In this document: positions 1-64,000 of the stretch, in pieces
How positions within the stretch are numbered: position 1 is the stretch's first letter
How the letters are laid out: each line of letters opens with the position of its first letter
Assembly: GCA_037443445.1 (NCBI GenBank)
Contig: JBBIOJ010000007.1
Span: forward strand, 5,383-69,382
DNA from: Desulfarculaceae bacterium
Lineage (GTDB): Bacteria > Desulfobacterota > Desulfocorpusculales > Desulfocorpusculum
Reading direction: 5' to 3'
DNA length: 64,000 nucleotides
Made by a program: the position numbers and the translations under genes
The notes under the pieces: model-generated
What the model saw: only the letters and a program-made list of their open reading frames with translations
Databases searched by the model: none
What the model was told of the DNA's origin: nothing

Positions 1-299
1 GCCCAGCCCACACGCAGCAGATCCAGGACCAGAAAGCCCAGGAAAAGATACAGCATGGCCGCGAACCAAAAGGATCCGATCCAGATGAGAGCCTGGGAGA
101 CAGGCGAAATCCAGTAATTCTCAAGGCTGCGACCCAAGATGAAGGATGCAGCCAGGAAAAGAAAAAAGAGGAGGTAGCCCCTGGAGGAGCCCCAGCCGGG
201 CAGGAGCCCTCTTCTGCAACCAAAGAAGATGTATAGGTTGATGGCTCCGTACAGGGTGAAAAAAGTACCGTAGAAGAGGATGGCTCTGGTGGCAGGCAT
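1..299 (-). CDS. Partial CDS (N-terminal part, gene runs off the window start): polytopic membrane protein of unknown function
   Basis: Minus-strand reading frame open from an ATG at about 297-299 to the window edge. It is preceded by CCAGGAGGTG as a ribosome-binding site. The translated N-terminus (MPATRAILFYGTFFTLYGAINLYIFF...) is strongly hydrophobic. Confidence 0.4.
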   Translation of the reverse strand, partial: MPATRAILFYGTFFTLYGAINLYIFFGCRRGLLPGWGSSRGYLLFFLFLAASFILGRSLENYWISPVSQALIWIGSFWFAAMLYLFLGFLVLDLLRVGW

Positions 300-497
300 G
301 GAGTCGGGAAGAGCACCTCCTGGGAGAATTGGGATCAAGAAACCTTGGAAACTCTCGGTTGAGAACCCGTCCAATCCATGATTATTGCACGAGGCTGACC
401 GGGTATTCCAGGCTTGCTTTCTCTTTTCCCGGGCCTTATCATAAGTCCCGTGCGCCGGATCTGAAAAAGAGCTTTCAGCATAGATCGGGCGCCTGAC

Positions 498-575
498 GGT
501 GAGTGTAGCTCAGTTGGCCAGAGCACCAGGTTGTGGCCCTGGGGGTCGAGGGTTCGAGTCCCTTCACTCACCCCA
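498..575 (+). tRNA. tRNA-His (anticodon GTG)
   Basis: Folds as a cloverleaf with the anticodon loop TTGTGGC. It has the extra 5' G-1 that pairs with the C73 discriminator, which is characteristic of tRNA-His. The T-loop is GGTTCGAGTCC and CCA is encoded. Confidence 0.85.
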
Positions 576-635
576 AGCCCTCCCAGCCCAGGCCTTTGAA
601 GGGTCTGGCAGAGGGGAGAATTGTTCGCCTTGGGG

Positions 636-709
<74 letters not shown>

Positions 710-1250
710 CTTCTCACACAATGTGATTACCTTATCGAGGGCTTGATGAGTCACAAGAAGCTACGGCAGATTTGACCCACCATGCAGCCTCCTGCCCGGG
801 GAACAGCTCCACAGAGGCTGAAACAGCCCAGCTAGGGATTTCCAAAGCTGAATCCAAAGGAAGCCCCCAAGACCCTGATGGCTGGTTTCCAATAAGAGGG
901 TATAGCCCTCTCCCTGGCCGAGTGGCTGGCCTTGACAAGGTGCAGTCCATCCACAACGGCCTGGGGATGGACTTCCCGGAAATATTTCAGTCTGTTCCAA
1001 AAGGAGGCCATTTTGGATGAGTGGCTGGGTTATCTTGAGCCAGGCTGAGAAAGGAGAGATGTTGCACCAGAGCCCGGATGAAATGCAGGGCCAGGCTTTT
1101 CGGGCCGCCCTGATCAAAGGATAAAAATCTCCAAAGGCTTCCGCCCCTATCCTGCAGAGGAAAACCCGGGCAGCCTGCCCGGGGTTGCAAAGCCGCGGGG
1201 ATTGGGTTAGCATTGTCTCACAGTTGTCAAAGAGCCTAGTTGAATAGGTC

Positions 1251-1327
1251 GGGCGGCTAGCTCAATTAGGCAGAGCAACGGACTCTTAATCCGTAGGTTG
1301 AAGGTTCGATTCCTTCGCCGCTCACCA
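1251..1327 (+). tRNA. tRNA-Lys (anticodon CTT)
   Basis: Acceptor stem GGGCGGC/GCCGCTC. Anticodon loop CTCTTAA. T-arm GAAGGTTCGATTCCTTC. CCA is encoded. Confidence 0.8.
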
Positions 1328-1337
1328 AGAAAAACAA

Positions 1338-1369
1338 GGACTCAGGCCCAGAGACCTGAGTCCTTTTTT
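1338..1369. terminator. Rho-independent terminator hairpin (GGACTCAGG...CCTGAGTCC followed by TTTTTT); likely bidirectional for the tRNA cluster and the convergent oxidoreductase gene
   Basis: Perfect 9-bp stem followed by a T-run. It lies between the tRNA-Lys 3' end and the stop codon of the minus-strand gene 1368..2828. Confidence 0.6.
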
Positions 1370-2828
1370 ACTCTGAAGCTGCTTCACAGGCTCTGCCTTT
1401 CAGCTGAAACAGGAATTTGAGGCCTTTTTTCACCGTATCGGAATACAGCTTCCGGGCGAAGATGTTCCCCACGGTTCTCTTGTTTATCTCCCCCAGGGTG
1501 GGATAGGGATGAACGGCAGAGGCCACAGTGGATAGCCTTACCCCTCCGTTTATGATGGCCACCCATTCATTGAGCAACTCCCCGGCGCTTGGCCCGAGGA
1601 TCTGAATGCCGAGTGGCCTGCCTCTGGTGCCCAGGATCATTTTTATTTTCCCTATCCTCTCCCCCTCCGCGAGGCTTCTGTCATTATCTTGGAAGGCTTC
1701 TACCCATGTTGTGTAATCCAGCCCGGCCTCTTGGGCCATCTTTTCGTTCATTCCCATACCGGCTAGCTCTGGGTGTGTGAAAGTGCACCACGGCATCCAC
1801 CTGTAGTTTGCTTTTCGAGGGAGGTGCAGAACGGCATTGCTGACCACTATGCTTCCCTCATACCCGGCCACGTGGGTGAACTGATACTCCCCGGTGACAT
1901 CCCCGGCAGCATAGATGTGTCTGTGTCCTGTTCTGAGCCGATCCTCCACTTCCAAACCCTTCTTGTCAAACTTCAAGTCGATTCCCTCCAACCCCAACCC
2001 ACCCAGGTTGGCTTCCCGTCCCATGGCAACAAAGATGGTCTCTGCCCTGAGGCTTTTCAGATTCCCATCCCCGGTTCTCAAGGTTACCTCTTTCTCACTC
2101 CCAAGGTCTCTGACGCTCACCACAGAGGCATTGAGGTGGAACACGACTCCTTCCTCGGCAAGGAGGTTCATGAGAATGTCCGCCATGTCCTTGTCCTCCC
2201 TGCTCAGGATCTGGTTGCTGCGCTGGATCACAAAAACTTGAGTGCCTAGACGCTGGAACGCCTGGGCCATCTCTATGGCGATGGGTCCGGCACCGAGCAG
2301 GATCATGGATTGGGGTAAACGGTCCAGGGAGAAGATCTCCTTGTTGGTGACATAAGGAGTCTGATCCAACCCTGGTATGGCCGGAATTGCCGGGGAGGAA
2401 CCCGTGGCAATCACCCAGTTCTTGGCAGAAAAAGAAGTTCCGTTGAGCCGGATGGTATGCTCATCCGTGAATGCTGGCAGGCCAAATTCCACCTGGACTC
2501 CGAGCCTGCAGAACCGCTCTGGGGAATCGTGTTTTTGTATGGTGGCAATGACTTCCCGGATCCTTCTGACCACCTCCTTGTAGTCCACAGGCGGCAGTTC
2601 CACCGATGGAAGCCCGAATTTACCTGCGTTTTTCATCAGATGGCGTACATGGGCCGTCTTGATGAGAGTCTTGCTGGGAACACAACCAAAGTGGAGGCAA
2701 TCCCCTCCCAGTTCATTCTCCTTCTCAACCAGGAGAGTCTTGGCTCCCAGCTGGGCTGCACCCGCCGCCACAGTCAGGCCCGCGGCTCCACCCCCGAGAA
2801 TGCCGATATCGAAATCATGATTCGCCAT
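1368..2828 (-). CDS. Class I pyridine nucleotide-disulfide oxidoreductase (dihydrolipoamide dehydrogenase / mercuric reductase-like core)
   Basis: N-terminal FAD-binding GxGxxG motif (GILGGGAAG). Redox-active disulfide motif GGDCLHFGCVPSK. A dimerisation domain is present. There is no C-terminal vicinal Cys-Cys pair and no NmerA domain, so it is not a MerA. Confidence 0.8.
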   Translation of the reverse strand: MANHDFDIGILGGGAAGLTVAAGAAQLGAKTLLVEKENELGGDCLHFGCVPSKTLIKTAHVRHLMKNAGKFGLPSVELPPVDYKEVVRRIREVIATIQKHDSPERFCRLGVQVEFGLPAFTDEHTIRLNGTSFSAKNWVIATGSSPAIPAIPGLDQTPYVTNKEIFSLDRLPQSMILLGAGPIAIEMAQAFQRLGTQVFVIQRSNQILSREDKDMADILMNLLAEEGVVFHLNASVVSVRDLGSEKEVTLRTGDGNLKSLRAETIFVAMGREANLGGLGLEGIDLKFDKKGLEVEDRLRTGHRHIYAAGDVTGEYQFTHVAGYEGSIVVSNAVLHLPRKANYRWMPWCTFTHPELAGMGMNEKMAQEAGLDYTTWVEAFQDNDRSLAEGERIGKIKMILGTRGRPLGIQILGPSAGELLNEWVAIINGGVRLSTVASAVHPYPTLGEINKRTVGNIFARKLYSDTVKKGLKFLFQLKGRACEAASE

Positions 2829-2851
2829 AACGTCCTCCTAGTCATAAATAT

Positions 2852-3583
2852 TCACACCTTTGAAATTTCAGATGCCTTCCTTATTCTCACCTTGTACAGG
2901 GTCATCAGCTTCTTCACCAGGAGGGGAAACAGGCCCAAGATAGCGAAGGAGACGATAAGGCTAGGGGAAAGGATCCCGGAGAGGGAATCTATCTTGGCGA
3001 GCTCTTTCCCCGCGTTGACATAAATGGCTGTCCCCGGCAGCATTCCCACCTGGGAGACCCAGTAGAAAGTGAGCAATGGAACCTTGGTAAGCCCCATTAC
3101 CAGATTTATCATCCAGAACGGGAACAGAGGGATGAGGCGCAGGGTGAAGAGGTAGAAGGGGCCTTCCCTGGCGATTCCCTCGTTGATGGTGGTGAGGCGG
3201 TCGCCGAATTTGCCCTGAACCCAGTCCCTCAGCAAGAACCTGGAGACGAAGCAAGCCAGGGTCGCCCCTATGGTGCTTGCGAAAGAGACCACCAGAACGC
3301 CTACCCAAAAACCGAAAAGGGCCCCCCCGGCCAGGGTGAGGATGGTCGCCCCTGGCAGGGAGAGGGAAGTGGAGAGGATATAGATCACCATGTAAACGGC
3401 GATCACAAGGAGGCGATTCTCCGCGTAGAGGCTTGCGAACTTGGCCTCTGAGGCCTTGAGGTAGGAGAGGGATAAATACTGTTCCAGATCAAAGATATTG
3501 AAAGCTGCGATTAAGCCCAGGACCGCCCCGAGAATCAGGATCTTGTGGATAACCCTCTTGCTCTTGTGCTTTTCATTTTTCAT
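2852..3583 (-). CDS. DedA/TVP38 (SNARE-associated) family membrane protein
   Basis: Multi-TM protein of 243 aa with the DedA-like core (LPGATILTLAGGALFG). It sits immediately downstream of the oxidoreductase, a recurrent pairing. Confidence 0.7.
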   Translation of the reverse strand: MKNEKHKSKRVIHKILILGAVLGLIAAFNIFDLEQYLSLSYLKASEAKFASLYAENRLLVIAVYMVIYILSTSLSLPGATILTLAGGALFGFWVGVLVVSFASTIGATLACFVSRFLLRDWVQGKFGDRLTTINEGIAREGPFYLFTLRLIPLFPFWMINLVMGLTKVPLLTFYWVSQVGMLPGTAIYVNAGKELAKIDSLSGILSPSLIVSFAILGLFPLLVKKLMTLYKVRIRKASEISKV

Positions 3584-4436
3584 GGGAAGCCTCGTTCAGT
3601 TTCCAGTCGTAGTGATACTCGATCCTGCCTTTGTACCCGCTCAACTTCCCGGCCAGCGGATCCGCCGCATACCTAAGCAAATGTTGGATGACCCCGGCCT
3701 GGGTTCCTCCGAAATCCGCCTGGTACCAGTCATAGATGGACGAAAGGATCAGCCCCCTTCCTTCGAATCTGGCCCCCCGGGGATGATTCACGTATTGTCG
3801 TGCCCCTTTCTCCAGGAGCCCATCAGTGTTCTCCTGTGTGAATGCCTCTGGTTGAAGGTTGGGGCAACTCATGCTGGCGCAGTTGACAGCATAGTGAACT
3901 CGGTTGTCCTTCCAAATGGGCCGGAGGATGCGATGCTCGATGTCGTTGAGCGAGGCCTCCTCGCCCTCGATTCTAAGGAGTTTGGCTCCCCAGGGTCCCT
4001 TGCTGAACAATCCCGGGGAAATGTTGATGTCCAGGATGCTCTGGACCGGATAATGATCCAGGATCACCTTCACCGTGAGGGCGTTGTAAAGGTTTATCCA
4101 ATAAGCTTTTTGTTCAAGCCGGCTGAGCCCGGAGACTCGGACAGCCTGGAGCGCGCTTAGGTATTCTTCCAGTGACTTCCTGTCAGCTTCCGTGACCGCT
4201 CCATACCTGATTTTGTTGACCCCGGAGGGATCATCGGTCACCAGGTAGTTCTTCAGGAACCGATCCCACAGGCTGTGGTCCACTCGAATGGTGCTCAGTG
4301 GGTCGTTGGCCTCCCACCTGGGCCAAAGCTCTGCTTTGGGGGCCGCTCCGGTCTCCTTTACCCCAGCCCAGAGCGCCACAAGGACCGCCCCGGAAATGAA
4401 AAAACGCTTGAAAAACATTCTGTGACTCCTTTCCAC
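3573..4436 (-). CDS. DUF547 domain protein, secreted (paralog 1)
   Basis: Has a signal peptide and the DUF547 hallmark stretch (KAYWINLYNALTV ... HYAVNCASMSCP). Confidence 0.6.
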   Translation of the reverse strand: MERSHRMFFKRFFISGAVLVALWAGVKETGAAPKAELWPRWEANDPLSTIRVDHSLWDRFLKNYLVTDDPSGVNKIRYGAVTEADRKSLEEYLSALQAVRVSGLSRLEQKAYWINLYNALTVKVILDHYPVQSILDINISPGLFSKGPWGAKLLRIEGEEASLNDIEHRILRPIWKDNRVHYAVNCASMSCPNLQPEAFTQENTDGLLEKGARQYVNHPRGARFEGRGLILSSIYDWYQADFGGTQAGVIQHLLRYAADPLAGKLSGYKGRIEYHYDWKLNEASHEK

Positions 4437-4755
4437 CGGTTCATTCCTTTCACCGGCTCTTGATCCTGAGTCGTTCCGGGAAATGAATTGTTACAGCTTA
4501 CCTCAAGAAACACCGATGTCGGGGCAAAAGGCAATGCCCGGTGTAAAGTGGCAGGACCGGACTATGAATCCCTTCTCATGCCAGATGCCCTTGGGGTCCG
4601 GGCGCTCCCGGCAGCATGGAGGGGACGGCCTGTGCGCCCAACTTGACAAAATCAAATGAGATCGCAACAATGGCCTCGTCTTGGCGCCTGGTTTTCTTGG
4701 CGGTGCCTCCTTGCGGCTGTTGCAGGTCAAGTGTGGTTCAGTCTGAAGCAAGCCC

Positions 4756-5325
4756 ATGTCCCCGGATCCGGAAAAATGGCTTGATGAGCACGGGGACTAT
4801 CTTTTTGGCTATGCCTTTGCTCGTCTTCAGGACCGGGGCGTTGCCGAGGACATGGTGCAGGAGACCCTTTTGGCAGCCCTCGAGGCCAAGGACAGGTTTG
4901 AAGGCAGATCCTCTGAGAGGACCTGGCTGGTGGGGATTCTCAAGCACAAGATTTTGGACCATCTTCGCTCTCACAGCCGGGAAATCCCCGTGACCGAGCC
5001 GCTTGAACCCGACGGGGAGATGGAGGCTCTGTTCGATGAACGGGGAAAGTGGAAGGAGGGTTCGGCGCCCTGGAGGGATGATCCGCAATCCTTTCTGCAT
5101 CACAAGGAGTTCTGGAACACTTTGGTGCAATGTCTGGAGGAGCTGCCGGGGCGTTTGGGTCAGGTGTTTGCCTTGAGGGAGTTAGAGGGGCTCGGGACGA
5201 ACGAAATCAGTAATCTATTTGGGGTCACATCGACTAACCTTGGGGTTCTTCTTTACCGAGCCCGTATGCGCCTCAGGCGTTGCCTGGAGATCAACTGGCT
5301 CGGGGAGAAGCCGAGGAGCAAATGA
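4756..5325 (+). CDS. ECF (extracytoplasmic function) RNA polymerase sigma-70 factor
   Basis: Sigma-70 region 2 (YLFGYAFARLQDRGVAEDMVQETLL) and region 4 (LPGRLGQVFALRELEGLGTNEIS). Size is 189 aa. Confidence 0.8.
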   Translation: MSPDPEKWLDEHGDYLFGYAFARLQDRGVAEDMVQETLLAALEAKDRFEGRSSERTWLVGILKHKILDHLRSHSREIPVTEPLEPDGEMEALFDERGKWKEGSAPWRDDPQSFLHHKEFWNTLVQCLEELPGRLGQVFALRELEGLGTNEISNLFGVTSTNLGVLLYRARMRLRRCLEINWLGEKPRSK

Positions 5326-5328
5326 ATC

Positions 5329-5595
5329 ATGCTATCCTGTAAAGAGATCACCGCCCTGGTCTCCGAGTCGATGGACAGGAGACTTCCCTTTGGCCAACGC
5401 CTGGCGGTCAGGCTCCATCTGATGATATGCAGGTTCTGCTCGCGCTACAGAAGGCAGCTGTTGGCGGTGCGCGCTTCTGTGGGGCGGTATGTGGAGGAGA
5501 TGGAATCCTCCAATGGCCTAAACCCATTTTCACTTTCTGAGGAAGCCCGCTCCAGGATCAGGCAAGCCTTGGCCGGGCAGTCGGGCTCGCAATAA
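5329..5595 (+). CDS. Anti-sigma factor, zinc-finger (ZAS-type) small protein
   Basis: Its ATG lies 3 nt after the sigma stop codon (IMLSCKE). Carries the H-x3-C-x2-C motif (HLMICRFC). No transmembrane segment. Classic sigma/anti-sigma coupling. Confidence 0.6.
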   Translation: MLSCKEITALVSESMDRRLPFGQRLAVRLHLMICRFCSRYRRQLLAVRASVGRYVEEMESSNGLNPFSLSEEARSRIRQALAGQSGSQ

Positions 5596-5627
5596 GGCTC
5601 CATCAACCCCGCAAGGACTGGCATAGT

Positions 5628-7703
5628 CTATACCTTGCAGAGCCCATGGATAGACTCGCACGTGTTCGAGTAAAGCTTCTCGATCCAGTCGCCCCTTTGA
5701 ATATAAGGCATGGAGGGAGATCCGCATTCAGGGCAGATCCGGCTTCTGGCCATGCGACGCAGAAAACGGTGGGTTGTGGCGATGAATGCCGCATGGCTCC
5801 AGGCAAGAGGAGACACTGAGAGGGGCTCACCCGTCAATGGGTGGAGCTGTTCGGCCAGCACCCCGGAGGGGAGTGCGTGGGAGGCCACCCACCGAAGGAT
5901 TTCGTGCGCTTGGGTGACCTCCTCGTTGCTCTCACCCCGCTCCAGCAAGTAATCCGCCAGCCAAAGTGTACAGATGATCCAAGGGTTGCCGGGAACGTTG
6001 CTGCTTTGCCGGTGATAGGGATCGTTCTCATAGCGGGCCATTCCTCCGACACTCTGCACCCATAGCCTCTCCCGAAGGGTGGACATGCTGGACACTATGC
6101 GGGGGTCATCGGCGGAGTACATGCCAAAGGCAAACAATCCCCAAAGGCTTGAGTCACAGGTGGCATCGGTCTGCAGCTTGCCTTCTGGATTGGGATAAAG
6201 CATTCGGCAAAACCGATTCATGTCTTCCATCCAGAGGTGGGATGAAGCGGCATCCCGAACCTCTGCTGCCACGACTCGATACCGGTCCGCTTCCTCTTCC
6301 TCCCCAAAGACCTTGCAGAAGAGGGAGGCAGCCGTAAGCCCACCGAAAACCGCCCCCACCGTGAAAGCGGAGATACCGTAGCGTTCCTCCCACAGGTCGT
6401 AGGACGGGGCCGGAAGGCCGGTTCGTGGGTCCCTGAAGCGGCACATGAACTCCGCGGCCTTCTTGACCAGGTGGGCATACAAAGGCTTGACGAATTCGAT
6501 ATCCCGAAACATAACGAAATGGTGCCAAAGGGCCCATATGACGAGAGCCGTGGAGTCCTCCTGTATGGGCAACCGGGGCCGGCCCTCGTAAGACCAGGGG
6601 TGCCAGGAGGAGGCCAGCGTCCCGTCGGGGTTGTACTTGTGCAAGAGGTAACCCTCCGGCTCCAATCGATCAGCTATGAACTGAAAGAAGTTCCTGGACA
6701 GGCCGGGATAACCAGCCAGGTCCAGGGAATAGGCTGCCAACGCCCCGTCCCGGGGCCAGATATAGGAATAGGTGTCCCTGTTGAACTGAATCACATCCGA
6801 GTCATTGCCGGCCAGGATGCCCCCCTGCCAGTCGATCTGGATCCTCAGGACGAGCAAGCTGCGTTTGTACAGCCCGGCAACCTCCTCTGAGAGCTCAGAG
6901 AGCGGCGGCGACTCCTTTTTTACCCACAGCCCCCAGTAATCGGCCGTCCGCTGGGTCAACTTCCTGGGGTGCCTGTGTTTGACCAACGCATCCAGCCTTC
7001 GGACCTGTTCCCAGCTTTCTCCTGCTGTGATCCAGAAGTAGCATTTTTCCTCGGCCCCGGCCTGCAGGTTCATCCGCAGGGCAATGACCGAATCCACCGA
7101 TCCCTGGGCAATGGGGTTGCCTGAGAGCCGTCCGTCTTCCGCATCTTTGAAGGTCCCCATCCTGCCGCCTGTTGCGGTCTGCCCCGTAGCGAATTGATCC
7201 AAGCCTTCTCCGCCCTCCACCCAGCCGTTGGCCAAGAAATACCTGGCCCCCTTGTAATGGACAACGCCGCCGCTGGTGGGGTCAAAGGCCGCAGTGTCCC
7301 CCACTCTATTGCCGGATATTCCGAGATCCAGATGGAAAAACAGACGAATCTCCCGCGACCTGTCACTGAGATTCTCCACCGAGATCTCCCTGACATAGAT
7401 GTCTTCGTGGAAATCCACTGCATCGCTGCAGCTGAGGCGAAGCATCAGATCGGGCGAGAACAGTGTCACCTCCGTGATCAGGGTGTCGGCTGCATAGCGA
7501 AGCTCTGGATGCCATCCAGGGCCTACCCAGGAAAATCTGCCCTCCACCCACACCCCGAGCCTGGAGACATTGCCTCCTCCATGGTTCTCCTGCCCCACGT
7601 GCGGGTAATAGATGTCCCGGATGCAATAGTCCTTGTCGAAACAGATCAGGAGTTTTCCATTGCCCACAGGGATATCTCTCGGCATGGCCGTCACCTCCAT
7701 CAT
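5628..7703 (-). CDS. Glycoside hydrolase family 15 (glucoamylase / glucodextranase / trehalase-like)
   Basis: 691 aa with an (alpha/alpha)6 barrel and the GH15 signatures (IWPRDGA, LWEERYG). Has a C-terminal Cys cluster. Confidence 0.75.
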   Translation of the reverse strand: MMEVTAMPRDIPVGNGKLLICFDKDYCIRDIYYPHVGQENHGGGNVSRLGVWVEGRFSWVGPGWHPELRYAADTLITEVTLFSPDLMLRLSCSDAVDFHEDIYVREISVENLSDRSREIRLFFHLDLGISGNRVGDTAAFDPTSGGVVHYKGARYFLANGWVEGGEGLDQFATGQTATGGRMGTFKDAEDGRLSGNPIAQGSVDSVIALRMNLQAGAEEKCYFWITAGESWEQVRRLDALVKHRHPRKLTQRTADYWGLWVKKESPPLSELSEEVAGLYKRSLLVLRIQIDWQGGILAGNDSDVIQFNRDTYSYIWPRDGALAAYSLDLAGYPGLSRNFFQFIADRLEPEGYLLHKYNPDGTLASSWHPWSYEGRPRLPIQEDSTALVIWALWHHFVMFRDIEFVKPLYAHLVKKAAEFMCRFRDPRTGLPAPSYDLWEERYGISAFTVGAVFGGLTAASLFCKVFGEEEEADRYRVVAAEVRDAASSHLWMEDMNRFCRMLYPNPEGKLQTDATCDSSLWGLFAFGMYSADDPRIVSSMSTLRERLWVQSVGGMARYENDPYHRQSSNVPGNPWIICTLWLADYLLERGESNEEVTQAHEILRWVASHALPSGVLAEQLHPLTGEPLSVSPLAWSHAAFIATTHRFLRRMARSRICPECGSPSMPYIQRGDWIEKLYSNTCESIHGLCKV

Positions 7704-8063
7704 TCTGCACCGCCAGGGGGAGCATCATACCACGAGCCTTCAGGTGTAAGAATCCCGAGGGCCTGACAACCATGAACAGGAAGGAGTGGTACTTGTTGAC
7801 GAAGTGTGGCTGGGATGGGGAAAAGCCGCTGAGCCGGGAAGTTGCGCCAGAGGATGATCCCCAAAGCAGGCCTTTTTGGATGATTGCTCGGGTCCTTCCG
7901 CCATGGAGGAGGCTTCCCATTTCAATGCCTGTGCTGGATCAGGGGTTGTGGTACCGGGAGTCAGGATCCCCCGGCTGGAAACCGGATTTCCCACAAACCG
8001 GGGAGATGCGACAGGACCGATCCCGCGTTCCCGGACACGATTGCGGGACACCTTTGAGGGCTC

Positions 8064-8882
8064 TCAGGCGTTGAGGTTCCAGTCGTACGGTCGGTATCTC
8101 AATTTGAATTCGTCTCTGTGATCCGCGAGGACATCCTTCTTTTCACCCTCGTCCAGGAATCGCAGGAGTGTCTCCAGCACGCTCGTGTCCGTGCCGCCGA
8201 AGTCGGAACGGTACCAGCGAAATATCTTCGATAGGAGAACGACCCTATCTTCTGGGATGATCTCAACCTCAGGCCCGTTGATGAAGCTCGCAGCTGCAAG
8301 GTCAAGCTGGGAATCCACCCTGTCTGCCTCATAGAACCCCACGGGAGGGCACGAGCGTGCCCCACACACCAGGGCGAAATGGATCCTTGGGTCCAAGGGT
8401 GAAACCACAAACCGCCTCCTGGGATCCCTCCCGCGAAAGGGTTTCAGGAGCCCATACGGGGCTCTGCGATTGCTACGGAGAATCCCGTGTTCCATATCTT
8501 GCAAGGAAAATCGGTGTCCTCCTATCTCATAGGCCGCGCGGCAGAAGAAAAACGGGATCTCCCGTACAGACCGGCGCACCCCGAGCCTAACAACGCCGTG
8601 GATGACGGCCGCGTTGTATATGTTGATCCAGAAGGCCAGTCGCTGGCCTGGCTCGGAGAGGGAATCCAGATGGAAGGAACGAAGGCCATTGGCAAGGGCT
8701 TCGTATTTTCGAAACGTCTCCGAACGCAGCATCTCATGGTATTGGATCCTGCCGCTTTCAGGATCCAGGAATTCCGCCTTCAGATCAGCCAGGGTCAAAC
8801 TCAGAACCGTATCCACGGCCTGGCCTTCCGGCGGAGCCCCAGGCTCCCCGCGGTTGATCACTATTTTGGAACACGGGAACAC
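8064..8882 (-). CDS. DUF547 domain protein (paralog 2)
   Basis: Motifs LAFWINIYNAAVIHG and HFALVCGARSCPP. Second copy of the family in this 5-kb region. Confidence 0.6.
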   Translation of the reverse strand: MFPCSKIVINRGEPGAPPEGQAVDTVLSLTLADLKAEFLDPESGRIQYHEMLRSETFRKYEALANGLRSFHLDSLSEPGQRLAFWINIYNAAVIHGVVRLGVRRSVREIPFFFCRAAYEIGGHRFSLQDMEHGILRSNRRAPYGLLKPFRGRDPRRRFVVSPLDPRIHFALVCGARSCPPVGFYEADRVDSQLDLAAASFINGPEVEIIPEDRVVLLSKIFRWYRSDFGGTDTSVLETLLRFLDEGEKKDVLADHRDEFKLRYRPYDWNLNA

Positions 8883-8939
8883 TTTTTAACCCCCCTTCTT
8901 GCTCGGGGCAAAGGGTCACTGCCTGCTTCTCAATTGGCT

Positions 8940-9308
8940 CTAACTCGGCTCATTCTGCCCCGCAGCCTCCTCCATTCCACAGAGCCTCGGAAGAACACGG
9001 CTGCGGATAGCCGCTTCCTTCTCTGAGCTCCCCTCCCTCCCCAGGGCATCCAGGCTTCTCCACAACCTGATCTTTGCCTCGGTCCAGTTAATCTCAGGGG
9101 CCACTTGATGCAGATAATGCTCGATCTCGGCCTCTGTGGCCCTTCGATGTTTGCTCGAATGGAGAACATCACCGATGTTCCACTCGCCCTCTGGTCAGGC
9201 GGGGAAGAACACAAGGTTCCCGCCCTCCAAGAGAAGAATACTGTACTGCTCATCGTATCTCACGACCTTGAGAAAAGTCTCCGGCAGCTCAAAATCCTTT
9301 GCAGACAT
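8940..9308 (-). CDS. Candidate small selenoprotein or readthrough ORF: a 37-aa ORF with a strong RBS, an in-frame TGA at about 9195-9197, then 84 further in-frame codons with no internal start (about 122 aa in total); function unknown
   Basis: AGGAGGAGGTG sits 7 nt upstream of the ATG. The in-frame TGA is followed 14 nt later by the hairpin GAACAUC-GGU-GAUGUUC. The downstream in-frame segment (PEGEWNIGDVLHSSKHRRATEAEIEHYLHQVAPEINWTEAKIRLW...) has protein-like composition but no start codon of its own. Coordinates are +/-2. Confidence 0.25.
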
Positions 9309-9459
9309 CCCAACACCTCCTCCTATTTTGAGGCCTTCGGGCCTCACGCCAGGCGTTCTCGGCTAATGATTCCGAATCGGGCCATTCGATGTCATCCTCA
9401 ATAAATTAGTCAGCAAAGGCCAGCCCAGATTACAATCCAACTTTTTTCCCCTTTGCCTC

Positions 9460-9490
9460 TTGACCCCGTACTATGGTACGGGCTCTAGGC
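9460..9490 (+). promoter_or_regulatory. MerR-type operator/promoter: -35 TTGACC, a 19-20 bp spacer containing the dyad CCCGTAC-TATG-GTACGGG, then a -10-like TAGGCT
   Basis: Almost identical to the Tn21/Tn501 merO dyad (TCCGTAC-ATGA-GTACGGA), which is embedded in a long-spacer promoter. Located about 60 nt upstream of the merT-like gene. Confidence 0.6.
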
Positions 9491-9525
9491 TGAATTAGAA
9501 AGCACACGGTCAAGACGCCAGGTCA

Positions 9526-9966
9526 TTGACCAGCCGGGGAAGGGGGTTGATACCCATGAAGAACCACCTTGGTAAGATAGGTCTGGCAGGGGCGATTTTT
9601 GCCGCGCTGTGCTGTATCGGAACCCCGGCGCTGCTCACGATCCTAACATCCATCGGGGCAGGATTCCTGATCAACGATTCGGTCTTGCTGCCTTTGCTGG
9701 TGTTTTTCCTGACGCTCAACATCATTGGATTGCGCCTAACTTATAGAATCCATAGAAACCTCTGGCCCATGATACTTGGGGGACTGGCCTCGGCTGCCAT
9801 TGTGGTATTCATTTACGGCTGGTTCTTCAGGCCCGGCCTTTACCTGGGCCTGGGGGCCCTGGTAGCCAATTCGGTTTGGAACGCGGTTATGAAGAAGGGC
9901 TGCGAAACCAAGAGACCGCATCAAGTCCCGGGGCTTTTCCAGAGTTGTGAACGGGGGTCGCGATGA
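9526..9966 (+). CDS. merT: MerT-like mercuric/heavy-metal ion transport membrane protein
   Basis: Vicinal Cys pair in TM1 (AALCCIGTPALL), matching the MerT CC motif. A second TM segment follows, then a cytoplasmic Cys pair (GCETKRP...SC). The track start is TTG at 9526; an internal ATG at 9556 (MKNHLGKIGL) is more likely the real start. Confidence 0.55.
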   Translation: MTSRGRGLIPMKNHLGKIGLAGAIFAALCCIGTPALLTILTSIGAGFLINDSVLLPLLVFFLTLNIIGLRLTYRIHRNLWPMILGGLASAAIVVFIYGWFFRPGLYLGLGALVANSVWNAVMKKGCETKRPHQVPGLFQSCERGSR

Positions 9967-10154
9967 AGGAAACCATCACCGTGGAAGGCAATAGGCATTA
10001 TGAATGTGGCGTGTGTGGCTTCGCGTACGAGGAGAAGGAGTGGGCCGAGAAATGCGAGGCGTGGTGCTCGGCTCACGGAAGCTGCAACATGGACATTACT
10101 GAGCATGCAGTGCAGAGGAAGGTTCAGCATTCCCCACAGGAGGAACGATCCTGA
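9963..10154 (+). CDS. Small cysteine-rich protein (5 Cys in 63 aa; CGVCG ... C-x3-C-x5-C), candidate metal-binding protein
   Basis: Its start overlaps the merT-like stop (ATGA), indicating translational coupling within the mer-like operon. No recognisable family. Confidence 0.4.
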   Translation: MKETITVEGNRHYECGVCGFAYEEKEWAEKCEAWCSAHGSCNMDITEHAVQRKVQHSPQEERS

Positions 10155-10300
10155 CCAAAGGAAAATCCTCGGGCCAAAGCCTCGGTCGGTGCGCTTCACC
10201 GTGTGGGTGAACCGGGTGGTGAGCCGTCCCAAAGGAAGCTGAAAGGAGGGCTTGACTCTGCACTGTGCTCCAGGGTTTAAACTGCAAACAGAGGTGAGAC

Positions 10301-10714
10301 ATGGAGGGTCTGAGCATAGGCCAGCTGGCCAGGAAGTCCGGGGTGAATGTGGAGACCATACGCTACTACGAGAGACGGGGACTACTTCCGGCGCCGCCCC
10401 GTGGACGCTCCGGTTACCGGCATTACTCTCCGAGAGACATCCAAAGGGTACGGTTCATCAAGCGGGCTCAGAGGCTCGGATTCACACTGAAGGAGGTATC
10501 AGAGCTCTTGCAGCTGAAGGTGGATCCCCAGACCACTTGTGCTGATGTCAGAAGACGGGCTGAGATCAAGATGGCGGAAATAGACCAAAGGATTCTGGAG
10601 CTTCACGCAATGAGGCAAGCCCTTTCGAAGCTGGCAACCTCATGCCCAGGATCCGGTCCGAGTGCCGAGTGCCCGATACTGGATGTCTTGGACTCAAACG
10701 AGGAAAGGAGGTGA
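10301..10714 (+). CDS. merR: MerR-family Hg(II)-responsive transcriptional regulator
   Basis: N-terminal MerR HTH (IGQLARKSGVNVETIRYYERRGLL). Cysteines at positions 80, 115 and 124 are spaced exactly as the Hg-binding Cys82/Cys117/Cys126 of Tn501 MerR. Confidence 0.8.
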   Translation: MEGLSIGQLARKSGVNVETIRYYERRGLLPAPPRGRSGYRHYSPRDIQRVRFIKRAQRLGFTLKEVSELLQLKVDPQTTCADVRRRAEIKMAEIDQRILELHAMRQALSKLATSCPGSGPSAECPILDVLDSNEERR

Positions 10715-10719
10715 GAAAG

Positions 10720-10998
10720 ATGAATGCCAAGAGGAGGATAGAGATCTTCAGTGCAGGATGCCCCGTATGCAAGGAGGCGGTCGAGATGGTCAATGGAGCC
10801 GCCTGTCCTTCCTGCGAGGTGAGCGTGCTGGATATGCACGACTCCCAGGTCGCCAAGCGCGCGAAGGATTTGGGCATCTGTTCCGTTCCCGCGGTCCTGG
10901 TTGACGGGAAGCTAGCCGAGTGCTGCGCGGGACGCGGCCCTGATGAAGGGGCCCTCAGGGCAGCCGGGTTGGGAAGACCGATCCAGGAACACTTTTAG
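10720..10998 (+). CDS. Thioredoxin/glutaredoxin-like small redox protein with CPVC and a vicinal CC pair
   Basis: ATG at 10720 preceded by GGAGGTG. The 92-aa product carries CPVCKEA, CPSCEV and ECCAG. The track ORF 10642..10998 is the same frame with a spurious N-terminal extension. Confidence 0.5.
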   Translation: MNAKRRIEIFSAGCPVCKEAVEMVNGAACPSCEVSVLDMHDSQVAKRAKDLGICSVPAVLVDGKLAECCAGRGPDEGALRAAGLGRPIQEHF

Positions 10999-11168
10999 CA
11001 GAGGTCTAACTCTAGCGACAAGGCTCCGGGCAGGATCATCCCGCCAAGGGCCTTGTCGAGAAAGAGTCTTGGGAGCAAATGCACATTCAGCACCCGCGGA
11101 GCCGGACGGGAACATACAGTGCTTCCCGGTTCCTGCGAACTGCGGGCCATCATGGTGGCCCCGCGCCG

Positions 11169-11666
11169 TCAGCCCTTCTTCCTGCTCTTGTAGAACTTGA
11201 CCAGGCCCAGCACGTCGCGAGCCACCAGACGACCCACGGGCCCCGTGCTGTAACAGGCCACCTCCACCGTGCCCTCAGGTCGAATGAGAAAGCCGGTGGC
11301 ATGAATGATCTTGCGCTCCCTGTCATAGTAGGCCCCTGTGACCCTGGAGACCTCCTCAGCATCCATACCGTATGCCACGGGAAAGGTAATGCCCAGCCTC
11401 TCGACGGTCTGCTTGGCCTTCTCCAAAGGATCCACCGATGCGGCCACAATAGAGATCTGCTCAGCCTCGAGCTCCCCACCGAGGGCTTGGAAGTCAGCCA
11501 ACTGCTGACTGCAGAAAGGTCACCAGTGACCGCGGTAAAGGAGCACTACACCGTAGCCCGGCCCCAAATCTCGGGGCAGGACAAGCTCTGCACCCTCGAC
11601 AGTGCGCAGGCGAAGTTCGGGGAACCGGTCGTTTGCATCAAGAATTGTCTTGTTCATCCTGGCCAT
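11169..11666 (-). CDS. Peroxiredoxin-like redoxin (AhpC/TSA / PRX-like1 type) selenoprotein: in-frame TGA (11520-11522) at the peroxidatic Cys position, giving the motif W-U-P-F-C
   Basis: Track ORFs 11520..11771 and 11169..11501 share one frame and are separated only by TGA. Joined they read LLYRGHW-U-PFCSQQL, a canonical FYRGxWCPxC redoxin motif with U in place of C. The hairpin AGUCAGC-AGUUG-GCUGACU begins 9 nt after the UGA. Start is MARMNKTIL, preceded by GGGAGG. Confidence 0.6.
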
Positions 11667-11767
11667 CTCGACCTCCCAATGATATCCCATGAATCTTGTG
11701 GGTAGAACCCTTTTCCGAAGAGCTCCTTGGGCACGCCTGGGAAGGCTTCGAGGTGAGCCCAAGGTCC

Positions 11768-12448
11768 TCAAACCTGGATCCGGTACATCTGGTGATTCAG
11801 GCAGAACTCCCTTTGACCTTTGCGGTAATCCTCGAAGGCGGCCCTTACAATGGAAAACGCCTCAGAGCAGTCCTTGGCCAGGAATATCAGCTTCACATCT
11901 TCCTCATCCAGCAACCCGTCTCGAATGGGCCGATTCCTGATCCAGTCTACCAACTCTGCCCACATCTCTCCCAATAGGATCAACGGAATATGACACACAT
12001 GCCTTACCTGCATCAACTGCCAAGTGTAAAAGAACTCCAGAAGGGTTCCAATACCACCTGGAGCGATGACCGCCGCGTTGCTCAGCACCATGAAGTGATC
12101 AAGCCTTTCTGAGAAACGGGAGAAGTCTTTTTTCAAGTCCAGATGAAAGGCGTCCTTCTGTTCCTTAGGAAGACGGATGTTCAACCCAATGGAGTGAAGA
12201 GGCGCAGGGCCCCTTCCCGCGTGGTGTCCTTTGCTGGCCGCGTCCATCAGGCCGGGGCCCCCACCCGTCACAATGTCCATCCCCTCCGCGGCCAGAAGTC
12301 GCGAGAGGTTGTACACCATCCGGTATACCGGGTCACCCTCTTTGAGGCGCGCGGATCCAAAAATGGCGACTCTGAAGTGAGACCGTGCAATTTCATTTTC
12401 GATCTCCGCGGATACACCGGGTGCCCCTTTTTGATCTTGCCCGCTCAT
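11768..12448 (-). CDS. LOG family protein (cytokinin riboside 5'-monophosphate phosphoribohydrolase-like; TIGR00730)
   Basis: Motifs GGGPGLMDA and PGGIGTLLE. The ATG at 12446-12448 is preceded by AAGGAGGG. The track start at 12487 is an upstream TTG in the same frame. Confidence 0.7.
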   Translation of the reverse strand: MSGQDQKGAPGVSAEIENEIARSHFRVAIFGSARLKEGDPVYRMVYNLSRLLAAEGMDIVTGGGPGLMDAASKGHHAGRGPAPLHSIGLNIRLPKEQKDAFHLDLKKDFSRFSERLDHFMVLSNAAVIAPGGIGTLLEFFYTWQLMQVRHVCHIPLILLGEMWAELVDWIRNRPIRDGLLDEEDVKLIFLAKDCSEAFSIVRAAFEDYRKGQREFCLNHQMYRIQV

Positions 12449-12490
12449 GCTGCCCTCCTTGCCCTTGCCCCATGGGCGCGATTCCAAAGC

Positions 12491-13399
12491 TCATGGAGCT
12501 GTGAAGACCTCAGTGTCCGGGTGAAATGCCTGCCACGCAAACCAGTAGCTGTAGATGACCGGAATCTCCCCGCCACGATCATCGAAGATCCTTAGGAGCT
12601 CTCCCCCAGGGGAGATCTCGATCTGCACCTCCACTCCCCCGACTTCATCACGAAGCACTCCCGCCTTCTTTCTCAGGAGGGAGATCGGATAGGCCCTGGT
12701 GTGACCTTGGATCTCCAGGCCCAGGACCATCTCCTTGGGAGAAAGGTCGGTCCTCACGTCCCCGACGAGAAACCAGATCCCAAGACCCCTGTAATAGCCC
12801 TCGTAAGGGTCCACGGAGTAATCCCTTCGGTGGCCCGTATCCGTGGAGAGCACGAGCGTCTGGGGCTTCTTTTTCAGCCACGTCCTCCAGGTCGTTCTGA
12901 GCGAGGGAATCCTCCGCAAGGACTTGCCGGCGAGGGGGCCGGCAATGGCCTTCTCCATCATCTGGGACCAGAGGCTTTCGTTCTGGTGGTCGTAAAGAAG
13001 CACGTTGCTCTTGTAAAGCAATCCTGACACCCCGAATGTATGTGTCACGCCCTCCAAAGCCCGGGAGTAGACCACCCCCGATTGTGTGAGCGGTCAGAAG
13101 GTCACGACCACCGGAGCGCCGCCCACGGTGTCGTTGACGACCTCGTGCCAGTTGAGGATCTTGATGGGGTAAGCCTTTGCTTCCTCTCCCACCGCTACCC
13201 CTATGACCGTATCGTCGGGCTTGAGAAATAGTGCTTCCTGTGGACTTACGAACTTGGGTTCCAGAATCGCCGGGATCCCGTCCTTGGGAGGTCCTCCAGA
13301 GAGAATCTCCCCCTTCGGAACGATGGCGTTATCCAGCCGGAAGCCCGTGACCGCAACCCACAACCCAAAAGCGGTCAGGAATTGACCGATTCTCTTCAT
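12491..13399 (-). CDS. DUF3179 family secreted protein with an in-frame TGA at 13094-13096 (candidate selenoprotein; alternatively a nonsense pseudogene)
   Basis: Track ORFs 13094..13399 (signal peptide plus N-terminal half ...GGAPVVVTF) and 12491..13075 (C-terminal half, ...YWFAWQAFHP) are in the same frame and separated by a single TGA. The junction reads VVVTF-U-PLTQSG. The hairpin CGGGGGU-GGUCU-ACUCCCG begins 13 nt after the TGA. Confidence 0.45.
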
Positions 13400-13604
13400 G
13401 GCTTCTGCCCTGCGGATCCCTTCTCTTTAGTCCGACCAAGTCCGAAGATCTTACGCCAGTGGCAAAAGACATCATCACCTTGAGCGTTACACTCGATCCG
13501 CTGGAGGAAGGCTCCCGGCAATTCTCCCCTTGACTTACCCTTTTCTTTGTATATTGATGTATATCATCATTTAGCAAAGTAAAGAAGATAGGGGGAGGTA
13601 TCCC

Positions 13605-14822
13605 ATGGCCCTACTGGAGACGTTTCCCGAGCCCATGCGCTCGCACCTTGCCAAGCTGCCATGTCCCTCTTTCGAGACACATCCCTGGGTCCAGGGGCCG
13701 GCTCTTTCCAAGCGCCGTGTGGCCCTGATTTCCACAGCCGGCCTCCACAGGCGCAAGAACCGGCCCTTCGAGGGGATGACCGGAGAGTATCGTGTGATAC
13801 CGAAAGAGTGCGAAGCCAACGACCTGATCATGACGCATGTATCAACCAACTTCGACAGGACAGGGTTTCAACAGGACTGGAACGTGGTGTTTCCTCTGGA
13901 CCGACTCAGGGAACTGGCCGAGGAAGGTATCATCGGGAGCGTGGCCGATTATCATTACTCCTTCATGGGAGCTGCGGATCCTTGGGAAATGGAGCCGTGG
14001 GCCCGAAACCTGGCTGGAGTGCTCAAGGGTGGCCGGGTGGATGCTGCTCTGCTTGTCCCGGTCTGACCCTTCTGCACGCGCGCCGTGGGCGCGCTGGCCC
14101 ATTACCTTGAGGCAGAAGGGATTCCCACCACACAGATCAGCCTCATCAGAGAGCACACAGAGATCATCCGCCCTCCCAGGGCTCTCTGGGTTCCCTTCGA
14201 GTTGGGACGGCCTCTGGGCATTCCAGGCGACGCTGCTTTCCAAGGGCGGGTGCTGCGGGCGGCGCTTGAACTTCTGGAGTCGCAGGAAGGGCCCGTGCTG
14301 GAGGACTTCCCAGAAGATGCTCCCCAAGGGAAAGCCGGCCTTGAGGAAACCGCCCAGGCATGGGCGTGTCCGGTCAGTTTCTCAGCCGCGCCCGAAAAAG
14401 CAGGGGATGAAGGGGAACTCCTGCCCGCACTGCGGCGAGAGATCATGGAGCTGCGGCCCTGGTACGATCTCAGCCTGGAGCGCAGGAAGCGCACCTCGGT
14501 GGCATATTTCCCTCCCGAGGCTGCTTCCCAGTTCTTCGGTTCCGTCTTGCTGGGGGAAGCTCATCATATCCCTGAGAACTTGGCATCACCCGCAGTGGCC
14601 CTCAGGCTCGCAGCCCAGGATCTGAAGGCATTCTATTTCGAGTCCGTGACCGCTCGGCCGGGCTTCGCCACCCCGGGAGCCTCGGAGTTCAACAGGTGGT
14701 TCTGGCAGCAGACTGCTGCAGGCCGCCTCCTGAAGTCGGTGAGGAGGATCTGCGCAGACTCCCAGGATCAGGAGATGAGAGACGCCGCAGTGCGGTTCTT
14801 GATCCCGCTGGACCAGGCTTAG
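13605..14822 (+). CDS. Glycine/sarcosine/betaine/D-proline reductase component B family (GrdB/PrdB-like, PF07355) selenoprotein, with in-frame TGA at 14064-14066 (motif VPV-U-PFC)
   Basis: Track ORFs 13605..14066 and 14085..14822 are in one frame, separated by TGA. The sequence across the junction is continuous and family-like (LLVPV-U-PFCTRAVGALAHYLEAEGIPT). A 7-bp GC hairpin (GCGCGCC-GUG-GGCGCGC) begins exactly 11 nt after the UGA. RBS GGGGGAGG precedes the ATG. Assignment to PF07355 is from recalled motifs, not a search. Confidence 0.5.
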
Positions 14823-14865
14823 GGCCTGAGACCGGCTCATTTCGGTCCTGGATCGAGAGGATGAA

Positions 14866-15594
14866 GTGGAAAGATTGTTGAACGTGAGAGAGACCGCTGA
14901 GTTCCTGAATGTCTCGGAGATGACGGTGCGCAGGTGGACCAATGCGGGCTTGTTGCGCTGCTACCGCATCGGGCCCAAGCGAGAAAGGCGTTTCAAGCTC
15001 CGGGAATTGGAGGAATACCTTGCCGGCGCGGCCGCGTGGCAGAAGGTGTGTACCGTGCCACTGGGTCTCGCAGACTCGGAAGTCCCTGACGGAGCGCATC
15101 TGAGCCATCTTTATCATGATGGCCAGGAGGCTCTTGGTGTGGGCGTCCCGTATGTAATGGAGGGTCTTCGAGGCGGGGAAACCGTGCTGGTGGTGGCACA
15201 TGAGGCGGGTACCAGGGCCCTCCTGGAAGCCCTGGAGGGACAAGGTTTGGACATCCAGGCCCTGAGGGACAGGGGTAAGTTGCACCTGAGTGGCGGAATG
15301 CCAACTCCAGAGGAACAAGCAGCATACATAGCATCGGTGGCTTCATCCTCCACCGGCCGCTTCAGGTTGCTGGGGGACATGAATTGGGCCAAGGACAGGA
15401 GATGGAGCGCTGAGAACCTAAGAGGCCTTGAAGACATGACCAATAGAGGCACGTCTTGTCCTGGGAGGCTCATCCTTTGTCAATATTCCCTTGCGATATG
15501 CTCAGGACAAGAGGCCATGATGGTGATGGAAACTCACAATTACGCCATTTACAAAGGAAGAGTCCAGGAGAGCCCGTACTTTGGCTGCACCTGA
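14866..15594 (+). CDS. Transcriptional regulator: N-terminal excisionase/MerR-like HTH plus a C-terminal MEDS-like (DcmR-type) sensory domain
   Basis: HTH sequence LNVRETAEFLNVSEMTVRRWTNAGLL. The C-terminal roughly 170 aa resemble a MEDS domain (assignment is weak). Confidence 0.45.
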   Translation: MERLLNVRETAEFLNVSEMTVRRWTNAGLLRCYRIGPKRERRFKLRELEEYLAGAAAWQKVCTVPLGLADSEVPDGAHLSHLYHDGQEALGVGVPYVMEGLRGGETVLVVAHEAGTRALLEALEGQGLDIQALRDRGKLHLSGGMPTPEEQAAYIASVASSSTGRFRLLGDMNWAKDRRWSAENLRGLEDMTNRGTSCPGRLILCQYSLAICSGQEAMMVMETHNYAIYKGRVQESPYFGCT

Positions 15595-15891
15595 CTGGCG
15601 GGTTGACCCCCAAGGGCACTTACATCCATGAGGAACCTCTCCAATGACATGTAAGCCTCCCCCTCTTCCGGATATTAGGTGGCGACCCCGGCACAGGAGC
15701 AGGATGCCACATCCAGGCCTATGAGTGAGGCGATGCTCCGGTCCTTTTTCCCGTGAGAAAACACAAGCTCTTGGGAAGCGCGGCAGAATTGCCTTGTCCG
15801 CCCAGGTTTTCTTATCCTGTCTCAGGGGCAGAGGCCGGTTGTATACTTTGTACAAAGGACTTGGAACAAGAACCCCTTTGTCCGGGATTCA

Positions 15892-17745
15892 TTGCTTCAA
15901 GGGAGCATCCGAGGCAGAAAAGTGAACCCCCACAAGGAAAGACTAAGTGAGTTTCCAAGGTCCCCGGGAGTGTACCTCATGAGAGATGCCCGGGGCCAGG
16001 TGATCTACGTGGGCAAAGCCAAGGATCTGAGGGCCAGGCTGGGCTCCTACTTCAGGGGGAAAGGTGACCAGCGTCCGCTGGTGCGTTATCTGCTCAAGGA
16101 CCTGGAGAAAGTGGAGATAATGGTCACGGGCACAGAAAAGGAGGCCCTGATCCTGGAGAACAACCTCATAAAGAAACACAGGCCCAAATACAATGTGAGG
16201 TTCAGGGACGACAAGGACTACCTCCACATAAGGATCGACACCAGCCACCCCTTCCCCAGGCTGAGTGTGGCCAGAAGACCCCCCAGGGACGGTGCCCTTT
16301 ATTTCGGCCCCTACGCCTCGGCCCATGCGGCAAGGCAGACCATGAGGCTCCTTCAGCGACACATGGGACTTCGCACCTGCAAGGACACCCAGCTCAAGCA
16401 GAGCAAGAGGACATGCCTCAACCAGCAGATGGGCCGCTGTGCAGGGGTGTGCCGGGGCTCGGTGAGCCAGGAGGAGTACTCCCTCAGAGTCCAGGAGGCT
16501 GTGATGTTTCTCCAGGGCCGCTCCAGGGAGCTCATCAGGCAACTTGAGGGGAGGATGAAACTGGCCTCCCAGGAGCTGAGATTCGAGGAGGCGGCCCGTC
16601 TCAGGGATCAGATAAGGGAGCTGGAGCGGACCATAGAGGCCCAAAGGGTGGATACGCCCTTGGGGAGAGACCAGGATGTGGTGGGGTTGCACAGGGTGGG
16701 CATGGAGGGGAACCTGGTCCTTTTGAGAATAAAAGGGGGCAAGCTTTGGGAAAGGCACAGTTTCCCCATCTCGCCCACTCCTCTGGAAGACCCGGAGGTG
16801 ATCTGCTCTTTCCTTCAACAGTTCTACGGGGCAGGTCGCGTGCCTCCGGCCAGGATTCTGGTGCCCATCCCTTTGAGGGAACATTTTGGCATCCTGGAGG
16901 AGTGGCTGGGGGAGCTTGCGGGCTCCAAGGTCAGGATCCGGGTTCCTGCCAGGGGAGAGGGAAGAGGGCTTTTGGAAATGGCCCAGGAAAATGCCAGGCT
17001 GCTTCCAAAGCAGAGCAACGCCTGGGAGGAAACAGCCAGGGAGCTGGCCGGAAGGTTGGGGCTCAGGAGACCTCCCAGGATCATAGAGGCCTTTGACATC
17101 TCCAATTTGGGAGGGCAGGATTCGGTTGGATCTGCTGTGCGTTTTGTGGAAGGGGTCCCGGAGCCTTCCATGTACAGGAGCTATTCGGTGAGGAGGTCCT
17201 CCCAACCAGATGATTATGCCATGATGTACGAAGTGCTCCGCAGACATCTGCTTAGGAAGAAAGAAGAGGGCTCCCTCCCGGATCTGCTCCTGGTGGATGG
17301 CGGCAAGGGGCAGCTCCAGGTGGCCCTGCGGGTCTTGGAAGACCTGGGCATGGGGGAACCGGAGGTGGTGGCCCTGGCCAAGGCCAGGGCAGGGGAGAGG
17401 AAGGCCGAAGCCGTGCCCGACAGAATCTTTGTGCCCCTCCGCAAGGATCCCATTCCCATAGGCATTGGGGCGGCCCCCCTGAGGGTGCTCCAGCAACTGC
17501 GGGACGAGGCCCATCGCATGGCCTTGTCCAGGCACAGAAAGCGAAGAAATCTTAGACACCTGAGTTCCCCTTTGGAGGAGATCCCCGGGGTGGGACCTGC
17601 CAGGAGGAAAGCGCTTCTGAGACACCTGGGAAGCCTGAAAAGGATCCTGGAGGCAACCGAGGAGGAGCTGGCCCGGGTGCCTGGCATCTCCAGGAAAATG
17701 GCCGGGCGGATCCGTGGGGCCTTGCAAGGCCGCAAGGGTCTCTAG
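15892..17745 (+). CDS. uvrC: Excinuclease ABC subunit C (UvrC)
   Basis: GIY-YIG N-terminal nuclease (GVYLMRDARGQVIYVGKAKDLRARL), a UvrBC-interaction region, and C-terminal RNase H-like and HhH domains. 617 aa. Confidence 0.9.
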   Translation: MLQGSIRGRKVNPHKERLSEFPRSPGVYLMRDARGQVIYVGKAKDLRARLGSYFRGKGDQRPLVRYLLKDLEKVEIMVTGTEKEALILENNLIKKHRPKYNVRFRDDKDYLHIRIDTSHPFPRLSVARRPPRDGALYFGPYASAHAARQTMRLLQRHMGLRTCKDTQLKQSKRTCLNQQMGRCAGVCRGSVSQEEYSLRVQEAVMFLQGRSRELIRQLEGRMKLASQELRFEEAARLRDQIRELERTIEAQRVDTPLGRDQDVVGLHRVGMEGNLVLLRIKGGKLWERHSFPISPTPLEDPEVICSFLQQFYGAGRVPPARILVPIPLREHFGILEEWLGELAGSKVRIRVPARGEGRGLLEMAQENARLLPKQSNAWEETARELAGRLGLRRPPRIIEAFDISNLGGQDSVGSAVRFVEGVPEPSMYRSYSVRRSSQPDDYAMMYEVLRRHLLRKKEEGSLPDLLLVDGGKGQLQVALRVLEDLGMGEPEVVALAKARAGERKAEAVPDRIFVPLRKDPIPIGIGAAPLRVLQQLRDEAHRMALSRHRKRRNLRHLSSPLEEIPGVGPARRKALLRHLGSLKRILEATEEELARVPGISRKMAGRIRGALQGRKGL

Positions 17746-17782
17746 GAAGAGGGTTCCCCGTGGTGGAGGGGAAAGCCGCGGC

Positions 17783-18154
17783 TCAAAGCTTTATAGCCGG
17801 CGGAATGGGGTATTGCTCTGCCACCCGGTCGTGGTTTCGGATGCCCAGGGCCTCCCTGTGTATGATGAGCCACCGGAACTGTTCCAGGGCCTCCTGCCTG
17901 AGGGAATTGTAAGAGCTCACCTCCTGCTCCAGTTGGGCCCGGAGGGGGATCAAGTTCCCTGCCTGCAGCTCCCTGGCCAGGCTCTCTTTGATTTCCTCTA
18001 TGCGAGAGAAGCACTCCTGGAGCCTGATCAGGGCTCTTTCAACCCTCTCTCCCGAGTTCCCCAGAGCCTCGGCCATCTCCTGGAGGATTTCTGCATCCAG
18101 GCCGGGCTGGTCCCAAAGCCCTCTCTTGATGCGAACTCCATCCCCAGGATTCAA
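17783..18154 (-). CDS. Hypothetical protein (123 aa, acidic and helical)
   Basis: The ORF has non-shadow composition and no recognisable family. Confidence 0.3.
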   Translation of the reverse strand: MNPGDGVRIKRGLWDQPGLDAEILQEMAEALGNSGERVERALIRLQECFSRIEEIKESLARELQAGNLIPLRAQLEQEVSSYNSLRQEALEQFRWLIIHREALGIRNHDRVAEQYPIPPAIKL

Positions 18155-18242
18155 GGTTCCGTCCTCTCCAAAGCCTTCACAGACCCTTTCCAGGACCGGC
18201 CAGGGGCAAGCTCCTTGAGGTTCCAGGAAGCCCAGGGCCCTC

Positions 18243-19010
18243 TCAATACTGCTGGCCCAGCCTCCTGGAGAGTTCCTCGCAGACGCGCTTGAGATCCTTG
18301 CTCAGAGAACTCAGTCTTTCCTCAGTAAGCCTGGACTTGGGGCCTGAGAGGCTTATGGCGTATTCGGGTCTTCCGCTATAGTCGAACACTGGGGCAGCCA
18401 GGCAACGGATTCCTGTTACCATTTCCTCGTCGTCAGTGGCAAAGCCCCTCTCCCGGACGAGAGAAAGCTCCAGCCTGAGCTTTTCCGGATCAGTGTTGGT
18501 CTTGGGCGTGAGGGGTTTGAACTCTGCTGAGGAAAGGAAGATCCTGATCTCCTCCTCGGAGCGGTAGGCCAGTATGGCCTTTCCCATGGCAGAGCAGAAA
18601 GTGGGAACCCTGGTGCCTATGGCCAGATCCATCAAGAGCACCTCCCTGCTTTTCACCTTGTCTATGTAAACGATCTCCTCTCCTTCCCAATGGCCCAAAT
18701 TCACGGTCTCTCCCGAAATCTCGGCCAGCTCTTCCAGGAAGGGTCTAGTGATCTGGCGGATACCCAGGGCATTCACCATGGCTATGCCCATCTCGAAGAG
18801 ACGGAAAGAAAGCCTGTAGCGTGAGGAGGAGTCCTGGACAACATATCCCAGCTCCTTCAAGGTGGCCAGGAACCTGTGGGCCGCGCTTCTGTGGGTTCCC
18901 AAAAGGGAGGCTACCTCCGAGACCTTGAGGCTTCCCTTTTCGGCCAGAAGCTCCAGGATTCGAAGCCCCCGCTCCAAAGAAGAAACTTTGTAATAAGCCT
19001 TTTCCTCCAT
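18243..19010 (-). CDS. IclR-family transcriptional regulator
   Basis: N-terminal wHTH (LERGLRILELLAEKGSLKVSEVASLLG) and a C-terminal IclR effector domain. Divergent from the TRAP operon. Confidence 0.8.
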   Translation of the reverse strand: MEEKAYYKVSSLERGLRILELLAEKGSLKVSEVASLLGTHRSAAHRFLATLKELGYVVQDSSSRYRLSFRLFEMGIAMVNALGIRQITRPFLEELAEISGETVNLGHWEGEEIVYIDKVKSREVLLMDLAIGTRVPTFCSAMGKAILAYRSEEEIRIFLSSAEFKPLTPKTNTDPEKLRLELSLVRERGFATDDEEMVTGIRCLAAPVFDYSGRPEYAISLSGPKSRLTEERLSSLSKDLKRVCEELSRRLGQQY

Positions 19011-19350
19011 ATTGGTTCCTTATGGGAGACAAACTCGGAATGTGTGACTGTGTCATAGATAATAAAACACTTTACAAAAAATGGGCTTTAATGTCAATTC
19101 CTTATTTTCCACTTCTTCAGCCCAGTGCTTCCCCCTGACCGGTTCATGAACCACCTAAAGCCCCTTACTCTGACCGCTTGCCAAGACCCCAGGAGAATGG
19201 GGGGCTCGCCTGCTCACGGCCCCGGGATGCTCCAGGAGCTCAGGAGGCTCCCCCAAGTCATTGCCAGGGGCTTTCCATGGGGCACTGGGTTTCATGCAGG
19301 CAGCTCGAATCTGGCCTCCAATTGTAGCGAATAATGAGGATAAATAGGCT

Positions 19351-19412
19351 TGACATGCTTCTGAGGAGATAGTTACAATATGTGTATTCTTGTCACAAAT
19401 AGCGTGACAAGA
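19351..19412 (+). promoter_or_regulatory. Sigma-70-like promoter (TTGACA, 17 bp, TTACAAT) followed by the inverted repeat CTTGTCAC-N7-GTGACAAG; candidate operator for the divergent IclR regulator
   Basis: Near-consensus -35/-10 elements with a 17-bp spacer. An 8-bp perfect inverted repeat lies immediately downstream of the -10 element, in the IclR/TRAP intergenic region. Confidence 0.4.
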
Positions 19413-19476
19413 TTCCTGGGTTGGCTAACTCATGGTTGGTCTCCAACTGGTGGGAGCAGAAGGGAGGTGCTCGCCC

Positions 19477-19632
19477 ATGGGTACCACGATGTTCACCATA
19501 CCGTATAATACCACCTTGGTTATCGTGGGGCTCATAGTCCTGGGGGTGGTGGGTTTTGTGGTGTACGGTTTTATCAAGGGTTGGGAAAACGTCTTCAAAG
19601 AGGACTATGAGAAGGGACCCCACCATGGTTGA
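19477..19632 (+). CDS. Small single-TM membrane protein (about 51 aa) upstream of the TRAP transporter genes
   Basis: MGTTMFTIPYNTTLVIVGLIVLGVVGFVVYGFIKGW... The position is conserved-looking but no family is recognised. Confidence 0.3.
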   Translation: MGTTMFTIPYNTTLVIVGLIVLGVVGFVVYGFIKGWENVFKEDYEKGPHHG

Positions 19633-19785
19633 GGGGTCACCTGGGAGCCCTTTTGGACACCCCGGGGCCTCCCCATTAGGATAAGGCCCCGGAGAAGAGA
19701 TAAATGCGGCTGGATGGGGTCCCTTGTGCCACCCGCGGGGAGGTAAAGGCACTGGACAGGGTAAGGGGCCCGAGGCGATCACTCC

Positions 19786-20964
19786 TTGCAGGATCATTTC
19801 AGAACCCACAGGAAGGAGGAGGCCATGAGCGAGAAGGAGAAGAAGCAGAAGAGCACCTCTAGGCGCAGCTTTCTGAAGGCCGCTGCTGTGGCCGGGGGAG
19901 CTGCAGGCACCATCGGATTCCCGGCGGTCATGAGGGTTTCGGCCCAGCAGCCCATCAAGATCAAGATGCAGACCGCCTGGGATGCTGGCACCATCGGCTT
20001 TGAGGAGTTCAAGAAGTTCTGCAAGCTGGTGGGGGAGTTGAGCGAGGGCAAGCTGATAGTTGAGGGCTTCCCGGCAGGAGCCATAGTGGGCACCTTCGAG
20101 ATGTTCGATGCGGTCAAGGCAGGGGTCTTCGACGCCATGCACTGCTTCGACGTGTACTGGCCCGGTAAAGTCCCTGCCTGCACCTTCCTTTCCTCCTACC
20201 CCTTCGGCATGGACCGGCCCGACCAGTGGGAGACCTGGTACGAGACCCTGGGGGGGAAGGAAATAGCCAGGGAAGCTTACGGCGCCCACAACATGTATTA
20301 CCTGGGCCCCATCCAGCACGACGACAACCTGATCCACTCCAAGGTGCCCATCCGGTCCTTCGAGGACTTCAAGGGCAAGAAAATCAGGTACCCGGGCGGC
20401 ATCATAGCGGATATTTACAAGGCCGCAGGTGTGTCCACGGTGCTGCTTCCAGGAGGCGAGGTTTACCCTGCCCTGGAGAAGGGGGTGATAGACGCCTCCG
20501 ACTTTGTGGGCGCGGCTGTGAACTACAACCTTGGCTTCGGGGAAATAGCCAAGTACATCATCATGGGCCCGCCCTCCACACCCTGCCTGCACCAGCCCGT
20601 TGACCTGATGAGCGTCGAGGTCAACATGAACACCTGGAAGAAGCTCCCCAAGCACCTCCAGCAGATCCTGGAGGCCGCAGTGAAACAGCACTCCTGGGAG
20701 CACTACACCGCAATCCAGAAGGCTGACATAGAGGCCTTCGAGAAGTTCCAGAAAGAGCAGAAGGTAGAGGTGATCAGGCTCAAAGACGAGGACATAAACA
20801 AGTTCAAGAAGTTCGCCCCCAAGCTCTGGGTCGAGTGGGCCAAGAAGCACCCCCTTGCCACTAAAGCCTTCAAGAGCCAGTGGGAGTACATGAAGTCCGT
20901 CAAGATCGGCTATTACACCCAGGACGATCTCAGAGATCCAGAGGGAAAGAAGCTGGAGATCTAA
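19786..20964 (+). CDS. dctP: TRAP transporter substrate-binding protein (DctP family) with a Tat signal peptide
   Basis: Twin-arginine motif RRSFLKAAAV. DctP-type periplasmic binding fold. Confidence 0.85.
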   Translation: MQDHFRTHRKEEAMSEKEKKQKSTSRRSFLKAAAVAGGAAGTIGFPAVMRVSAQQPIKIKMQTAWDAGTIGFEEFKKFCKLVGELSEGKLIVEGFPAGAIVGTFEMFDAVKAGVFDAMHCFDVYWPGKVPACTFLSSYPFGMDRPDQWETWYETLGGKEIAREAYGAHNMYYLGPIQHDDNLIHSKVPIRSFEDFKGKKIRYPGGIIADIYKAAGVSTVLLPGGEVYPALEKGVIDASDFVGAAVNYNLGFGEIAKYIIMGPPSTPCLHQPVDLMSVEVNMNTWKKLPKHLQQILEAAVKQHSWEHYTAIQKADIEAFEKFQKEQKVEVIRLKDEDINKFKKFAPKLWVEWAKKHPLATKAFKSQWEYMKSVKIGYYTQDDLRDPEGKKLEI

Positions 20965-21074
20965 TTGGTCGGGGAGGGGGATACCCCCTCCCTTTTGTCT
21001 GAAGCAGAATGGTGTTCAGCGGGATTGTAGCTTTTCGGGCATGAGCTCCTCACTCAATATATGGGAGTCTGGGA

Positions 21075-21623
21075 ATGAAAGCGCTTCGCACCTTCATGAT
21101 GGCTGTTGACAAAACCAACATTTTCATAGGCAAGCTCATGGTGGGGGTCACGCTCCTGGCCGTTCTCGTGATAACCTTCGAGGTGGTCATGAGGTACATC
21201 TTCGGGGCCCCAACCAACTGGGGTCACGAGCTGATGACGCTCCTTTTTGCCATCTTCTACGTGGCGGCAGGCGGCTATGCCCACTACTACAGGGCCCACG
21301 TGAGGGTGGACGTGTTTTATGCCACAAGGTCCGAGCGGACCCGCGCAATTCTGGATCTCATCACATCGGTGCCGTTTTTTCTTTTCACGCTAGTTCTGTT
21401 TTACACGTCATGGGAGTTCTACTGGAGTTCCCAGACCATGGAGGCCGGGGCCGAGGTGCTCGGCATTCAGGTCCCCGGGGAAAGATCCTTCACGGACTGG
21501 GGTCCTGCTTACTATCCCATAAAATTCATGATGCCCTTTGGGGCATTGATGCTGATACTTCAGGGCCTTGTATGGCTAATGAGAGACATACACCTCGTGG
21601 CTACTGGGAGAAAGCTGTCATGA
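21075..21623 (+). CDS. dctQ: TRAP transporter small permease (DctQ)
   Basis: Four-TM protein of 182 aa. Its stop overlaps the dctM start (ATGA). Confidence 0.75.
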   Translation: MKALRTFMMAVDKTNIFIGKLMVGVTLLAVLVITFEVVMRYIFGAPTNWGHELMTLLFAIFYVAAGGYAHYYRAHVRVDVFYATRSERTRAILDLITSVPFFLFTLVLFYTSWEFYWSSQTMEAGAEVLGIQVPGERSFTDWGPAYYPIKFMMPFGALMLILQGLVWLMRDIHLVATGRKLS

Positions 21624-22936
21624 GCATAGAGACCATAACCATAACCATGTTCGGATCCATGATGTTGCTGCTGATGCTGGGGCTTCCCGTGGCCTTTTCC
21701 TGCGGCACGGTTGGGATGGTTTTCACGGCACTTATTCAAGGGCCCATGGCAGTGAGCATAGTGCCTACCAGGATCTTCGGCCTCATGACCAACTATCTCC
21801 TGGCAGCCATCCCCCTTTTCATATTCATGGCCTGCATCCTGGAAAGGGGCGGCCTCATAGCCGAGATCTACGAGATGGTTTACCAGTGGTTCGGAGGCCT
21901 GAAGGGAGGCGTTGCCACTGCGTCGGTCATGGCCTGCACCATGATGGCCGCCATGGTGGGCGTGATAGGAGCCAGCGAGGTGACCATGGGGGTTATAGCC
22001 CTGCCCGAGATGCTAAAGCGGCGCTACGACAAGTTCATATCCACAGGTAGCATCCTGGCAGGGGGCACCCTCGGCATTCTGATACCTCCAAGCGTGATGC
22101 TCATAGTGTACGGTATGGTGGATAACTCCTCCATCGGGCAGCTTTATGCTGGGGCCTTTCTCCCGGGCTTTCTCTTGGCAGGACTGTACATAGCCTACAT
22201 AAGCTTCAGATGCTACCTGAACCCCATCATGGGCCCTCCCATTCCCAAAGAGGAAAGGCTTCCACTGATAACTAGGATAAAGTTGCTTTTCCCCCTCATT
22301 CCCGCTGGAATATTGGTCTTCCTGGTCCTAGGCACTATCTGGTTGGGCATCGCAGCCCCCACAGAGGCAGCAGGTGTGGGGGCCGTGGGAGCCATGATCA
22401 TCACCTTTGCGCAGGGAAAGCTCAAGTGGAAGGGCATAGTGGAGGCCTGTGAGAACACGCTCAAATCCAGCGCCATGGTGCTCTGGACCATGTTCGGGGC
22501 GAACATATTCGTGGCCTTTTACATCATGGTCGGGGGAGGTGCCTTTGTGACCCAGCTGCTGGTGGGCTCCGGCCTGGACAGGTGGGTGATCCTCTGGATA
22601 ATGCAGCTGATCCTGATTTTCCTCGGGGCTTTCATAGACTGGGTCGGTATAATAATGCTCTGCGTGCCCCTCTTCGGGCCCATAATAAGAAAGCTTGGCT
22701 TTGATCCTATATGGTTTGGGGTGCTCTTTGCCGTGAACCTGCAGATGTCCTTCTTGACCCCGCCCTTTGGCTACGCACTTTTCTATCTGAAGGGGGTTGC
22801 CCCAAAGGAGATCTCAACCACGGACATCTGGAAGGGTGCGGCGGCATTCCTGGGCCTCCAGTTCGTAGGGCTGGTCTTGTGCATGATCTTCCCGGAGATC
22901 ATCCTGGTGGTTCCAAGGCTTCTATTCAGAGGTTGA
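21620..22936 (+). CDS. dctM: TRAP transporter large permease (DctM)
   Basis: Start is MSIETITITMFG, overlapping the dctQ stop. About 12 TM segments. The track ORF 21410 adds a spurious N-terminal extension in the same frame. Confidence 0.8.
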   Translation: MSIETITITMFGSMMLLLMLGLPVAFSCGTVGMVFTALIQGPMAVSIVPTRIFGLMTNYLLAAIPLFIFMACILERGGLIAEIYEMVYQWFGGLKGGVATASVMACTMMAAMVGVIGASEVTMGVIALPEMLKRRYDKFISTGSILAGGTLGILIPPSVMLIVYGMVDNSSIGQLYAGAFLPGFLLAGLYIAYISFRCYLNPIMGPPIPKEERLPLITRIKLLFPLIPAGILVFLVLGTIWLGIAAPTEAAGVGAVGAMIITFAQGKLKWKGIVEACENTLKSSAMVLWTMFGANIFVAFYIMVGGGAFVTQLLVGSGLDRWVILWIMQLILIFLGAFIDWVGIIMLCVPLFGPIIRKLGFDPIWFGVLFAVNLQMSFLTPPFGYALFYLKGVAPKEISTTDIWKGAAAFLGLQFVGLVLCMIFPEIILVVPRLLFRG

Positions 22937-23009
22937 GCTGTCCATACCTTCAACCATCGGGAGGTTGTGAGTACACGCAGAGAGCATTGCCTGACCCCTG
23001 AAGGAAGTT

Positions 23010-23447
23010 GTGGCAAAACCAAAGGCATCATACCAGGCACCTAGATTGGCCGTGGGGGGATTCTACTTGCTTCTGGCCGGATGGACTGTTGTATCTGTCG
23101 GGTTCATCTGGATAAAGGGAGAGCAGGGGGCAGGCGGAGATCTTCTGTGGTGGTTCATGATAGCCTTTGTGCTTGGGTTCACCTGGTATTTTTCCCTGGG
23201 CATATCCTACAAGGTGGAGATGGGCGAGGAAGGGGGGCTTGAGCTCACCAGCTTCAGGAGGGTGCTGCACGTCAAGCCAGGGGAAATAAGCCAGGTGGAG
23301 CCGCCTTTTCTGCCCTGGGGATTCCTGCGTTTCAACCTGGAGAGGGAAAAGGCTTACCTGTTCTGCTCGTTGACTCACAAGGATCTTCAGGCCATAGTCA
23401 GGAGACTGGTGGAGATGAATCCGGACATGAGGATAAGGATGCGCTGA
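23010..23447 (+). CDS. Hypothetical membrane protein (2 TM segments plus a soluble domain)
   Basis: 145 aa; no family assigned. Confidence 0.35.
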   Translation: MAKPKASYQAPRLAVGGFYLLLAGWTVVSVGFIWIKGEQGAGGDLLWWFMIAFVLGFTWYFSLGISYKVEMGEEGGLELTSFRRVLHVKPGEISQVEPPFLPWGFLRFNLEREKAYLFCSLTHKDLQAIVRRLVEMNPDMRIRMR

Positions 23448-23491
23448 GAGCCGCATCCGGTCATGAATTCCATCCGAGTCAGGGGTGCAGA

Positions 23492-24415
23492 ATGAGAATA
23501 GTCCTTTTCGCGCAGGCGGCATTCGGGGAGGAGGTCCTCAGGCGTCTGGTTCAAAGAAAAGAGGAGGTGGTGGCACTCTACACTCCTGCTGAGCCCCGAG
23601 GAGCAAAAAACCCCATCAAGGAGCTGGCCTTGGCCTCGGGCATCCGGGTCTTGCAGCCCAAGCGCATGAGAGATTCGGAGGTGGTGGCACAATACAAGAC
23701 GCTCTCCCCCGAGCTGAACCTCCTGGCCTTTGTGACTGACATAATCCCGGGGGAGATCCTCAACCTCCCCACCAACGGCTCCATCCAGTACCACCCCTCC
23801 CTTCTCCCAAAGCACAGGGGCAGAAGCGCCATAAACTGGGCTGTGATAAATGGGGAGAAGAAGACAGGGCTCAGCATATTCTGGGTGGACGAGGGCATAG
23901 ACACCGGCCCCATTCTCCTCCAGAAGGAGGTGGAGATCTCTGAGGAGGACACCACGGGCTCCCTTTACTTCAACAAGCTTTTCCCCCTGGGGGTGGAGGC
24001 CCTTCTGGAAGCCCTGGATCTGGTAAAGGAGGGTAGGGCTGCAAGGATCCCCCAGGATGAATCCCAGGCCACTTACGAGCCCCCCTGCCAGGAAGAGCAT
24101 GCCAGGGTGGACTGGAGCAAGCCCCTGTCCTCTATCTACAACTTGATAAGGGGCTGTGACCCTCAACCAGGAGCCTGGAGCTTGCTGAAGGGCTCAAAGG
24201 TGCAGTTTTACTCTGCGAGGCCTCCGGGGCAGGCACCTGGGGGGAGGAGGGGGAAGCCCGGGGAGATATTGGGCCTGGATGAAAAAGGTCTTCTGGTCGC
24301 CGCTGGGGAGGGGGCTTTGTGGATCGGGAAACTCAAGCCCCAAGGCGGGGTGAAGATGGACGGGGCAAGCTTCGCAAGAGAGTTGGGGGTCCAAGAGGGG
24401 GAAAGGTTCCAATAA
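23492..24415 (+). CDS. Formyltransferase family protein (methionyl-tRNA formyltransferase-like)
   Basis: Formyl_trans_N motifs (HPSLLPKHRG, SIFWVDEGIDTGPIL) and a C-terminal Fmt-like domain. Not adjacent to def, so a housekeeping fmt role is uncertain. Confidence 0.65.
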   Translation: MRIVLFAQAAFGEEVLRRLVQRKEEVVALYTPAEPRGAKNPIKELALASGIRVLQPKRMRDSEVVAQYKTLSPELNLLAFVTDIIPGEILNLPTNGSIQYHPSLLPKHRGRSAINWAVINGEKKTGLSIFWVDEGIDTGPILLQKEVEISEEDTTGSLYFNKLFPLGVEALLEALDLVKEGRAARIPQDESQATYEPPCQEEHARVDWSKPLSSIYNLIRGCDPQPGAWSLLKGSKVQFYSARPPGQAPGGRRGKPGEILGLDEKGLLVAAGEGALWIGKLKPQGGVKMDGASFARELGVQEGERFQ

Positions 24416-24483
24416 AGGATCCCCGGGGGGGATGTCTCTCGGGTTCGGAAGTTGACCCGTCCCCCCCCCCGGAGTTTGGCAAA

Positions 24484-25308
24484 TCAGGCATATCTGGTGG
24501 CCGGAACCAACTTGAGGTCGTTGAGGACCTTGCCCACACCAGACACCCCAGCCACAACCTTTTGAGCCTTGTCCAAGCTGGCCTGATCCTCAACAAAACC
24601 CGAAAGCCGGGCCACCCCGGGCTCAGGCACCTCAATGGATATGGAAAGGGTATGCCCATAGGCCAACCCCGCCTCCATTATGGCCGCCTCTATCCTGCTC
24701 TTGAGGGCCATCATCTCTATCTGGCGCATGGCATCCAAGGAGCAGGCTTTGATTTCCTCGGACCTGGCCACCCTCACCACCGTCTCCACAGCCAGATCCA
24801 GACTCAGCTTGTCCATGTTGATGACCAGGTCGTAGAGATCCGGATCGTCCCAGTCCACCCCAAAGGCGAACTTGATGAAGGCTTCCCGGTCATGGTCCCC
24901 CCTTTCTATGAGCCTGGGGGCGTCCTCTGCACTCACTCCGCGCCGGATGAGGTTCTGGATTCTTTTTTCCCTGGAGGCTATGACACGCACGTGAAGGGCA
25001 CAGTCAAAGGCCCTGAGCAGCATGTGGCTTCCCCAGCCAAGGAAAACAGCGTCCCCCTGCTTTGCCAGCTCGTACACCACGGAGTTGAGTCGGTCCAGAT
25101 CCACAGCGGGCTTTGAGGAGAAGATTCTCTGGAAAAAGGAGGGGGGCCTCTCCGGGATCTCCATGATGTCCTCCCTGAAGCCCATCTCCCCGGCCTTGTA
25201 CTCTATGGCGTCGGTGTCATAGAACCTGTAGCCCATCTTCTCGGCCACCTTCCGGGCTACCTCCCCCCCGCCTGCCCCGTATCTCCTGGAGAAGGTTATG
25301 AAGTGCAT
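24484..25308 (-). CDS. Cytidylate kinase-like family protein with a C-terminal BON domain
   Basis: Start is MHFITFSRRYGAGGGEVARKVAEKMGYRFYD, matching the cytidylate kinase-like family PF13189. The C-terminal stretch GVSGVGKVLNDLKL is BON-like. Confidence 0.5.
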   Translation of the reverse strand: MHFITFSRRYGAGGGEVARKVAEKMGYRFYDTDAIEYKAGEMGFREDIMEIPERPPSFFQRIFSSKPAVDLDRLNSVVYELAKQGDAVFLGWGSHMLLRAFDCALHVRVIASREKRIQNLIRRGVSAEDAPRLIERGDHDREAFIKFAFGVDWDDPDLYDLVINMDKLSLDLAVETVVRVARSEEIKACSLDAMRQIEMMALKSRIEAAIMEAGLAYGHTLSISIEVPEPGVARLSGFVEDQASLDKAQKVVAGVSGVGKVLNDLKLVPATRYA

Positions 25309-25521
25309 GGCTTCCCTCCCGAGCTTTGGAGTCATGAGGGGTGAACCCCCCCCTGCACCTAGGGTGCTCCTGAGCACAGAACAGGTCAAGCCCCTGGAGG
25401 GCTGAAGCTCTTTTCTCCTGCCAGGAGGCCATTTGTCTTGTGTGAGTGAATCCGAGGCAAGAAACCTAGAGAGGAAAAAACTGCCTGAGGAAGGGGGCGG
25501 CCGTCCCCCTTCCTGCTATGT

Positions 25522-26475
25522 TTACTCCTGGGGCTCCTGCGGGGCCTCAAGGGAGATTCGCACCTTGGCTTCCAGGCGGCGGAACTGCTCATCCACATTC
25601 TTTTGAATCTCTTCCACCATGCTGTCCGTGAGGTGCCTGAAGCGGCCTTGCTTCTTGAGGTATTCCACCACCGGGACCTGCTTGGGAGGCTTGGGTACAA
25701 ACCTGTAACGGCCGTTTTCCACCTCGTAGAGCGGGAAGACCCGGCTGGCCACTGCCAGCTTCCCCAGTTCTATGGACTCTTCAGGCTGGCTCCTCCACCC
25801 CGTGGGGCAAACTGAGAGGATGTGAACATATGCTGGCCCTTCCACCAGGGCTGCCTTCTGGACCTTTTTCATGAGGTCCCAGGGGTAACTTGGGCAGGCT
25901 GTGGCCACATATGGGATGCCGTGAGCTGCGGCTATCTCGGCCACGTTTTTTTTCTGGGTGGATTGGCCGAAGGACAAACGGCCGGGTGGGGAAGTGGTGG
26001 TCATGGCCCCGTACGGGGTGGAAGAGGAGCGCTGAATGCCTGTGTTCATGTAAGCCTCATTGTCAAGACAGATGTAAACCATGTCATGGCCTCTCTCCAG
26101 AGCGCCCGAGAGGGCCTGCATGCCGATGTCGGCTGTGCCGCCGTCACCGGCTATGGCCACGCAGTGGACCTGTTTCCTGGGGAGCCTGGCCTTTCGCATC
26201 AGAGCCTTGAGGCCGGCCTCCACTCCTGAACAGACAGCTGCCGCGTTTTCAAAACCCACGTGTATGTAAGGCACCACCCAGGAGGTGGTGGGAAGAGGCG
26301 TGGAGACTATCTCCATACAGCCCGTGGCATTGGCCACCACCGTGTCCCTACCCAGGGCCTTGAGGGCCAGCCTCAAAGCCAAGACTTCAGCACAACCCTG
26401 GCAGGCTCTGTGCCCGGGGGCAAAGAGTTCCTCCAGGGGCAGATTCTTTGGTCCAAAGGCCTTGATTTCTGTCAT
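25522..26475 (-). CDS. porB: 2-oxoacid:ferredoxin oxidoreductase beta subunit (TPP-binding), PorB/KorB type
   Basis: TPP-binding motif (GDGG...D) and the PFOR beta family fold. Last gene of porGDAB. Confidence 0.85.
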   Translation of the reverse strand: MTEIKAFGPKNLPLEELFAPGHRACQGCAEVLALRLALKALGRDTVVANATGCMEIVSTPLPTTSWVVPYIHVGFENAAAVCSGVEAGLKALMRKARLPRKQVHCVAIAGDGGTADIGMQALSGALERGHDMVYICLDNEAYMNTGIQRSSSTPYGAMTTTSPPGRLSFGQSTQKKNVAEIAAAHGIPYVATACPSYPWDLMKKVQKAALVEGPAYVHILSVCPTGWRSQPEESIELGKLAVASRVFPLYEVENGRYRFVPKPPKQVPVVEYLKKQGRFRHLTDSMVEEIQKNVDEQFRRLEAKVRISLEAPQEPQE

Positions 26476-26554
26476 GGCATTCTCCTTACTAGAGCCCCAC
26501 GGCCTCAACCGGGTTTCCCCGAGAGCCCGTGTTGGCCTGGCTTCGGCCTCAAGC

Positions 26555-27736
26555 TTATCCTCTCACTCCGTAAATCTCGTAGTCCTCCTGCCGGTCCTGC
26601 ATCTTGGAAAGGGCCTCTTCCACCATGTGCTGAAAGTCCTGAGGGGAGACGTCCCTGCCGGCCAGGCCTCCTATGAAGTTGACCACCCTGGGGCGGGAGG
26701 GCTCTCCGTACATGGCTGCCCGGATCTCAGAGGCCACTGGTCCTCCCTGACCTCCGAAAGAGACGCACCTGTCGAACACCACGGCTACCTTGGCCTTACT
26801 CAGGACTTCCCTGACCTGCCTGAAGGGGAAAGGCCTCCAGAGTCTTATCTTCATCACCCCAACGGCCGTCCCCTGGTTTCTCATCCTGTCTGCTGCCTCG
26901 CAGGCCGTCTCTCCCATGGAGCCCATGGTGACCAGAACCACCTCCGCGTCCTGGGTACGGTGGGTCTCAACCGGGTTGTACTCCCTGCCTGTCAGTGCCT
27001 CCCACTGCCTCCATCCCTCAAGGAGCACGGGCCAGGTGGCTTTCAAGGCCTCGTCCTGGGCCTTCTTGGCCTCTGTATAGAGTTCGGGCAGGGCAAAAGC
27101 CCCCATTGTGACCGGTTTGTCAGGATGCAGCCTGTGGATGGGCTCAAAGGGAGGCAGGTATTTGTTGACCAGCTCCTTGTCCACCATCTCCAGGGCCTCT
27201 ACCATGTGGCTCAAGATGAAGCCGTCCATGTGGAGCATGACCGGGATCAAGACCCTCCTGTCCTCCCCCACTCGGTAGGCCCAGAAAACATGGTCATAGG
27301 CCTCCTGACCGTTTTCCGCAAAGACCTGGATCCAGCCCGTGTCCCTGACGCTCATCACATCCGAGTGATCGTTCCAGATGCTGAGGGGCGCACTCAGGGA
27401 GCGGTTGGAGACCACCATGACTATGGGGAGCCTGAGGGAAGAGGCAATGTATACCACCTCGTTCATGAGGGCCAGGCCCTGGGAGCTTGTGGAAGTGAAG
27501 GTCCTGGCCCCTGCGGCCGAGGAACCGATGCACACGCTCAGGGCAGAGTGCTCTGATTCCACCGGGACGAACTCTGCATCCAGGTGACCGTCTGCCACCA
27601 GCTCCGAGAGATGCTCCACGATGTGTGTCTGAGGTGTGATGGGATAGGCCGCCACCACATCCACGTCGGCCTGGCAGGCCGCCTCTGCCACAGCTATCGA
27701 GACTTCCATTCCGACTCTCTTGCCCATGTCCCTCAC
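26555..27736 (-). CDS. porA: 2-oxoacid:ferredoxin oxidoreductase alpha subunit
   Basis: PFOR alpha (transketolase-like) domains. Overlaps porD by 4 nt. Confidence 0.85.
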   Translation of the reverse strand: MRDMGKRVGMEVSIAVAEAACQADVDVVAAYPITPQTHIVEHLSELVADGHLDAEFVPVESEHSALSVCIGSSAAGARTFTSTSSQGLALMNEVVYIASSLRLPIVMVVSNRSLSAPLSIWNDHSDVMSVRDTGWIQVFAENGQEAYDHVFWAYRVGEDRRVLIPVMLHMDGFILSHMVEALEMVDKELVNKYLPPFEPIHRLHPDKPVTMGAFALPELYTEAKKAQDEALKATWPVLLEGWRQWEALTGREYNPVETHRTQDAEVVLVTMGSMGETACEAADRMRNQGTAVGVMKIRLWRPFPFRQVREVLSKAKVAVVFDRCVSFGGQGGPVASEIRAAMYGEPSRPRVVNFIGGLAGRDVSPQDFQHMVEEALSKMQDRQEDYEIYGVRG

Positions 27737-28029
27737 TCCCCTTCCGGAACCATGTCAATGCACTTGACCGGGCATTCGTGGGCGCAAATTCCGCAACCCT
27801 TGCAATAGTAAAGATTGGGCAGGAAATAGCCCTGTTCATTTCTCTCTATGGCCGCATCCGGGCAGAAGATGTAGCATTGCGCGCACTTGATGCAGCGTTC
27901 CGTGTCCACCTTGGGATGCCCCACTGTGCGCCAATCCCCCGTCTTGTATTTCCTGGCATTGCCTGGCTCCACTATGACGCAGCCGGGTTCCAGCTCTATC
28001 CAGGTAATCTCAGTTATAGGTTTTGCCAT
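27733..28029 (-). CDS. porD: 2-oxoacid:ferredoxin oxidoreductase delta subunit (2x[4Fe-4S] ferredoxin)
   Basis: Two CxxCxxCxxxCP motifs (CIKCAQCYIFCP, CKGCGICAHECP). Confidence 0.85.
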   Translation of the reverse strand: MAKPITEITWIELEPGCVIVEPGNARKYKTGDWRTVGHPKVDTERCIKCAQCYIFCPDAAIERNEQGYFLPNLYYCKGCGICAHECPVKCIDMVPEGE

Positions 28030-28086
28030 TTTAAGTACACCTCCGTATGGGACCGGCCGCGAGGCGGTTTGTGCCGGTCTGCCGGG

Positions 28087-28632
28087 TCAAACCCTAAGGG
28101 AATCGTAAGCCCTTTTCATGGCCTCCAGGTTCCGGTCTGCCAGCCGCCCGAAGCGCTCCCGCACAGGAGCCTCCAAGCTCTCCAGTTCCACCACACCGGT
28201 AGCTTTCAAGAGGGCCCCTATCATGGTGGTGTTGGTTATGGGTCGTCCCAGCACCTCAGCGGCTATGGCATGGGCATCCACCGAGTAAAATCGCTGAGCA
28301 GGCTTCAATCTGGACAGGAAGCCCTTGGGCTCCCCTGACACATTGGCCACCACCGCCCCGTCTTCTTTAAGGCCCTCCTCCACCGGGACCAGCTCCAGGA
28401 GAGACTGGTCCAGAACCACCACCACGTCAGGCTCGTACACCTTGGATCTGATTCGGATCGGCTCCTGGGATATCCTGGCAAAGGCCATGACCGGGGCTCC
28501 CCTCCTCTCAGGGCCGAAGCTAGGAAAGGCCTGGGCGTATTTCCCCTGGGCAATGGCTGCAAGAGCCAAGAGCTCGGCAGTGGTCACAGCACCCTGCCCA
28601 CCCCGACCATGAATGCGAAACTCCTTCATCAT
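28087..28632 (-). CDS. porG: 2-oxoacid:ferredoxin oxidoreductase gamma subunit
   Basis: Start is MMKEFRIHGRGGQGAVTTAELLA, the hallmark POR gamma N-terminus, preceded by GGAGGAAG. The track start at 28854 is a spurious upstream extension. Confidence 0.8.
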   Translation of the reverse strand: MMKEFRIHGRGGQGAVTTAELLALAAIAQGKYAQAFPSFGPERRGAPVMAFARISQEPIRIRSKVYEPDVVVVLDQSLLELVPVEEGLKEDGAVVANVSGEPKGFLSRLKPAQRFYSVDAHAIAAEVLGRPITNTTMIGALLKATGVVELESLEAPVRERFGRLADRNLEAMKRAYDSLRV

Positions 28633-29213
28633 TCTTCCTCCATCCAATGTCGCGAATCGGCCCAGCCCAGGTCCCTGGGGCGCTCGGTAAAGCAGGGGCT
28701 TTCCCCGCGAGGAGGCCATCTGCGAGAACGGCTCCACCCCATAGGCCACACCTGGGGAATGGCCAGGGTTGCCTGGGAGAAAGCCTGCAGGCTTCTGGAT
28801 GGAGCCGGATTCAGTCGCCAGTGGCCTTGGGGCGCACATCCAGAGTGCACACACTCTATGTTCCTGCGATGAAAAAACTGGGGTTCGGTGATGAGGGCCT
28901 GAAACTCCCCCGGGGCGATCTCCTCCATCTCGAGGGTCACCGAGTCACCGAACCACGGAGGGCCTTCCATGCTGAAGCGGACGCTCCAGTGAGGTCCGTA
29001 CCAGTCTCTGAAGATCTCCACCCGGGCTCGCTCCACTTCACCCTTGCCCCCTGGGGCCAGAATCCAGTCCTCCGAAAGCCATTCCAAGAAAGCCGAGGTG
29101 GCCTGGCTAACCAGCTCCTGCACTGTCTCAGGTTCTTGTCCCAAGGAACCGCTAAAGCCCAGCTCCAGCACCGCAGCAGCCCCTCCGTCCTCACAGCAAC
29201 CGCAGCCCATCAA
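28629..29213 (-). CDS. Hypothetical protein with an N-terminal Cys cluster (MMGCGCCEDGG), first gene of the por operon
   Basis: Its stop overlaps the porG start (ATGA). The N-terminal 130 aa have protein-like composition; the C-terminal tail is Arg/Trp-rich and may be partly artefactual. Confidence 0.3.
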   Translation of the reverse strand: MMGCGCCEDGGAAAVLELGFSGSLGQEPETVQELVSQATSAFLEWLSEDWILAPGGKGEVERARVEIFRDWYGPHWSVRFSMEGPPWFGDSVTLEMEEIAPGEFQALITEPQFFHRRNIECVHSGCAPQGHWRLNPAPSRSLQAFSQATLAIPQVWPMGWSRSRRWPPRGESPCFTERPRDLGWADSRHWMEEE

Positions 29214-29346
29214 GTCCTCTGAGGAGAATTCTTCTTGTCAGTAGGCCGGCTATCCTTTTCGCTATTTGTGACGATGTCTCACATACTAGCACGATAAACT
29301 CACCAAGGAGTTTTGTCAAGGGTTTTCCTGCAGGGGGGATGATCAC

Positions 29347-30843
29347 TCAGGCCTTGTAGCGCTCCAGGTAAGAACGCATCTTGAGCTTGCTGAGTGCGCT
29401 GGAGGAGCTCATGTATCGGACTGTCCCGAAAATCGCCCTCTTGGGTCCCCAAGGCCTGTCGTACCTTCCCAGACACCAAAAGATCCCGCTATAGGAATTG
29501 GGATCCCGGCCGTCCAAGGCCCATCTGTTGTTCAGTTGGATCATCACCCGCAGGGCCTCCCTGGGGTTCGGGGACCACTCCAAGATCTTCTTTCCCCACA
29601 GCATCCTCAGGTAGTTGTGTAACCTACCCTCCCTGAGGAGTTGCCTCTGGGCCCCGTTCCAGACAATGTCATGGGTCAGGGCGGCTTGCAGCTCCTCCGG
29701 TCTGTAAAGGTAAGGCCTGGGATCTGCGGCATGCTCCTCCAGGGTGCTCTTGGCCCAGGGGGGAAGGGACTCATACTCGCAGTAATCCTCTCGATGGAAG
29801 CAGAAATTGAACCCAAGCTCCCTCCAGGTTATGATCTGGTCCAGGAAGGCTTCCAGGTCTGGACTCAATCCCCACCACCCCCTGGCCGAGCCGGTTGCCC
29901 TCCTGGCCAGGAGCGAGGGTGACCAGCCCTCCTCCTGGAGGGCCTCCTTTACCACCTGCTGGGAGGAGATATGCCCGAAGTGCAGGTAGGGCGAAAGGCC
30001 GCTCGTTACAGCCTCGTCAGGATGGTTCCTGCCTGAGGCATAACGTGTCAACCCCTCTTCCAGAAACCGTTTTAGGGTTTCCTGGGCCTTGGAGGCTCCC
30101 CCCACCAAGGGGGCTGGGGCCACCGACCCATCCAAAGGCAAGCCCTTGAGGAGTTCCGTGGGCCTGTCCAGCTCCGAGCTGGGAACCCGAGGCCATTTTC
30201 TCAAAAGCTCCTGGGGAATCTCCCAAGCCCCCCGGGGCTTCAGTCTCTCCAGAGGGTCTTTGCTGGGCATTTCCCTTAGGTGCTTTTCCAGACATCCCTG
30301 CAAGAAACGCCTGAATGAGTGGGCCGAGGCAAAGGCCTTTGGGGAAGCCCGCAAGGGAAGGATTCCGTTGGAATCCACTTTCTCCATCAGGACCCGCAGT
30401 TTCCTGGAGGCCGAGTGCACCATCCGGGGCAGAAAAAAAGCCGGGAACTCGTCTGTGACCACGACACAGGCCTCTCTTGACAGAGAGGCAAGCAACCCCT
30501 TGCCTGCACCGGGCCAGGGCTCCAGGTAGGGGTAGTACAGGAGCCCTCTTTGCTTGCAAAGCTTGGAGTTTTCGGCCATTCCCTGTATGATGAAGGCGTG
30601 GATCCTATGGTTGGCCCACTCATAACCCACCCTGAGGGCCTCCAGGATGAGCAGGGGTTTCCCCAGACAGTTGCACCAATCCACAGCCCTTTGGAGGGCA
30701 AAATTCCACTCCAGTCGTCTAAAGGAGATCATCCAGTAAAGCACAAAGGCTCCCTTGGGGTTCAAAGGGGCCTGGTTGCAGCGTGTGACCCGCCCCACGG
30801 GGACTGTGGAGTGAGCACTGGTTTCTGTGAGAGAACTTTTCAT
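29347..30843 (-). CDS. phr: Deoxyribodipyrimidine photolyase (class II CPD photolyase-like)
   Basis: Photolyase N-terminal alpha/beta domain and a FAD-binding C-terminal domain (conserved W/R-rich helical region). Confidence 0.7.
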   Translation of the reverse strand: MKSSLTETSAHSTVPVGRVTRCNQAPLNPKGAFVLYWMISFRRLEWNFALQRAVDWCNCLGKPLLILEALRVGYEWANHRIHAFIIQGMAENSKLCKQRGLLYYPYLEPWPGAGKGLLASLSREACVVVTDEFPAFFLPRMVHSASRKLRVLMEKVDSNGILPLRASPKAFASAHSFRRFLQGCLEKHLREMPSKDPLERLKPRGAWEIPQELLRKWPRVPSSELDRPTELLKGLPLDGSVAPAPLVGGASKAQETLKRFLEEGLTRYASGRNHPDEAVTSGLSPYLHFGHISSQQVVKEALQEEGWSPSLLARRATGSARGWWGLSPDLEAFLDQIITWRELGFNFCFHREDYCEYESLPPWAKSTLEEHAADPRPYLYRPEELQAALTHDIVWNGAQRQLLREGRLHNYLRMLWGKKILEWSPNPREALRVMIQLNNRWALDGRDPNSYSGIFWCLGRYDRPWGPKRAIFGTVRYMSSSSALSKLKMRSYLERYKA

Positions 30844-30933
30844 TCAGCAGGCTGGGGAGCGAGGCCCGGTTTCCACGAGAGCCTCCAGTGGACTTTCGAT
30901 TAAGACCCTCTTTGGATATTCTAAAAGAAAGGA

Positions 30934-31617
30934 TTGAGGTTTGTGGAGATAGAGTTGTCCCAGATAAAGGTGGTTATCTACGATTGCGACGGGGTTCTTT
31001 TCGACTCCAGGGAGTCCAACGAGGCCTTCTACAACCATATTCTGGCCAGTTTCGGGCTTCCTCCCCTGGAGCCCGAACAGCTCTCCTTTGTGCATGCCAG
31101 CACTGCCGAGGAGGCCGTGGATTTTCTCTTCAAGGAAGATCCCAGGAGGCTTGAGGCCCAGAAGTACAGGCTCACCATGGACTATTCCCCTTTTGTTCCC
31201 CTCATGAGACTCGAGCCTTACGTGAAGGAGGTCCTGGGGAGGCTTCGCCCGGATCGTGCCACGGCCATCGCCACCAACCGAGGGCTCACCATGCCGCTTG
31301 TGATGAAGGCGCATGGCCTGGAGGGGCTTTTCGATCTGACGGTGACAAGCCTGGATGTGAAGGAGCCAAAGCCACACCCGGAGTGCTTGCTGAAGATCCT
31401 GGGTCACTTTGGTGTAAGGCCAGCCCAGGCTCTCTATGTTGGGGACTCGGAGGTGGACAGGCTTGTGGCCGAGCGGGCAGGGGTCTGTTTCGTGGCATAC
31501 AAGAACCCTGGCTTGAGGGCAATCCACCACATGAAGGACCACAGGGAAATTCTTGAAATATTGGACGGGAGGGGAAGACCCCTGCCGGGAGGCTGCAATT
31601 CCCAGAGTTCAAGGTAA
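30934..31617 (+). CDS. HAD-superfamily hydrolase (phosphoglycolate phosphatase-like)
   Basis: Motif I VVIYDCDGVLFDS and motif IV GDSEVD. Confidence 0.7.
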   Translation: MRFVEIELSQIKVVIYDCDGVLFDSRESNEAFYNHILASFGLPPLEPEQLSFVHASTAEEAVDFLFKEDPRRLEAQKYRLTMDYSPFVPLMRLEPYVKEVLGRLRPDRATAIATNRGLTMPLVMKAHGLEGLFDLTVTSLDVKEPKPHPECLLKILGHFGVRPAQALYVGDSEVDRLVAERAGVCFVAYKNPGLRAIHHMKDHREILEILDGRGRPLPGGCNSQSSR

Positions 31618-33283
31618 CCTTCAGGGCCTGAGACCTTCGGACCACAGGAGGCTCCAGAGGCTCTACCACAGAAGGGTATCCCCCAAGCAGGTTCTCAGCC
31701 CGGAGCTGGCCCGACAACTGGCTGAGATCTCCAGGGAGATAGGCCGACAGGTAGGCCTCTTGCTGGACAGAAAGGGCCTGGTCTTCATGGTCGTGGTGGG
31801 AGACGACCACAAGCTGGAGATACCTTCCCTCCAGGGGTTTCGCCAGGCTTCCACGCGGCTCCTGGGACTGAGGCTGGTGCACACCCATCTAAAAGGGGAG
31901 CCCCTCACCCAGGACGATCTCACGGATCTGGCCCATCTGAGGCTGGATCTGATCTGCCAGGTGCAGGTGGGTGAAGAGGGCCAACCTGGCAGGCTTCAAA
32001 TGGCACATCTGCTCCCCCCCAATCCCCGCGAGGAGCAATGGGCATTAATGGAGGCTGAGAGCCCATGGAGCCTGGATCTGGACGCACAAGCCCTGGTGGA
32101 GGGCCTGGAGGACGAGTTTGCCAGGATTCTCAGGGCCAGAAAGGTTCAGCAGAGAGGGGAAAGGGTGATCCTCGTGGGGGTTTATCCCAGCGGGGGGAAG
32201 AGGGCCTCGGCATCCATGGCCGAGCTGAGGGAGCTGGCCAGATCCAGCGGCCTCCAAGTCCTGGACGAGGTGGTTCAGGTGCGGCCCCAGCCGGATCCCC
32301 GCTTTGTGATTGGGAAAGGCAAGCTGGAAGATCTGGTGATCAGAAGCAAACAGCTCGGGGCAGAGGTGCTCCTCTTCGACAGGGACCTGAACCCGGGACA
32401 GCTCAGGAATCTCTCGGAGCTCACAGACCAGAAGATAATAGACCGGACGCAGCTGATTCTGGACATATTCGCACAGCATGCCCACAGCAGGGACGGCAAG
32501 ATCCAGGTGGAGTTGGCCCAGCTTCGCTACCTGCTTCCCAGGCTGGTGGGAAAGGGAACCTCCATGTCCAGGCTGAGAGGCGGCATAGGGCTCAGGGGGC
32601 CTGGGGAGACCAAGCTGGAGGTGGACCGCCGCAGGGTGCGAGATCGCATTGCCAGGTTGGAAAAGGAGCTGGAAGAGGTCAGGAAGGCCCGTATCCAAAG
32701 AAGGGCTCGCAGAGGTCGCAAGGGCCTTCCTGTAGTGAGCATAGTGGGATACACCAATGCCGGGAAATCCACGCTCTTGAACGCTCTCACCCACAGCCGC
32801 GTGACCGTGGAGGACAAGCTCTTTGCCACTCTTGACCCTGCCAGCCGAAGGCTTCGTTTCCCGAGAGAGAGGGATGTGATAGTTACGGACACGGTGGGCT
32901 TTATTCGGGACCTTCCACCGGATCTGGTGAACGCTTTCAGGGCCACCCTGGAGGAGCTGGAAGAGGCCGAGCTCTTGCTCCACGTGGCCGACATTTCCAG
33001 TGGGTACGTGGAGGAGCAGATCCGCTCCGTGAGGGGGATCCTCTCTGAGATGGGGTTGCAAAGGAAAAAGGAGCTGCTGGTCTTCAACAAGAAAGACCTT
33101 GTGGAGCCCTGGCGGCTGCAGGAAATGCTCTCCAGGTACCCGGCTTTGGCAATCTCGGCCTTGAGAGGGGAAGGACTGGAGGAGTTGTCGCGGCTGATGG
33201 CCTCCCTCTTGTTTCCACAAGGCGGGGTTGTCAGGTCCATGAGCCAAGCCGGGGCCGGGCTGCAAAGCGAACTCGGCTCTTGA
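31553..33283 (+). CDS. hflX: GTPase HflX
   Basis: HflX N-terminal domain and a G-domain (GYTNAGKST, DTVGF). The true start is probably about 31617, downstream of the track start. Confidence 0.85.
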   Translation: MKYWTGGEDPCREAAIPRVQGNLQGLRPSDHRRLQRLYHRRVSPKQVLSPELARQLAEISREIGRQVGLLLDRKGLVFMVVVGDDHKLEIPSLQGFRQASTRLLGLRLVHTHLKGEPLTQDDLTDLAHLRLDLICQVQVGEEGQPGRLQMAHLLPPNPREEQWALMEAESPWSLDLDAQALVEGLEDEFARILRARKVQQRGERVILVGVYPSGGKRASASMAELRELARSSGLQVLDEVVQVRPQPDPRFVIGKGKLEDLVIRSKQLGAEVLLFDRDLNPGQLRNLSELTDQKIIDRTQLILDIFAQHAHSRDGKIQVELAQLRYLLPRLVGKGTSMSRLRGGIGLRGPGETKLEVDRRRVRDRIARLEKELEEVRKARIQRRARRGRKGLPVVSIVGYTNAGKSTLLNALTHSRVTVEDKLFATLDPASRRLRFPRERDVIVTDTVGFIRDLPPDLVNAFRATLEELEEAELLLHVADISSGYVEEQIRSVRGILSEMGLQRKKELLVFNKKDLVEPWRLQEMLSRYPALAISALRGEGLEELSRLMASLLFPQGGVVRSMSQAGAGLQSELGS

Positions 33284-33312
33284 GTCCCCGGTGATTGAAC
33301 AGGCAGTGGTTC

Positions 33313-33981
33313 TCAGCGGGCTATCATGGCCCGCATCACGTCCCCTGCGTTCTCTGCGTGGTTGCTTATGTCACCCATGTACTCCACCAGGCGGATCAGG
33401 TGAAAAACTGTTATGGCATCCACCGAGGGCAGGGAGAAAATGTCGCTCTTGAGCTTGCGCTCTATGGTGTCGCTCTCAGACTCTTTGAGCCTCAAAGCCT
33501 TTATCACTTCCTTGACGTGCTTGCGATCCTTGTCAGAGTAAGAGCGCAAATACACCATGGCCCTTCCCACCATCAAGGGAAGCTGGCTGATGGAATCCAC
33601 AGCCTTGTCCACAAGAAGCAACAGGTCATCCACCAGCATGTCGGGCACATCGGTGTTTCTGTAGGAGAGCCAGTGAAGGGAGTCCTGCACCGCGTCCAGG
33701 GCCTTGTCCTGCTCCCTCAGGTACAGCAGAAACTGGAACTTGTCCACGGGCATCATGAGCCCCCGGGGAAGGTGACCCCTGATGTTGCGCTTCAGGCGGT
33801 CTGCCTCGTGCTCCATTCGGGTCACGTTCATGTGGAAAGCGTCGAACTCGGTGCAAGAGCCATCCAGGTAGCAGATGACAGCCTTGCGGAAAAGCCCACC
33901 CCCTTCCTGCACTATCTCAGCATGCTTGAGGAGCTTCACAAAGGGGGACTCCCGAAACAGGTGCACGAAAGGCGATCGCAT
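33313..33981 (-). CDS. DUF47 / PhoU-like phosphate transport regulator (TIGR00153)
   Basis: Helical protein of about 220 aa with the conserved partner context (adjacent PiT transporter). Confidence 0.65.
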   Translation of the reverse strand: MRSPFVHLFRESPFVKLLKHAEIVQEGGGLFRKAVICYLDGSCTEFDAFHMNVTRMEHEADRLKRNIRGHLPRGLMMPVDKFQFLLYLREQDKALDAVQDSLHWLSYRNTDVPDMLVDDLLLLVDKAVDSISQLPLMVGRAMVYLRSYSDKDRKHVKEVIKALRLKESESDTIERKLKSDIFSLPSVDAITVFHLIRLVEYMGDISNHAENAGDVMRAMIAR

Positions 33982-34003
33982 AGCTCCTCTTTTTTTTCTC
34001 CTT

Positions 34004-35227
34004 TCAGAGGAAAATTGCTCGCAATGCCACAAAAAAGATCATACAGGAAAGCGCTGAGACAGGCAACGTGACCACCCAGTAAAGGCATATTTTCCCAACC
34101 AGTCTGAAGTCCACTGCGGCCATTCCCCTGGCCAGGCCCACTCCCACCACGGCTCCCACGGCAGCGTGCGTTGTGGAGACCGGCAGGCCCAGTTTGGAGG
34201 CCAGCAACACCGAGGTGGCTACCCCGAAATCTACTGAGAAGCCTCGGGTGTTTGTAAGCTCTGTTATCTGGTGCCCCAGAGTCTCTATCACCCTGTAGCC
34301 CCAAACAAAGCACCCCAAGGCTATGAAAAGCCCTCCAAAGGCCAGCAGAAAGGTGGGCACAGGGGCCTGAGGGCTTATGGTTCCTGTTGCGAAGATGATG
34401 TATATGCCAGCCACTGGGCCTATGGCGTTGGCCACGTCATTTGCCCCGTGGGCCACCGAGACGTAGCAGGCGGTCATTATCTGAAGCTTCCTGAAGACCT
34501 CTTCTGTGCTCTGTTCTGACCTGCGTACAAGAGTCCTCTTGAGCCAGAGGTAAGAAAGACCACCCAGAGCCGCGGATATGCCCAGGGCCAGAAGCAGGCT
34601 TTGGATCGCTCCCAGCCCCAATCGCTTCCCCAATGGGGTGTCCAGAAACAGGGATGCCAAGATTATGAAGAAGGTCAGGCCCACGAAGATGGGGCCCAGC
34701 CTCAGGGCCTCGCGAAAAAGGTGTTTGCCGCTCAGGAGATTTCTCCTTATGACCTCGAAGACGAGATATCCCAAGCCGCAGGCAAAAACCGGGGAGACCA
34801 CCCAGGAGAGAATTATGCCCACCAGGGTCCACCACCTAACAGCCCAGACTCCTCCAGCCACCATCCCGAAGCCCACCATGGAGCCCACAATGGAATGGGT
34901 GGTGGAAACCGGGATCTGCTTCCAGGAGGAGAGGAAGACCCAAAGGCTGGCTGCCAGCAGTGCTGCCAGGAGCCCCAGAGACATCACGTGGGGATCCTGC
35001 ACTGAGGAGGGGTCCACTATGCCCTTGCGGATCGTGTCCGCCACATGGGAGCCTATGAAGGTGGCACCTATGAAGTCCAGAACTCCGCCTATGAGAACGG
35101 CCTGGCGCAGCGTGATGGCCTTGGCTCCCACAGGGGAGGCCATCCCGTTGGCCACGTCGTTGGCCCCTATGTTCCAGGCCATGTAGGCCCCCACCGCCAG
35201 GCCCAGGATGAGGATCAGGATCTCCAA
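34004..35227 (-). CDS. pit: Inorganic phosphate transporter, PiT family
   Basis: Two GANDVAN signature repeats and about 10 TM segments. Confidence 0.85.
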   Translation of the reverse strand: MEILILILGLAVGAYMAWNIGANDVANGMASPVGAKAITLRQAVLIGGVLDFIGATFIGSHVADTIRKGIVDPSSVQDPHVMSLGLLAALLAASLWVFLSSWKQIPVSTTHSIVGSMVGFGMVAGGVWAVRWWTLVGIILSWVVSPVFACGLGYLVFEVIRRNLLSGKHLFREALRLGPIFVGLTFFIILASLFLDTPLGKRLGLGAIQSLLLALGISAALGGLSYLWLKRTLVRRSEQSTEEVFRKLQIMTACYVSVAHGANDVANAIGPVAGIYIIFATGTISPQAPVPTFLLAFGGLFIALGCFVWGYRVIETLGHQITELTNTRGFSVDFGVATSVLLASKLGLPVSTTHAAVGAVVGVGLARGMAAVDFRLVGKICLYWVVTLPVSALSCMIFFVALRAIFL

Positions 35228-35282
35228 GGTGTCTCGACCTTACTCTGAACTCGGATTCTGGAAATGATCTGTTGCCTTTGTG

Positions 35283-36113
35283 TCAGGTGCTCTCTGGGAT
35301 GGCCCCTGGGTCCAGGGCAACCACGTGCAGGACTTTGGGGCCGTGGGCCCCCAGGACCAGCGTGAGCTCTATGTCCGCGGTGCGGCTCGGGCCGGTTATG
35401 AGATGGATACCGCTGGGGAGCTGCCCCTCAGTAGAGAGCCATTGCCTCCACAGGGGAACCAGATCCCCCACTGTGCGCAGCCTCTGCCTGGCCGTCAGGA
35501 TGGCCACGTGAACCGGGGGTAGAAGGGAGGCGGCCCTGGGCCATCCCTGGGAGGCCCTGACCATCAAGGCCCCTGACTCCACTATGGCGCATTCGGCGGC
35601 CGTGATGCCCAGATCAGCCCTGGCAACTTGCCCGACAAAGCCTTCTGCTTTCCTGGGGTCGAGCACTTCCACTGCTTCTGCTCCCAGCAACCCTCTGACC
35701 TCGAGGGCCTCCAGCAGGGGATGCTCCCAGAAAAGCGCCCTTCGCACCTCATGTTCCCTCAGAATGGCTCCCAGCACTCCTGGGAATTCCTCCAGCCTCT
35801 CCACTTCGTGAAAAACAGCAGAGAGGGCTTCCAGTTCTTTCTTTAGGGGCTCCCATGGCTCCTCAGCAGGGATCCAGGGAACCTCCTGCGTGGGGGCTCT
35901 TGACTCTAGCAGACTCGGATCCCTGGGTGGAAAACCCAGAGCCAGCTCCACAGCCGAGAGGATCTTGTCCCTGCTTGAAATGCTCATGAGCCTGTTCCCC
36001 CTTGTGCCAGCTTCCTCTTGAGGCTTGGCCAAGTCCTGGAGAAGGATCGGGTAGGGGCCGGCACGTGCCTCTTGCGTGCCCAGCCGGACAAAGCGGGTGG
36101 AAGCCAGGCCCAT
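35283..36113 (-). CDS. lutC: Lactate utilization protein C (LutC, LUD domain)
   Basis: LUD/DUF162 fold. Third gene of lutABC. Confidence 0.65.
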   Translation of the reverse strand: MGLASTRFVRLGTQEARAGPYPILLQDLAKPQEEAGTRGNRLMSISSRDKILSAVELALGFPPRDPSLLESRAPTQEVPWIPAEEPWEPLKKELEALSAVFHEVERLEEFPGVLGAILREHEVRRALFWEHPLLEALEVRGLLGAEAVEVLDPRKAEGFVGQVARADLGITAAECAIVESGALMVRASQGWPRAASLLPPVHVAILTARQRLRTVGDLVPLWRQWLSTEGQLPSGIHLITGPSRTADIELTLVLGAHGPKVLHVVALDPGAIPEST

Positions 36114-37432
36114 CTTCCGTCATGTACCAGGAATTTGGAGGCGGCCCTGGCACCCTCCATGGCCAGCCTGTAAAGGCTGTAATGAGTCAGAAGCCAGCCG
36201 TGAAATCTGGCTGCCAGCCTCACCATCAGGGGGATGCCTCCGTCGAAATTGGGGTCTTCCGTGAGTCTTTGCCTCATGATCAGGAGCAACTTGGGTAGCT
36301 CTATCTTAACTGGGCAGACCTCGGCGCAGGCTCCGCAGAGGGTGGATGCAAAGGGCAGGTCCCTGGCCAGCCTGGGTGGGACGAGCTGAGGGGTTATCAC
36401 AGCCCCTATGGGGCCGGAATAGACCCAGCCGTAGCTGTGCCCGCCTACCTTTCGATACACTGGGCACACATTCAAGCAGGAGCCGCAGCGCAAACAGTAG
36501 AGGCTTTGGCGCCGGTCTGGGTCTGCCAGGATCCTGCTTCGGCCATTGTCCAGGAGAATCAGGTGGAACTCCTGGGGCCCATCCACCTCCCCTGGTCTCC
36601 TGGGGCCAGTGATGATGCTTGTGTAGGAGGAAAGCTTCTGGCCGGTTGCGCTTCTTGGCAGGAGGGCCAGGATCACGGCCAAATCATCCAGGGTGGGTAT
36701 GACCTTCTCTATGCCTACCACTGCCACGTGGATCCTGGGGAGAGTGACGCTCAGGCGTATGTTCCCCTCGTTTTCCAGCAACACGATGGAGCCGGTCTCG
36801 GCTACCGCGGCATTGGCCCCGGTAATGCCCATGTCCGCCCCCACGAACTTCTCTCTGAGGGTTTCCCTGGCAATCCTGGTCAGCTCCTCGGGGGCCTCCA
36901 CCCTCGCCACCCCCAGCTTTTCTGCGAACAGCTCCGCGATCTGATCCTTGCTCTTGTGAACCGCAGGTCCGATTATGTGGGAAGGGGGCTCCCCTGCCAG
37001 CTGGATAATGAATTCCCCCAGATCTGTCTCCCAAACCTCTATGCCTTGGGCCTGAAGCGTCTGGTTCAGACCGATCTCCTCGGTCACCATGGACTTGCCT
37101 TTCACCACGGTGCGAACCCCTCTGTCCCGGGCCAGATCCCCCACTATGCTGCAGGCCTCTTGGGCGGTTCGGGCCCAGTGCACCACTCCTCCGGCTTCTT
37201 TTACCTTGGCCTCCAAGGTTTCCAGGAGAAAGGGGAGATTGGCCAAGGATTTCTCCTTGATGGCTCGGCCCAGGTCTCTCAAACCCTCCGGATCCTCCAG
37301 GGCTGCAAAGGCCATATCCCTGCCCAGCTTGAACCTCACCCCTATGCGTTGCAGATTCCTCTGCAGCCGCTCATCCAGAAGAGCCTCTTGGGCCCGCTTG
37401 CTGAATTCCAGGCAACGCACCTGCATTTTCAT
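35984..37432 (-). CDS. lutB: Lactate utilization protein B (LutB; Fe-S protein with 4Fe-4S ferredoxin motifs plus a DUF3390/LUD region)
   Basis: Motifs CLRCGSCLNVCPV and CGACAEVCPV. Start MKMQV at about 37430 overlaps the lutA stop. Confidence 0.75.
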   Translation of the reverse strand: MKMQVRCLEFSKRAQEALLDERLQRNLQRIGVRFKLGRDMAFAALEDPEGLRDLGRAIKEKSLANLPFLLETLEAKVKEAGGVVHWARTAQEACSIVGDLARDRGVRTVVKGKSMVTEEIGLNQTLQAQGIEVWETDLGEFIIQLAGEPPSHIIGPAVHKSKDQIAELFAEKLGVARVEAPEELTRIARETLREKFVGADMGITGANAAVAETGSIVLLENEGNIRLSVTLPRIHVAVVGIEKVIPTLDDLAVILALLPRSATGQKLSSYTSIITGPRRPGEVDGPQEFHLILLDNGRSRILADPDRRQSLYCLRCGSCLNVCPVYRKVGGHSYGWVYSGPIGAVITPQLVPPRLARDLPFASTLCGACAEVCPVKIELPKLLLIMRQRLTEDPNFDGGIPLMVRLAARFHGWLLTHYSLYRLAMEGARAASKFLVHDGRWAWLPPALSGWARKRHVPAPTRSFSRTWPSLKRKLAQGGTGS

Positions 37433-38160
37433 TCTCCCCGGTGGGCCAATACTTGGGCTATGTGCAGGGCCTCCACCCCATGGCCTTGTTTGCGCAGGTA
37501 GCCTCCTATGTTCATAAGGCAACTGATCTCCGCGCTGACCAGCAGCTGTGCCCCCGTGGCCAGGATGTGGGAGACCTTCTCGGCCACCATGGCCTCTGAC
37601 ACAGCCGGGAACTGCAGGCTGAAGCTGCCTCCGAAACCGCAACACACATCAGCCTGCTCCATTTCCACCAGTTCCAGCCCCTGAACCCGGGACAGCAACA
37701 GCCGAGGTTCCCTGTGGATCCCCAGGGCCCTGTACACCTGGCAGGAGTCATGGTACACGGCCTTTGTTTCCCATCGGGCCCCGAGCTCCTCCACCTGGGC
37801 CACCCTCACCAGAAATTCGGTCAGCTCAAAGAGCCTTTTCCCAAGATCTACTGCTCTGTCCCTCCAGAGGGGTTCGTCCCGGAAAAGCTCAGGATAGTAC
37901 TTGCGCACCATGTTCACACAGGATCCAGAGGGGGCCACCACTGTCTCGCAACCCTGGAAGACCTGGAGGAAATGGCGTGCCACAGCCCTGGCGCTCTTCC
38001 AGTTGCCGCTCTTGTACTGAAGCTGCCCGCAGCAGGTCTGGCCCTTGGGGTACTGCACCGACATGCCGGCACGGGCCAGGACCCTGGCCGTGGCCTCTGC
38101 CACTTGGGGGTGGAAGTCCTGCACCATACAAGGCACGAAAAGGGCCACTTTCACTGGCAT
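37429..38160 (-). CDS. lutA: Lactate utilization protein A (LutA; CCG-domain Fe-S oxidoreductase)
   Basis: Two cysteine-rich CCG domains (GQTCCGQ, DVCCGFGG). Start is MPVKVALFVPC. Confidence 0.75.
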   Translation of the reverse strand: MPVKVALFVPCMVQDFHPQVAEATARVLARAGMSVQYPKGQTCCGQLQYKSGNWKSARAVARHFLQVFQGCETVVAPSGSCVNMVRKYYPELFRDEPLWRDRAVDLGKRLFELTEFLVRVAQVEELGARWETKAVYHDSCQVYRALGIHREPRLLLSRVQGLELVEMEQADVCCGFGGSFSLQFPAVSEAMVAEKVSHILATGAQLLVSAEISCLMNIGGYLRKQGHGVEALHIAQVLAHRGE

Positions 38161-38253
38161 TCCTCCTGGGTGGCCTGGGAGATGAAGGGGTGCGGCCACA
38201 AAGAGATCCTATCTTACTCCGGCCCTGGGTCCTGCTTCAACCCCTTGACCCCA

Positions 38254-38628
38254 ATGCGGCTCTGGTGCAAGCTTGGCTGGAAAGGACAGCCAGAGTTGAG
38301 AGCATATCTGATAGACGAGATCTCCCCATCCGACCTGGAAAAAGCCCGAGGCTACCTGCAAGCACACGCGCAGGCCTCGGCCGTGCAGGACTTGTTCTGG
38401 TTGGAGCTCCCCAAGAGGCTTCTAAGAGGTGTTCACGCTGAGCACGTGGAGTGTTGGCCCTATTGCGTGGCAATAGAGTTGGGGGCTCACTTCGTGCGCT
38501 TTGAGCTCCTGGTGCGAAGCCGAATGAACCACAGGTGCGGCTGCTCCAGGTATGCAGAGCCAGAGCAAAGGGAGTTTGTGATAGGCTTCGCAGAGAAGCT
38601 GCTTCAGGAGCTCTCCATAAGAACCTAA
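38254..38628 (+). CDS. Hypothetical protein (124 aa) in the lutA/EEP intergenic region
   Basis: Protein-like tail of track ORF 37714..38628 (MRLWCKLGWKGQPELRAYLIDEISPSDLEKARGYLQ...). The upstream part of that ORF is shadow of lutA. Confidence 0.25.
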   Translation: MRLWCKLGWKGQPELRAYLIDEISPSDLEKARGYLQAHAQASAVQDLFWLELPKRLLRGVHAEHVECWPYCVAIELGAHFVRFELLVRSRMNHRCGCSRYAEPEQREFVIGFAEKLLQELSIRT

Positions 38629-38872
38629 CCGGTAATTCCATATCCCCATGGGGTGATGGCACGGGTTTCGACCCTTAGACTGAGTCTGCCCCAAGGGGGG
38701 GAAGGAGCCGGGCAGGCAAGCGGCCTGCAAGCATGAAGTCAACATGAAGCACGAGTGCAGGAACCCCAGGCCTTGGATTCGCCCTCTTTCATTGTGGAAA
38801 AAGGGGATCCATAGGGGATGCGCTCTTTGAAATTGGAAATGAGGCATGTGGCAGCAAAGTCCGATCAAGATA

Positions 38873-39637
38873 ATGACTTTCAATGTCAGGTTTGAGAATC
38901 CCCAGGACGGCCCCAATGCATGGCCCTTTCGTAAAGAGCTGGTGGCCAGGACCATACTGGAGGAGGCTGCGGATTTGCTCGGCACACAGGAGTGCACAGC
39001 CTCCCAGTTGCAATACCTGAAGGAGAACCTGGAGGGTTATGCCGCCTGCTTTCCCCCAAGGCAAGAGGATGATGACCCGGCAGTGCAGATGCCCACCATC
39101 TTTTTTCGTCTGGGGCAACTGAACCCTTTAGAGTGCGGGGAATTCTGGCTTTCAGAGAGCCCGTCGATCTACAGGAGCAAGAGCTGGGAGGCTGCCTTCC
39201 CAAGGCTTTTCACTTACGGAAAGTTCCTGCATGTTCCAACCGGAAGGAAGTTCTGGTTTTCAAACACCCATCTGGACCATGTCTCTGCCCTGGCCCGCTC
39301 AATGGCCGCCAGGATGATCAGGGCCTGGGCAGTGGGAAGGAGGCTCCCCCTGGTGCTTGTGGGGGATTTCAACGAGGAGGCCGGGGGGCCCGTGCACCGG
39401 ATTCTGACCAGCGGGAAAAGAGGACTCAGGGATGTGTGGAGGCAGCACTCTCAGGCCCCTGGGCCCGAGCCCTCGACCATTCATCACTTCACAGGCAAGG
39501 GGGAGGGGGGACGCATAGACTGGATTCTTGCATCCAATCATTTCAAGGTGTTGGAGACTCACCTGGTCACAAGGCAGGAAGGGTTCCCCTCGGACCACTT
39601 CCCCTGCGTGGCCACCTTGCAACTTGGGGAGACCTGA
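38873..39637 (+). CDS. Endonuclease/exonuclease/phosphatase (EEP) family protein
   Basis: EEP fold motifs and the C-terminal SDHFP signature. Confidence 0.7.
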   Translation: MTFNVRFENPQDGPNAWPFRKELVARTILEEAADLLGTQECTASQLQYLKENLEGYAACFPPRQEDDDPAVQMPTIFFRLGQLNPLECGEFWLSESPSIYRSKSWEAAFPRLFTYGKFLHVPTGRKFWFSNTHLDHVSALARSMAARMIRAWAVGRRLPLVLVGDFNEEAGGPVHRILTSGKRGLRDVWRQHSQAPGPEPSTIHHFTGKGEGGRIDWILASNHFKVLETHLVTRQEGFPSDHFPCVATLQLGET

Positions 39638-39855
39638 GCAGGGCCAAAAAAGTTCCTGACAAGTCCCTTGACAGGGAAGAGGAAGTTGTGAAATCTACTG
39701 TAGACAATAGACAGAGCGGGCGCTTTTGTCTTGGTGCCCGGCCTTTTTAAGAGACTCGCAAGGAAAGGGAGCCTTGATCGCCGGGGCCAAGCCCCATGCC
39801 CGGGCCTGGAAGGCCCCTTTTGGGGCGAGTCCACACAAAGCCAGGAGGGAAGGCC

Positions 39856-40935
39856 ATGTGCAAGCTATGCAATGAAAGCAGGAGAGACTTCCTCAAGGGG
39901 CTGGCCATCGGAGGGGTGGCCTTAGGGACGGGCCTCTATCCCAGGGGCGGGCTTCTGGCACAAACCACCAAGCTCAAGTTCAGCACCTGGCACCCTCCTG
40001 TGAGCAGGGAGGTGAAGACCGTCTGGATTCCCATGATGGACAAGGTCAAGGAAAAAAGCGGCGGGAAGATTGACTACACCATGTACGCAGGTGCGGCCCT
40101 GGGCAAGGGTCCCGAGCACTTCGACATAGTGGCCAAGGGGCTTTCGGACCTGGGCTATTTCACCGCCACCTGGACCCCCGGGCGTTTCCCCCTGACAGAT
40201 GTCTTGTCCCTGGCCGTCTGGGTGGACGGAAAGGACATAGCAGCCGACATAGGAAATGCTGTGTACAACCGGATCCTGAAGGATGAGTTCAAGGACGTAA
40301 AGGTCCTGGAGCTGAACGGTTGCATTCAGTCCTTCATCTGGACCAAGAAGCCGATCCAGAAGATGGAGGATCTAAAGGGGTTGAAGCTCAGGTCCCCGGG
40401 AGGCCACCAGACCAACTACATCAAGGCCCTAGGTGCGGAACCCATCTTCATGCCTCTCGGGGACGTGTACATGGCCATAGAGACCGGCACAGTGGATGGG
40501 ATAGTGACCTGCCCTCCTTTGGTCGTGGCTTTCAAGCTTTTTGAGGTGGCCAAGTACGGGGCCATGGTGACCTTGGGCTGTGTTTCCGAGGGCACGGTGA
40601 TGAACCTGAATGTTTGGAACAAGTTGCCCGAGGATCAAAAAAAGCTGATAGAGGAGCTTTGTTCCAATCCCTTCAAGACCTCGGGAGGACTCACCCGGGC
40701 GGAGTATCCCAAGCTAATGCAGCAGATCGAAAAGGAAGGCGTGAAGCTGACCGAGGTGCCCAAGGCGGAGTCAAAGCGCTGGTACGAACAGTTCCAGGAA
40801 GTGACCCGCAAGTGGGCGGCCGAGCTGGAGGCCAAGGGCCTGCCTGCCAAAAAGGCCGTGGCCATAATGAACGAGGAGTGCGAGAAGAGGGGGATAGAGC
40901 TTGTGGCCTGTCCCCCTGAGTTCAGGAAAGTTTGA
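39856..40935 (+). CDS. dctP: TRAP transporter substrate-binding protein (DctP family, Tat signal), second system
   Basis: Twin-arginine motif RRDFLKGLAIGG. DctP fold. Confidence 0.8.
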   Translation: MCKLCNESRRDFLKGLAIGGVALGTGLYPRGGLLAQTTKLKFSTWHPPVSREVKTVWIPMMDKVKEKSGGKIDYTMYAGAALGKGPEHFDIVAKGLSDLGYFTATWTPGRFPLTDVLSLAVWVDGKDIAADIGNAVYNRILKDEFKDVKVLELNGCIQSFIWTKKPIQKMEDLKGLKLRSPGGHQTNYIKALGAEPIFMPLGDVYMAIETGTVDGIVTCPPLVVAFKLFEVAKYGAMVTLGCVSEGTVMNLNVWNKLPEDQKKLIEELCSNPFKTSGGLTRAEYPKLMQQIEKEGVKLTEVPKAESKRWYEQFQEVTRKWAAELEAKGLPAKKAVAIMNEECEKRGIELVACPPEFRKV

Positions 40936-41049
40936 GAAAGCCTGGCTGGTGCTCTTGCGGCCCGACCTGGACCGACAAAGGCAGCAAAAGACGGAAAACG
41001 GGAGGGGGAAACCCCTCCCATGCTGTTGTGGGATCGCCTCGGGGCCTCT

Positions 41050-41553
41050 ATGGGAATGGAAGTCCTCATGGAAAGATTTCGGGTATTGGTCAGGAAGCTG
41101 AGCTACGGGGCCTGTTTCATTGGCATGCTTTTCGCCTTGCCTCTCATGCTCTTGACAGTGGCGGATGTTGCGGGCCGGGTCTTTTTTGACAAGCCAATTC
41201 CAGGCAGCTTCGAGCTTTCAGAGTACATGCTCTCAGTGCTGATCCTCATGGGAGCGGCCTACACCCAGCATGTGAAAGGGCATGTCGGGGTGGACTTTCT
41301 GACCAAGAGATTCTCCTCCAAGCTTCAGGACCTTTGCGGGGTGATCACCACCCTGGCCTGTCTTTTCATAGTCTCCATCTTGGTCTGGCAAGGCTATGTG
41401 GATGCCATGGCAGAGACAGCCGTGTCGGACCAACTCAGGATTCCCCAGCGGCCCTTCAAGATGCTTGTGGCATTGGGGGGGGGGCTGCTTTTCATGGAGT
41501 TCGCGGTGGATCTCTGGGAGAAGCTAGAGAGGCTCATGGGGAGGCGGCCATGA
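41050..41553 (+). CDS. dctQ: TRAP transporter small permease (DctQ), second system
   Basis: Four-TM protein of about 165 aa. Its stop overlaps the dctM start. Confidence 0.6.
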   Translation: MGMEVLMERFRVLVRKLSYGACFIGMLFALPLMLLTVADVAGRVFFDKPIPGSFELSEYMLSVLILMGAAYTQHVKGHVGVDFLTKRFSSKLQDLCGVITTLACLFIVSILVWQGYVDAMAETAVSDQLRIPQRPFKMLVALGGGLLFMEFAVDLWEKLERLMGRRP

Positions 41554-42857
41554 GCCCGATTCTGGCCGGATTGCTGGGGAGCCTTCTTCTTGTTGTGCTG
41601 CTGCTCCTGGGCATGCCCATAGCCTTCATGATGATGTTCGTGGGCTTCCTGGGGATCTGGCATCTGACCTCTCTGGAGGCAGCACTTCCCATAGTGGCCA
41701 AGACCCTCTATGGGGTGGCGGCACACTACCCTTACACCATCATCCCGCTTTTCATCCTGATGGGAGGGTTTGCCAGCGCAGCCGGGATCACCAGGGAGCT
41801 CTACGAGACCTTCGACAAGTGGTTCAGGAGACTGCCGGGAGGTCTCGGGGTGGCCACCATAGCGGCCTGTGCCGGGTTCGCGGCGGTGAGCGGATCCTCT
41901 GTGGCGGCAGCGGCTGCCATGGGCAATGTGGCCCTCCCTGAGATGCGCCGTTTCGGCTATGCCCCCAGGCTGGCCACCGGGGTGGTGGCTGCCGGGGGAA
42001 CTCTGAGTTTCCTTATCCCGCCAAGCTTGGGCTTCGTGGTTTACGGGATGCTCACGGAACAGTCCATTGGAAAGCTTCTTATCTCAGGGATCTTCCCTGG
42101 GATCATACTGGCCGGGGCCTATGGGCTTGTGGTGGTTTTTTGGGCCAAGCTCAAGCCAGAGGCGGCTCCGGCCTCTCCTCAAAAAGTGGGTTTCAGGGAA
42201 AAGATCCTGGCTCTGAGGGGGATATGGGAGACCTTCCTTGTGTTCCTTCTTGTCATGGGAGGGATCTACCTGGGCTTCATCAACCCCACTGAGGCCGGGG
42301 CCATGGGGGCCTTTGCACTTCTGGTGATAGTGCTCTTGAAAAGGAAGCTCACCTGGGGGGCTGCCGTGGCCTCTCTTCTGGAAGCCGCGCGTATCTCCAT
42401 CATGGTGCTCTTCCTGGTGGCAGGAGCCACTGTTTTCAGCTACTTTCTGGCACTCTCCACAATACCGGCAGCTGTCTCGGGTTGGATAGCAGGGTTGGAG
42501 ATCTCCAGGTACGTGATACTGGCCATAATAATTCTCATCTATTTCTTTCTGGGCTGCTTTCTGGATGCGGTATCAATGATGGTGCTGACCCTTCCTGTGA
42601 TATTCCCGGTGATACTGGCTCTAAACTTTCATCCCATATGGTTCGGAGTTGTGGCCATACTCATGATGGAGGCGGGCCTCATAACCCCACCGGTTGGGCT
42701 GAATGTTTACACCTTGGCCGGGGTGGCCAAGGATGTGCCGATGGCGGAGATTTTCAGAGGGGCCGTGCCCTTTCTCATGGCCATTGTCTTGACCGCAGTG
42801 ATCCTCACGGCGTTTCCAAAGATTGCGCTTTACCTGCCTGGTCTCATGGGCCGGTAA
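41550..42857 (+). CDS. dctM: TRAP transporter large permease (DctM), second system
   Basis: Start is MSPILAGLLGSLLLVV. DctM fold. Confidence 0.8.
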   Translation: MSPILAGLLGSLLLVVLLLLGMPIAFMMMFVGFLGIWHLTSLEAALPIVAKTLYGVAAHYPYTIIPLFILMGGFASAAGITRELYETFDKWFRRLPGGLGVATIAACAGFAAVSGSSVAAAAAMGNVALPEMRRFGYAPRLATGVVAAGGTLSFLIPPSLGFVVYGMLTEQSIGKLLISGIFPGIILAGAYGLVVVFWAKLKPEAAPASPQKVGFREKILALRGIWETFLVFLLVMGGIYLGFINPTEAGAMGAFALLVIVLLKRKLTWGAAVASLLEAARISIMVLFLVAGATVFSYFLALSTIPAAVSGWIAGLEISRYVILAIIILIYFFLGCFLDAVSMMVLTLPVIFPVILALNFHPIWFGVVAILMMEAGLITPPVGLNVYTLAGVAKDVPMAEIFRGAVPFLMAIVLTAVILTAFPKIALYLPGLMGR

Positions 42858-42869
42858 AGGAGGTCGGGC

Positions 42870-43619
42870 ATGACTAACTCGAGGTACAAGGAGGCCAGAT
42901 CCACCCCACAGGTGGTTTCTCTAGTGGATTATGCCTTGGAATACCTGGCAGAGGCCATAATCTCGGGCAGGTTGAGCCCTGGGCAACAGATAAAGGAGGA
43001 GGTGGTGGCCTCCAGGCTGGGTATAAGCCGCCCCCCCCTCAGGGAGGCCCTCAAGGCCCTGGAAATGGAAGGCCTGGTGGTGAGAAAGCCCAGAAAGGGG
43101 GTCTTTGTCTCTGAGATCAGAGAACAGGATGTCTGGGAGATCTATACCCTGAAGATGGCCTTGTATGGGCTTGCCACGTCTTTGGCGCTGGGGAAAGCCG
43201 CCCCCAAGGATCTCCAGAGGCTGGAGCGAACAGTGGAGCGCATGGAGGGCTGCCTGGCCAGGAGACCCCCAGATGTGTCCCGCTACCAGCTTTACCACGA
43301 GGAGTTCCACGGCCTCATCATGGACATGGCCGGAAACGAGAGACTAAAGAGGATTGCCTGGAGCCTCCACAAACAGGTCAAGCGCTTCAGCTACCGGTCC
43401 TTGATCCACGAGGGGCACCTGAGGAACTCCTGCAGGAGGCACAGGGAGATACTCCAGGCATTGCGGGAGAAAGACCCCGGGAAGGCGGAAGACTTGAGCA
43501 GGAAGCATGTCATGGAAGCCCTGGAGTTCCTGCTCGGGGTTCTCTCCGGGGGCCTCAGCTCCTTCGCGGAAAAGGGCCGTATCGAGCCTCTCAGGACCGT
43601 GCAAGGCGCTGTTTCTTGA
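42870..43619 (+). CDS. GntR-family transcriptional regulator (FadR/FCD subfamily)
   Basis: N-terminal GntR wHTH and a C-terminal FCD domain. Confidence 0.8.
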   Translation: MTNSRYKEARSTPQVVSLVDYALEYLAEAIISGRLSPGQQIKEEVVASRLGISRPPLREALKALEMEGLVVRKPRKGVFVSEIREQDVWEIYTLKMALYGLATSLALGKAAPKDLQRLERTVERMEGCLARRPPDVSRYQLYHEEFHGLIMDMAGNERLKRIAWSLHKQVKRFSYRSLIHEGHLRNSCRRHREILQALREKDPGKAEDLSRKHVMEALEFLLGVLSGGLSSFAEKGRIEPLRTVQGAVS

Positions 43620-43670
43620 TACTGCTCTAAGCGGCAAGAGCCATTCAATCCAGACAGGGGGGCTGCGTAA

Positions 43671-45224
43671 ATGACGGCTTCAAACCATGAACCCAGAAGG
43701 CTCAAGATTTACATCAACGGAAACTGGCTCGATTCAGAGACTCAAGAGTGGCTGGAGGTCAGAAATCCGGCAACGGATCAGGTCATAGCCTTGTGCCCTG
43801 AGGTGACCAAGGCTGAGATAGATCAAGCGGTGAGGGCGGCCCAGGAAGCCTTCTGGAGCTGGCGGATGACCCCTGCTCCCAGGAGGGCCAAACTCTTGTT
43901 CGAATTCCACAGGAGACTGCAGGAACATCAAGAAGAACTGGCCCGCCTCATAGTGAACGAGCACGGCAAGACCCTCTCGGACGCCATGGGGGAGCTCACG
44001 CGCTCATTTGAGTATGTGGAACATGCCTGCGCTGGGCCTGAACTGCTCAAAGGCGCCCATGCAGAGAATGTGGGAAGCGGAGTGGACACCCTGTACGTGA
44101 GGGAGCCCCTGGGCCCCTTTGTTTTCCTCCCCCCCTTTAACTTCCCGGCCATGATAGCCCTGTACTTCGTTTGGGCCATAGCCGCGGGCAACACAGCCAT
44201 TATCAAGGCCAGCCGCCTCTGCCCCATGACCGTGGTGCGCATCGTGGAGCTGGCTCACGAGTGCGGGTTCCCCAAAGGGGTCATAAACCTCCTGACTGGA
44301 TCAGGCAGGGGTGTGGGAAACCTCCTGGTGGTGCATCCGGGCACGGTGGGTGTGAGCTTTGTAGGTTCCTCAAGGGTGGGGGAGGAGGTCTACAAGATGG
44401 CCATACTTCACGGGAAAAGGGCCCAGTGTCAGGGGGGGGCCAAGAACCACGTGCTCATAGCCAAGGATGCCTTCCTGGATGAGGTTATCCCCAATGTGGT
44501 GGCCTCCTGCTTCGGCCACGTGGGGGAGCGTTGCTTTGCAGTGTCCAACGTGCTGGCGGTTGAAGAGGTGTACGAGGAGGTAAAGGAACGTTTTCTGGAA
44601 GAGTCAAGGAAACTCGTCTTGGGCTATGGTATGGATCCCAAGGTGAGCCTGGGGCCTGTGATCTCCAAGGAGGCGCTCCAGTCCATGCACCAGGAAATAG
44701 AAAGGGCTTTGGGGGAAGGGGCCAGGCTTCTCCTGGACGGCCGGAACCCTCAGGTGGAGGGGTACCCCAACGGGTATTTCCTGGGGCCTACGGTGTTGGA
44801 GGCAGAGCCGGAGATGAGGGTCTTCCAGGAGGAGATTTTCGGGCCTGTGCGTTGCCTAAAAAAGGTGAAAGGCCTGGCCGAAGGCGTGGAAATAATCAAT
44901 AGAAGTCCTTTTGGCCACACAGCCAACCTTTACACTGAAAACGGAGGCTGGGCCAGGGAGTTCGCCCTAAGGGTGAACGTGGGCCAGGTGGGCATAAACA
45001 TAGGCACCCCGGCTCCCATAGCCTATTTCCCTGTGGGGGGACGCAAGATTTCCATGTTCGGGGACATCAGGGGGAGGGCCAACGAGGCCATAGACTTTTA
45101 CACGGACAAGAAGGTGATCATAAGCCGATGGCATTCTTCCATAGGCGGTAAGGCAGGCTCTTTGGACGACGGCTTTGCCATGAGCTATGGGCCGGCAAGC
45201 ACCGGGGGGAAAAGGGGGGCATGA
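43671..45224 (+). CDS. Aldehyde dehydrogenase, methylmalonate-semialdehyde dehydrogenase (CoA-acylating)-like
   Basis: ALDH fold with catalytic Cys in GERCFAVS and NAD-binding motifs. MMSDH-like features. Confidence 0.75.
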   Translation: MTASNHEPRRLKIYINGNWLDSETQEWLEVRNPATDQVIALCPEVTKAEIDQAVRAAQEAFWSWRMTPAPRRAKLLFEFHRRLQEHQEELARLIVNEHGKTLSDAMGELTRSFEYVEHACAGPELLKGAHAENVGSGVDTLYVREPLGPFVFLPPFNFPAMIALYFVWAIAAGNTAIIKASRLCPMTVVRIVELAHECGFPKGVINLLTGSGRGVGNLLVVHPGTVGVSFVGSSRVGEEVYKMAILHGKRAQCQGGAKNHVLIAKDAFLDEVIPNVVASCFGHVGERCFAVSNVLAVEEVYEEVKERFLEESRKLVLGYGMDPKVSLGPVISKEALQSMHQEIERALGEGARLLLDGRNPQVEGYPNGYFLGPTVLEAEPEMRVFQEEIFGPVRCLKKVKGLAEGVEIINRSPFGHTANLYTENGGWAREFALRVNVGQVGINIGTPAPIAYFPVGGRKISMFGDIRGRANEAIDFYTDKKVIISRWHSSIGGKAGSLDDGFAMSYGPASTGGKRGA

Positions 45225-45365
45225 AGGGGTTGAACCGAGCCTGCTCAGCAAGTGCCTAAGGCAACAACGCTGGAGGGGGCAGGTGGGCTTGGGGTAGGCC
45301 CAAGGCCATCCAGGTCACAAACCCGGGGAGCAGGACTCCCACTCTCTTGCAAAAGGAGGACGGCC

Positions 45366-46121
45366 ATGAAGCAGGTTCTAACTTTCTCCATGATAGCCGC
45401 TTTGGTGGGGATGCTTTTGGCATGGCCACAGGCAATGGCTCAGGGGCCCAAGGTCCAGGGGGGCAAGGCCGCCCAGGCCCAATCCAAGGTAGGGGTGATA
45501 GTGGTGGACGTGCAGGGGGATTTCACCCAGTGGAAAAAAGGCTCTCTGGCTGTGCCCGGCACAGATAAGGCCTTTGTGGAAAAGGTTCGCAAGGCCACAG
45601 CCGCACTGGGCAAGGCAGGCTTTACCCTTTATGCCACCCAGGACTGGCACCCCTCTGATCATGTCTCCTTTTTCACCAACCATCCGGGCAAAAAGGCTTT
45701 TGACCTCATCAAGGTGGGCACCAAGGATCAGGTGCTTTGGCCCCCTCACTGCGTGCAAGGCACAGAGGGAGCCAGGGTGCTGGTGGACAACGATCTCTTC
45801 CTGGCCATCGTGAAGAAGGGGCAGGACAAGAACTTTGACAGCTACTCTGGGTTTCAGGACGATGGCGGGGCCAAGACCGAGATGGAGCGAATCCTCAAGG
45901 CCCGAGGCATAGAAAGGCTCATCATCTATGGGATAGCCACTGACTACTGCGTGAAAGCCACAGCCTTGGATGCGCTCGCAGCCGGGTTCAAGGTGACAGT
46001 GGTGGAAGAGCTCTGCCGGGGGGTGGCTCCCGAGACCACGGCCAAGGCCTTGGAGGAGATGAAAGCCAAAGGCGTCACTGTGCTCAAGTCTTTGGACCTG
46101 GAAGCCTTGAAGAGGATGTGA
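45366..46121 (+). CDS. pncA: Nicotinamidase/pyrazinamidase (isochorismatase family, PncA-like), with a signal peptide
   Basis: Motifs VVDVQGDF, ATQDWHPSDHVSF, WPPHCVQGTEGA and GIATDYCV, covering the catalytic D/K/C triad and metal ligands of PncA. Confidence 0.7.
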   Translation: MKQVLTFSMIAALVGMLLAWPQAMAQGPKVQGGKAAQAQSKVGVIVVDVQGDFTQWKKGSLAVPGTDKAFVEKVRKATAALGKAGFTLYATQDWHPSDHVSFFTNHPGKKAFDLIKVGTKDQVLWPPHCVQGTEGARVLVDNDLFLAIVKKGQDKNFDSYSGFQDDGGAKTEMERILKARGIERLIIYGIATDYCVKATALDALAAGFKVTVVEELCRGVAPETTAKALEEMKAKGVTVLKSLDLEALKRM

Positions 46122-46633
46122 CCGTGGAATGGGAGGAGCAAGAATCCCCTGCTCCCATCGGGGTGCGCTTCAGGCTGAACGGTCGGGAGGTGGCCCTGGA
46201 GGTTAGCCCCGGGGAGAGCCTGCTTTACCTGCTCAGGGAGAGGCTTGGTCTGAGGGGTACCAAGGAGGGGTGTGGCATCGGGGAGTGCGGGGCCTGCACC
46301 GTGGTGGTGGATGGGAAGGCTGCCAATGCCTGTCTCATGATGGCTGCACAGCTGGATGGAAGGGAGGTCCTGACAGTGGAGGGTCTGGAAAGCCCTGTGG
46401 GCCTTCACCCCCTGCAGGAGGCCTTCCTGGAACACCATGCCGTGCAATGTGGCTTTTGCACCCCGGGGATGCTCATGAGCTCGTACGCCTTGCTTTCATG
46501 CAATCCCAAACCCACAAGGGATCAGATCGTGGAGGCCCTGGCAGGGAACCTATGCCGCTGTACAGGCTACGAGCAGGTCCTGGAGGCTGTGGAGGCTGCT
46601 GCCAGGAGACTGGCCAATGGAAGGGGAAGGTGA
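46118..46633 (+). CDS. Molybdenum hydroxylase small subunit (2x[2Fe-2S]; CoxS/XdhC/NdhS-like)
   Basis: Motifs CGIGECGACTV and CGFCTPGM...CRCTGY. Confidence 0.85.
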   Translation: MTVEWEEQESPAPIGVRFRLNGREVALEVSPGESLLYLLRERLGLRGTKEGCGIGECGACTVVVDGKAANACLMMAAQLDGREVLTVEGLESPVGLHPLQEAFLEHHAVQCGFCTPGMLMSSYALLSCNPKPTRDQIVEALAGNLCRCTGYEQVLEAVEAAARRLANGRGR

Positions 46634-47490
46634 GGGGGACTTTCGCATATCACCGACCGAGTGACCTGGACGGGGCTCTGGAGCTCATGGATGAGTTGGG
46701 GGGGCAGGCCCTTCCCCTGGCAGGTGGGACCGACCTCATGGTGGAAATGCGAGAGGGGAAATACAGGGGTTACCACCTGGTGGATATCAGTAGGCTCCCC
46801 GAACTCAAGCTCCTGGAGCTACAGGATGGGGAGATTCACCTGGGGGCCGGCCTCACCTTCACCGAGATCTCGGGCTCGGAGCTTCTCAGGCTGCACGCCC
46901 CTGCCCTCGTGCAGGCAGCTTCCCAGATAGGGAGCCTCCAGATACGCAATGTGGCCACATTGGGAGGGAACGTGGTGCATTGCTCCCCCTGCGCGGACAG
47001 CGTGCCTGGGTTGTTGGTGCAGGACGCCAGGGCAATCTTGAGAAGTCTGGGAGGTACACGGGAGGTGCCGCTTCAGGAAATCCTTGTGGGGCCTTACAAG
47101 AGCGGTATACAGGCCGGGGAACTCCTGACTTGTTTCTGCCTCAGAAGCGCCTCAGGCATGTGGGGGGCCTTCCACAAGCTGGCCAGGAGAAGCTCCCTGG
47201 CCATAGCCAGGTTGAGCTTGGCAGTTCTGACAAGGCAGGGAGAAGAGGGGTTGAGTGATGTGCGGATCGCCCTTGGCTCTGGGACTCCTGTGCCACGCCG
47301 CATGGTGGAGGCTGAGGAGTTCCTCCTGGGCAAGGCCCCAAGAGAAAAGGATCTTTGGGAGGCAGGCCGTGTGCTGGCCTCAAAGATGGTGGAGGTGACC
47401 GGCAAAAGGCCTTCCACTGTTTACAAGGAGAAGGCGGCTCAGGGCCTCCTGGTCCAGGCCATGCTGCCCTTGGTGAGACATGGGAACTGA
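46630..47490 (+). CDS. Molybdenum hydroxylase FAD-binding medium subunit (CoxM-like)
   Basis: Probable GTG start overlapping the small-subunit stop. FAD-binding domain of the CO dehydrogenase flavoprotein family (AGGTDLMVEM). Confidence 0.65.
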   Translation: MRGTFAYHRPSDLDGALELMDELGGQALPLAGGTDLMVEMREGKYRGYHLVDISRLPELKLLELQDGEIHLGAGLTFTEISGSELLRLHAPALVQAASQIGSLQIRNVATLGGNVVHCSPCADSVPGLLVQDARAILRSLGGTREVPLQEILVGPYKSGIQAGELLTCFCLRSASGMWGAFHKLARRSSLAIARLSLAVLTRQGEEGLSDVRIALGSGTPVPRRMVEAEEFLLGKAPREKDLWEAGRVLASKMVEVTGKRPSTVYKEKAAQGLLVQAMLPLVRHGN

Positions 47491-49762
47491 GTTGGAATGG
47501 ATCTCCAGGTCCGTGCCCAGGATCGGTGCGCTGGAGCGCTTGAGGGGCATGCCCATTTTCGGTGCGGACATCCAGCTGGAAGATTGTCTGGTGCTCAGGG
47601 TATTCAGGAGCCACAGGCCTCATGCCAAGATCATGGAGCTGGACGTGGAAGAGGCCAGGAAGCTCCGGGGTGTGGAGGGGGTGTTCACAGCTAGGGATAT
47701 CCCCGGCAAAAACCTCATGGGCCTCATCACCAAGGACCAGCCGCTTCTGGCCCAAGACAGGGTGCGTTTCGTGGGAGACCCGGTGGCCTTGGTGGCCGCC
47801 AGGGACGAGGAGTCTGCCCAGAGGGGTTTGGAGGCCATAAGGGTCAGGTACCAGGAGCTCCCAAGCATCTTCTCTCCTGAGGAGGCCCTGGCCGAGGGGG
47901 CCGTGGCCATCCACGACAAGGGCAACCTGCTTCACAGAAGAGTGGTGCGAAAGGGGGATGCGGCCTCTGCCATGGAGAGGGCCGCCGTGGTGGTGGAGCG
48001 CACTTACCGAACCCCTCACATCGAGCACACTTACCTGGAGCCAGATGCCGGGGTCGGGTACCGGGAGTGGGACGGCACCTTGGTGATTCTGGCCTCCACA
48101 CAGAACCCCCACTATGACCAGAAGGAGGTGGCAGGGCTCCTGGGCCTGCAGGAGGAGAAGGTAAGGGTCATACAGGCTGCCACAGGGGGAGGGTTCGGCT
48201 CCAAGCTGGATCTCACAGTGCAGGGGTTCATAGGGCTTGCCCTGTACCACTTGGGAAGGCCGGTGCGTTTGGTCTTCACTCGGGAGGAGGCATACCTGGC
48301 CACTCCCAAGCGCCATCCCCTCACCATATGGATGAGGACAGGGGCTGACTCCAAGGGCAAGCTCCTGGCCCTCCAGGCCAGGATAGTGTGTGACACAGGA
48401 GCCTACTCCTCTTACGGGGTGGCAGTTGCCACCAGGGCCGCCATCCACGCCACTGGACCCTACGAGGTGGAAAACGTGGAGGTGGAGAGCCTGGCCGTTT
48501 ACACCAACAATCCCATAGCCGGTGCCATGAGGGGTTTCGGGGTTCCCCAGGTGGCCTTTGCCCATGAATCCCAGATGGATCTCTTGGCCCAGGAGCTTGG
48601 GATGGATCCTCTCCAGATCCGCCTCAGAAACGCTTTTCAGGAGGGATCCTCCACCGCAACGGGCCAGAAGCTGGGCTCCAGCGTTGGAATCCTGGAGTGC
48701 CTGGAGGCCCTGGAGCCCCATTATCGTGAGGCTGTAAGCTCCTGGAAGGGCTCGGGCGGCTCCAGGTACCTGAGAAGAGGTGTTGGGCTTGGGGCCATGT
48801 GGTACGGCATAGGCAACACAGGGGTCCAAAACCCGTCCACTGCCAGGGTTGAGCTGGACGATGACGGCCGTGTCACGCTTTATATAGGGGCGGCTGACAT
48901 GGGGCAGGGCTCCACAACGGTCCTGGCCCAGATAGCAGCCCAGGTGCTGGGCATGCAGCCAGAGAGGCTAAGACTGGTGGTGGCGGACACTGCACGCACT
49001 TCCAATGCCGGGGCTTCCTCTGCCAGCCGCCAGACATACATATCAGGCAATGCCGTGCTGGAGGCCTGTGCCAAGCTGGCCCAGGTGCTCCTCACAGAGG
49101 CTTCGGACATGCTCAGGGCCCCCAAGCACACACTTCTGCTCAAGGGTGAGGGGGTGGCTGACTCCACGGATCCCCAAAGGAGTGTCTCTTTCATGGAGCT
49201 GGCACAAAGGGCCAGGAAAAAGAACATACCCCTGTCCTGGCAAGGCTACTTCGATCCAGAGACTACCCCCCTTGACCCGGAGACCGGCCAGGGAATCCCC
49301 TACGCCACTTACGCCTTTGCATGTCAGATGGCCCAGGTGGAAGTGGATGTGCTCACGGGCAGGGTGAGGGTTCGCAGGGTCGCGGCTGCACACGATGTGG
49401 GAAGGGCAGTGCACCCCGAGGCGGTGAAGGGGCAGATCCTGGGAGGGGTGGCCATGGGCTTGGGCTTCGCGCTCATGGAGGAGTTCGTTCCCGGCTCCAC
49501 TGTATCCATGAAGGACTATCACATCCCCACTGCTGCGGACATGCCCGAGGTGGTTCCCATCATAGTAGAAGCTCCAGAGCCCACAGGTCCTTTTGGGGCA
49601 AAGGGAGTGGGGGAGCCTGCCCTGATCCCAACCGCCCCGGCCATCCTGAATGCCATAGCCGATGCCTTGGGGGAGCGGATATACCAGCTGCCCGCCAATC
49701 TGGAGAGGGTGCTGGAGGCCTGCATCAGGGCAGGCCATTTTCCAAGCATGGAGGTCAAGTGA
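47480..49762 (+). CDS. Molybdenum hydroxylase large (molybdopterin-binding) subunit, xanthine dehydrogenase family
   Basis: 760 aa with aldehyde oxidase/xanthine dehydrogenase a/b hammerhead and MoCo-binding domains. Confidence 0.85.
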   Translation: MGTELEWISRSVPRIGALERLRGMPIFGADIQLEDCLVLRVFRSHRPHAKIMELDVEEARKLRGVEGVFTARDIPGKNLMGLITKDQPLLAQDRVRFVGDPVALVAARDEESAQRGLEAIRVRYQELPSIFSPEEALAEGAVAIHDKGNLLHRRVVRKGDAASAMERAAVVVERTYRTPHIEHTYLEPDAGVGYREWDGTLVILASTQNPHYDQKEVAGLLGLQEEKVRVIQAATGGGFGSKLDLTVQGFIGLALYHLGRPVRLVFTREEAYLATPKRHPLTIWMRTGADSKGKLLALQARIVCDTGAYSSYGVAVATRAAIHATGPYEVENVEVESLAVYTNNPIAGAMRGFGVPQVAFAHESQMDLLAQELGMDPLQIRLRNAFQEGSSTATGQKLGSSVGILECLEALEPHYREAVSSWKGSGGSRYLRRGVGLGAMWYGIGNTGVQNPSTARVELDDDGRVTLYIGAADMGQGSTTVLAQIAAQVLGMQPERLRLVVADTARTSNAGASSASRQTYISGNAVLEACAKLAQVLLTEASDMLRAPKHTLLLKGEGVADSTDPQRSVSFMELAQRARKKNIPLSWQGYFDPETTPLDPETGQGIPYATYAFACQMAQVEVDVLTGRVRVRRVAAAHDVGRAVHPEAVKGQILGGVAMGLGFALMEEFVPGSTVSMKDYHIPTAADMPEVVPIIVEAPEPTGPFGAKGVGEPALIPTAPAILNAIADALGERIYQLPANLERVLEACIRAGHFPSMEVK

Positions 49763-49763
49763 C

Positions 49764-50927
49764 ATGTCTACGGTGCTTCTCAGGAACATAGGTACACTCG
49801 TGAGTGGAAAGCTCGAGGAGCCTCTCCTGGTGGCGGATGCCATTCTCATCCGGGACGGGAAGATCCAGAAGGTGGGTTTCCTCAGGGACATGGAGGAATC
49901 CCAGGCCCAAGTGGTCATAGACTGTGCCGGGACAACAGTAATCCCAGGCCTGGTGGACTCCCACTGCCACCCGGTACTGGGGGACTTCACTCCCAGGCAG
50001 AACCAAGTGGGCTATTTGGACAGTGGGGTGCACGGGGGTGTCACCACGGTGATATCGGCCGGGGAGGTGCATCTGCCTGGAAGGCCAAAAGACCCGGCAG
50101 GCACAAAGGCCTTGGCAATACTGGCTGCCAAGAGCTTTTCCGCATTTCGTCCGGGTGGAGCAAAGGTGCTGGGCGGGGCCCTCATCCTGGAGAAAGGTCT
50201 TACAGAGGCAGACTTTGAGGAGGCTGCCAGGGAAGGTGTCAAGGTGGTAGGTGAGATAGGGTTGGGCTCTGTCAAGTCACCCGAAGACGCCAGGCCCATG
50301 GTGAGGTGGGCCAAACAAAACGGAATGGTTGTCATGATGCACACTGGGGGGACTTCCATTCCCGGCAGTTCCACGGTGGGGGCGGAGCAGGTCATGGCCG
50401 TGGGGCCTGACGTGGTATCTCACATAAACGGCGGCACCACCGCCATGTCCATGGCCGAGGTACAGAGACTCATCAGAGAAACCCCCTATGCCCTGGAGAT
50501 AGTGCATTGCGGGAACATGAAGGTGGCGGTGGAGGCAGCCGGGCTCATAGCCGAGGCTGGAGCCAAGCAAAGGGTGGTGATCGGAAACGATGCCCCCTCG
50601 GGCACAGGGGTGGTGCCTCTTGGCATCCTAAGGGTTATCACTCTTTTGGCAGGGCTGTCCCCTATCAGGCCCGAAGAAGCCGTGTGCATGGCCACAGGCA
50701 ATACCACACGCCTTTACAAACTGCCCAGGGGGATAATAGAGCCCGGCATGGAGGCAGACTTGGTGATAATGGACGCCCCTTTGGGCTCTGTGGGCAGAGA
50801 TGCTCTCTCGGCCATGGCCGCGGGAGACATCCCCGGGATTTCCATGGTGCTGGTGGATGGGCAAGTCTTGGTGCAGAAAAGCAGAAACACCCCGCCCGCC
50901 ACCAGGCAGGCCTTTGTGGTGAAATAG
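49764..50927 (+). CDS. Amidohydrolase-superfamily enzyme, enamidase-like (6-oxo-1,4,5,6-tetrahydronicotinate amidohydrolase-like)
   Basis: Metal-binding HxH (VDSHCHPVLGDF). Size and context match enamidase of the nicotinate fermentation pathway (inference). Confidence 0.55.
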   Translation: MSTVLLRNIGTLVSGKLEEPLLVADAILIRDGKIQKVGFLRDMEESQAQVVIDCAGTTVIPGLVDSHCHPVLGDFTPRQNQVGYLDSGVHGGVTTVISAGEVHLPGRPKDPAGTKALAILAAKSFSAFRPGGAKVLGGALILEKGLTEADFEEAAREGVKVVGEIGLGSVKSPEDARPMVRWAKQNGMVVMMHTGGTSIPGSSTVGAEQVMAVGPDVVSHINGGTTAMSMAEVQRLIRETPYALEIVHCGNMKVAVEAAGLIAEAGAKQRVVIGNDAPSGTGVVPLGILRVITLLAGLSPIRPEEAVCMATGNTTRLYKLPRGIIEPGMEADLVIMDAPLGSVGRDALSAMAAGDIPGISMVLVDGQVLVQKSRNTPPATRQAFVVK

Positions 50928-51101
50928 GCCTAACCCTCAGCCCTCTTAGCAAGCACTGTGGAAGCGTGCCAGGGGTTTGGGGGCGAAGCCCCCAATCTGG
51001 CGGTTCCTGGAGAATTGTCCTAGCCAATTGCGGGCGGCTCTACGCCCGGTTCTGAATCCTGGACTCTCAAGGCCGCCGTGGGCCGCGGCCCAAGAGGTGA
51101 G

Positions 51102-52616
51102 ATGATGCTAGTTGATTCTAGGAAATGCACTGGTTGCGGGGAGTGCGTGCTGGCCTGCCCTCTGGGGGTCTTGAGGCTGAAGGCCAAGAAGGCCCATGTT
51201 GGAGAGGGCTGCAGCCTCTGCGGGGCCTGCAAGAGGGTCTGTGCCCAGGAAGCCATTGATTTTCCAAGAGATACGCCCCAGGGCTCTGTGCGCTGCGAGG
51301 CCTGCCCCGTAGGGTGCCAGATCAGGGAAGGTTTCCTGGGAGCCTGCCAGAGGTATCGCAACCAGCAGGGGCTTCTGGTAAGGGAGGTCCCTCTCCACAG
51401 CTTCAGGGATGTGGCCCAGGTGGTGGGGGAAGATGTGGCCCAGGAGCTGAGAAAGCCCCTGATCACGGCCATAGGAGCAGGCACCACCTATCCTGACTGC
51501 AGGCCGGCCCCCCATATTTTGCGCGGGAAGGTAAGAGGGGTGGAGGTGGTGACGGTTGTGACAGAGGCGCCTCTCAGCTACAGTTCGGTGCTGGTGAAGG
51601 TGGACACGGACTTGCCAGTGGGGGAAGAGGGGGCAAGGGTGAAGGTGGGCAAGAAGACCGTGGGTCACCTGACCACAGAGCAGTACGGCTCCAAGATGCT
51701 CTCCATAGGGGGGGTGAATCTCTTGACCGGCCCGGAGGGTATGGTGGTGGCCCGAACCCTTTGCGACATTGCCAACCGCAGGCCCGTGAGGCTGACCGTG
51801 GAAGGAGGAGCCAGGCTCGAGCTCCGAGTGGGCTTTCCCCCGGTCGTGGATGGTAAGGAGGCCTCCAGGATGCGGGTGGGCTGCGGAAGCGCCACCATGG
51901 GGCTTTTTGCACCTCTGTTCAAGGAGGCGGCCGACGAGGTGATAGTCCTGGACTCCCACCTGACAGGCCTCATGAGCGAACATGCTGCCGGGAGGTTTGT
52001 AGGGGTTAGGCCCACGGGGGTAAGGCTCCGTTTCAGGCAATCCACCCCCGGGAGATATTTCGGTGACCAAGGATCGGGTTGGGGGGGTACCTCCATCCTG
52101 GAGCCCAGGGAGGTGATCCAGGAGGTGGACATGAAGGTGGCTTGGCCTGGAATGAGAATACTTGTCACCGAGACCACCGGGGAAAGGGCAGTCATGTTCC
52201 AGGTGGGCCATGGAGGGGACCTCCAGGAAGTGGAGCTGACAGAGCAGGCCAAGCAGGCCGTAAGGGCCGTGGCTTCCAGCTGCGAGCCTGCCCGCGTGTC
52301 CGCCCTCTACATGGGAGGGGCGGGGGGTAGCGCCAGGGCCGGGGTGAGCAGGTACCCCATCAAGCTTACCCAGGCGGTGCATGCCAGAAAGGCCAATTTG
52401 ACTGTGGGAGGGGCCCCCAGTTTCATTCTGCCGGGCGGAGGAATAAACTTCATGGTGGATGTGGAGAGGGTGAAGATGGGCTCTTTCTATTGGACCCCCA
52501 CTCCAGCCACCATCTGCCCCATAGAGTACACCATGCGCCTTAGTGACTACCAAGAGATGGGCGGGCATGTGGAAGCCATGAAGCCTTTCCGGGTGGCCAG
52601 AGGGAAAGGGGTATGA
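51102..52616 (+). CDS. 6-hydroxynicotinate reductase-like protein (N-terminal 2x[4Fe-4S] ferredoxin domain plus a large uncharacterised domain)
   Basis: Motifs CTGCGECVLACP and CSLCGACKRVC at the N-terminus. Architecture and adjacency to the enamidase-like and Mo-hydroxylase genes (inference). Confidence 0.45.
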   Translation: MMLVDSRKCTGCGECVLACPLGVLRLKAKKAHVGEGCSLCGACKRVCAQEAIDFPRDTPQGSVRCEACPVGCQIREGFLGACQRYRNQQGLLVREVPLHSFRDVAQVVGEDVAQELRKPLITAIGAGTTYPDCRPAPHILRGKVRGVEVVTVVTEAPLSYSSVLVKVDTDLPVGEEGARVKVGKKTVGHLTTEQYGSKMLSIGGVNLLTGPEGMVVARTLCDIANRRPVRLTVEGGARLELRVGFPPVVDGKEASRMRVGCGSATMGLFAPLFKEAADEVIVLDSHLTGLMSEHAAGRFVGVRPTGVRLRFRQSTPGRYFGDQGSGWGGTSILEPREVIQEVDMKVAWPGMRILVTETTGERAVMFQVGHGGDLQEVELTEQAKQAVRAVASSCEPARVSALYMGGAGGSARAGVSRYPIKLTQAVHARKANLTVGGAPSFILPGGGINFMVDVERVKMGSFYWTPTPATICPIEYTMRLSDYQEMGGHVEAMKPFRVARGKGV

Positions 52617-52702
52617 GCCGGGGGGGAAAGAGCCCTGGTGGTTTCAAGCCTGGAACTCCCCAAAGCGCGCAAGAGAAAGGCCGCTGGGTTTCCTGAAGAA
52701 GC

Positions 52703-53554
52703 ATGGGCTACGAGCAAGAGATAAGCTTGCTTAGGGATGGCTCGGTTCTGGTGGAGTGTGGGCCCATGCGCCTCAGAATCTGGGCCTGGATGGGAAGGCT
52801 TTCGCAGCCCAAGGAGGCCATGAGGGCGGCCCAGGAGTCCATCGGTTTGCTTGAGCAGGCAGCAGCCCAACGGCCTTGGCTCACGGCTTCCTGGGAATCA
52901 GTCTGCCAGGAAAGACTGGGATCCCTGGGGCACAGGATGTGGCAGAGTGTGGCCATGGTGGGGGATCCTGACCTCACACCCATGGCTGCCGTGGCCGGGA
53001 GCATAGCAGACGGGGTTGCGGATTTTCTGGAGGCCAGGGGTCTTACCAGGGTGATCGTGGAAAACGGCGGAGACATAGCCTTGAGGCTGGCCCCTGGGGA
53101 AAAGGTGCAAGTGGGACTGCGCCCCAGGGTGGACCGCAAGAGGGTGAGCCACTCTCTGGGACTTGATGGCTCAAGAGCCTCCTGGGGGGTGGCCACAAGC
53201 GGTCTTGGAGGCAGGAGCTTCACGCGCGGAATAGCCTGGTCTGCCACGGTTGTGGCCCCCAGGGCATCCATCGCAGATGCGGCTGCAACGGCCGTGGCCA
53301 ATGCCACCTGGTTTCCCTGCGAGCAGGCAAGGAGAGTCAGGGCCGGGCAACTGGACCCTGATTCGGACATAGCCAAACTGGAGGTGACCGTGGGGGTAGG
53401 AAGGCTTCCCTTGGATGTGGCTTCCAGGGGTTTGGAAAAGGGGCTGGCAAGAGCCGCGGATCTGAGAGCTCGCGGGGTCATAGAGGGGGCTTTTTTGTGC
53501 GTGGGTTCCATGTGCGGCTCGGTGGGGCTTGGGGATCTTCTTGAGGCAGTCTGA
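52703..53554 (+). CDS. UPF0280/ApbE-like family protein
   Basis: 283 aa with Gly/Ala-rich conserved blocks. Family assignment is tentative. Confidence 0.35.
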   Translation: MGYEQEISLLRDGSVLVECGPMRLRIWAWMGRLSQPKEAMRAAQESIGLLEQAAAQRPWLTASWESVCQERLGSLGHRMWQSVAMVGDPDLTPMAAVAGSIADGVADFLEARGLTRVIVENGGDIALRLAPGEKVQVGLRPRVDRKRVSHSLGLDGSRASWGVATSGLGGRSFTRGIAWSATVVAPRASIADAAATAVANATWFPCEQARRVRAGQLDPDSDIAKLEVTVGVGRLPLDVASRGLEKGLARAADLRARGVIEGAFLCVGSMCGSVGLGDLLEAV

Positions 53555-53571
53555 AAGGAGGAGGTGCTCAG

Positions 53572-54150
53572 ATGGAAATAAGGAAAATAGTCACCCTGGT
53601 GGAGGAGGTTTGGGAAGAGGGAGGCATGGTTGTGAAACCCCCTGTGAAAAGGGCCGCTGCCATAGCCGTGATCAAGAACCCTTTTGCAGGAAAGTTCGTC
53701 CAGGAGCTTTCGGAGCTCATTGATGCAGGGGAGAAGCTGGGGGATCTCCTGGGGAAAAAGGCCGTAGAGGTGCTGGGAGTCCCGCCTGAGAAGGTGGAGA
53801 GTTATGGCAAGGCGGCCATAGTTGGGAGCAAGGGTGAGCTGGAGCACGCCGCTGCGATTCTTCATCCCAAGCTGGGCACTCCTTTTAGGGCAGCCGTGGG
53901 AGGGGGCAAGGCCATCATCCCCTCTGCCAAGAAGTTCGGGGTGCCGGGAACGGAAATAGACGTGCCCGTGCACTTCAAGGATGCGGCATTTGTGCGCTCT
54001 CACTTCGATGCCATGCCCGTGAGGGTGTACGACGCTCCCAGGGAGGACGAGATAGTTGTAGCCCTGGTGGTCACAGACTCGGGCCGTCCCCTTCCCAGGA
54101 TAGGCGGGCTCAAGAAAGAGGAGGCCAAGAAGGAAGACGGGCTTAGGTAA
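53572..54150 (+). CDS. Amino-acid-synthesis (PF06684-like) family protein
   Basis: 192 aa; tentative family match (KAAIVGSKGELEHAAAILHP). Confidence 0.35.
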   Translation: MEIRKIVTLVEEVWEEGGMVVKPPVKRAAAIAVIKNPFAGKFVQELSELIDAGEKLGDLLGKKAVEVLGVPPEKVESYGKAAIVGSKGELEHAAAILHPKLGTPFRAAVGGGKAIIPSAKKFGVPGTEIDVPVHFKDAAFVRSHFDAMPVRVYDAPREDEIVVALVVTDSGRPLPRIGGLKKEEAKKEDGLR

Positions 54151-54173
54151 TTCACACCCCGGGGGTGGTCGGA

Positions 54174-54650
54174 ATGGATAAGTCGGGGCTTCTCAAAAGG
54201 CTGGAGAAGGCCTGGGAGGAACTCAAGGACTCCTACGCAGACTTGGGGGAGCAGGAGCTCTTGGAGTCCGGCGTGACAGGCGATTGGTCGGTTAAAGATA
54301 TTGTCGCGCATGTGAGCTCCTGGGAGGAGGAGGCCCTGACTTACCTACCCGTGATCCTGGAGGGGGGAAAACCGCCTAAGTACTCAGTCCTGTACGGAGC
54401 CATAGACACCTTCAATGCCCGTATGACCCAAGAAAACCGAAAACTCTCACTCTCAGAGGTAATCCAGAGACGGGATTTCATCCATGCCAAGCTCTTGGAA
54501 TTCATAGGAGAGGTCCAGCAAGAATATTTTCTCAAGGAAAACCGTTTTAGGCGTAGGCTTAGGTTGGACACCTACGGCCACTATAGAGAGCACGCCCAAG
54601 CCATAAAAAACTGGAAGGAAAGGAAGGCCCAGGTCTCCTGCAACAGATAG
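54174..54650 (+). CDS. ClbS/DfsB-family (DUF1706) four-helix-bundle protein
   Basis: Motif WSVKDIVAHVSSWEEE, typical of the family. Confidence 0.45.
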   Translation: MDKSGLLKRLEKAWEELKDSYADLGEQELLESGVTGDWSVKDIVAHVSSWEEEALTYLPVILEGGKPPKYSVLYGAIDTFNARMTQENRKLSLSEVIQRRDFIHAKLLEFIGEVQQEYFLKENRFRRRLRLDTYGHYREHAQAIKNWKERKAQVSCNR

Positions 54651-55605
54651 CCGTGGAAAACCTTGTGCCTGGGAGCACTGTCTGCCGGGTTTTCGGGGGC
54701 AGGCTGGAGTTGCTTCTCTGTTTCAGGTTCAAGGCGGTTTGAGTGAGAATAGGTAGCGGTCCCCATAGGGCTTACGGCTAAGCTCCAAGAGTTTCTGATT
54801 CAGTCAAACTTGCCGGTTTGAAAACAAGGCTTGGGCTGTAGGCAGAGGGGATCATTCGGTATTGAGTCTTTTGCTCTCGAAGGCCTCGCAAAAAATAAAT
54901 CAGAATTTGTTAAAGCGTGTAAAGATGAGGGCTAGGGCCAGTAACTCGGGCCCTGCCAACGTGAACTCCTCTGCCAAACCCGGCAGCACGGAGCCTGTGA
55001 GTTCCAGGAACTCCTCGTATGCTATGGAGACGAGCGCCCAAGAGACCTCGCACACCTCCCGGCCGAACTTGCAGCCCAACATCTTGTGGAGCCCATCGAA
55101 CCCCGGCTCCCACACGAAAAGCCTTCTGTGACCGGGCAGGGCTCGCGGTGCGACAACGGCAACTCGAAGATGTCGGCCAGCGAAGGGGTCTGATCGGTGC
55201 ATATCACCAGGGTAGGCTCCCCGCTTCGGGCACAGTGCAGTATCGTATTCCCCGTGTGCTCCGTTGAAACAAGGAAACATGTTCTTGCAGGCGATCGCCT
55301 AGGTGGGTTGGGGCACCTCTTTTCGCTTCACCTCTTCTGCGCTTAAGCCTTCAGAGGGTTCGGCCTCCGGAGGGGCCTTGCCTCACCCCCCCGCTCAGTC
55401 AAGGCTGGGCTTCGGCCGGACGCGCTTGAGCCGGACCCCAGGTCTAGGTCCCGGGAGACTGCCTCCAAGCTGCGCTTACTTGAGCTCAGTCGGTAACTGA
55501 TTTATCACTTAGCGGCATCGGGGCGCGCCCCTGAAGCCCCCAATCTGTTTCCCTTATCGCTTAGGGAAAACTATCCAAGTCAAAGGCAAGGGGGCAAGCT
55601 CTTTT

Positions 55606-55652
55606 GTGCCTGGGGCGGGAATCGAACCCGCACGGGGACAAGCCCCAAGGGA
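55606..55652 (-). repeat. 47-bp direct repeat identical to the 3' half of tRNA-Leu(TAA) (anticodon-stem 3' strand through discriminator); island distal att site
   Basis: Exact match to 63255..63302. Contains the GGTTCGATTCC T-loop in minus orientation but has no 5' half, so it is a tRNA fragment and not a gene. Confidence 0.7.
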
Positions 55653-56007
55653 TATTGAGCCAGGATCTCGAATCGGGCGATTCCCCAGAGTAGTTCCAAA
55701 CCACACAGACAAGAACCTGGATCTCGGCTCCGGGGGCCTGTTGCCCGTCCTTGAGCTTGGGGATCCAGTTGTATGCCAATGACTTGCTCGGGCAAGTAAG
55801 ACAGATGGCGTGCACAGTGGCATGACGAGGGTTATACCGTCGACCGGGTCCGCACAACGGGCTGCGACTTCGCAGTTAATCCTAGATGAATGCATTGTCA
55901 CATCAGGCCAAGACAGGCGATCTCTCTTGGAGGGGGGTGCGCCCATCTCAAATCCTGCTTCCCTGTGCTGGGTCCCGAAGGCACTGCCACGACCTGGACC
56001 CGGGCTT

Positions 56008-56955
56008 TCATCCAGCCACGCCGGAAAGGTCGAATAACCGGACCGCAAGGGACTCTATGAACCCTCCATGGGAGATCTTCTGAGACCATTGCCGGGGGAT
56101 TCTCTCCCAGCCGTAGTAGGCCCCGGCAATCTGTCCGTATACGGCCCCGGTTGTGTCTGCGTCCTCCCCCAGGTTGACGGCCAGGAGGCAGCCCTCCTCA
56201 AAGGTCGAGCCCCGGTGGAAGGCCCAGAGGGCCGCCTCCAGGGACTGGACCACGTAGCCGGTCCCCCGGATGGCAGGGGGTTCCTTGCGTTTGAACGATC
56301 CCGATGCTACGTCACGGATCTCTGACACCAAAGGTCTCCTCTCCCAGTAGTCAGGGACGGGGGTAAAGCGATCGGAGAGCAGTTCGTCCTTGGAGGCCCC
56401 CCGGACTGCACCCACGATCAGGGCCCCGAGATATCGGCAGGCATCCACGGCCGAGGGTGCGCCGTGGGTCGTCCTGGAGCTCTCGCCGGATCTCTCCATG
56501 GCCTCCTCCGGGTTCTTGGCAAAAAAGAGGGGGACAGGGGCCAGCCGCATGATGGACCCATTGCCTGCGCTTCGGGGGTCCGTGGACCCACTGAAGGGTT
56601 CTCCAGTCTTCTCGAAACGAACGAGCGCGTCCCTGACCGTGTTCCCGATGTCGAAGCAGCGGCCCGTGCTGCTCAGATGCCCTTCCCGATACCACCTCAG
56701 GTATCGCCGCATCTGGTCCTCTGGGTCGAACCCCTTGCACTCGATGAGGCTCTGGGCCAGGCACAGGGCCATGGAGGTGTCGTCCGTCCATTCCCCTGGT
56801 TTGAGGTGGAAGGGCCCACCACCCACCATGTCCGAGATGGGCTCGAAGGTCCCGGGACGCCGGAACTCCAGGGTCGTTTCCAGGGCATCCCCCACGGCCA
56901 GCCCCACAAGGCACCCACGATAGCGATCCAGGAGTTCTTCACGGGTCACGCACAC
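56008..56955 (-). CDS. ADP-ribosylglycohydrolase (ARH/DraG family)
   Basis: N-terminal [13 protein letters not shown] and C-terminal [20 protein letters not shown], the Mg-binding hallmarks of ARH. Confidence 0.85.
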
Positions 56956-57517
56956 CTCCCTTCGCAGTCCGGTCCATCTTGTCCCAGCCTCTCACCATGT
57001 CCCGCTGGGCCCCTGTCTCCGGCGAGGCCCCATGCGCGTCCGGGGTGTCCTTGCGGAACTCTTTGATCCTCCTCAGGGCCTCTTCCCCAGTCATGCCTTG
57101 GCGCACCAGGTAGCAGCCCACCACGGTCCCGGTCCGGCCCCGTCCGCCCCAGCAATGGACGTAGACCGGACGTCCTGCCTGGATGGCCCCGTCGATCTCG
57201 TCCAGGATGGCGTTCATCCTCTCGGCGGTGGTTATATGCATGTCCCGGATCGACAGGCGGCTCGTGCTGACTTCCATACCCCGCTCTACACCCAACTGTT
57301 TGAACACCTGCTCGTAGGGAACGAACGACCGCCCCGTGTGGTCCACCTCGCCCTCCTCCATGAGGTTCACCACGTGCCGGATCCCGCACTCCAGCAGGCC
57401 CTGGATCTTCCGCCTGGCCTCGGCCGGGTCCTTGTGGCCCGGGTACGCGCCTGCCAGGAATCTCCCGGGGATGACCCAGTAGGATCTTGGAAAAGGTGTC
57501 TCCACGTGAACCTTCAA
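56939..57517 (-). CDS. Dual-specificity / protein-tyrosine phosphatase-like protein (HCxxGxxR P-loop)
   Basis: P-loop [12 protein letters not shown]. Overlaps the ARH start by 17 nt, suggesting translational coupling. Confidence 0.7.
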
Positions 57518-57872
57518 CTCACCTTCACAAGCTCCATCCGATCGTTACCGGCCTTGTTGTGCCACCAACTGAAGCGCATCCCGAAAGCCTCTGCAATGGG
57601 GATGAACTTGTCCCAGAATTGGCCCGCCTATTCGGGTCCTAAGCCGTAGGTTTCCATCAAATTTAGAAGTCATTCACTTCCAACCCGTGGTCCTTCACAT
57701 ACTGAAACATGATGGCGATATGGATGGAGAAATCCAGCTGCTCATGCTACCACAGCTCATCCCGAGTCCAGCCGGTATGGTGTTCGGGTGTCATGCGGTC
57801 CTCCCGGGGTCAGGGTGTAATCGGAAATGTTGAGGTCTGGACTTCCCTCAACGCATAGGTCGCGAGTGCCTC

Positions 57873-58220
57873 TTATGAGAAGAACCTTACCCTCGCCAAG
57901 GGAGGCACCCTGTGATCATGATTGCATCCCGCAGTGCGTCTATTCATCCGCCTGTAGACTTCTCGAGTCGCTTCGTGCCACGATACCCCTGAGTCGACCA
58001 ACCTCAGGACCTCGGCTGCTACGGGACCCGTATCAAAGGGCCCTTCACGACACCAATCCAGGTATCGCCGACCAAGGTCTTCGATATCGAATTCTTTGTT
58101 TTCCACAAAACTCTGGGGCAACCGGAGGGCCATTCGTGTGGGTCTACCGTTGCGGTCTCCAGCTGCGAAGCCCAGCATTACTCCTCTGACGCGATCAGTT
58201 CTTTCCCGGCTCAGCGACAT
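57873..58220 (-). pseudogene. Truncated ADP-ribosylglycohydrolase (N-terminal about 115 aa only)
   Basis: Motif GVMLGFAAGDRNG (the ARH N-terminal motif). The reading frame then ends, and downstream frames contain only stop-interrupted protein-like fragments (57530..57870). Confidence 0.45.
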
Positions 58221-58248
58221 CTAAGCCTCCGAGTCACCTTGTGAGAAA

Positions 58249-58711
58249 TTATCTCCTCTTCCTGTGCGCGAACATGTAGCCCATGATTGCGTTGCCGATG
58301 ATCTTAGGGATCGAGGAATTGAATCCCTCCAGCGGAACATCGATCAAAGTTCCCAGGCACCTCTCGCAAATGGCTCTATATCGCCTCATTATCGTTAGGA
58401 ACTTGTCGTCGTCGGAACCGTGCAGTAGGGACCTGAAGAGCCCGCACGTGTAGGAACGCTCAATCGGCGGGACAAGATCGGTAAGGACGTGCTGGAGAAT
58501 CTTCCATTGGCCAACAAGCTTGGATGGCCCCCCCATAAAGCGTATTCCCGACTTTTCTCAGGGTGCCTACGATCCCTTCAAGATTGGTTTCGGTGAGGTC
58601 CGCCAGTTTCCTCTCAGCAAGCCCCTCCAACACATTTCGCTGGCCAGTGATCGAATCCGCAAGAACATAATAGCCTCCCATCTTGGGTCTTTTTGAGCCC
58701 ATGGTGTGCAT
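58249..58711 (-). pseudogene. Hypothetical gene with a frameshift inside a G6-7 homopolymer run (about 58545); two overlapping ORFs join into an approximately 175-aa protein
   Basis: ORFs 58460..58711 and 58249..58536 overlap and shift frame exactly at TATGGGGGGCC. This is either a sequencing error, phase variation or decay. Confidence 0.35.
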
Positions 58712-58764
58712 GCCCCAAGAGACCAGGACTCCGTAAATAGCTTCCAGGAACTATTCTTCCTTTA

Positions 58765-59862
58765 TTAAGACTTGCATTGTCTACAGGACATATGGTATCA
58801 TGTTTATATGAGCTCGATGGACGGCAGGAAGCTGGACCACAAGACCAGGGAAGCCATCCGGATCCGTGCGGTCAGGAGGGTCCTGGCCGGGGAGAGCCCG
58901 GAGGTGGTGGTAAAGGCTCTGGGGTTCAGCAGGCAGAGGATCTACGAGTGGCTTGCAAGGTATAGGGAAGGTGGGGAGGAGGCTCTTAGATTTAAGGGGA
59001 TACCCGGCAGGAAGCGAAAGCTCAGTGATGCTCAGATGAGGAAGCTCTACGGGATTGTGACGGGCAAGAACCCTCTTCAGCTCAAGTTTCGCTTTGCTCT
59101 TTGGACCCGTGGGATGGTAAGGCAGCTGATATTGGAGCGATTTGGGGTAAGTCTTAGCGAGTCTCAGGTTGGCAGATTGTTGAAGGGGATGGGTTTGACA
59201 GCTCAGAGGCCTCTCAGCAGGGCTATGGAGAGGGATCCTCAGAGTGTTGAGAAGTGGCTCAGGGAGGAGTATCCCAGGATCCGTGCCCTGGCCAGGGAGA
59301 AGAAGGCCACGATTTACTTCGGGGACGAGGCTGGGGTTCGCTCTGATTACCACAGTGGCACCACCTGGGCTCCCAGGGGGAAGACCCCTGTTGTTGAAAG
59401 CACTGGGGCTCGCTTCAGGTTGAATTTGGTCTCTGCAATAAGCTCCAAGGGGCAGCTACGCTTCATGACCACCCCCGGGAGGATGAGCGCAGGGAAGTTT
59501 GTGGAGTTTCTAAGAAGGCTCATGCACAACCAGAGAAGGCCCGTGTTTCTGATTCTGGATGGGCATTCCATTCACAAGGCCAAGGTGGTGAGGGACTACG
59601 TGGAGTCTACCAAGGGGAAGCTTCGGCTTTTTCATCTTCCTCCCTACTCCCCGGATCTGAACCCTGGGGAGCTGGTGTGGAACCATCTGAAGAACCACAA
59701 CCTAGGTCGGGAGGTCGTCAAGGGTCAGGAGCACATGAGACAGAGGGTGCTCTCCATAATGAGGAGCCTTCAGCGCATGCCGGCAAAGATCATCTCCTTC
59801 TTCAAGGCCCCCAGGCTGCGCTACGCCCTCGCCTAATGTCCTGAAGACAATGACCTCCTTAA
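58765..59862 (+). mobile_element. IS630-family insertion sequence (about 1.1 kb) with imperfect terminal inverted repeats and a TA target-site duplication
   Basis: Left end TTAAGACTTGCATTGTCTACAGGACAT pairs with right end ATGTCCTGAAGACAATGACCTCCTTAA (about 24 of 32 nt match). TA dinucleotides flank at 58763-64 and 59863-64. Confidence 0.7.
58772..59836 (+). CDS. IS630-family DDE transposase
   Basis: N-terminal HTH domains, a DDE domain (RLNLVSAISSKG ... LILDGHSIHKAK ... PPYSPDLNPGE) and the characteristic size. Confidence 0.85.
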   Translation: MHCLQDIWYHVYMSSMDGRKLDHKTREAIRIRAVRRVLAGESPEVVVKALGFSRQRIYEWLARYREGGEEALRFKGIPGRKRKLSDAQMRKLYGIVTGKNPLQLKFRFALWTRGMVRQLILERFGVSLSESQVGRLLKGMGLTAQRPLSRAMERDPQSVEKWLREEYPRIRALAREKKATIYFGDEAGVRSDYHSGTTWAPRGKTPVVESTGARFRLNLVSAISSKGQLRFMTTPGRMSAGKFVEFLRRLMHNQRRPVFLILDGHSIHKAKVVRDYVESTKGKLRLFHLPPYSPDLNPGELVWNHLKNHNLGREVVKGQEHMRQRVLSIMRSLQRMPAKIISFFKAPRLRYALA

Positions 59863-60597
59863 TAGCAGGTGAACATGGTCGGCCGAGTTACTGATCCTTC
59901 CGATTAGTTTCTGGTGAAAGAAGAAGCTGGGACCGGAAAATGGATTTCGACTGTTGAAGTGGTCCAGGTAATTATGGAAGTTAAGGCACAACTCATCGAG
60001 CCTTCCGATGAGGCTTCGAGGGACCCGAGATCCGTTTGCCTGTGGTGTTGTCCTCGTTGGCTGGCCATCCGTCGCCACGAAGTGCCTTCTTATTTGATTG
60101 TTATACCAATCTAGGAGATACCTGTGTCCGGCTGGGATCTTCTCCCGGTGGAGTTTGGTTTGCCGATTACGATATCTGCTTTCATGCATCGCATCTCCGG
60201 GCACGAACAATCTACATCTTCCGTGCCCGTCATCCGAGAGGTAGTACCTGTTGTAGCCTGTGTTCAGCTTCTTCTGGGCGACAACATGTTGACTCACGTG
60301 GGTTGCGATGCCAGGCTTTGTGTCGTTGAAAAGTCTCTCCGCCTCCTCAATAATTCTTTCATTCGAAACCGTGTGCCTCGGATTGTTGGCTTCATGGGCC
60401 AATCGAGCCATGGCGATCCACATCTCAACGGTATCTTGGGCATGAACAACGCCTGTCCCAAAGGCAAAGAGCCAGCCCAACTCATCAGGATGGCAGCCTT
60501 CAGGCCCGCACGAAGTTGGGTCCTTGTCGACTGGATATCGGCGGGCAAGGAGCCTCGCAGCCATGACACAGATGGCTTCATAGATCGGCGTCGTCAC
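59833..60597 (-). CDS. Hypothetical protein (254 aa); the C-terminal few codons are supplied by the IS630 end
   Basis: Frame is open from 60597. The IS inserted within the last 5 codons or just 3' of the gene. No family recognised. Confidence 0.3.
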   Translation of the reverse strand: MTTPIYEAICVMAARLLARRYPVDKDPTSCGPEGCHPDELGWLFAFGTGVVHAQDTVEMWIAMARLAHEANNPRHTVSNERIIEEAERLFNDTKPGIATHVSQHVVAQKKLNTGYNRYYLSDDGHGRCRLFVPGDAMHESRYRNRQTKLHREKIPAGHRYLLDWYNNQIRRHFVATDGQPTRTTPQANGSRVPRSLIGRLDELCLNFHNYLDHFNSRNPFSGPSFFFHQKLIGRISNSADHVHLLLRRSLSSGH

Positions 60598-60641
60598 TTT
60601 CTTGCCTCTCTATGATTCGCCTCTCCCCTGGGACTCCAGAA

Positions 60642-61745
60642 CTAGGTTTCCCGCTCCAGTTCCGCCAACAACTCATCTAGCACCTTGAAGTCACACCTCT
60701 CTGGCAGAAGGATCCAGAGCATCCCGAGATACGCGAGCGATGCACTCCGAAGGCATCGCCCGAGCAAGCCGACGAACCTTTGGGCTGGAAGCGACCCATG
60801 CCGGGTTCCAATCATGGGGAGGGCCACGGAACGGACCCGCCTCTTCTCCGTCTCGTGGAACAGGCGCCTCAGCGCAGATTCAACCCACTCCTCCCTCCAA
60901 GAGGGCTCCTGGTCGAGGTCGTGCACTATAGCGAAAATCCTCAGAGGATTCCTGCCCCCTACGACAACACTCCCAGGTTCATATGGTTGATGATCTTCCA
61001 GTCGTGCTCTGAGACGGCTGATGTCCTCATCGATGTCAGGGATTTTCGGATCCGCGCTCAACACGAGACAGGTGTCCTCCTCAAAAACACGGGCCTGATG
61101 TCTAGGTAGTTCGGCCTTCTCCGGGACCTCCAGTATCTCTGTAGGGCCAAATCGAATTCCCATCTGTCCATCCACATCGATTCTTTCAAGCCTTCGCCGG
61201 CTAAGCTGCCTTGGTTTCTCGAACGGGACGATCTTCCCCCTGTCCTGTGGCCGTGACAGCCGGTTCTTGATGGAGTCCACTCGGTTCGCCAGCCCAAAAG
61301 TTTCCAGAATCATCTCAACGGCCTTCAGCAAGAATTCCGCTTCTGTGCGGCTCGCCTCCCGTCCGTTATGGATCAGATCGTTTCGCAGGCGGTTTAATTC
61401 ATCCAGGTTGATCATGCGGAGACCACTGACATCGCGGCCCGAAGCCTTCGACCACGCGTCGAGGAATTTCGATTCCCGATATACCCCTATGAGCTGGCCC
61501 AAGGTGAAGCGTTCGAAACCCTTTTCGCCTTTACCCAGATTCATCTCAGCTTTGTGAACCCTGATTCGATCCCCTTCCTCCAATTTCATCACTTGTTCAC
61601 GGAAAAGGAGCCGGAAGGCCGCCTCGATGATTCCGATACATTCCTTGGCCGCTATCGTGTATCCCTCGACTTCGAGGTTGCGCCGTATCAAATCCATCCT
61701 CCGCTTGACATCCATGGGTCTCTCCTGATGTCCTCCTACGTACAA
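60642..61745 (-). CDS. HEPN (Rx4HN; Swt1-like) to macro-domain fusion protein
   Basis: N-terminal helical domain with RNDLIHN (R-x4-H HEPN motif). The C-terminal roughly 140 aa contain macro-domain-like blocks (PGSVVVGGRNPLRIFAIVHD ... RSVALPMIGTRHGSLP). Domain calls are from motifs only. Confidence 0.45.
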   Translation of the reverse strand: MYVGGHQERPMDVKRRMDLIRRNLEVEGYTIAAKECIGIIEAAFRLLFREQVMKLEEGDRIRVHKAEMNLGKGEKGFERFTLGQLIGVYRESKFLDAWSKASGRDVSGLRMINLDELNRLRNDLIHNGREASRTEAEFLLKAVEMILETFGLANRVDSIKNRLSRPQDRGKIVPFEKPRQLSRRRLERIDVDGQMGIRFGPTEILEVPEKAELPRHQARVFEEDTCLVLSADPKIPDIDEDISRLRARLEDHQPYEPGSVVVGGRNPLRIFAIVHDLDQEPSWREEWVESALRRLFHETEKRRVRSVALPMIGTRHGSLPAQRFVGLLGRCLRSASLAYLGMLWILLPERCDFKVLDELLAELERET

Positions 61746-61822
61746 TCCACCGTGAACCCTCGGAATCCCCCCGCCCCCGGTTGCTGAGTCGGTGGTTGGA
61801 AATTACACGCAACAAACCTGCC

Positions 61823-62107
61823 TTATTGGTTCCAGTTGCTCTGGATGAAGTTCACGATCTCCTGAGAGTCAAGCCCGCGAGTTGTGTTGCCCACCCGGAT
61901 GTGAAACTCCTCTTTTTCCTCCGGCCTCAGTTCAAACATGAAATCAGGAGGGAATCTGTCTCTATTGCCTTTGACTGCCTGGTTCATGGCCTCGGTGGTT
62001 ACGCCGTAGAGCGTGGCCAGATCAGTAGTTAGCACGATTTCTTGCCCACGGAGGATGGCGCGCTCAATGCGCTCCACGGGGACGAGGCCCTGATCAGGCA
62101 TCTCCAC
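61823..62107 (-). CDS. ORF6N-domain protein (phage/antirepressor-associated KilA-N-like DNA-binding domain)
   Basis: Motif ILRGQEIVLTTDLATLYGVTTEAMNQAVKGNRDRFPPDFMFEL matches the ORF6N consensus. Confidence 0.5.
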   Translation of the reverse strand: MEMPDQGLVPVERIERAILRGQEIVLTTDLATLYGVTTEAMNQAVKGNRDRFPPDFMFELRPEEKEEFHIRVGNTTRGLDSQEIVNFIQSNWNQ

Positions 62108-62387
62108 CTCCGCGTGGACTTGGGGTGCTGAATTGTGACCTCAAACTCCCTGAAAGTTCGACTAGGTTCGCTTCAGATGGGGTCCCCTCGAAGACCTCCT
62201 GGGGGGCGATGAGATCCCGGTAGGTGGTGCGCTGCCCGATCCCCTCCCGCTGCGCCACTTGAGCCACGGTCAATCCGTTCGGACTGGCTTCAATGGAACG
62301 GATTATCCGCCGCTGGCGGGCAAGCTGGTCCCCTCGCATGACCCCTCCTCGAGAAGAGTAAACAGGGCGACCGCCGGACAGCCTCAT
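62094..62387 (-). CDS. Small HTH DNA-binding protein (recombinase/transposase-type HTH)
   Basis: Sequence LTVAQVAQREGIGQRTTYRDL. Overlaps the ORF6N gene start. Confidence 0.4.
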   Translation of the reverse strand: MRLSGGRPVYSSRGGVMRGDQLARQRRIIRSIEASPNGLTVAQVAQREGIGQRTTYRDLIAPQEVFEGTPSEANLVELSGSLRSQFSTPSPRGGGDA

Positions 62388-62661
62388 ACTATCAGCGGCC
62401 TCCTTCTTTGGTCAATGATTCCGGATCACTGAGCCCTCCGGCCCGCCGCTGGCTGAAGGGGCTGTAGCACAAGCGCTCCCTCTCCCGGCTTGAACCGCCC
62501 TCCCTCCTGAATGCCGAGAGGTGAAGGAGACGGTCACCAACGACCAGGGCCGAGGCCGAGAGGGCCTCTCCATCCAGGGACCGCCCAAATGCCGCCTGGT
62601 GGCCAAAGCACTGGACCTCCTGACCATTGAGGGCGAATACCGCGCAGGCCTGGCACTCAAC

Positions 62662-63100
62662 CTAGGGAAACGCCTTCAGATAATTCCCCAGGGGATCCCG
62701 TGGGCGCTCGAAGAGGTCGGCCATGGCCCGGGTGCGGCTCCTCACCCCCATGCGGGCACTCTTGGCCGCCAAGGCGTTCCAGATCATGCCCTGATCCGAG
62801 CGAAACCACTTCCCCGCCACCTTCCTGTCGGACATCGCCCGCCGGTGTTCCCTCCTCAGGCTCGCGTGCACCAGCCTTGCACCGGAGTCGAACTGCCTAC
62901 CCCTCTAGGCACACCTCCCCTGCGCCACGCAGCTCGAGGGAATGACCATCTCGGAACGCCCAGCGAACCGGATGGTGACATTAAGGATGCGGTTCTGCCC
63001 CGAGTTCCTTCCCGGCCGCGATCGCGCCGGCATCCCCAAGCGGGCAGCGATGACCATCTCGGGCCACAAGACACGCCCGGTGGCCTAGCGCTACAACATC
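62662..63100 (-). pseudogene. Degenerate tyrosine integrase (P4-like C-terminus), interrupted by stop codons
   Basis: The frame yields ...GKWFRSDQGMIWNALAAKSARMGVRSRTRAMADLFE, resembling a P4-type integrase C-terminal tail (xWADyLd). Upstream frames are broken. Sits directly adjacent to tRNA-Leu. Confidence 0.3.
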
Positions 63101-63252
63101 TCAGCTGGAGAAGACCTGAAGCAGCCGGCCAGAAAGCAGGGAATCCATGCCCAGAGCCAATCCATGGATGGGACCTTTCCCCATTGCGTTCCTGGCTTCG
63201 GTTTTGGCGGGATGGGCAGGCGCAAGCACCGAGGGCAAGTTCTTGAAATCAC

Positions 63253-63340
63253 TGGTGCCTGGGGCGGGAATCGAACCCGCACGGGGACAAGCCCCAAGGG
63301 ATTTTAAGTCCCTTGCGTCTGCCTATTTCGCCACCCAGGC
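63253..63340 (-). tRNA. tRNA-Leu (anticodon TAA), class II with long variable arm
   Basis: Acceptor stem GCCTGGG/CCCAGGC. D-arm GGCGAAATAGGCAGACGC (Leu-like). Anticodon loop CTTAAAA. Variable arm GGGGCTTGTCCCC. T-arm GCGGGTTCGATTCCCGC. CCA encoded. Confidence 0.8.
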
Positions 63341-63500
63341 TCAGATCATTATGCTAACCTCGAACCTGCCCCAAGGCCAGCCACTTGGACAGCCCGACCT
63401 CTTCTTTGGGACGGCCTCCCAAGATTTTCCTCGGAGCCAATGGCTTGTCCGGAAAAGACATCAAAAAGGGCTCTCCAGGATGCCCCCCCTCAACCCAAGC

Positions 63501-64000
63501 TCAATGCGCCTCCTCAGACAGGTAGAAGAGGGGATTCCTGGCCACGTTCCTGACCCTCACCTCGAAGTGCAAGTGGGCCCCCTCGCTCTGGCCGCTGTTG
63601 CCCACAGTGCCTATGGGTTGCCCCTGCCGGAGCTGTGCATGGTCTGAAACATGGATCTCGTTCAAGTGGGCATAAACAGTGGCCAACTCCTCAGAGTGCC
63701 TCAAGATCACTATGTTCCCATATCCTCTCAACTGTCCTTTGTAGATCACCTCTCCATCCGCTGCTGCCACAACAGGGGTCCCCACCGGGGCCTTGATGTC
63801 CACGCCGGAGTGCTTCATCCCGTTTCTTACCCCAAAAGAAGAGGATATCTGACCCCGAACAGGCCAAATGAGCTTACCGGCAAAGAACTGTATCTTGGGC
63901 TCTGGCTCCGGGGGGCTGCCTGGAGAGGCTTTGGGCAGCTCCACCCTGGCGGATCCTGAGGCACCCGGAATGAAAATCTTCTGTCCCTCCCTGATCTGGG
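63501..64000 (-). CDS. LysM-M23 family metallopeptidase (partial; N-terminus lies beyond the window end)
   Basis: M23 motifs HSGVDIKAP and GAHLHFEV. Upstream in-frame sequence running to the window edge (QIREGQKIFIPG) looks like a LysM domain end. Confidence 0.75.
   Translation of the reverse strand, partial: QIREGQKIFIPGASGSARVELPKASPGSPPEPEPKIQFFAGKLIWPVRGQISSSFGVRNGMKHSGVDIKAPVGTPVVAAADGEVIYKGQLRGYGNIVILRHSEELATVYAHLNEIHVSDHAQLRQGQPIGTVGNSGQSEGAHLHFEVRVRNVARNPLFYLSEEAH

What the first reader, a model, noticed from the sequence alone, without database searches (positions are those of the whole stretch)
13605..14822. Orphan GrdB/PrdB-family selenoprotein outside any glycine/proline reductase operon
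A GrdB-like protein of about 405 aa carries UGA in the motif VPV-U-PFC. A perfect 7-bp GC hairpin begins exactly 11 nt downstream. No grdA/grdC/grdE/prdA, thioredoxin or thioredoxin-reductase genes are nearby. Instead it is followed by an HTH-MEDS regulator. An AT-rich direct repeat (TGTATATTGATGTATAT, about 13537-13553) sits in its otherwise GC-rich upstream region. Stand-alone GrdB-like proteins are poorly understood.
Basis: partly seen in the sequence, partly recalled or inferred. Interest (0 to 1): 0.65.

Follow-up and report, generated by a model that had tools for sequence, protein, structure and literature searches.

The report
Stand-alone PrdB-like selenoprotein with sensor-regulator
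This is a real selenocysteine-containing enzyme related to the selenium subunits of glycine and proline reductase but working without their partner subunits; it belongs to a very widespread, catalogued but uncharacterised family, and here sits in a small operon with its own sensor-regulator and a conserved operator.

Summary
ORF 13605-14822 (405 aa) has one in-frame TGA (14064-14066, motif VPV-U-PFC). A perfect 7-bp GC hairpin starts 11 nt downstream. The protein passes Pfam PF07355 but falls far below every NCBIfam PrdB/GrdB cut-off.

All 161 closest relatives recovered from genomes and metagenomes carry TGA at this codon. More distant full-length homologues carry Cys (CxxC). Synonymous sites inside the hairpin stem are almost frozen, while the loop and 76 other comparable codons vary freely.

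None of 162 loci, nor this 64-kb window, showed a grd/prd partner gene, though only the recurrent neighbour families were annotated. The protein has a PrdB-like core plus a family-specific helical C-terminal domain.

In the window's clade the gene is followed by a DcmR-type HTH-MEDS regulator. The AT-rich repeat, actually at 13548-13564, is a conserved TGTATA-N4-TGTATA motif. It tracks the regulator gene even where the selenoprotein is absent, so it is probably the regulator's autoregulatory operator.

Neighbours in relatives are disulfide reductases, antioxidant genes and the ArsS "arsenosugar" set. The most likely function is a single-subunit Sec/Cys reductase of unknown substrate.

Selenoproteome surveys have counted this family as "PrdB" since 2005. 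This locus is therefore a new member of a known, uncharacterised kind.

The parts
13530..13535 (+). -35-like hexamer TTGACT of the probable operon promoter
   Evidence: Read from the sequence. Relatives carry TTGAC(T/A) 17-18 nt upstream of a TATTGT/-10-like hexamer that overlaps the repeat. The consensus promoter scan of the window found no site, so this assignment is inferred.
13548..13564 (+). Direct repeat TGTATAT-N3-TGTATAT with 10-nt phasing; probable operator of the HTH-MEDS regulator
   Evidence: It is the only match in the 64-kb window. The same motif lies within 250 nt upstream in 18 of 22 loci with an adjacent MEDS gene and in 4 of 113 without one (odds ratio 123, p = 4e-15; background 0.028 per kb). 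In four loci sampled through the regulator that lack the selenoprotein gene, it sits 55-112 nt upstream of the MEDS gene itself. Binding has not been tested.
13591..13598 (+). Ribosome-binding site GGGGGAGG, 6 nt before the ATG
   Evidence: Read from the sequence.
13605..14822 (+). Gene for a 405-aa stand-alone PrdB/GrdB-superfamily selenoprotein: PrdB-like alpha/beta core (aa ~34-235), a linker carrying the conserved C255-P256, and a helical C-terminal domain (aa ~269-399)
   Evidence: Translation. PF07355 at 33.7 bits. TIGR04483 at 95.9 bits over aa 33-226, below the cut-off of 300. AlphaFold2 model with pLDDT 84.5 and pTM 0.85. At least 594 genome and at least 589 metagenome relatives.
14064..14066 (+). 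UGA codon 154, read as selenocysteine (U154-P-F-C157)
   Evidence: The codon is TGA in 161 of 161 close relatives and TGC in the Cys form L001. Full-length Cys homologues have PVCPxCTR. In the model the residue sits between strand 147-151 and helix 156-170.
14078..14094 (+). SECIS-type hairpin: 7-bp GC stem GCGCGCC/GGCGCGC with apical loop GUG
   Evidence: Fold. Six of the seven stem pairs are kept in 70-80 of 80 distinct sequences; pair 17-29 is kept in only 44 of 80, where the rest have a G.G mismatch. Entropy at four-fold third positions in stem codons is 0.18-0.65 bit. It is 1.64 bit in the loop codon and has a median of 1.77 (minimum 1.15) in 76 other conserved codons. The Cys-form L001 has no such hairpin.
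14866..15594 (+). Gene for a 242-aa DcmR-type transcription regulator (N-terminal HTH_17, C-terminal MEDS sensor domain), 43 nt after the selenoprotein stop codon
   Evidence: Pfam HTH_17 48.3 bits and MEDS 72.7 bits. A homologue lies immediately downstream on the same strand in 23 of 162 loci, all with a target at least 60% identical to the window protein. JGI names many homologues 'transcriptional repressor of dcmA and dcmR'. No terminator-like site lies between the two genes.

Best explanation
The locus is a two-gene operon.

The first gene encodes a genuine selenoprotein of the GrdB/PrdB superfamily. It belongs to a distinct, very widespread stand-alone subfamily. This subfamily has a PrdB-like alpha/beta core carrying the U154-x-x-C157 pair at the N-terminus of a helix. 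It also has a helical C-terminal domain of about 140 residues that neither PrdB nor GrdB has.

UGA-154 is recoded as selenocysteine with the help of the GC hairpin that starts 11 nt downstream.

The protein is not a subunit of glycine, sarcosine, betaine or proline reductase. By analogy with PrdB, it most likely works as a single-subunit reductase:
1. The selenolate of Sec154 attacks an electrophilic or oxidised centre of a small substrate.
2. Cys157 resolves the adduct into a selenenyl-sulfide.
3. A thiol/disulfide reductase system re-reduces that bond. MerA/Lpd-like flavoproteins, FMN reductases and thioredoxin-fold proteins are the commonest neighbours.

The second gene encodes a DcmR-type HTH-MEDS regulator. 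It most likely binds the phased TGTATA repeats that overlap the promoter, so the operon would be autoregulated and respond to a small ligand.

What is shown: family placement, Sec recoding signals, the absence of partner genes among the neighbours examined, conservation of the operon, and co-occurrence of motif and regulator.

What is inferred: the catalytic cycle, the electron donor, DNA binding and its sign (repression), and the substrate. The substrate is unknown. The neighbourhood in relatives points to methylated metalloid (ArsS 'arsenosugar' gene set) or oxidative-damage chemistry.
For: Family placement:
- PF07355 scores above its cut-off.
- One continuous match to the PrdB model TIGR04483 covers aa 33-226 against profile positions 26-220 of 238.

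Selenocysteine:
- TGA at the codon in 161 of 161 relatives, and Cys in full-length homologues.
- The hairpin is conserved and its synonymous sites are frozen.
- A second TGA-containing gene of a known selenoprotein family (DUF3179) lies next door.

Enzyme-like conservation: R63, H78, S80, D84, D91, N93, R100, H117, Y118, U154, C157, R192, R202, E279, D339, Y344, E346 and W365 are each at least 98% conserved in 156 full-length sequences.

Structure: the model places Sec between strand 147-151 and helix 156-170.

No partners: the recurrent neighbour families in 162 loci and the annotated ORFs of the window include no grd/prd genes.

Operon and operator:
- The MEDS gene is adjacent in 23 loci.
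- The motif and the regulator co-occur with an odds ratio of 123.
- The motif stays with the MEDS gene where the selenoprotein gene is absent.

Redox neighbours:
- PNDR in 18-19 loci, FMN reductase in 8, Prx, TIGR04169 AhpD-like, and MsrB-MsrA directly upstream in 3 loci.
- A 68%-identical orthologue of the PNDR lies in the window at 1368-2828.
Against: - No biochemical datum exists for any member of the subfamily.
- No solved structure of any GrdB/PrdB relative is available for comparison.
- The hairpin shows no compensatory covariation beyond shuffles, because it hardly varies.
- No Sec-insertion genes or tRNA-Sec lie in the window.
- The regulator differs between clades (HTH-MEDS 23 loci, TetR 10, Crp 9, MerR 5). 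The redox and ArsS neighbourhood is largely confined to the clade at least 60% identical to the window protein (19 of 26 loci against 5 of 57). Shared ancestry may therefore explain part of the neighbourhood signal.
- The consensus promoter scan found no sigma-70 site in the window.
- The motif statistics are not corrected for phylogeny.
Confidence: 0.6

Rival explanations
1. It is a bona fide selenoprotein B subunit of a D-proline or glycine/betaine/sarcosine reductase, with partner genes (prdA or grdE, grdA, grdC/D) encoded elsewhere in the genome.
For: There is homology to PrdB and GrdB models, and the UxxC motif is shared with both (PMC13188914). The window is only 64 kb of a larger genome.
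Against: - Scores are far below every equivalog or subfamily cut-off: 95.9 against 300, 48.7 against 65.45, 38.2 against 602.
- There is an extra C-terminal domain of about 180 residues. The region matching positions 1-222 of the GrdB profile is absent, and so is the second Cys of GrdB's UxxCxxC.
- No partner gene appears among the recurrent neighbours of 162 loci.
- The family occurs in Dehalococcoidia, SAR202 and marine Alpha-/Gammaproteobacteria.
- The Olavius delta-1 symbiont has five 'proline reductase' selenoproteins but no GrdA or GrdB (PMC1976440).
Confidence: 0.05
2. The TGA is a true stop. The region would then hold two separate genes (153 aa and 245 aa), as gene callers annotate it, or a pseudogene.
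For: Databases hold hundreds of 242-247-aa 'hypothetical proteins' that start at the GTG following the TGA. No Sec machinery is seen in the window.
Against: - Both halves are in the same frame in 161 of 161 loci across several phyla.
- Full-length Cys homologues align through the site.
- The structure model runs continuously through the site, with pLDDT 86-98 around it.
- The caller's GTG start is the apical loop of the conserved hairpin.
- Synonymous-site freezing is confined to the stem.
Confidence: 0.02
3. It is a general thiol/selenol-disulfide oxidoreductase or antioxidant protein, comparable to UxxC thioredoxin-like or Prx-like selenoproteins. It would not be an enzyme acting on a specific small-molecule substrate.
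For: It has the UxxC redox motif. Neighbours include Prx, AhpD-like, MsrB-MsrA, PNDR and FMN reductase genes. The selenoproteome literature classes UxxC proteins as redox proteins (PMC1088965).
Against: - The fold is not thioredoxin-like.
- About 20 invariant charged or aromatic residues are spread over both domains.
- The protein is homologous to substrate-specific reductase subunits.
- The adjacent regulators are ligand-sensing types: MEDS, TetR, Crp, MerR.
Confidence: 0.2
4. The AT-rich repeat is only promoter sequence (a -10 or UP-like AT tract) shared by descent. It would not be a binding site of the HTH-MEDS protein.
For: The repeat overlaps the -10-like hexamer downstream of TTGACT. The loci that carry it are related to each other.
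Against: - It has strict 10-nt phasing, with up to 4-5 repeats in L017 and L026.
- It is found upstream of MEDS genes in quite different gene contexts that lack the selenoprotein gene.
- It is absent upstream of selenoprotein genes that have TetR, Crp or MerR neighbours.
Confidence: 0.15

Closest known systems
PrdB, the selenoprotein subunit of D-proline reductase (NCBIfam TIGR04483)
   Same: The best-scoring curated model. One continuous alignment covers almost the whole of PrdB (aa 33-226 against profile positions 26-220 of 238). It shares the Sec in a UxxC motif (PMC13188914), so an intramolecular Sec/Cys resolving chemistry is plausible.
   Different: The score is 95.9 bits against a cut-off of 300. 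There is no prdA (pyruvoyl proprotein), prdC, prdD/E or prdF nearby in any locus examined. The protein carries about 180 extra C-terminal residues with a helical domain. The host lineages are not Stickland fermenters.
GrdB/GrdF/GrdH, the substrate-specific selenoprotein B of glycine, sarcosine and betaine reductases (Pfam PF07355; TIGR01917/01918)
   Same: Superfamily membership is met (33.7 bits against 22). From the alignment coordinates, Sec154 falls about where the Pfam profile ends (aa 151 against profile position 345 of 347). That is where I recall the GrdB Sec to lie. This rests on coordinates and memory, not on a residue-level alignment.
   Different: Only the C-terminal third of the GrdB profile (positions 223-345) is matched. 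The motif is UxxC without the second Cys of UxxCxxC. There are no grdA/C/D/E genes. All equivalog and subfamily cut-offs are missed.
'Proline reductase PrdB' UxxC selenoproteins of the Sargasso Sea, GOS and Olavius symbiont selenoproteomes (Zhang and Gladyshev)
   Same: Probably the same family. It is pfam07355-related, has the UxxC motif, and is abundant in marine metagenomes and in the Olavius delta-1 symbiont. One of my loci, L041, comes from that organism (PMC1088965, PMC2398784, PMC1976440).
   Different: Those surveys labelled the sequences as proline reductase. In the passages I searched they do not separate them from true PrdB, describe the C-terminal domain, or mention the regulator or operator.
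DcmR, the HTH-MEDS repressor of dichloromethane dehalogenase in Methylorubrum (Methylobacterium) DM4
   Same: The domain architecture is the same: an N-terminal HTH plus a MEDS sensor domain, acting as a stand-alone regulator (PMC11197473). JGI names many homologues after it.
   Different: There is no dcmA here. The ligand and the sign of regulation are unknown. NCBIfam places the MEDS part nearest to RsbA-like proteins, but below the cut-off.
FarB, a GrdB-like selenoprotein proposed to cleave the C-F bond of fluoroacetate in Cloacibacillus
   Same: It is a precedent for GrdB relatives acting on substrates other than amino acids, through Sec attack on a carbon that carries a leaving group (PMC10838667).
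   Different: FarB is encoded with a GrdE-like partner and feeds the Grd complex. The protein here has no such partner.

Membership tests
Pfam PF07355 (GRDB superfamily) | Score at or above the Pfam gathering threshold | tested here: met
   33.7 bits against a cut-off of 22, E = 3.3e-8, aa 34-151 against profile positions 223-345 of 347.
PrdB (D-proline reductase subunit B, TIGR04483) | Score at or above the NCBIfam equivalog cut-off | tested here: not met
   95.9 bits against a cut-off of 300.
PrdB (D-proline reductase subunit B, TIGR04483) | Encoded with prdA (pyruvoyl proprotein) and other prd genes | tested here: not met
   No such genes appear among the recurrent neighbour clusters of 162 loci or among the annotated ORFs of the 64-kb window. 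Absence from the whole genome cannot be tested here.
PrdB (D-proline reductase subunit B, TIGR04483) | Sec (or Cys) in a UxxC motif at the homologous position | tested here: met
   The motif is U154-P-F-C157, and C157 is invariant in 156 of 156 sequences. The position lies inside the single aligned stretch to TIGR04483. Residue-level alignment to a real PrdB was not possible because no PrdB sequence was available.
PrdB (D-proline reductase subunit B, TIGR04483) | Size of about 240 aa with no further domain | tested here: not met
   The protein is 405 aa. Residues 269-399 form a separate helical domain with no Pfam match.
GrdB/GrdF/GrdH (selenoprotein B of glycine/sarcosine/betaine reductase) | Score at or above the NCBIfam cut-offs (TIGR01918 subfamily; TIGR01917, NF040794, NF040795) | tested here: not met
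   48.7 against 65.45; 38.2 against 602.2; 48.6 against 800; 52.7 against 775.
GrdB/GrdF/GrdH (selenoprotein B of glycine/sarcosine/betaine reductase) | N-terminal ~220-residue region of the GrdB profile present | tested here: not met
   Only profile positions 223-345 are matched, and the protein starts 33 residues before the match.
GrdB/GrdF/GrdH (selenoprotein B of glycine/sarcosine/betaine reductase) | UxxCxxC motif (PMC13188914) | tested here: not met
   The sequence is U-P-F-C-T-R-A. The third position is Ala in at least 98% of 156 sequences.
GrdB/GrdF/GrdH (selenoprotein B of glycine/sarcosine/betaine reductase) | Clustered with grdA, grdE, grdC/D and trxA/B | tested here: not met
   None appear among the annotated ORFs of the window or the recurrent neighbours of 162 loci.
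Bacterial selenoprotein (Sec recoding of UGA) | In-frame UGA aligned with Cys in homologues | tested here: met
   TGA in 161 of 161 relatives. TGC in L001, and Cys in P0002, P0003, P0006, P0009, P0021 and P0116.
Bacterial selenoprotein (Sec recoding of UGA) | Stem-loop immediately downstream of UGA with a small apical loop containing G (PMC1088965) | tested here: met
   A 7-bp stem starts 11 nt after the UGA, with loop GUG. The stem is conserved and its synonymous sites are frozen. No compensatory covariation was detectable.
Bacterial selenoprotein (Sec recoding of UGA) | selA, selB, selD and tRNA-Sec in the genome | not testable with these tools
   None are in the window: the tRNAs are His, Arg, Lys and Leu, and the Pfam annotation shows none. 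The rest of the genome was not available. The adjacent DUF3179 gene also has an in-frame TGA at the known Sec site.
DcmR-type HTH-MEDS regulator | MEDS domain (PF14417) and an N-terminal HTH, both above the Pfam cut-offs | tested here: met
   MEDS scores 72.7 against 29.8, and HTH_17 scores 48.3 against 27.
DcmR-type HTH-MEDS regulator | Binds an operator at its own promoter and represses until a ligand is present | not testable with these tools
   Only indirect evidence is available: the TGTATA-N4-TGTATA motif co-occurs with the regulator gene.

The most novel reading that the evidence does not exclude
The family could be a new class of single-subunit, selenocysteine-dependent reductases for small organo-element compounds. 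It would belong to a MEDS-controlled regulon shared with the ArsS radical-SAM 'arsenosugar' gene set.

The regulon set would comprise the TIGR04282/04283 glycosyltransferases, the TIGR04169 AhpD-like protein, DUF3047, DUF547, VTT and a MerA-like flavoprotein.

One concrete version is that it reduces pentavalent methylated arsenicals, or selenium analogues, to the trivalent form that ArsS uses. To my recollection, no enzyme has been assigned to that step.

A second version is that it reductively removes a halide or methyl group from C1/C2 compounds. Type II haloacid dehalogenase genes lie next to it in 7-8 loci, and the regulator is DcmR-like.
Probability: 0.15. Interest if true: 0.8.

Novelty: new member of a known kind. 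Interest (0 to 1): 0.45.

Why it matters
Selenoproteome surveys since 2005 have counted 'PrdB' UxxC selenoproteins among the most abundant selenoproteins of the ocean and of sulfate-reducer-rich sediments. If, as seems likely, these are the family found here, many of their hosts cannot run a Stickland proline reductase, and what the proteins do is an open question.

This locus gives three concrete experimental handles:
1. The enzyme stands alone. It could be tested without a partner subunit, using a dithiol or the neighbouring flavoprotein as the electron donor.
2. A dedicated sensor-regulator with an identifiable operator could be used to screen for the inducing ligand.
3. The recurrent neighbourhood (ArsS arsenosugar set, MsrAB, Prx, AhpD-like, haloacid dehalogenase) narrows the list of candidate substrates.

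There is also a practical point. Gene callers split these genes at the UGA and restart at the GTG in the SECIS loop. Public databases therefore hold hundreds of 245-aa 'hypothetical proteins' that are really the C-terminal 60% of this selenoprotein.

Tried and rejected

2. Exhaustive representative search.

3. Covariation test of the SECIS hairpin. There was no signal above shuffles because the stem is nearly invariant. I replaced it with a synonymous-site entropy test.

4. A longer lower stem (alignment columns 8-12 with 34-38), and the 9-bp long-range pairing CCCUUCUGC/GCAGAAGGG seen in the window fold. The lower stem is only partly conserved. The long-range pairing was not tested in relatives. 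Neither is claimed.

5. Rfam. No family matched the region.

6. Consensus promoter scan. It found no sigma-70 site upstream. The -35 and -10 assignment rests on comparison with relatives only.

7. Linkage to the divergent DUF3179 selenoprotein gene. DUF3179 is a neighbour in only 3 of the first 81 loci, so no functional link is claimed.

8. Residue-level alignment to an authentic PrdB or GrdB sequence. None could be obtained with the tools, so the equivalence of the Sec position rests on hmmscan coordinates.

9. Identifying the source organism through the 100%-identical regulator P0121. It has no name or accession on record.

10. Paralogues in the window. None were found.
Full report
**1. The observation**

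ORF 13605-14822 (+) translates to 405 residues with one in-frame TGA at 14064-14066, which is codon 154. The context is LLVPV-U-PFCTR. A GGGGGAGG ribosome-binding site lies 6 nt before the ATG.

Eleven nt after the TGA there is a perfect hairpin: GCGCGCC (14078-14084), GUG (14085-14087), GGCGCGC (14088-14094). In a 60-nt fold it contributes to -29.4 kcal/mol, with z = -2.9, and 2 of 200 shuffles fold as well.

The downstream gene, 14866-15594, starts 43 nt after the stop codon. It is an HTH_17 + MEDS protein (48.3 and 72.7 bits).

It is the only match to TGTATA-N4-TGTATA at up to 2 mismatches in the 64 kb.

**2. Family placement**

Pfam places the protein in PF07355 (GRDB) above the gathering score, at 33.7 bits against 22. 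Only aa 34-151 are matched, against profile positions 223-345 of 347.

NCBIfam's best model is PrdB (TIGR04483). It gives one continuous stretch, aa 33-226 against positions 26-220 of 238. The score is 95.9 bits against a cut-off of 300.

All GrdB/F/H models are also far below their cut-offs. The protein is therefore a superfamily relative, closest to PrdB, and not an equivalog of any characterised subunit.

The C-terminal residues, about 180 in all, have no Pfam or NCBIfam match.

**3. Is the UGA selenocysteine?**

A protein search returned 2495 relatives. Most of the best 120 are 242-247-aa 'hypothetical proteins' covering the 60% of the query that follows the UGA. The few full-length ones (369-418 aa) carry PVCPxCTR, with Cys at the Sec position.

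I kept the best 80 of each. The genome loci come from:
- Thermodesulfobacteriota (the majority);
- Dehalococcoidia and SAR202;
- Alpha- and Gammaproteobacteria;
- one Clostridiales MAG.

In all 161 of these loci, window included, the codon is TGA. In the Falsiroseomonas Cys form it is TGC.

The hairpin is conserved. Six of the seven stem pairs are kept in 70-80 of 80 distinct sequences. Pair 17-29 is a G.G mismatch in 36.

There is no compensatory covariation above shuffles, because the stem hardly varies. I therefore measured entropy at four-fold-degenerate third positions of conserved residues:

| Codons | Entropy (bit) |
|---|---|
| Stem codons T158, R159, A160, G162 | 0.65, 0.18, 0.41, 0.24 |
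| Loop codon V161 | 1.64 |
| 76 other conserved codons in the gene | median 1.77, minimum 1.15 |

. That is selection on the RNA, confined to the stem. The Cys form lacks the hairpin.

The GTG that gene callers use as the start of the 245-aa fragment is the apical loop of this hairpin.

A second gene with an in-frame TGA at a known Sec site lies head-to-head at 12491-13399 (PMC13188914). It is DUF3179, with the motif VVVTF-U-PLT. This also argues that the organism decodes Sec.

No Sec machinery or tRNA-Sec is in the window.

**4. The protein**

An AlphaFold2 model was built from a 12-sequence alignment, with pLDDT 84.5 and pTM 0.85. It shows three parts:
- an alpha/beta core, about aa 34-235;
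- a disordered linker, aa 243-266;
- an all-helical domain, aa 269-399.

Sec154 lies between strand 147-151 and helix 156-170. This is the strand-loop-helix position typical of activated nucleophiles.

In 156 full-length sequences the following residues are at least 98% conserved: R63, H78, S80, D84, D91, N93, R100, H117, Y118, U154, P155, C157, T158, R192, W195, R202, E279, W286, D339, Y344, E346 and W365. C255 is 97% conserved. This pattern fits an enzyme with a defined pocket spanning both domains.

No solved structure resembles the protein, by sequence or by Foldseek.

**5. No partner subunits**

I annotated the likely genes across the window by Pfam and NCBIfam. I also clustered the neighbours within 5 kb in 162 loci.

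None of the annotated ORFs or recurrent clusters is a grdA/C/D/E or prdA/C/D/E/F gene. Short ORFs and most single-locus neighbour clusters were not annotated.

The window does contain:
- a small Thioredoxin_3 protein (10642-10998);
- MerC/MerF-like and MerR genes (9526-10714);
- a MerA/Lpd-like flavoprotein-VTT-DUF547 operon (1368-4436, minus strand).

**6. Operon and operator**

An HTH-MEDS gene follows the selenoprotein gene on the same strand in 23 of 162 loci. All 23 have a target at least 60% identical to the window protein.

Upstream of these operons lies TTGAC(T/A), then 17-18 nt, then a TATTGT-like hexamer. This overlaps an array of TGTATA repeats with 10-nt phasing, with up to four or five copies in L017 and L026.

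Among 135 loci with enough flank, the motif and the adjacent MEDS gene co-occur as 18/4/4/109. The odds ratio is 123 and p = 4e-15, with a background of 0.028 per kb. The test is not corrected for phylogeny.

I then sampled from the regulator side. JGI names many homologues 'transcriptional repressor of dcmA and dcmR'. Seven contexts gave the following:
- Two have the selenoprotein gene directly upstream, with the motif in front of it (L164, L167).
- Four lack the selenoprotein gene and have the motif 55-112 nt upstream of the MEDS gene itself (L162, L163, L165, L168).
- One has no motif (L166).

The motif therefore travels with the regulator, not with the enzyme. This is the pattern expected of an autoregulatory operator. 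DcmR is the archetype of this architecture and is a repressor (PMC11197473). Binding and its sign are inferred.

**7. Neighbourhood**

Other clades have a TetR (10 loci), Crp (9) or MerR (5) regulator next to the gene.

Recurrent non-regulatory neighbours are:
- a MerA/Lpd-like pyridine-nucleotide disulfide reductase in 18-19 loci, with a 68%-identical orthologue in the window at 1368-2828;
- DUF547 (13-14 loci), VTT (15) and DUF3047 (6-7);
- FMN reductase (8);
- type II haloacid dehalogenase (7-8), which passes the TIGR01428 cut-off at 158.6 against 125.4;
- MsrB-MsrA directly upstream (3);
- truncated, probably Sec-containing Prx;
- genes that NCBIfam names as the arsenosugar set, all above their cut-offs: fused TIGR04282 + TIGR04283 glycosyltransferases, the ArsS radical-SAM (seleno)protein TIGR04167, and the TIGR04169 AhpD-like protein.

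ArsS adenosylates DMAs(III) (PMC13598754).

The signal is clade-specific. Among loci of at least 9 kb whose target is at least 60% identical, 19 of 26 carry at least one gene of the broad set. Among more distant targets the figure is 5 of 57.

The window has the flavoprotein-VTT-DUF547 part 9-12 kb away. It has no ArsS, glycosyltransferase, AhpD-like or DUF3047 gene.

**8. Interpretation**

Shown:
- a genuine Sec-containing member of the GrdB/PrdB superfamily;
- a distinct stand-alone subfamily with its own C-terminal domain;
- a conserved two-gene operon with a DcmR-type regulator;
- a motif that tracks that regulator.

Inferred by analogy with PrdB:
1. Sec154 attacks the substrate.
2. Cys157 resolves the adduct to a Se-S bond.
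3. A disulfide-reductase system recycles it.

The substrate is unknown. The neighbours suggest methylated metalloid chemistry or oxidative-damage repair, with organohalides as an outside possibility. There is precedent for non-amino-acid substrates in GrdB-like FarB (PMC10838667).

**9. Comparison with what is known, and novelty**

Selenoproteome surveys list 'Proline reductase PrdB, pfam07355, UxxC' among the most abundant marine selenoproteins. They report five copies in the Olavius delta-1 symbiont, which has no GrdA or GrdB (PMC1088965, PMC2398784, PMC1976440). One of my loci, L041, comes from that symbiont.

The family is therefore probably already catalogued under a misleading name. Searches of the paper library with subfamily-specific terms found nothing that separates it from PrdB, and I saw no account of its architecture, regulator, operator or neighbourhood.

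This locus is a new member of a known but uncharacterised kind. Interest is moderate. The finding itself is not surprising to a selenoprotein specialist, but the regulator, the operator and the neighbourhood make a long-open functional question experimentally approachable.

Noticed in passing
window 12491-13399 (-), TGA at 13096-13094: The divergently transcribed DUF3179 gene is split by an in-frame TGA (VVVTF-U-PLT, a UxxT motif), with a hairpin about 12 nt downstream. It is a second probable selenoprotein gene, 205 nt from the start of the first. DUF3179 is a catalogued selenoprotein family (PMC13188914). It neighbours the GrdB-like gene in only 3 of the first 81 loci.
   Followed up: partly
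window 14085-14087: The GTG in the apical loop of the SECIS hairpin is the start codon that gene callers choose for the post-UGA fragment. This has produced hundreds of 242-247-aa 'hypothetical proteins' in public databases, including the entry from this organism's own NCBI contig (P0240).
   Followed up: yes
window 1368-4436 (-): An operon encodes a MerA/Lpd-like pyridine-nucleotide disulfide reductase (486 aa), a VTT/DedA-family membrane protein and DUF547. Orthologues of these three lie directly beside the GrdB-like gene in many relatives (68% identity to the L089 flavoprotein).
   Followed up: partly
window 9526-10998 (+): A MerC/MerF-like membrane protein, a MerR-family regulator and a small Thioredoxin_3-fold protein form a metal/thiol-type cluster 2.6-4 kb upstream. 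A second DUF547 gene lies at 8064-8882 (-), next to a GH15-like gene at 5628-7703 (-).
   Followed up: partly
L162 3389-6103; L168 3906-6568: In these loci the HTH-MEDS gene has no GrdB-like gene but keeps the TGTATA motif in front of it. In L162 it is followed by a split Prx (48 + 110 aa, probably Sec-containing), a TIGR04169 AhpD-like gene and the ArsS radical-SAM gene. In L168 it is followed by ArsS and a VTT gene. The regulator seems to control a wider 'arsenosugar/antioxidant' regulon.
   Followed up: partly
L015, L016, L028, L030, L075 and metagenome loci (e.g. L075 7263-7949): Type II haloacid dehalogenase genes (TIGR01428, above the cut-off) lie next to the GrdB-like gene in 7-8 loci. 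They occur both upstream and downstream of it, and in two sequence clades.
   Followed up: partly
L152 5881-6987 and two other loci: A fused MsrB-MsrA methionine sulfoxide reductase gene ends 12-94 nt before the GrdB-like gene, on the same strand.
   Followed up: no
L163 1-3076: A more distant (39% identical) HTH-MEDS homologue, also preceded by the TGTATA motif, follows URO-D/MtrH-type methyltransferase and DUF1638 genes. DUF1638 also appears next to the GrdB-like gene in 3 loci.
   Followed up: no
window 45252-49762 (+): Isochorismatase-family, FAD-binding and molybdopterin-binding (xanthine dehydrogenase family) genes, followed by an amidohydrolase gene. A review mentions isochorismatase-like proteins in connection with an unknown SelD-dependent selenium trait (PMC9312934).
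   Followed up: no
L156 7001-8220: The closest relative by best-segment identity (77%, from a metagenome) appears frameshifted, with two overlapping ORFs. This is probably an assembly error. It is followed by DUF547, the flavoprotein and a GH15-like gene.
   Followed up: no
window 58772-59836 (+): A transposase gene with a DDE_3 domain and HTH domains.
   Followed up: no

What the first reader, a model, noticed from the sequence alone, without database searches (positions are those of the whole stretch)
42870..54150. Candidate anaerobic nicotinate/nicotinamide (N-heterocycle) degradation cluster in a non-clostridial background
The gene order is GntR regulator, MMSDH-like ALDH, secreted PncA nicotinamidase, a three-subunit molybdenum hydroxylase (S/M/L), an enamidase-like amidohydrolase, and a protein with the 6-hydroxynicotinate reductase architecture (N-terminal 2x[4Fe-4S] ferredoxin plus a large domain). 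This is preceded by a TRAP transporter (39856..42857) and followed by UPF0280-like and AA-synthesis-family genes. Mo-hydroxylase plus Hnr plus enamidase is the core of the Eubacterium barkeri nicotinate fermentation route. The CoA-acylating semialdehyde dehydrogenase here would suggest a different fate for 2-formylglutarate than the B12-dependent clostridial branch. The E. barkeri nicotinate dehydrogenase needs a labile selenium cofactor, which ties in with the apparent selenium biology of this genome.
Basis: inference. Interest (0 to 1): 0.6.

Follow-up and report, generated by a model that had tools for sequence, protein, structure and literature searches.

The report
Anaerobe's nicotinate/nicotinamide breakdown operon
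This is a real gene cluster for breaking down vitamin B3 (nicotinate and nicotinamide) in a non-clostridial anaerobe; its first three steps match the known Eubacterium barkeri route, and it appears to replace the B12-dependent lower branch with one aldehyde dehydrogenase step that probably yields glutaryl-CoA.

Summary
The amidohydrolase is a full-length enamidase (58.5% identity to E. barkeri Ena, PDB 2VUN). The ferredoxin-headed protein is a full-length 6-hydroxynicotinate reductase homologue (48% over 496 aa). The Mo subunit matches NdhL and NdhM of E. barkeri nicotinate dehydrogenase better than any other solved Mo-hydroxylase. It keeps the nicotinate-binding Tyr13(M) and has no CO-dehydrogenase CSFR loop. 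The two "extra" genes (UPF0280/ApbE-like and AA_synth) also sit in the E. barkeri cluster.

Closest relatives are uncultured Thermodesulfobacteriota-type MAGs. In metagenomes the layout TRAP transporter, MMSDH-type ALDH, Ndh, Ena, Hnr, UPF0280, AA_synth is common: 22 of 29 informative loci carry the ALDH directly upstream of ndhS. Firmicute clusters have no ALDH and carry the B12 branch instead.

My inference is as follows. An exported PncA makes nicotinate, and the TRAP system imports it. The ALDH then converts 2-formylglutarate to glutaryl-CoA plus CO2.

The Ndh/Hnr/Ena core in Proteobacteria has been known since 2006, and a nicotinate-degrading sulfate reducer since 1983. This is therefore a new variant of a known pathway. 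The selenium link is untested.

The parts
39856..40935 (+). TRAP solute-binding protein DctP with a twin-arginine-type leader (SRRDFLK); predicted nicotinate receptor
   Evidence: Pfam DctP E 1e-42; sequence; 359 aa, as in relative L108. It is syntenic with the cluster in most metagenome loci. No close solved relative.
41068..41553 (+). TRAP small membrane subunit DctQ
   Evidence: Pfam DctQ E 6e-28. The start was chosen to give 161 aa, as in L108.
41550..42857 (+). TRAP large membrane subunit DctM
   Evidence: Pfam DctM E 3e-96; 435 aa, as in L105 and L108. DctM is present in 24 of 29 informative metagenome loci.
42870..43619 (+). GntR/FCD-family transcription regulator; presumed pathway regulator, effector unknown
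   Evidence: Pfam GntR + FCD. It holds the same position in L083, L105 and L108.
43671..45224 (+). MMSDH-type (CoA-acylating, beta-decarboxylating) aldehyde dehydrogenase; predicted 2-formylglutarate to glutaryl-CoA + CO2
   Evidence: TIGR01722 473.4 bits against a 448.5 cut-off. The best PDB hits are all MMSDHs. Hallmark residues are conserved: no Glu at the general-base position, and GAKNH, GERC, R111 and R287 are kept. Orthologues of 76-84% identity occupy the same slot in L020, L072, L073 and L083.
45366..46121 (+). Exported nicotinamidase (PncA-like isochorismatase-fold hydrolase) with a Sec signal peptide MKQVLTFSMIAALVGMLLAWPQAMA|QG
   Evidence: Pfam Isochorismatase. NF008623 nicotinamidase/pyrazinamidase scores 171.6 against a 174 cut-off. 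RBS and ATG are visible. The motifs VDVQGDF, QDWHPxxH and ATDYCV are present. Signal-like N-termini occur in 8 of 9 distinct homologous loci.
46118..46633 (+). Nicotinate dehydrogenase small subunit (2 x [2Fe-2S]), NdhS-like
   Evidence: Pfam Fer2 + Fer2_2. It is 45-47% identical to E. barkeri NdhS.
46630..47490 (+). Nicotinate dehydrogenase FAD subunit, NdhF-like
   Evidence: Pfam FAD_binding_5 + CO_deh_flav_C. It is 31% identical to NdhF over 287 aa. The start is a GTG within a GTGA overlap.
47480..49762 (+). Nicotinate dehydrogenase molybdopterin subunit, a fusion of NdhL and NdhM
   Evidence: PDB 3HRD_A matches residues 1-411 at E 1e-124 and 3HRD_B matches 432-743 at E 5e-79, the best of all solved Mo-hydroxylases. 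Tyr442 corresponds to Tyr13 of NdhM. There is no CSFR loop, and the catalytic Glu sits in GVGEPA.
49764..50927 (+). Enamidase (1,4,5,6-tetrahydro-6-oxonicotinate to 2-formylglutarate + NH3)
   Evidence: PDB 2VUN enamidase E 3.6e-143, end to end. It is 58.5% identical to the E. barkeri gene.
51105..52616 (+). 6-hydroxynicotinate reductase (Hnr): 2 x [4Fe-4S], a third four-Cys cluster, and a large catalytic domain with no solved relative
   Evidence: It is 48% identical over 496 aa to the E. barkeri hnr gene product. Twelve N-terminal Cys are invariant. Homologues are named 6-hydroxynicotinate reductase by JGI and NCBI. No PDB relative exists beyond the ferredoxin part.
52703..53554 (+). UPF0280 / ApbE-like protein (Pfam AbpE_bact); candidate flavin transferase for the covalent flavin of Hnr
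   Evidence: Pfam ApbE 26.8 bits; PF27030 in relatives. The profile hits FAD:protein FMN transferase 6NXJ at E 4e-4. It lies directly downstream of hnr in 44 of 45 metagenome loci and 14 of 15 Firmicute loci, including E. barkeri.
53572..54150 (+). AA_synth (PF06684/DUF1185) protein; conserved cluster member of unknown role
   Evidence: Pfam E 1e-73. PDB 2QTP is an uncharacterized protein. It is 62% identical to the gene next to ena in E. barkeri.
54165..54650 (+). DinB/DUF1706 protein; co-oriented and syntenic only in close relatives, probably a passenger
   Evidence: Pfam. It is present after AA_synth in L105 and L108 but not in the other loci.

Best explanation
The region 39856-54150 is a catabolic operon for nicotinate and nicotinamide in an anaerobic bacterium of the Thermodesulfobacteriota type. 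The proposed flow has seven steps. (1) A Sec-exported PncA deamidates external nicotinamide to nicotinate in the periplasm. (2) A TRAP transporter, which needs a carboxylate substrate, imports nicotinate. (3) A three-subunit Mo/FAD/Fe-S nicotinate dehydrogenase hydroxylates C6. (4) Hnr, with its built-in ferredoxin domain, reduces 6-hydroxynicotinate to tetrahydro-6-oxonicotinate. (5) Enamidase opens the ring to 2-formylglutarate and ammonia. (6) An MMSDH-type aldehyde dehydrogenase treats 2-formylglutarate as a 2-substituted malonate semialdehyde: it oxidises it, decarboxylates the thioacyl-enzyme intermediate and releases glutaryl-CoA, which enters the usual anaerobic glutaryl-CoA to crotonyl-CoA to acetyl-CoA route encoded elsewhere. 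(7) The ApbE-like UPF0280 protein probably matures Hnr, the role of AA_synth is unknown, and GntR/FCD regulates. Steps 3-5 rest on homology to characterised enzymes. Steps 1, 2, 6 and 7 are inferred from sequence features and conserved gene order.
For: Enamidase matches PDB 2VUN at E 3.6e-143 over its full length. Hnr is 48% identical over 496 aa, Ena 58.5%, NdhL 48.7% and NdhM 46% to the E. barkeri VPI 5359 cluster. The search is reciprocal, and each E. barkeri protein hits only this cluster. Ndh is the best solved match for the Mo subunit. Tyr13(M), modelled to bind the nicotinate ring N (PMC5746545), is conserved here and in about 60 cluster-linked homologues. Hnr keeps all 12 cluster-binding Cys. 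UPF0280 and AA_synth are cluster members in E. barkeri as well. The ALDH passes the MMSDH cut-off. Its hallmark residues are invariant across 26 cluster-linked ALDHs and B. subtilis MSDH. An MMSDH-type ALDH sits directly upstream of ndhS in 22 of 29 informative metagenome loci, drawn from two separate ALDH clades, and in none of the Firmicute loci. No homologue of the E. barkeri lower branch is in the window. PncA has a signal peptide here and in 8 of 9 homologous loci. TRAP is present in 24 of 29 loci. Identical synteny occurs in related MAGs. Published precedents exist. A. caulinodans degrades nicotinate through THON and glutarate (PMC3511419, PMC9304392). A nicotinate-degrading sulfate reducer, Desulfococcus niacini, is known (cited in PMC12700296).
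Against: No enzyme of this locus or of its close relatives has been assayed. The ALDH substrate and product are inferred only. No glutaryl-CoA-metabolising gene lies in the window or next to the cluster in the loci I inspected. PncA falls 2.4 bits short of the curated nicotinamidase cut-off. The TRAP binding protein has no close characterised relative. No conserved operator or promoter was found. Three of the 29 loci lack any ALDH hit.
Confidence: 0.8

Rival explanations
1. The upper pathway is as proposed, but the ALDH works as in the Azorhizobium route. 2-Formylglutarate first loses CO2, spontaneously or through another enzyme. The ALDH then oxidises glutarate semialdehyde to glutarate or glutaryl-CoA, and a separate CoA transferase is needed if glutarate is the product.
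For: A. caulinodans is reported to convert THON to central metabolites through glutarate (PMC3511419). From my memory of Kitts 1992, decarboxylation precedes oxidation there. An ALDH is adjacent in most clusters, which fits either order of events.
Against: Both cluster-linked ALDH clades are MMSDH-like. They lack the general-base Glu used by hydrolytic ALDHs. They also keep the two Arg that, in B. subtilis MSDH, hold the substrate's beta-carboxylate (the residue roles are from memory). This suits a substrate that still carries the 2-carboxyl and a CoA-dependent release.
Confidence: 0.2
2. The cluster degrades a different N-heterocyclic carboxylate or amide, such as pyrazinamide/pyrazinoate, an isomeric pyridine carboxylate or a substituted nicotinate, rather than nicotinate itself.
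For: PncA enzymes also hydrolyse pyrazinamide (name of NF008623). Mo-hydroxylase specificity cannot be read reliably from sequence (PMC5746545). Identities to E. barkeri are only 46-58%.
Against: All three core enzymes and both accessory genes co-occur exactly as in the experimentally defined nicotinate cluster. Tyr13(M) is conserved. Enamidase is 58.5% identical over its full length.
Confidence: 0.08
3. The Mo enzyme is a xanthine, CO or aldehyde dehydrogenase, and the neighbouring genes are an unrelated amidohydrolase and ferredoxin protein. On this view the resemblance to the nicotinate pathway is coincidental.
For: The NCBIfam best hit by score is pucD, a xanthine dehydrogenase subunit, at 614 bits. 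No equivalog cut-off is reached.
Against: The pucD score is below its 783 cut-off. NdhL and NdhM outrank every XDH, CODH and aldehyde oxidoreductase structure. There is no CSFR loop. Ena and Hnr homology is full-length. The same gene set recurs in more than 80 loci.
Confidence: 0.02

Closest known systems
Eubacterium barkeri nicotinate fermentation cluster (Alhapel et al. 2006; Ndh PDB 3HRD, enamidase PDB 2VUN)
   Same: Both have Ndh (S, FAD, Mo), Hnr, Ena, the UPF0280/ApbE-like gene next to hnr and the AA_synth gene. Identities are 31-62% and all are reciprocal best matches. Tyr13(M) and the Hnr Cys motifs are conserved.
   Different: Here the Mo subunit is a single fused polypeptide, not split into NdhL and NdhM. 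No Hgd, Hmd, B12 mutase, isomerase or dimethylmalate enzymes are in the window. Instead there is an MMSDH-type ALDH, a TRAP transporter, an exported PncA and a GntR regulator. The host is a Gram-negative anaerobe lineage. Selenium dependence is unknown.
Proteobacterial nicotinate clusters (Azorhizobium caulinodans AZC_2790-2804, Bradyrhizobium, Rhodopseudomonas; PMC3511419) and the Azorhizobium THON/glutarate pathway (Kitts 1989, 1992)
   Same: These are also non-clostridial clusters. [quoted passage not shown] Carbon is routed through a C5 dicarboxylate (glutarate/glutaryl-CoA) rather than the B12 branch.
   Different: Those clusters use an ABC transporter and occur in aerobes. Glutarate is reported as a free intermediate there. 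Here the transporter is a TRAP system, the ALDH is of the CoA-acylating decarboxylating type, and PncA is exported. I could not inspect the alphaproteobacterial loci directly to see whether they hold an ALDH.
CoA-acylating methylmalonate/malonate-semialdehyde dehydrogenase (MmsA/IolA; B. subtilis MSDH, PDB 1T90)
   Same: The ALDH is about 40% identical. It scores above the TIGR01722 cut-off, keeps the catalytic Cys and both Arg, and has no general-base Glu.
   Different: Its genomic context is nicotinate catabolism, not valine, inositol or beta-alanine catabolism. The predicted substrate carries a carboxyethyl group at C2 instead of H or methyl.
Desulfococcus niacini, a nicotinate-degrading sulfate reducer (Imhoff-Stuckle & Pfennig 1983, cited in PMC12700296)
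   Same: It is a physiological precedent for complete anaerobic nicotinate degradation outside the clostridia, in the same broad lineage as this cluster's closest relatives.
   Different: I found no gene-level pathway description for it in the searchable literature. I could not check its genome here.

Membership tests
E. barkeri-type nicotinate dehydrogenase (xanthine dehydrogenase family) | Three cofactor modules: 2 x [2Fe-2S], FAD and molybdopterin | tested here: met
   Pfam finds Fer2/Fer2_2, FAD_binding_5/CO_deh_flav_C and Ald_Xan_dh_C/MoCoBD_1/MoCoBD_2 in three adjacent genes.
E. barkeri-type nicotinate dehydrogenase (xanthine dehydrogenase family) | Closer to NdhL/NdhM than to XDH, CODH, 4-HBCR or aldehyde oxidoreductases | tested here: met
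   3HRD_A scores 420 bits and 3HRD_B 270 bits. The next best are 4-HBCR at 390 bits, XDH at about 263 and CODH at about 186-252.
E. barkeri-type nicotinate dehydrogenase (xanthine dehydrogenase family) | Tyr13 of NdhM (modelled H-bond to the nicotinate ring N; Phe in XDH) | tested here: met
   Tyr442 lies in AMWYGIGNTG. The Tyr is conserved in all cluster-linked homologues. Its role is taken from PMC5746545.
E. barkeri-type nicotinate dehydrogenase (xanthine dehydrogenase family) | Molybdopterin protein split into two subunits (L and M) | tested here: not met
   It is a single 760-aa ORF spanning both. Most Firmicute homologues are also fused, so the split appears specific to E. barkeri and E. 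aggregans rather than to the function.
E. barkeri-type nicotinate dehydrogenase (xanthine dehydrogenase family) | Labile selenium ligand on Mo | not testable with these tools
   Selenium is not encoded in the protein sequence. No SelD, YqeB, YqeC or tRNA-Sec was found among the window ORFs examined.
6-hydroxynicotinate reductase (Hnr) | Full-length homology to the E. barkeri hnr product | tested here: met
   48% identity over 496 of 503 aa, E about 1e-130, reciprocal.
6-hydroxynicotinate reductase (Hnr) | Cys ligands for two [4Fe-4S] clusters plus a further Fe-S cluster | tested here: met
   Cys 8/11/14/18, 36/39/42/46 and 64/67/71/81 are invariant in 43 sequences. The cofactor content of the E. 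barkeri enzyme is recalled from Alhapel 2006.
6-hydroxynicotinate reductase (Hnr) | Covalently bound flavin | not testable with these tools
   There is only indirect evidence. An ApbE-like gene is adjacent. An invariant GCGSA[T/S] motif resembles the ApbE target motif D-x-x-[ST]-G-A-[ST] only loosely (PMC12052999).
Enamidase (amidohydrolase superfamily) | End-to-end similarity to the solved enamidase, including the HxH metal motif | tested here: met
   2VUN at E 3.6e-143, residues 1-384 aligned. DSHCHP here matches DTHVHV in 2VUN.
CoA-acylating methylmalonate-semialdehyde dehydrogenase (TIGR01722) | Score above the curated family cut-off | tested here: met
   473.4 bits against 448.5. The second, commoner cluster-linked ALDH clade scores 338-382 bits and does not pass.
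CoA-acylating methylmalonate-semialdehyde dehydrogenase (TIGR01722) | Catalytic Cys, no general-base Glu, two carboxylate-binding Arg | tested here: met
   C288, R111 and R287 are invariant. The Glu268 position is Q, N or L in all 28 sequences. The residue roles are from memory of the B. subtilis MSDH literature.
CoA-acylating methylmalonate-semialdehyde dehydrogenase (TIGR01722) | Physiological substrate is (methyl)malonate semialdehyde | not testable with these tools
   The context argues for 2-formylglutarate instead.
Nicotinamidase/pyrazinamidase PncA | Curated family score and catalytic/metal motifs | tested here: inconclusive
   NF008623 scores 171.6 bits, just under the 174 cut-off. The Asp, Lys and Cys motifs and DWHPxxH are present by eye.
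Complete E. barkeri nicotinate fermentation (B12-dependent lower branch) | Hgd, Hmd, 2-methyleneglutarate mutase, methylitaconate isomerase, dimethylmalate dehydratase and lyase | tested here: not met
   No tblastn match for any downstream E. barkeri ORF in the 64-kb window. These genes could still lie elsewhere in the genome.
ApbE FAD:protein FMN transferase | Sequence membership and the metal/FAD motif | tested here: inconclusive
   Pfam ApbE scores 26.8 against 25.6 over a partial domain. The profile hits 6NXJ at E 4e-4, with D192-A-x-x-T196 aligned to ADGLAT. The protein is about 60-70 residues shorter than the solved ApbEs (283 aa against 328-340).

The most novel reading that the evidence does not exclude
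This cluster type would define an undescribed anaerobic nicotinate oxidation route, widespread in sediment Thermodesulfobacteriota. In it, a dedicated MMSDH-like '2-formylglutarate dehydrogenase (CoA-acylating, decarboxylating)' links enamidase directly to glutaryl-CoA, replacing six enzymes of the clostridial branch. In addition, the UPF0280 protein would be a cytoplasmic ApbE-type flavin transferase that installs the covalent flavin of Hnr, an enzyme whose catalytic domain has no solved structural relative.
Probability: 0.45. Interest if true: 0.6.

Novelty: new variant of a known kind. Interest (0 to 1): 0.45.

Why it matters
Nicotinate and nicotinamide are released wherever cells lyse, yet the only anaerobic pathway defined at the gene level is the B12-dependent clostridial fermentation. 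This locus and its many metagenomic relatives give a concrete, testable gene set for how sulfate-reducer-type anaerobes could oxidise vitamin B3 completely. It proposes a new substrate for the MMSDH family. It also assigns candidate functions to two long-standing "conserved unknown" genes of the nicotinate cluster. The upper pathway itself is not new.

Tried and rejected
- **Original papers:** I tried to read Alhapel 2006, Wagener 2009 and Kitts 1992, but none is held. Statements about them rest on secondary papers or on memory and are marked as such.
- **Encoding contigs:** An exact-sequence look-up of the window's Hnr and ALDH found nothing. Relatives were used instead.
- **Promoters and terminators:** The scan found nothing above chance except a plausible terminator at 39717-39740, upstream of dctP.
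- **Operator search:** A palindrome TCTACTGTAGA upstream of dctP is compatible with chance (29 of 100 shuffles gave at least one match) and is absent from all 111 loci. I dropped it.
- **RNA elements:** Rfam found only tRNAs and no riboswitch.
- **TRAP binding protein:** It has no informative solved relative.
- **MSDH residue roles:** Literature searches for them found nothing.
- **Downstream genes:** I looked for glutaryl-CoA genes next to the cluster in five relatives and found none.
- **CO and xanthine dehydrogenase readings:** These were rejected.

Full report
**Observation.**
The + strand from 39856 to 54650 carries a tight run of co-oriented genes. Pfam and NCBIfam give the following order.
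- TRAP DctP, DctQ and DctM
- a GntR/FCD regulator
- an aldehyde dehydrogenase that passes the curated MMSDH model (TIGR01722, 473.4 against 448.5 bits)
- an isochorismatase-fold protein whose best family is nicotinamidase/pyrazinamidase (171.6 against 174 bits)
- the three subunits of a molybdenum hydroxylase
- an amidohydrolase
- a protein with two 4Fe-4S motifs and a 430-residue domain that matches no family
- a UPF0280/ApbE-like protein
- an AA_synth protein
- a DinB-like protein

I corrected three start sites.
- PncA begins at ATG 45366 behind AAGGAGG.
- The FAD subunit begins at GTG 46630, in a GTGA overlap with the preceding stop.
- Hnr begins at ATG 51105.

Flanking genes are unrelated. 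LutABC-like genes and an endonuclease/phosphatase-family gene lie upstream. Opposite-strand genes and an IS element lie downstream.

The amidohydrolase aligns end to end with the crystallised E. barkeri enamidase 2VUN at E 3.6e-143. I rebuilt the enamidase sequence from that alignment and used it to fetch the E. barkeri VPI 5359 locus (L001). I then compared all window proteins with it by tblastn.

| Window protein | E. barkeri counterpart | Identity |
|---|---|---|
| Hnr | hnr product | 48% over 496 of 503 aa |
| Ena | Ena | 58.5% |
| Mo subunit, N half | NdhL | 48.7% |
| Mo subunit, C half | NdhM | 46% |
| S subunit | NdhS | 47% |
| FAD subunit | NdhF | 31% |
| UPF0280 | gene directly after hnr | 40% |
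| AA_synth | gene directly after ena | 62% |

The reverse search gives the same one-to-one pairs. It finds nothing in the window for any E. barkeri lower-branch gene.

Among all solved structures the Mo subunit is closest to NdhL plus NdhM. 4-Hydroxybenzoyl-CoA reductase, aldehyde oxidoreductases, xanthine dehydrogenases and CO dehydrogenases all score lower. It has no CSFR loop. Tyr13 of NdhM is the residue modelled to bind the ring nitrogen of nicotinate and is Phe in xanthine dehydrogenase (PMC5746545). It is Tyr442 here and is Tyr in every cluster-linked homologue I collected. Hnr keeps twelve invariant N-terminal cysteines in three CxxC-type groups. As I recall the report on the E. barkeri enzyme, it has two [4Fe-4S] clusters and one [2Fe-2S] cluster, which fits. 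The upper pathway assignment, nicotinate to 6-hydroxynicotinate to tetrahydro-6-oxonicotinate to 2-formylglutarate plus ammonia, is therefore well supported by homology.

**Host and distribution.**
The Hnr protein has thousands of relatives. Many come from MAGs labelled Deltaproteobacteria or Desulfobacteraceae, and several are already named 6-hydroxynicotinate reductase. The window's ALDH shares a 90%-identity cluster with a protein from a MAG labelled Thermodesulfobacteriota. Related assemblies (NCBI GCA_037481695.1 and a Logan assembly) show the same 17-gene neighbourhood, from the phosphate transporter through LutABC to the DinB gene. The cluster is therefore a stable chromosomal feature of that lineage.

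A metagenome scan with an Hnr alignment returned 80 further loci. I scored all window proteins against them.
- UPF0280 follows hnr in 44 of 45 loci with enough downstream DNA. The figure is 14 of 15 in Firmicutes.
- Of 29 loci with more than 2.5 kb upstream of ndhS, 22 have an ALDH directly upstream.
- A further four of the 29 have an ALDH that is cut by the contig end or lies elsewhere in the locus.
- Of the same 29 loci, 24 have a TRAP DctM.
- None of the 20 Firmicute loci has either an ALDH or a TRAP system.

**The aldehyde dehydrogenase.**
The cluster-linked ALDHs fall into two clades. One is orthologous to the window's enzyme (76-84% identity; L020, L072, L073, L083). The other, which is commoner, is only 36-41% identical. 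Its best family is still MMSDH, but below the cut-off.

An alignment of 28 sequences included B. subtilis MSDH (taken from the PDB alignment). In it the catalytic Cys, the oxyanion Asn, the GxKN motif and two arginines are invariant. The position of the general-base Glu of hydrolytic ALDHs is never Glu.

From established knowledge of MSDH, which I recall and could not retrieve, three points follow:
- these enzymes oxidise a 3-oxopropanoate to a thioacyl-enzyme
- they decarboxylate it on the enzyme and release the acyl group to CoA
- the two arginines hold the substrate carboxylate

2-Formylglutarate is exactly such a 2-substituted malonate semialdehyde, so the predicted product is glutaryl-CoA plus CO2 and NADH. 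This one step would replace the reductase, dehydratase, B12 mutase, isomerase, hydratase and lyase of E. barkeri. It would feed the glutaryl-CoA route that anaerobes of this lineage already use. It also parallels the glutarate route reported for A. caulinodans (PMC3511419). This step is inference, and I give it about 0.55-0.6.

**Uptake.**
PncA carries a typical Sec signal peptide with an AMA|Q cleavage motif. Signal-like N-termini occur in 8 of 9 distinct homologous loci. TRAP binding proteins recognise carboxylates, which is general knowledge. Exported deamidation of nicotinamide to nicotinate followed by TRAP import is therefore a coherent, though untested, logic. PncA and GntR are present in only a minority of loci (4 of 29 each) and so are optional modules.

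**Accessory genes.**
A profile of 34 UPF0280 proteins hits the hypothetical protein 2O34 and, weakly, the FAD:protein FMN transferase ApbE (6NXJ, E 4e-4). The invariant D192-A-x-x-T196 aligns to the ApbE ADGLAT motif. Pfam now files these proteins as AbpE_bact.

Hnr is reported to hold a covalent flavin (my recollection of Alhapel 2006), and the gene is almost always adjacent to hnr. A role as Hnr flavin transferase is therefore attractive. However, the invariant GCGSA[T/S] of Hnr matches the canonical ApbE target motif only loosely (PMC12052999). I rate this idea at about 0.35-0.4.

AA_synth matches only uncharacterised structures. The Hnr catalytic domain has no solved relative by sequence profile or by Foldseek with an AlphaFold2 model of pLDDT 77.

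**What is not supported.**
The proposed tie to selenium cannot be tested from sequence. No SelD, YqeB, YqeC or tRNA-Sec appeared among the window genes I examined. No riboswitch, conserved operator or convincing promoter was found.

**Novelty.**
The core cluster outside clostridia is already in the literature. Ndh, Hnr and Ena plus a transporter and two conserved unknown proteins were reported in A. caulinodans, Bradyrhizobium and Rhodopseudomonas (PMC3511419, citing Alhapel 2006). A nicotinate-degrading sulfate reducer was isolated in 1983 (cited in PMC12700296). I could not find any description of four things:
- the TRAP/ALDH/exported-PncA architecture
- the assignment of 2-formylglutarate to an MMSDH-type enzyme
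- a maturase role for UPF0280
- the other full-text searches also turned up none of these

I therefore file this as a new variant of a known kind, of moderate interest.

Noticed in passing
window 51105-52616 (residues ~85-503 of Hnr): The catalytic domain of 6-hydroxynicotinate reductase has no Pfam family and no solved structural relative. Several invariant Gly-rich loops (123-134, 314-322, 406-416, 442-448) are the low-confidence parts of the AlphaFold2 model and are probably cofactor sites.
   Followed up: partly
metagenome loci L025-L104, e.g. L049:3652-5150, L081:759-2250: A second, divergent MMSDH-like ALDH clade (motifs SSINGNGKNH and GQRCLG) scores below the TIGR01722 cut-off. It is the commoner partner of nicotinate clusters (19 of 22 loci).
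   Followed up: partly
L110 (GCA_041299665.1) 6156-12480: This cluster variant has GntR, ALDH, Ena, Hnr and the ApbE-like gene but no adjacent Mo hydroxylase. Either 6-hydroxynicotinate is the entry substrate or Ndh is encoded elsewhere.
   Followed up: no
window 18243-22936: A second TRAP transporter (DctM-type 21410-22936) lies near an IclR-family regulator (18243-19010, - strand). Its substrate is unknown.
   Followed up: no
window 25522-28854 (- strand): Genes for a multi-subunit pyruvate/2-oxoacid:ferredoxin oxidoreductase (PorB, PorA, PorC). This fits an anaerobic host that supplies reduced ferredoxin, the kind of donor Hnr would need.
   Followed up: no
window 35283-38199 (- strand): LutABC-like lactate-utilisation genes (LUD and CCG domains) lie directly upstream of the cluster region. 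They are syntenic in related MAGs.
   Followed up: no
window 56008-56955 (- strand): An ADP-ribosylglycohydrolase gene lies 1.4 kb downstream of the co-oriented gene run (which ends at 54650), on the opposite strand. Any link to NAD turnover is speculative.
   Followed up: no
window 58772-59836: An IS630-like transposase (DDE_3 with HTH domains) lies downstream of the cluster.
   Followed up: no
window 47141-48829 (-) and 51108-52568 (-): Long antisense ORFs (562 and 486 aa) lie inside the Mo-subunit and Hnr genes. I read them as artefacts of the high G+C content, not genes; no test was run on them.
   Followed up: no
window 54165-54650: A DinB/DUF1706 gene sits 14 nt after AA_synth. It is conserved in that position only in the closest relatives (L105, L108) and is probably not part of the pathway.
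   Followed up: partly

Follow-up and report, generated by a model that had tools for sequence, protein, structure and literature searches.

The window analysed here, a stretch of DNA of 64,000 nucleotides, carries an intact tRNA-Leu(TAA) gene, its CCA included in the DNA, at 63253..63340 on the minus strand (ARAGORN; Rfam RF00005, 59.9 bits), as had been proposed in an earlier reading made from the letters alone (hereafter the sequence-only reading). Downstream of this gene and in identical orientation (55606..55653, minus strand) lies a displaced copy of its 3' part. The sequence-only reading had described a 47-bp direct repeat of the tRNA 3' half; the exact repeat is real, and mapping its boundaries by alignment gave a length of 48 nt rather than 47, with an attL-like copy inside the intact gene (63255-63302) and an attR-like remnant at 55606-55653, or 54 nt if 2 mismatches are allowed. 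The repeat begins at A38, within the anticodon loop, and ends with the first C of CCA. Beyond the 48 nt the remnant keeps the anticodon-loop positions with 2 mismatches (CTCAATA vs CTTAAAA), and it has CAA where intact genes have CCA. Only these two copies occur in the 64-kb window, where the best other match (27/48) does not rise above the shuffled-sequence maximum of 26-30; the chance expectation for such a 48-mer is ~1e-20. Mobile elements usually leave such a displaced copy of a tRNA 3' part as their scar, and its placement here, downstream of the parent tRNA and in direct orientation, is the textbook picture of integration by a tyrosine integrase.

Genes and gene remnants between the repeats

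Adjoining the tRNA, where a degenerate P4-like integrase had been read, there is instead an ARPP-1 pseudogene (62443..62997, minus strand; Pfam PF20208, E 1.5e-29; homologues P0130 and P0131), followed by the remnant of a WYL transcription factor. By blastx the pseudogene aligns to residues 86-326 of intact 331-aa ARPP-1 proteins; its first 85 codons are absent, ~54 codons are deleted in frame, and in-frame stops stand at 62905-62907 and 62662-62664. The WYL factor is reduced to its first 47 codons (HTH; 62199..62339, minus strand), recognised by their similarity (70-77% identity) to the WYL factors encoded next after ARPP-1 in the related loci L050 and L053, and has lost the ~300 codons of its WYL and WCX domains. 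This segment is contained in an HTH ORF (62094-62387), and its break after codon 47 coincides with the start of the block of an ORF6N-domain gene (61823..62107, minus strand, 94 aa; Pfam PF10543, 1.5e-17); the ORF6N and HTH genes of the sequence-only reading are thereby located. The ORF6N gene retains only the N-terminal DNA-binding part and resembles phage anti-repressors (PHROG) and the PADLOC candidate PDC-S05, the models of the latter being 177-306 positions long.

An intact gene of 357 aa lies at 60642..61715 (minus strand) and is 100% identical to an annotated protein, P0001. The N-terminal portion forms a helical, HEPN-like domain (AF2 pLDDT 90) with an LRNDLIH (Rx4H) motif, for which the top Foldseek matches are HEPN, Csm6 and AbiV; the C-terminal portion is macro-like and is matched by Pfam (2.7e-3), by Foldseek macro domains (2e-4), by the NCBIfam DarG model and by PDB 5m31 (2.6e-3), a DarG macrodomain annotated 'Appr-1-p processing domain protein'. 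E-values are 2e-4 to 2.7e-3 for the macro half, and Foldseek E-values are 0.1-1 for the HEPN half; the HEPN-macro fusion proposed earlier is moderately supported. The PADLOC search that had been suggested for the cargo matched the ORF6N gene (PDC-S05, 1.8e-18), the 357-aa protein (DarG, and Csx1/Csm6 at 2.9e-3) and, weakly, the WYL remnant.

A frameshifted gene noticed earlier proved real and larger than claimed: three collinear ORFs (59833-60597, 58460-58711 and 58249-58536) are pieces of one gene of an uncharacterised ~365-aa family (58261..60432, minus strand; collinear tblastn of P0157, P0158 and P0165), broken by an IS630 insertion, an in-frame TAG at 58749-58751 and a frameshift near 58540-58550. 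A family search and Pfam scan of relatives found the N-terminal domain of this family also at the head of a 1918-aa helicase-REase protein. The 1098-bp IS630-family insertion sequence (58765..59862, plus strand), present once in the window, has an intact 354-aa transposase ORF (58772-59836, plus strand; DDE_3 and HTH), imperfect 29-nt terminal inverted repeats and the TA duplication already noted, at 58763-58764 and 59863-59864.

Two ADP-ribosylglycohydrolase (ARG/ARH) genes complete the interval. The ARH fragment recognised earlier lies at 57873..58220 (minus strand; profile match and alignment) and covers profile positions ~52-152 of 287 with an internal gap; it is only 30% identical to the intact gene, i.e. 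a different ADP-ribosylglycohydrolase. The intact, full-length, Tri1/DraG-like ARH is at 56008..56955 (minus strand; PF03747, 1.4e-84). More than 8000 homologues were found, with 69-84% identity among the top matches listed, from several phyla, and one adjoins integrase, DUF5906 and terminase genes. The PTP-like phosphatase is likewise present and intact (PTP/dual-specificity; 56939..57517, minus strand; Pfam PTP-SAK 2.4e-20, Tc-R-P 8.5e-18); it belongs to the rhodanese-phosphatase superfamily and keeps its active-site HCx5R motif. With an overlap of 17 nt at the start of the ARH, the two genes form an operon, and a natural PTP-ARH fusion exists (P0011, 79% identical to the window ARH). With ARH, phosphatase, ARPP-1 and macro-like domain, the cargo is coherent around ADP-ribose chemistry, much as had been perceived.

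Five of the nine genes are wrecked (ARPP-1, the WYL factor, ORF6N, the second ARH and the ~365-aa gene); the phosphatase/ARH operon, the HEPN-like/macro-like protein and the IS630 transposase are still intact. For the most part the 7.6 kb is debris of ADP-ribose-removal ('anti-toxin/anti-phage') genes. Decay is concentrated in the interval (5 pseudogenes and the IS), whereas the metabolic operon that flanks it shows no damage and is conserved in 45 metagenome loci. In dinucleotide signature no part of the window deviates more than 55.5-59 kb and 59.5-63 kb (122-152 vs a mean of 73, sd 26). GC and GC3 are patchy, at 0.64-0.66 in ARH, PTP and ARPP vs 0.53-0.56 in the middle block, with a GC of 0.62 in the WYL remnant; the mean GC of the interval is 0.580 vs 0.583 for the window.

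Integrase search and related loci

Apart from the IS630 transposase, six-frame Pfam scans of 54650-63253 contain no integrase, recombinase or resolvase domain, nor any Phage_integrase or other recombinase signal at E<=0.1, and a real tRNA-Leu-targeting integrase used as tblastn query reached E 1.6 at best. Relaxase and excisionase were found nowhere in the interval, and arm-type repeats were not found at its inner ends. The proposed comparison with related sequences returned no empty tRNA-Leu site in any of the collections.

In the related locus L056 the order M23 peptidase, tRNA-Leu, intact ARPP-1 and WYL is the same as in the window, and again no integrase is found. Within the interval, the flank that directly follows the intact tRNA (63204..63252, minus strand) is homologous to that of L056 (78% identity over 46 nt) and unrelated to those of L001 and L002. 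The tRNA-proximal part is therefore either old or shared, or it was acquired in parallel, and a 7.6-kb island inserted recently as one discrete unit is not supported; the tRNA-proximal kilobase may be vertically inherited rather than inserted. The order ARPP-1, WYL, ARG recurs contiguously in intact relatives (L050, L051 and L053), and the locus at which the ARPP-WYL module sits varies from genome to genome, the L050 copy not being linked to a tRNA.

In a temperate-phage contig (L058, IMG/VR UViG_3300033148_005563) the tRNA-Leu(taa) part from anticodon stem/loop to CCA lies at a distance of 78 bp from the gene of a tyrosine integrase (PF00589, 2e-29), and CCCGTCAG repeats stand on either side; this type of att site is therefore in real use. 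The L058 attP and the window fragment both start in the anticodon loop.

Origin of the interval

We consider 55654-63252 to be a genomic islet, decayed and no longer mobile, in the variable region downstream of tRNA-Leu(TAA), with a probability of about 60%. In its favour count an exact and unique repeat in the right configuration, the deviant signature, the concentration of decay in the interval, the occurrence of the ARPP-WYL module at different loci, and a cargo that fits a published system type (PMC9503650). We infer, as we do the order of the decay events, that the 48-nt repeats arose as attL-like and attR-like ends in one or more past integrations, such as a tyrosine-integrase element carrying the anticodon-loop-to-3'-end segment would generate. 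The integrase and any transfer genes would since have been lost, and the region would therefore be at best a CIME-like relic. Its contents are a mosaic of 'ARG-centric' conflict-system genes (ADP-ribosylglycohydrolase, rhodanese/PTP phosphatase, ARPP, WYL regulator and macro domain), most of them wrecked. The phosphatase/ARH operon, the HEPN-like/macro-like protein and the IS630 transposase may still work. The ARH would strip off the ADP-ribose that foreign ADP-ribosyltransferases attach to host proteins, and the ADP-ribose phosphate set free would be a substrate of the phosphatase; the HEPN-like/macro-like protein would bind or remove ADP-ribose by a module joined to a putative RNase. Against the islet stand the missing integrase, relaxase, excisionase, arm-type repeats and empty site, the L056 order, a mean GC equal to that of the window, and the 2 of 7 anticodon-loop positions at which the remnant differs, where strand exchange would require identity.

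The L056 order also sustains the unlikely, though appreciable, alternative that ARPP-WYL-ARG has been downstream of tRNA-Leu since before the L056 lineage split, the enclosed interval never having been a mobile unit and the 48-nt fragment being the scar of a vanished element or a partial duplication of the tRNA locus. The identities between window and L056 are all of similar size (ARPP-1 73% nt, M23 69% nt, flank 78%), neither locus has an integrase, and a weak likeness between the outer flank of the remnant and the intact tRNA flank (12/14 nt after an 8-nt gap) hints at duplication of tRNA plus flank. In so old a region, however, a neutral 48-nt fragment would hardly stay perfect over ~27% nucleotide divergence, barring gene conversion or, for the islet, parallel recent integration; the same point weighs on both readings. 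Moreover, the fragment starts exactly at the sublocation that integrases use, the signature is atypical, and the ARPP-1 pseudogene is nearer to the L050 copy (82% nt) than to the syntenic L056 copy, which argues for horizontal movement of the module.

It is rather improbable that at least two elements or defence cassettes accreted at a tRNA-Leu hotspot, a high-GC ARG/PTP/ARPP/WYL set and a lower-GC ORF6N/HEPN-macro/365-aa block, with internal att sites deleted. The GC contrast, the break of WYL at the start of the ORF6N block and the truncation of ORF6N itself favour it, and because ARPP-1, WYL and ARG are contiguous in intact relatives, the ~4-kb block between the WYL and ARH remnants looks inserted; yet no internal tRNA fragment, even degenerate, was found, and the block boundaries have no recognisable repeats or recombinase. 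Such accretion overlaps the islet reading and does not exclude it. A single 7.6-kb integrative element decaying in place beside its own P4-like integrase, as first proposed, is very improbable: its repeat geometry, decaying mosaic cargo and IS630 stand, but the DNA at the tRNA is ARPP-1 and WYL, six-frame scans give no phage-integrase or other recombinase signal at E<=0.1, and patchy composition with genes truncated at several junctions indicates a mosaic rather than one unit.

Comparison with known systems

Islander (Hudson, Lau & Williams 2015, PMC4383910) defines tDNA islands by configuration and orientation, with a 3' fragment downstream of the tRNA in the same orientation, and requires a tyrosine integrase inside the interval. 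The window shares the intact tRNA, the displaced fragment starting in the anticodon loop, foreign-looking composition and accessory cargo; it differs in having no tyrosine integrase, no absence from relatives found, small size (7.6 kb) and mostly pseudogenes. Like the cis-mobilizable elements (CIMEs) defined in ICEberg 2.0 (PMC6323972), it keeps both att-like repeats and no integration or transfer genes, but no arm-type sites were found, its remnant has 2 anticodon-loop mismatches, and its mobilisation and ICE/IME descent are putative; CIMEs are described in Firmicutes, whereas the relatives of the window are Thermodesulfobacteriota-like. The phage contig L058 has the same tRNA-Leu segment, the 3'-terminal 34 nt being identical; its integrase and arm-type repeats have no counterpart in the window, and there is no similarity outside the segment.

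The ARH aligns near full length with Tri1 and DraG, but its scores of 329 and 164 bits fall short of the respective NCBIfam equivalog cut-offs (490 and 337); its substrate specificity is putative, and the interval contains neither a Tre1 nor a DraT partner. The IS630 is an ordinary member of its family, with DDE_3 transposase, N-terminal HTH domains, ~1.1 kb length, inverted repeats and TA duplication, and no notable difference. The 'ARG-centric' systems against viral ADP-ribosylation, themselves a computational prediction only (Iyer, Burroughs, Anantharaman & Aravind 2022, Viruses 14:1977, PMC9503650, section 3.8), resemble the window in an ARG without linked ADP-ribosyltransferase, a tightly coupled rhodanese/PTP-superfamily phosphatase, ARPP, a WYL-type regulator, a macro-domain accessory and variable, mobile-looking DNA. 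In the window, by contrast, ARPP and the WYL regulator are dead, which precludes regulation in the way proposed there. Its components are spread across 7 kb among unrelated fragments, and its macro domain shares a polypeptide with a HEPN-like domain, a combination not mentioned in that paper. The islet is an ordinary one, and its ADP-ribose cargo is not new, matching systems having already been predicted.

A displaced tRNA-Leu 3' end without an integrase

The intact tRNA-Leu(taa) gene on the minus strand at 63253-63340 (called by ARAGORN, with Rfam in agreement) has a second copy of its 3' part at 55606-55653, also on the minus strand, in which 48 of 48 nt are identical to 63255-63302. The sequence-only reading had given this direct repeat as 47 bp; the repeat is real and exact, its length is 48 nt, and it grows to 54 nt if two mismatches are allowed. 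On the tRNA it starts at A38 in the anticodon loop and ends with the first C of the encoded CCA. The anticodon loop is still recognisable in the displaced copy (CTCAATA versus CTTAAAA, differing at 2 of 7 positions), which ends in CAA, against CCA in all four intact genes compared. The displaced copy lies downstream of the tRNA gene, in the same orientation and 7.6 kb away towards lower coordinates, the configuration by which the published Islander procedure defines tDNA-integrated islands (PMC4383910). An ungapped scan of both strands of the window revealed no third copy and no tandem array above the level of shuffled sequence; there are only two copies in the window, and the tRNA pseudogene array that had been named as a possible refutation is not there. 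Rfam returned nothing but the tRNA, and no arm-type repeats were found at the inner ends of the enclosed interval (55654-63252, the islet). The outer flank of the remnant (55590-55605) has 12 of 14 nt in common with the flank of the intact tRNA (63233-63246), AAGAGCTTGCCCCC and AAGAACTTGCCCTC respectively, in a match that starts after an 8-nt gap beyond the tRNA 3' end; this resemblance is unexpected for a simple attL/attR pair.

Beside the tRNA, the sequence-only reading had placed a degenerate P4-like integrase. We rule out an integrase at 62.4-63.25 kb: the three minus frames of 62380-63252 match ARPP-1 (PF20208), and the DNA is an ARPP-1 pseudogene (62443-62997, minus strand; Pfam 1.5e-29, also found by blastx). 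Six-frame Pfam scans of 54650-63253 detected no domain of an integrase, serine recombinase, resolvase or rve type, the sole recombinase being the DDE_3 transposase of an IS630 element. By these scans, the islet has no recombination machinery other than that transposase.

Integrases that use exactly this tRNA-Leu segment do exist, as a viral contig indicates. A 34-mer search of viral contigs (the 48-mer gave no viral match) retrieved L058 (IMG/VR UViG_3300033148_005563), a fragment of a T7-like phage that encodes a single-subunit RNA polymerase. Its region 6949-8102 carries the part of tRNA-Leu(taa) from anticodon stem/loop to CCA, with a tyrosine integrase (PF00589, 2e-29) 78 bp away and repeated CCCGTCAG arm-type motifs on both sides of the tRNA part; ARAGORN calls no full tRNA in the contig, and the layout is apparently that of an attP for tRNA-Leu(TAA). 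The L058 integrase, used as a tblastn query against the window, found nothing there (best E 1.6). That phages of this kind could excise the integrase-less islet in trans through the same att site is an unlikely prospect, more so than the effector-family idea taken up below.

Decaying genes between the repeats

Every islet gene lies on the minus strand, the insertion sequence excepted, and five of the nine are wrecked. In blastx alignments with intact ARPP-1 proteins of 331 aa, the ARPP-1 pseudogene matches residues 86-326; codons 1-85 are missing, the frame is interrupted by stops at 62905-62907 and 62662-62664, and an in-frame deletion has cost it about 54 codons. Next come the remnant of a WYL transcription factor (62199-62339), reduced to codons 1-47 with about 300 codons gone and sharing 70-77% identity with the WYL factors found behind ARPP-1 in other genomes, and an ORF6N gene (61823-62107) that retains only the N-terminal domain, its relatives normally being longer. 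The ORF6N and HTH genes reported from the sequence are therefore both present, the first in this shortened form and the second as the 47-codon WYL stub. After an intact gene for a 357-aa protein (60642-61715) lies a pseudogene of about 365 aa (58261-60432), recognised from the collinear alignment of relatives such as P0157 over a 254-aa ORF and both small ORFs. IS630 has inserted into it, a TAG stop interrupts its frame at 58749-58751, and the frame shifts near 58545. The frameshifted gene of the earlier description thus stands, as part of this larger gene, which also takes in what had been called an unknown gene; a comparison with plasmids gave no match, and its identity came through the relatives of the 254-aa ORF.

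The insertion sequence (58765-59862, opposite in orientation to the other genes) is an IS630 family member, single-copy in the window; its transposase is intact, its terminal inverted repeats are imperfect and 29 nt long, and TA flanks it on either side, just as the duplication had been read. The ARH (ADP-ribosylglycohydrolase) fragment at 57873-58220 is likewise real and derives from a second ARH, 30% identical to the intact one. The remaining two genes are an intact PTP/dual-specificity phosphatase gene of the PTP-SAK/Tc-R-P kind (56939-57517; motif HCWGGRGR) and a full-length ARH gene (56008-56955), the former overlapping the start of the latter by 17 nt as an operon.

The islet has the most deviant dinucleotide signature in the 64-kb window, and its composition is patchy; overall GC was rejected as a sign of foreignness, the islet mean being equal to that of the window. 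Gene decay is concentrated in the islet, while the metabolic operon next to it is intact, and 45 metagenome loci, obtained by a scan with its AA_synth protein at 44-95% identity, conserve it. This left-flank operon (43671-54650) holds genes for an aldehyde dehydrogenase, an isochorismatase, a xanthine-dehydrogenase-type molybdoenzyme, an amidohydrolase, a 4Fe-4S protein, an ApbE-like protein and AA_synth, and ends with a DinB/DUF1706-like gene. The order from molybdoenzyme through amidohydrolase, 4Fe-4S protein and ApbE-like protein to AA_synth recurs in many of the 45 loci, with the aldehyde dehydrogenase joining in some and the DinB gene in none; neither a tRNA nor an M23 gene is found downstream in any of them. 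Between the operon and the tRNA remnant, the 955 bp at 54651-55605 have no convincing ORF and no six-frame Pfam or Rfam match, an unusually long stretch for bacterial non-coding DNA and so perhaps further decayed sequence. At the start of the window, tRNA-His, tRNA-Arg and tRNA-Lys form a cluster (499-1327).

ADP-ribose genes and a HEPN-like/macro-like protein

ARG-centric systems, as defined by Iyer, Burroughs, Anantharaman and Aravind (2022; PMC9503650, section 3.8), contain an ADP-ribosylglycohydrolase without a linked ADP-ribosyltransferase, usually partnered by a coupled rhodanese/PTP-superfamily phosphatase, frequently by a WYL or Nudix regulator, and optionally by ARPP, macro or NADAR domains or nucleases; they are predicted to strip off ADP-ribose that viral enzymes put on host macromolecules. 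The islet has an intact ARH, six-frame scans find no ART or sirtuin family in it, and its PTP gene supplies the tightly coupled rhodanese-superfamily phosphatase. The one-component regulator has shrunk to WYL codons 1-47, and the optional ARPP survives only as a pseudogene (truncated, with two stops and a deletion). Judged by sequence, all component types are represented in the islet, with regulator and ARPP dead there. The ARG-centric type is itself a prediction.

The contexts of relatives agree with this assignment. Behind the nearest intact ARPP-1 genes comes a WYL factor, then an ARG together with large helicases or restriction genes (loci L050, L051 and L053), a natural PTP-ARH fusion (P0011) is 79% identical to the window ARH, and one further ARH homologue neighbours integrase, DUF5906 and terminase genes. 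The ARH itself resembles Tri1 and DraG, below the equivalog cut-offs of both. Because both the components (ARH, phosphatase, ARPP, WYL) and the contexts of their relatives match the ARG-centric type, the sequence-only reading was correct in seeing a cargo coherent around ADP-ribose, a theme already explained by a published system type. PADLOC recognises no established defence system in the islet; its output is limited to the candidate PDC-S05, called on ORF6N, and to DarG and Csx1 matches below threshold on the 357-aa protein. Close ARH homologues (74% identical) also occur as tandem ARH-ARH pairs in two comparison loci (L048, 2398-4330; L049, 1556-3584), the former directly upstream of recC, recB and recD, echoing the intact ARH and second-ARH fragment of the window. 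With ARPP-WYL-ARG intact in relatives, the islet offers a natural "fossil series" for these predicted systems, and the retention of only the phosphatase-ARH pair in the window suggests that this pair is the selectively useful core.

The 357-aa protein, to which P0001, a protein annotated in the source genome, is identical, has an N-terminal stretch of about 145 residues in common with caspase-ended (P0002, P0008) and SAM-methyltransferase-ended (P0004, P0005, P0007) proteins, and a C-terminal domain in common with P0006. The R, N and H of an N-terminal LRNxxxH motif are invariant in eight homologues. The AF2 model of the N-terminal domain has a pLDDT of 90, and its top Foldseek matches are HEPN proteins (2hsb, Csm6, AbiV), at weak values (E 0.12-2, TM ~0.5); the PADLOC Csx1/Csm6 match stands at 2.9e-3, and Pfam HEPN has no match in the protein. 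Four independent weak macro/DarG sequence matches fall on the same residues of the C-terminal domain (E 1.6e-3 to 6e-3), the Pfam macro score is 18.1, below the 22.0 cut-off, and Foldseek returns almost exclusively macro domains (E 2e-4, TM 0.5) for a model region of pLDDT 45-67. Since the HEPN E-values are weak and the macro region is modelled at low confidence, a HEPN-macro fusion is plausible but unproven. Operons that combine HEPN genes with ART and macro genes have been described (PMC3710099); we did not find the fusion itself in that paper or in PMC9503650.

In other organisms (P0002-P0009) the HEPN-like module carries caspase (PF00656) or SAM-methyltransferase C-termini, a swappable architecture of which these two Aravind-lab papers make no mention; the gene context of the HEPN-caspase relative P0002 is uninformative. 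It is a tentative and rather unlikely idea that the 357-aa protein represents an undescribed family of modular effectors, in which the HEPN-like module is joined to macro, caspase or methyltransferase partners and in which the macro domain would sense or remove ADP-ribose and trigger the HEPN RNase, leading to abortive infection. If so, this protein would be what survives as the working core of the islet. The partner-swapping HEPN-like module is the newest thread of the region and may merit a study of its own.

Origin of the islet and comparison with known systems

We consider it reasonably probable (about 60%) that the repeats record an integration event and that the DNA between them is decayed accessory DNA. 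The repeat geometry, the attP-like layout in L058, the deviant dinucleotide signature with its patchy composition and the clustering of gene decay in the islet speak for an insertion; the lack of an integrase and of arm-type repeats and the window-like mean GC speak against it or complicate it, as does the synteny with L056 described below. On this history, at least one tyrosine-integrase element would have entered at tRNA-Leu, with the attL/attR pair as its trace, after which the region may have acted as a hotspot. The ARPP-WYL-ARG genes, contiguous in relatives, would have been split at codon 47 of the WYL factor by a lower-GC block of ORF6N, the HEPN-macro gene and the 365-aa gene; later deletions would have taken out the integrase along with the beginning of ARPP-1 and the greater part of the second ARH, and IS630 would have been the last to arrive, inserting into the 365-aa gene. 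Selection would have preserved the phosphatase-ARH pair and the HEPN-like/macro-like gene.

Considerably less probable is an account in which the region is in essence ancestral and carries the scar only incidentally. It draws on the related contig L056 (FWPV01000951.1, 7031-11443), where a LysM/M23 peptidase gene, preceded further upstream by SurE and PCMT among others, is followed by tRNA-Leu(taa), about 2.1 kb of sequence, an intact ARPP-1 gene and a WYL factor, in the same order and orientation as in the window. The first ~46 nt after the tRNA (63204-63252 side) are 78% identical between the two; two further genomes that have this tRNA show flanks unrelated to the window. L056 is the intact counterpart of the tRNA-proximal wreck of the window, which has lost about 2.3 kb by comparison, ARPP-1 codons 1-85 included. 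No integrase is present in the 3.5 kb of L056 visible after the tRNA, where the contig ends inside the WYL gene and before any distal repeat position. Two readings of this synteny are available. The module may have been at this tRNA since before the window and L056 lineages split, although a neutral 48-nt scar would then have needed gene conversion to stay perfect; or related elements may have integrated independently at the same site in each lineage. The ARPP-1 remnant is 82% identical at the nucleotide level to the copy in L050, which has no tRNA link, versus 73% to the syntenic L056 copy, which favours movement of the module without being decisive. In L050 (9163-18428), a Y1 (IS200/IS605-like) transposase gene neighbours ARPP-1, after which come WYL, ARG and a 1726-aa DEAD/MZB helicase.

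The check proposed at the outset, for an empty tRNA-Leu site in related genomes, found none in contig collections that include neither the source genome nor close relatives of it: a 48-mer scan of 185,579 species genomes returned two intact tRNA-Leu genes, in an Olavius Delta 3 symbiont and a Syntrophobacteraceae MAG, both with unrelated flanks and no neighbouring integrase. Because the tRNA-proximal part is syntenic in L056 and an integrase is absent, the view of the interval as a decaying integrative element is supported only in part: an integration-type scar around decaying conflict genes is supported, and a single discrete 7.6-kb unit is not.

Taken alone, the islet is one more tRNA-linked hotspot where defence-type genes pile up and rot, and is of little importance; it is also a worked case of a tRNA-fragment scar outliving its integrase, and would escape integrase-dependent pipelines such as Islander. 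Like Islander islands, it has an intact tRNA with a cognate fragment (48/48 nt) that is a downstream, same-orientation 3' end; unlike them, it has no integrase inside the interval. As in a CIME (cis-mobilizable element), integration and transfer genes have been lost, going by the six-frame scans; set against a CIME att pair, the 48-nt cores are identical, while the anticodon loops differ (2/7) and arm-type repeats were not found. All parts of the region have precedents: it is a further tRNA-linked islet or CIME-like relic, with an ARG-centric system and an IS630 element of types already described.
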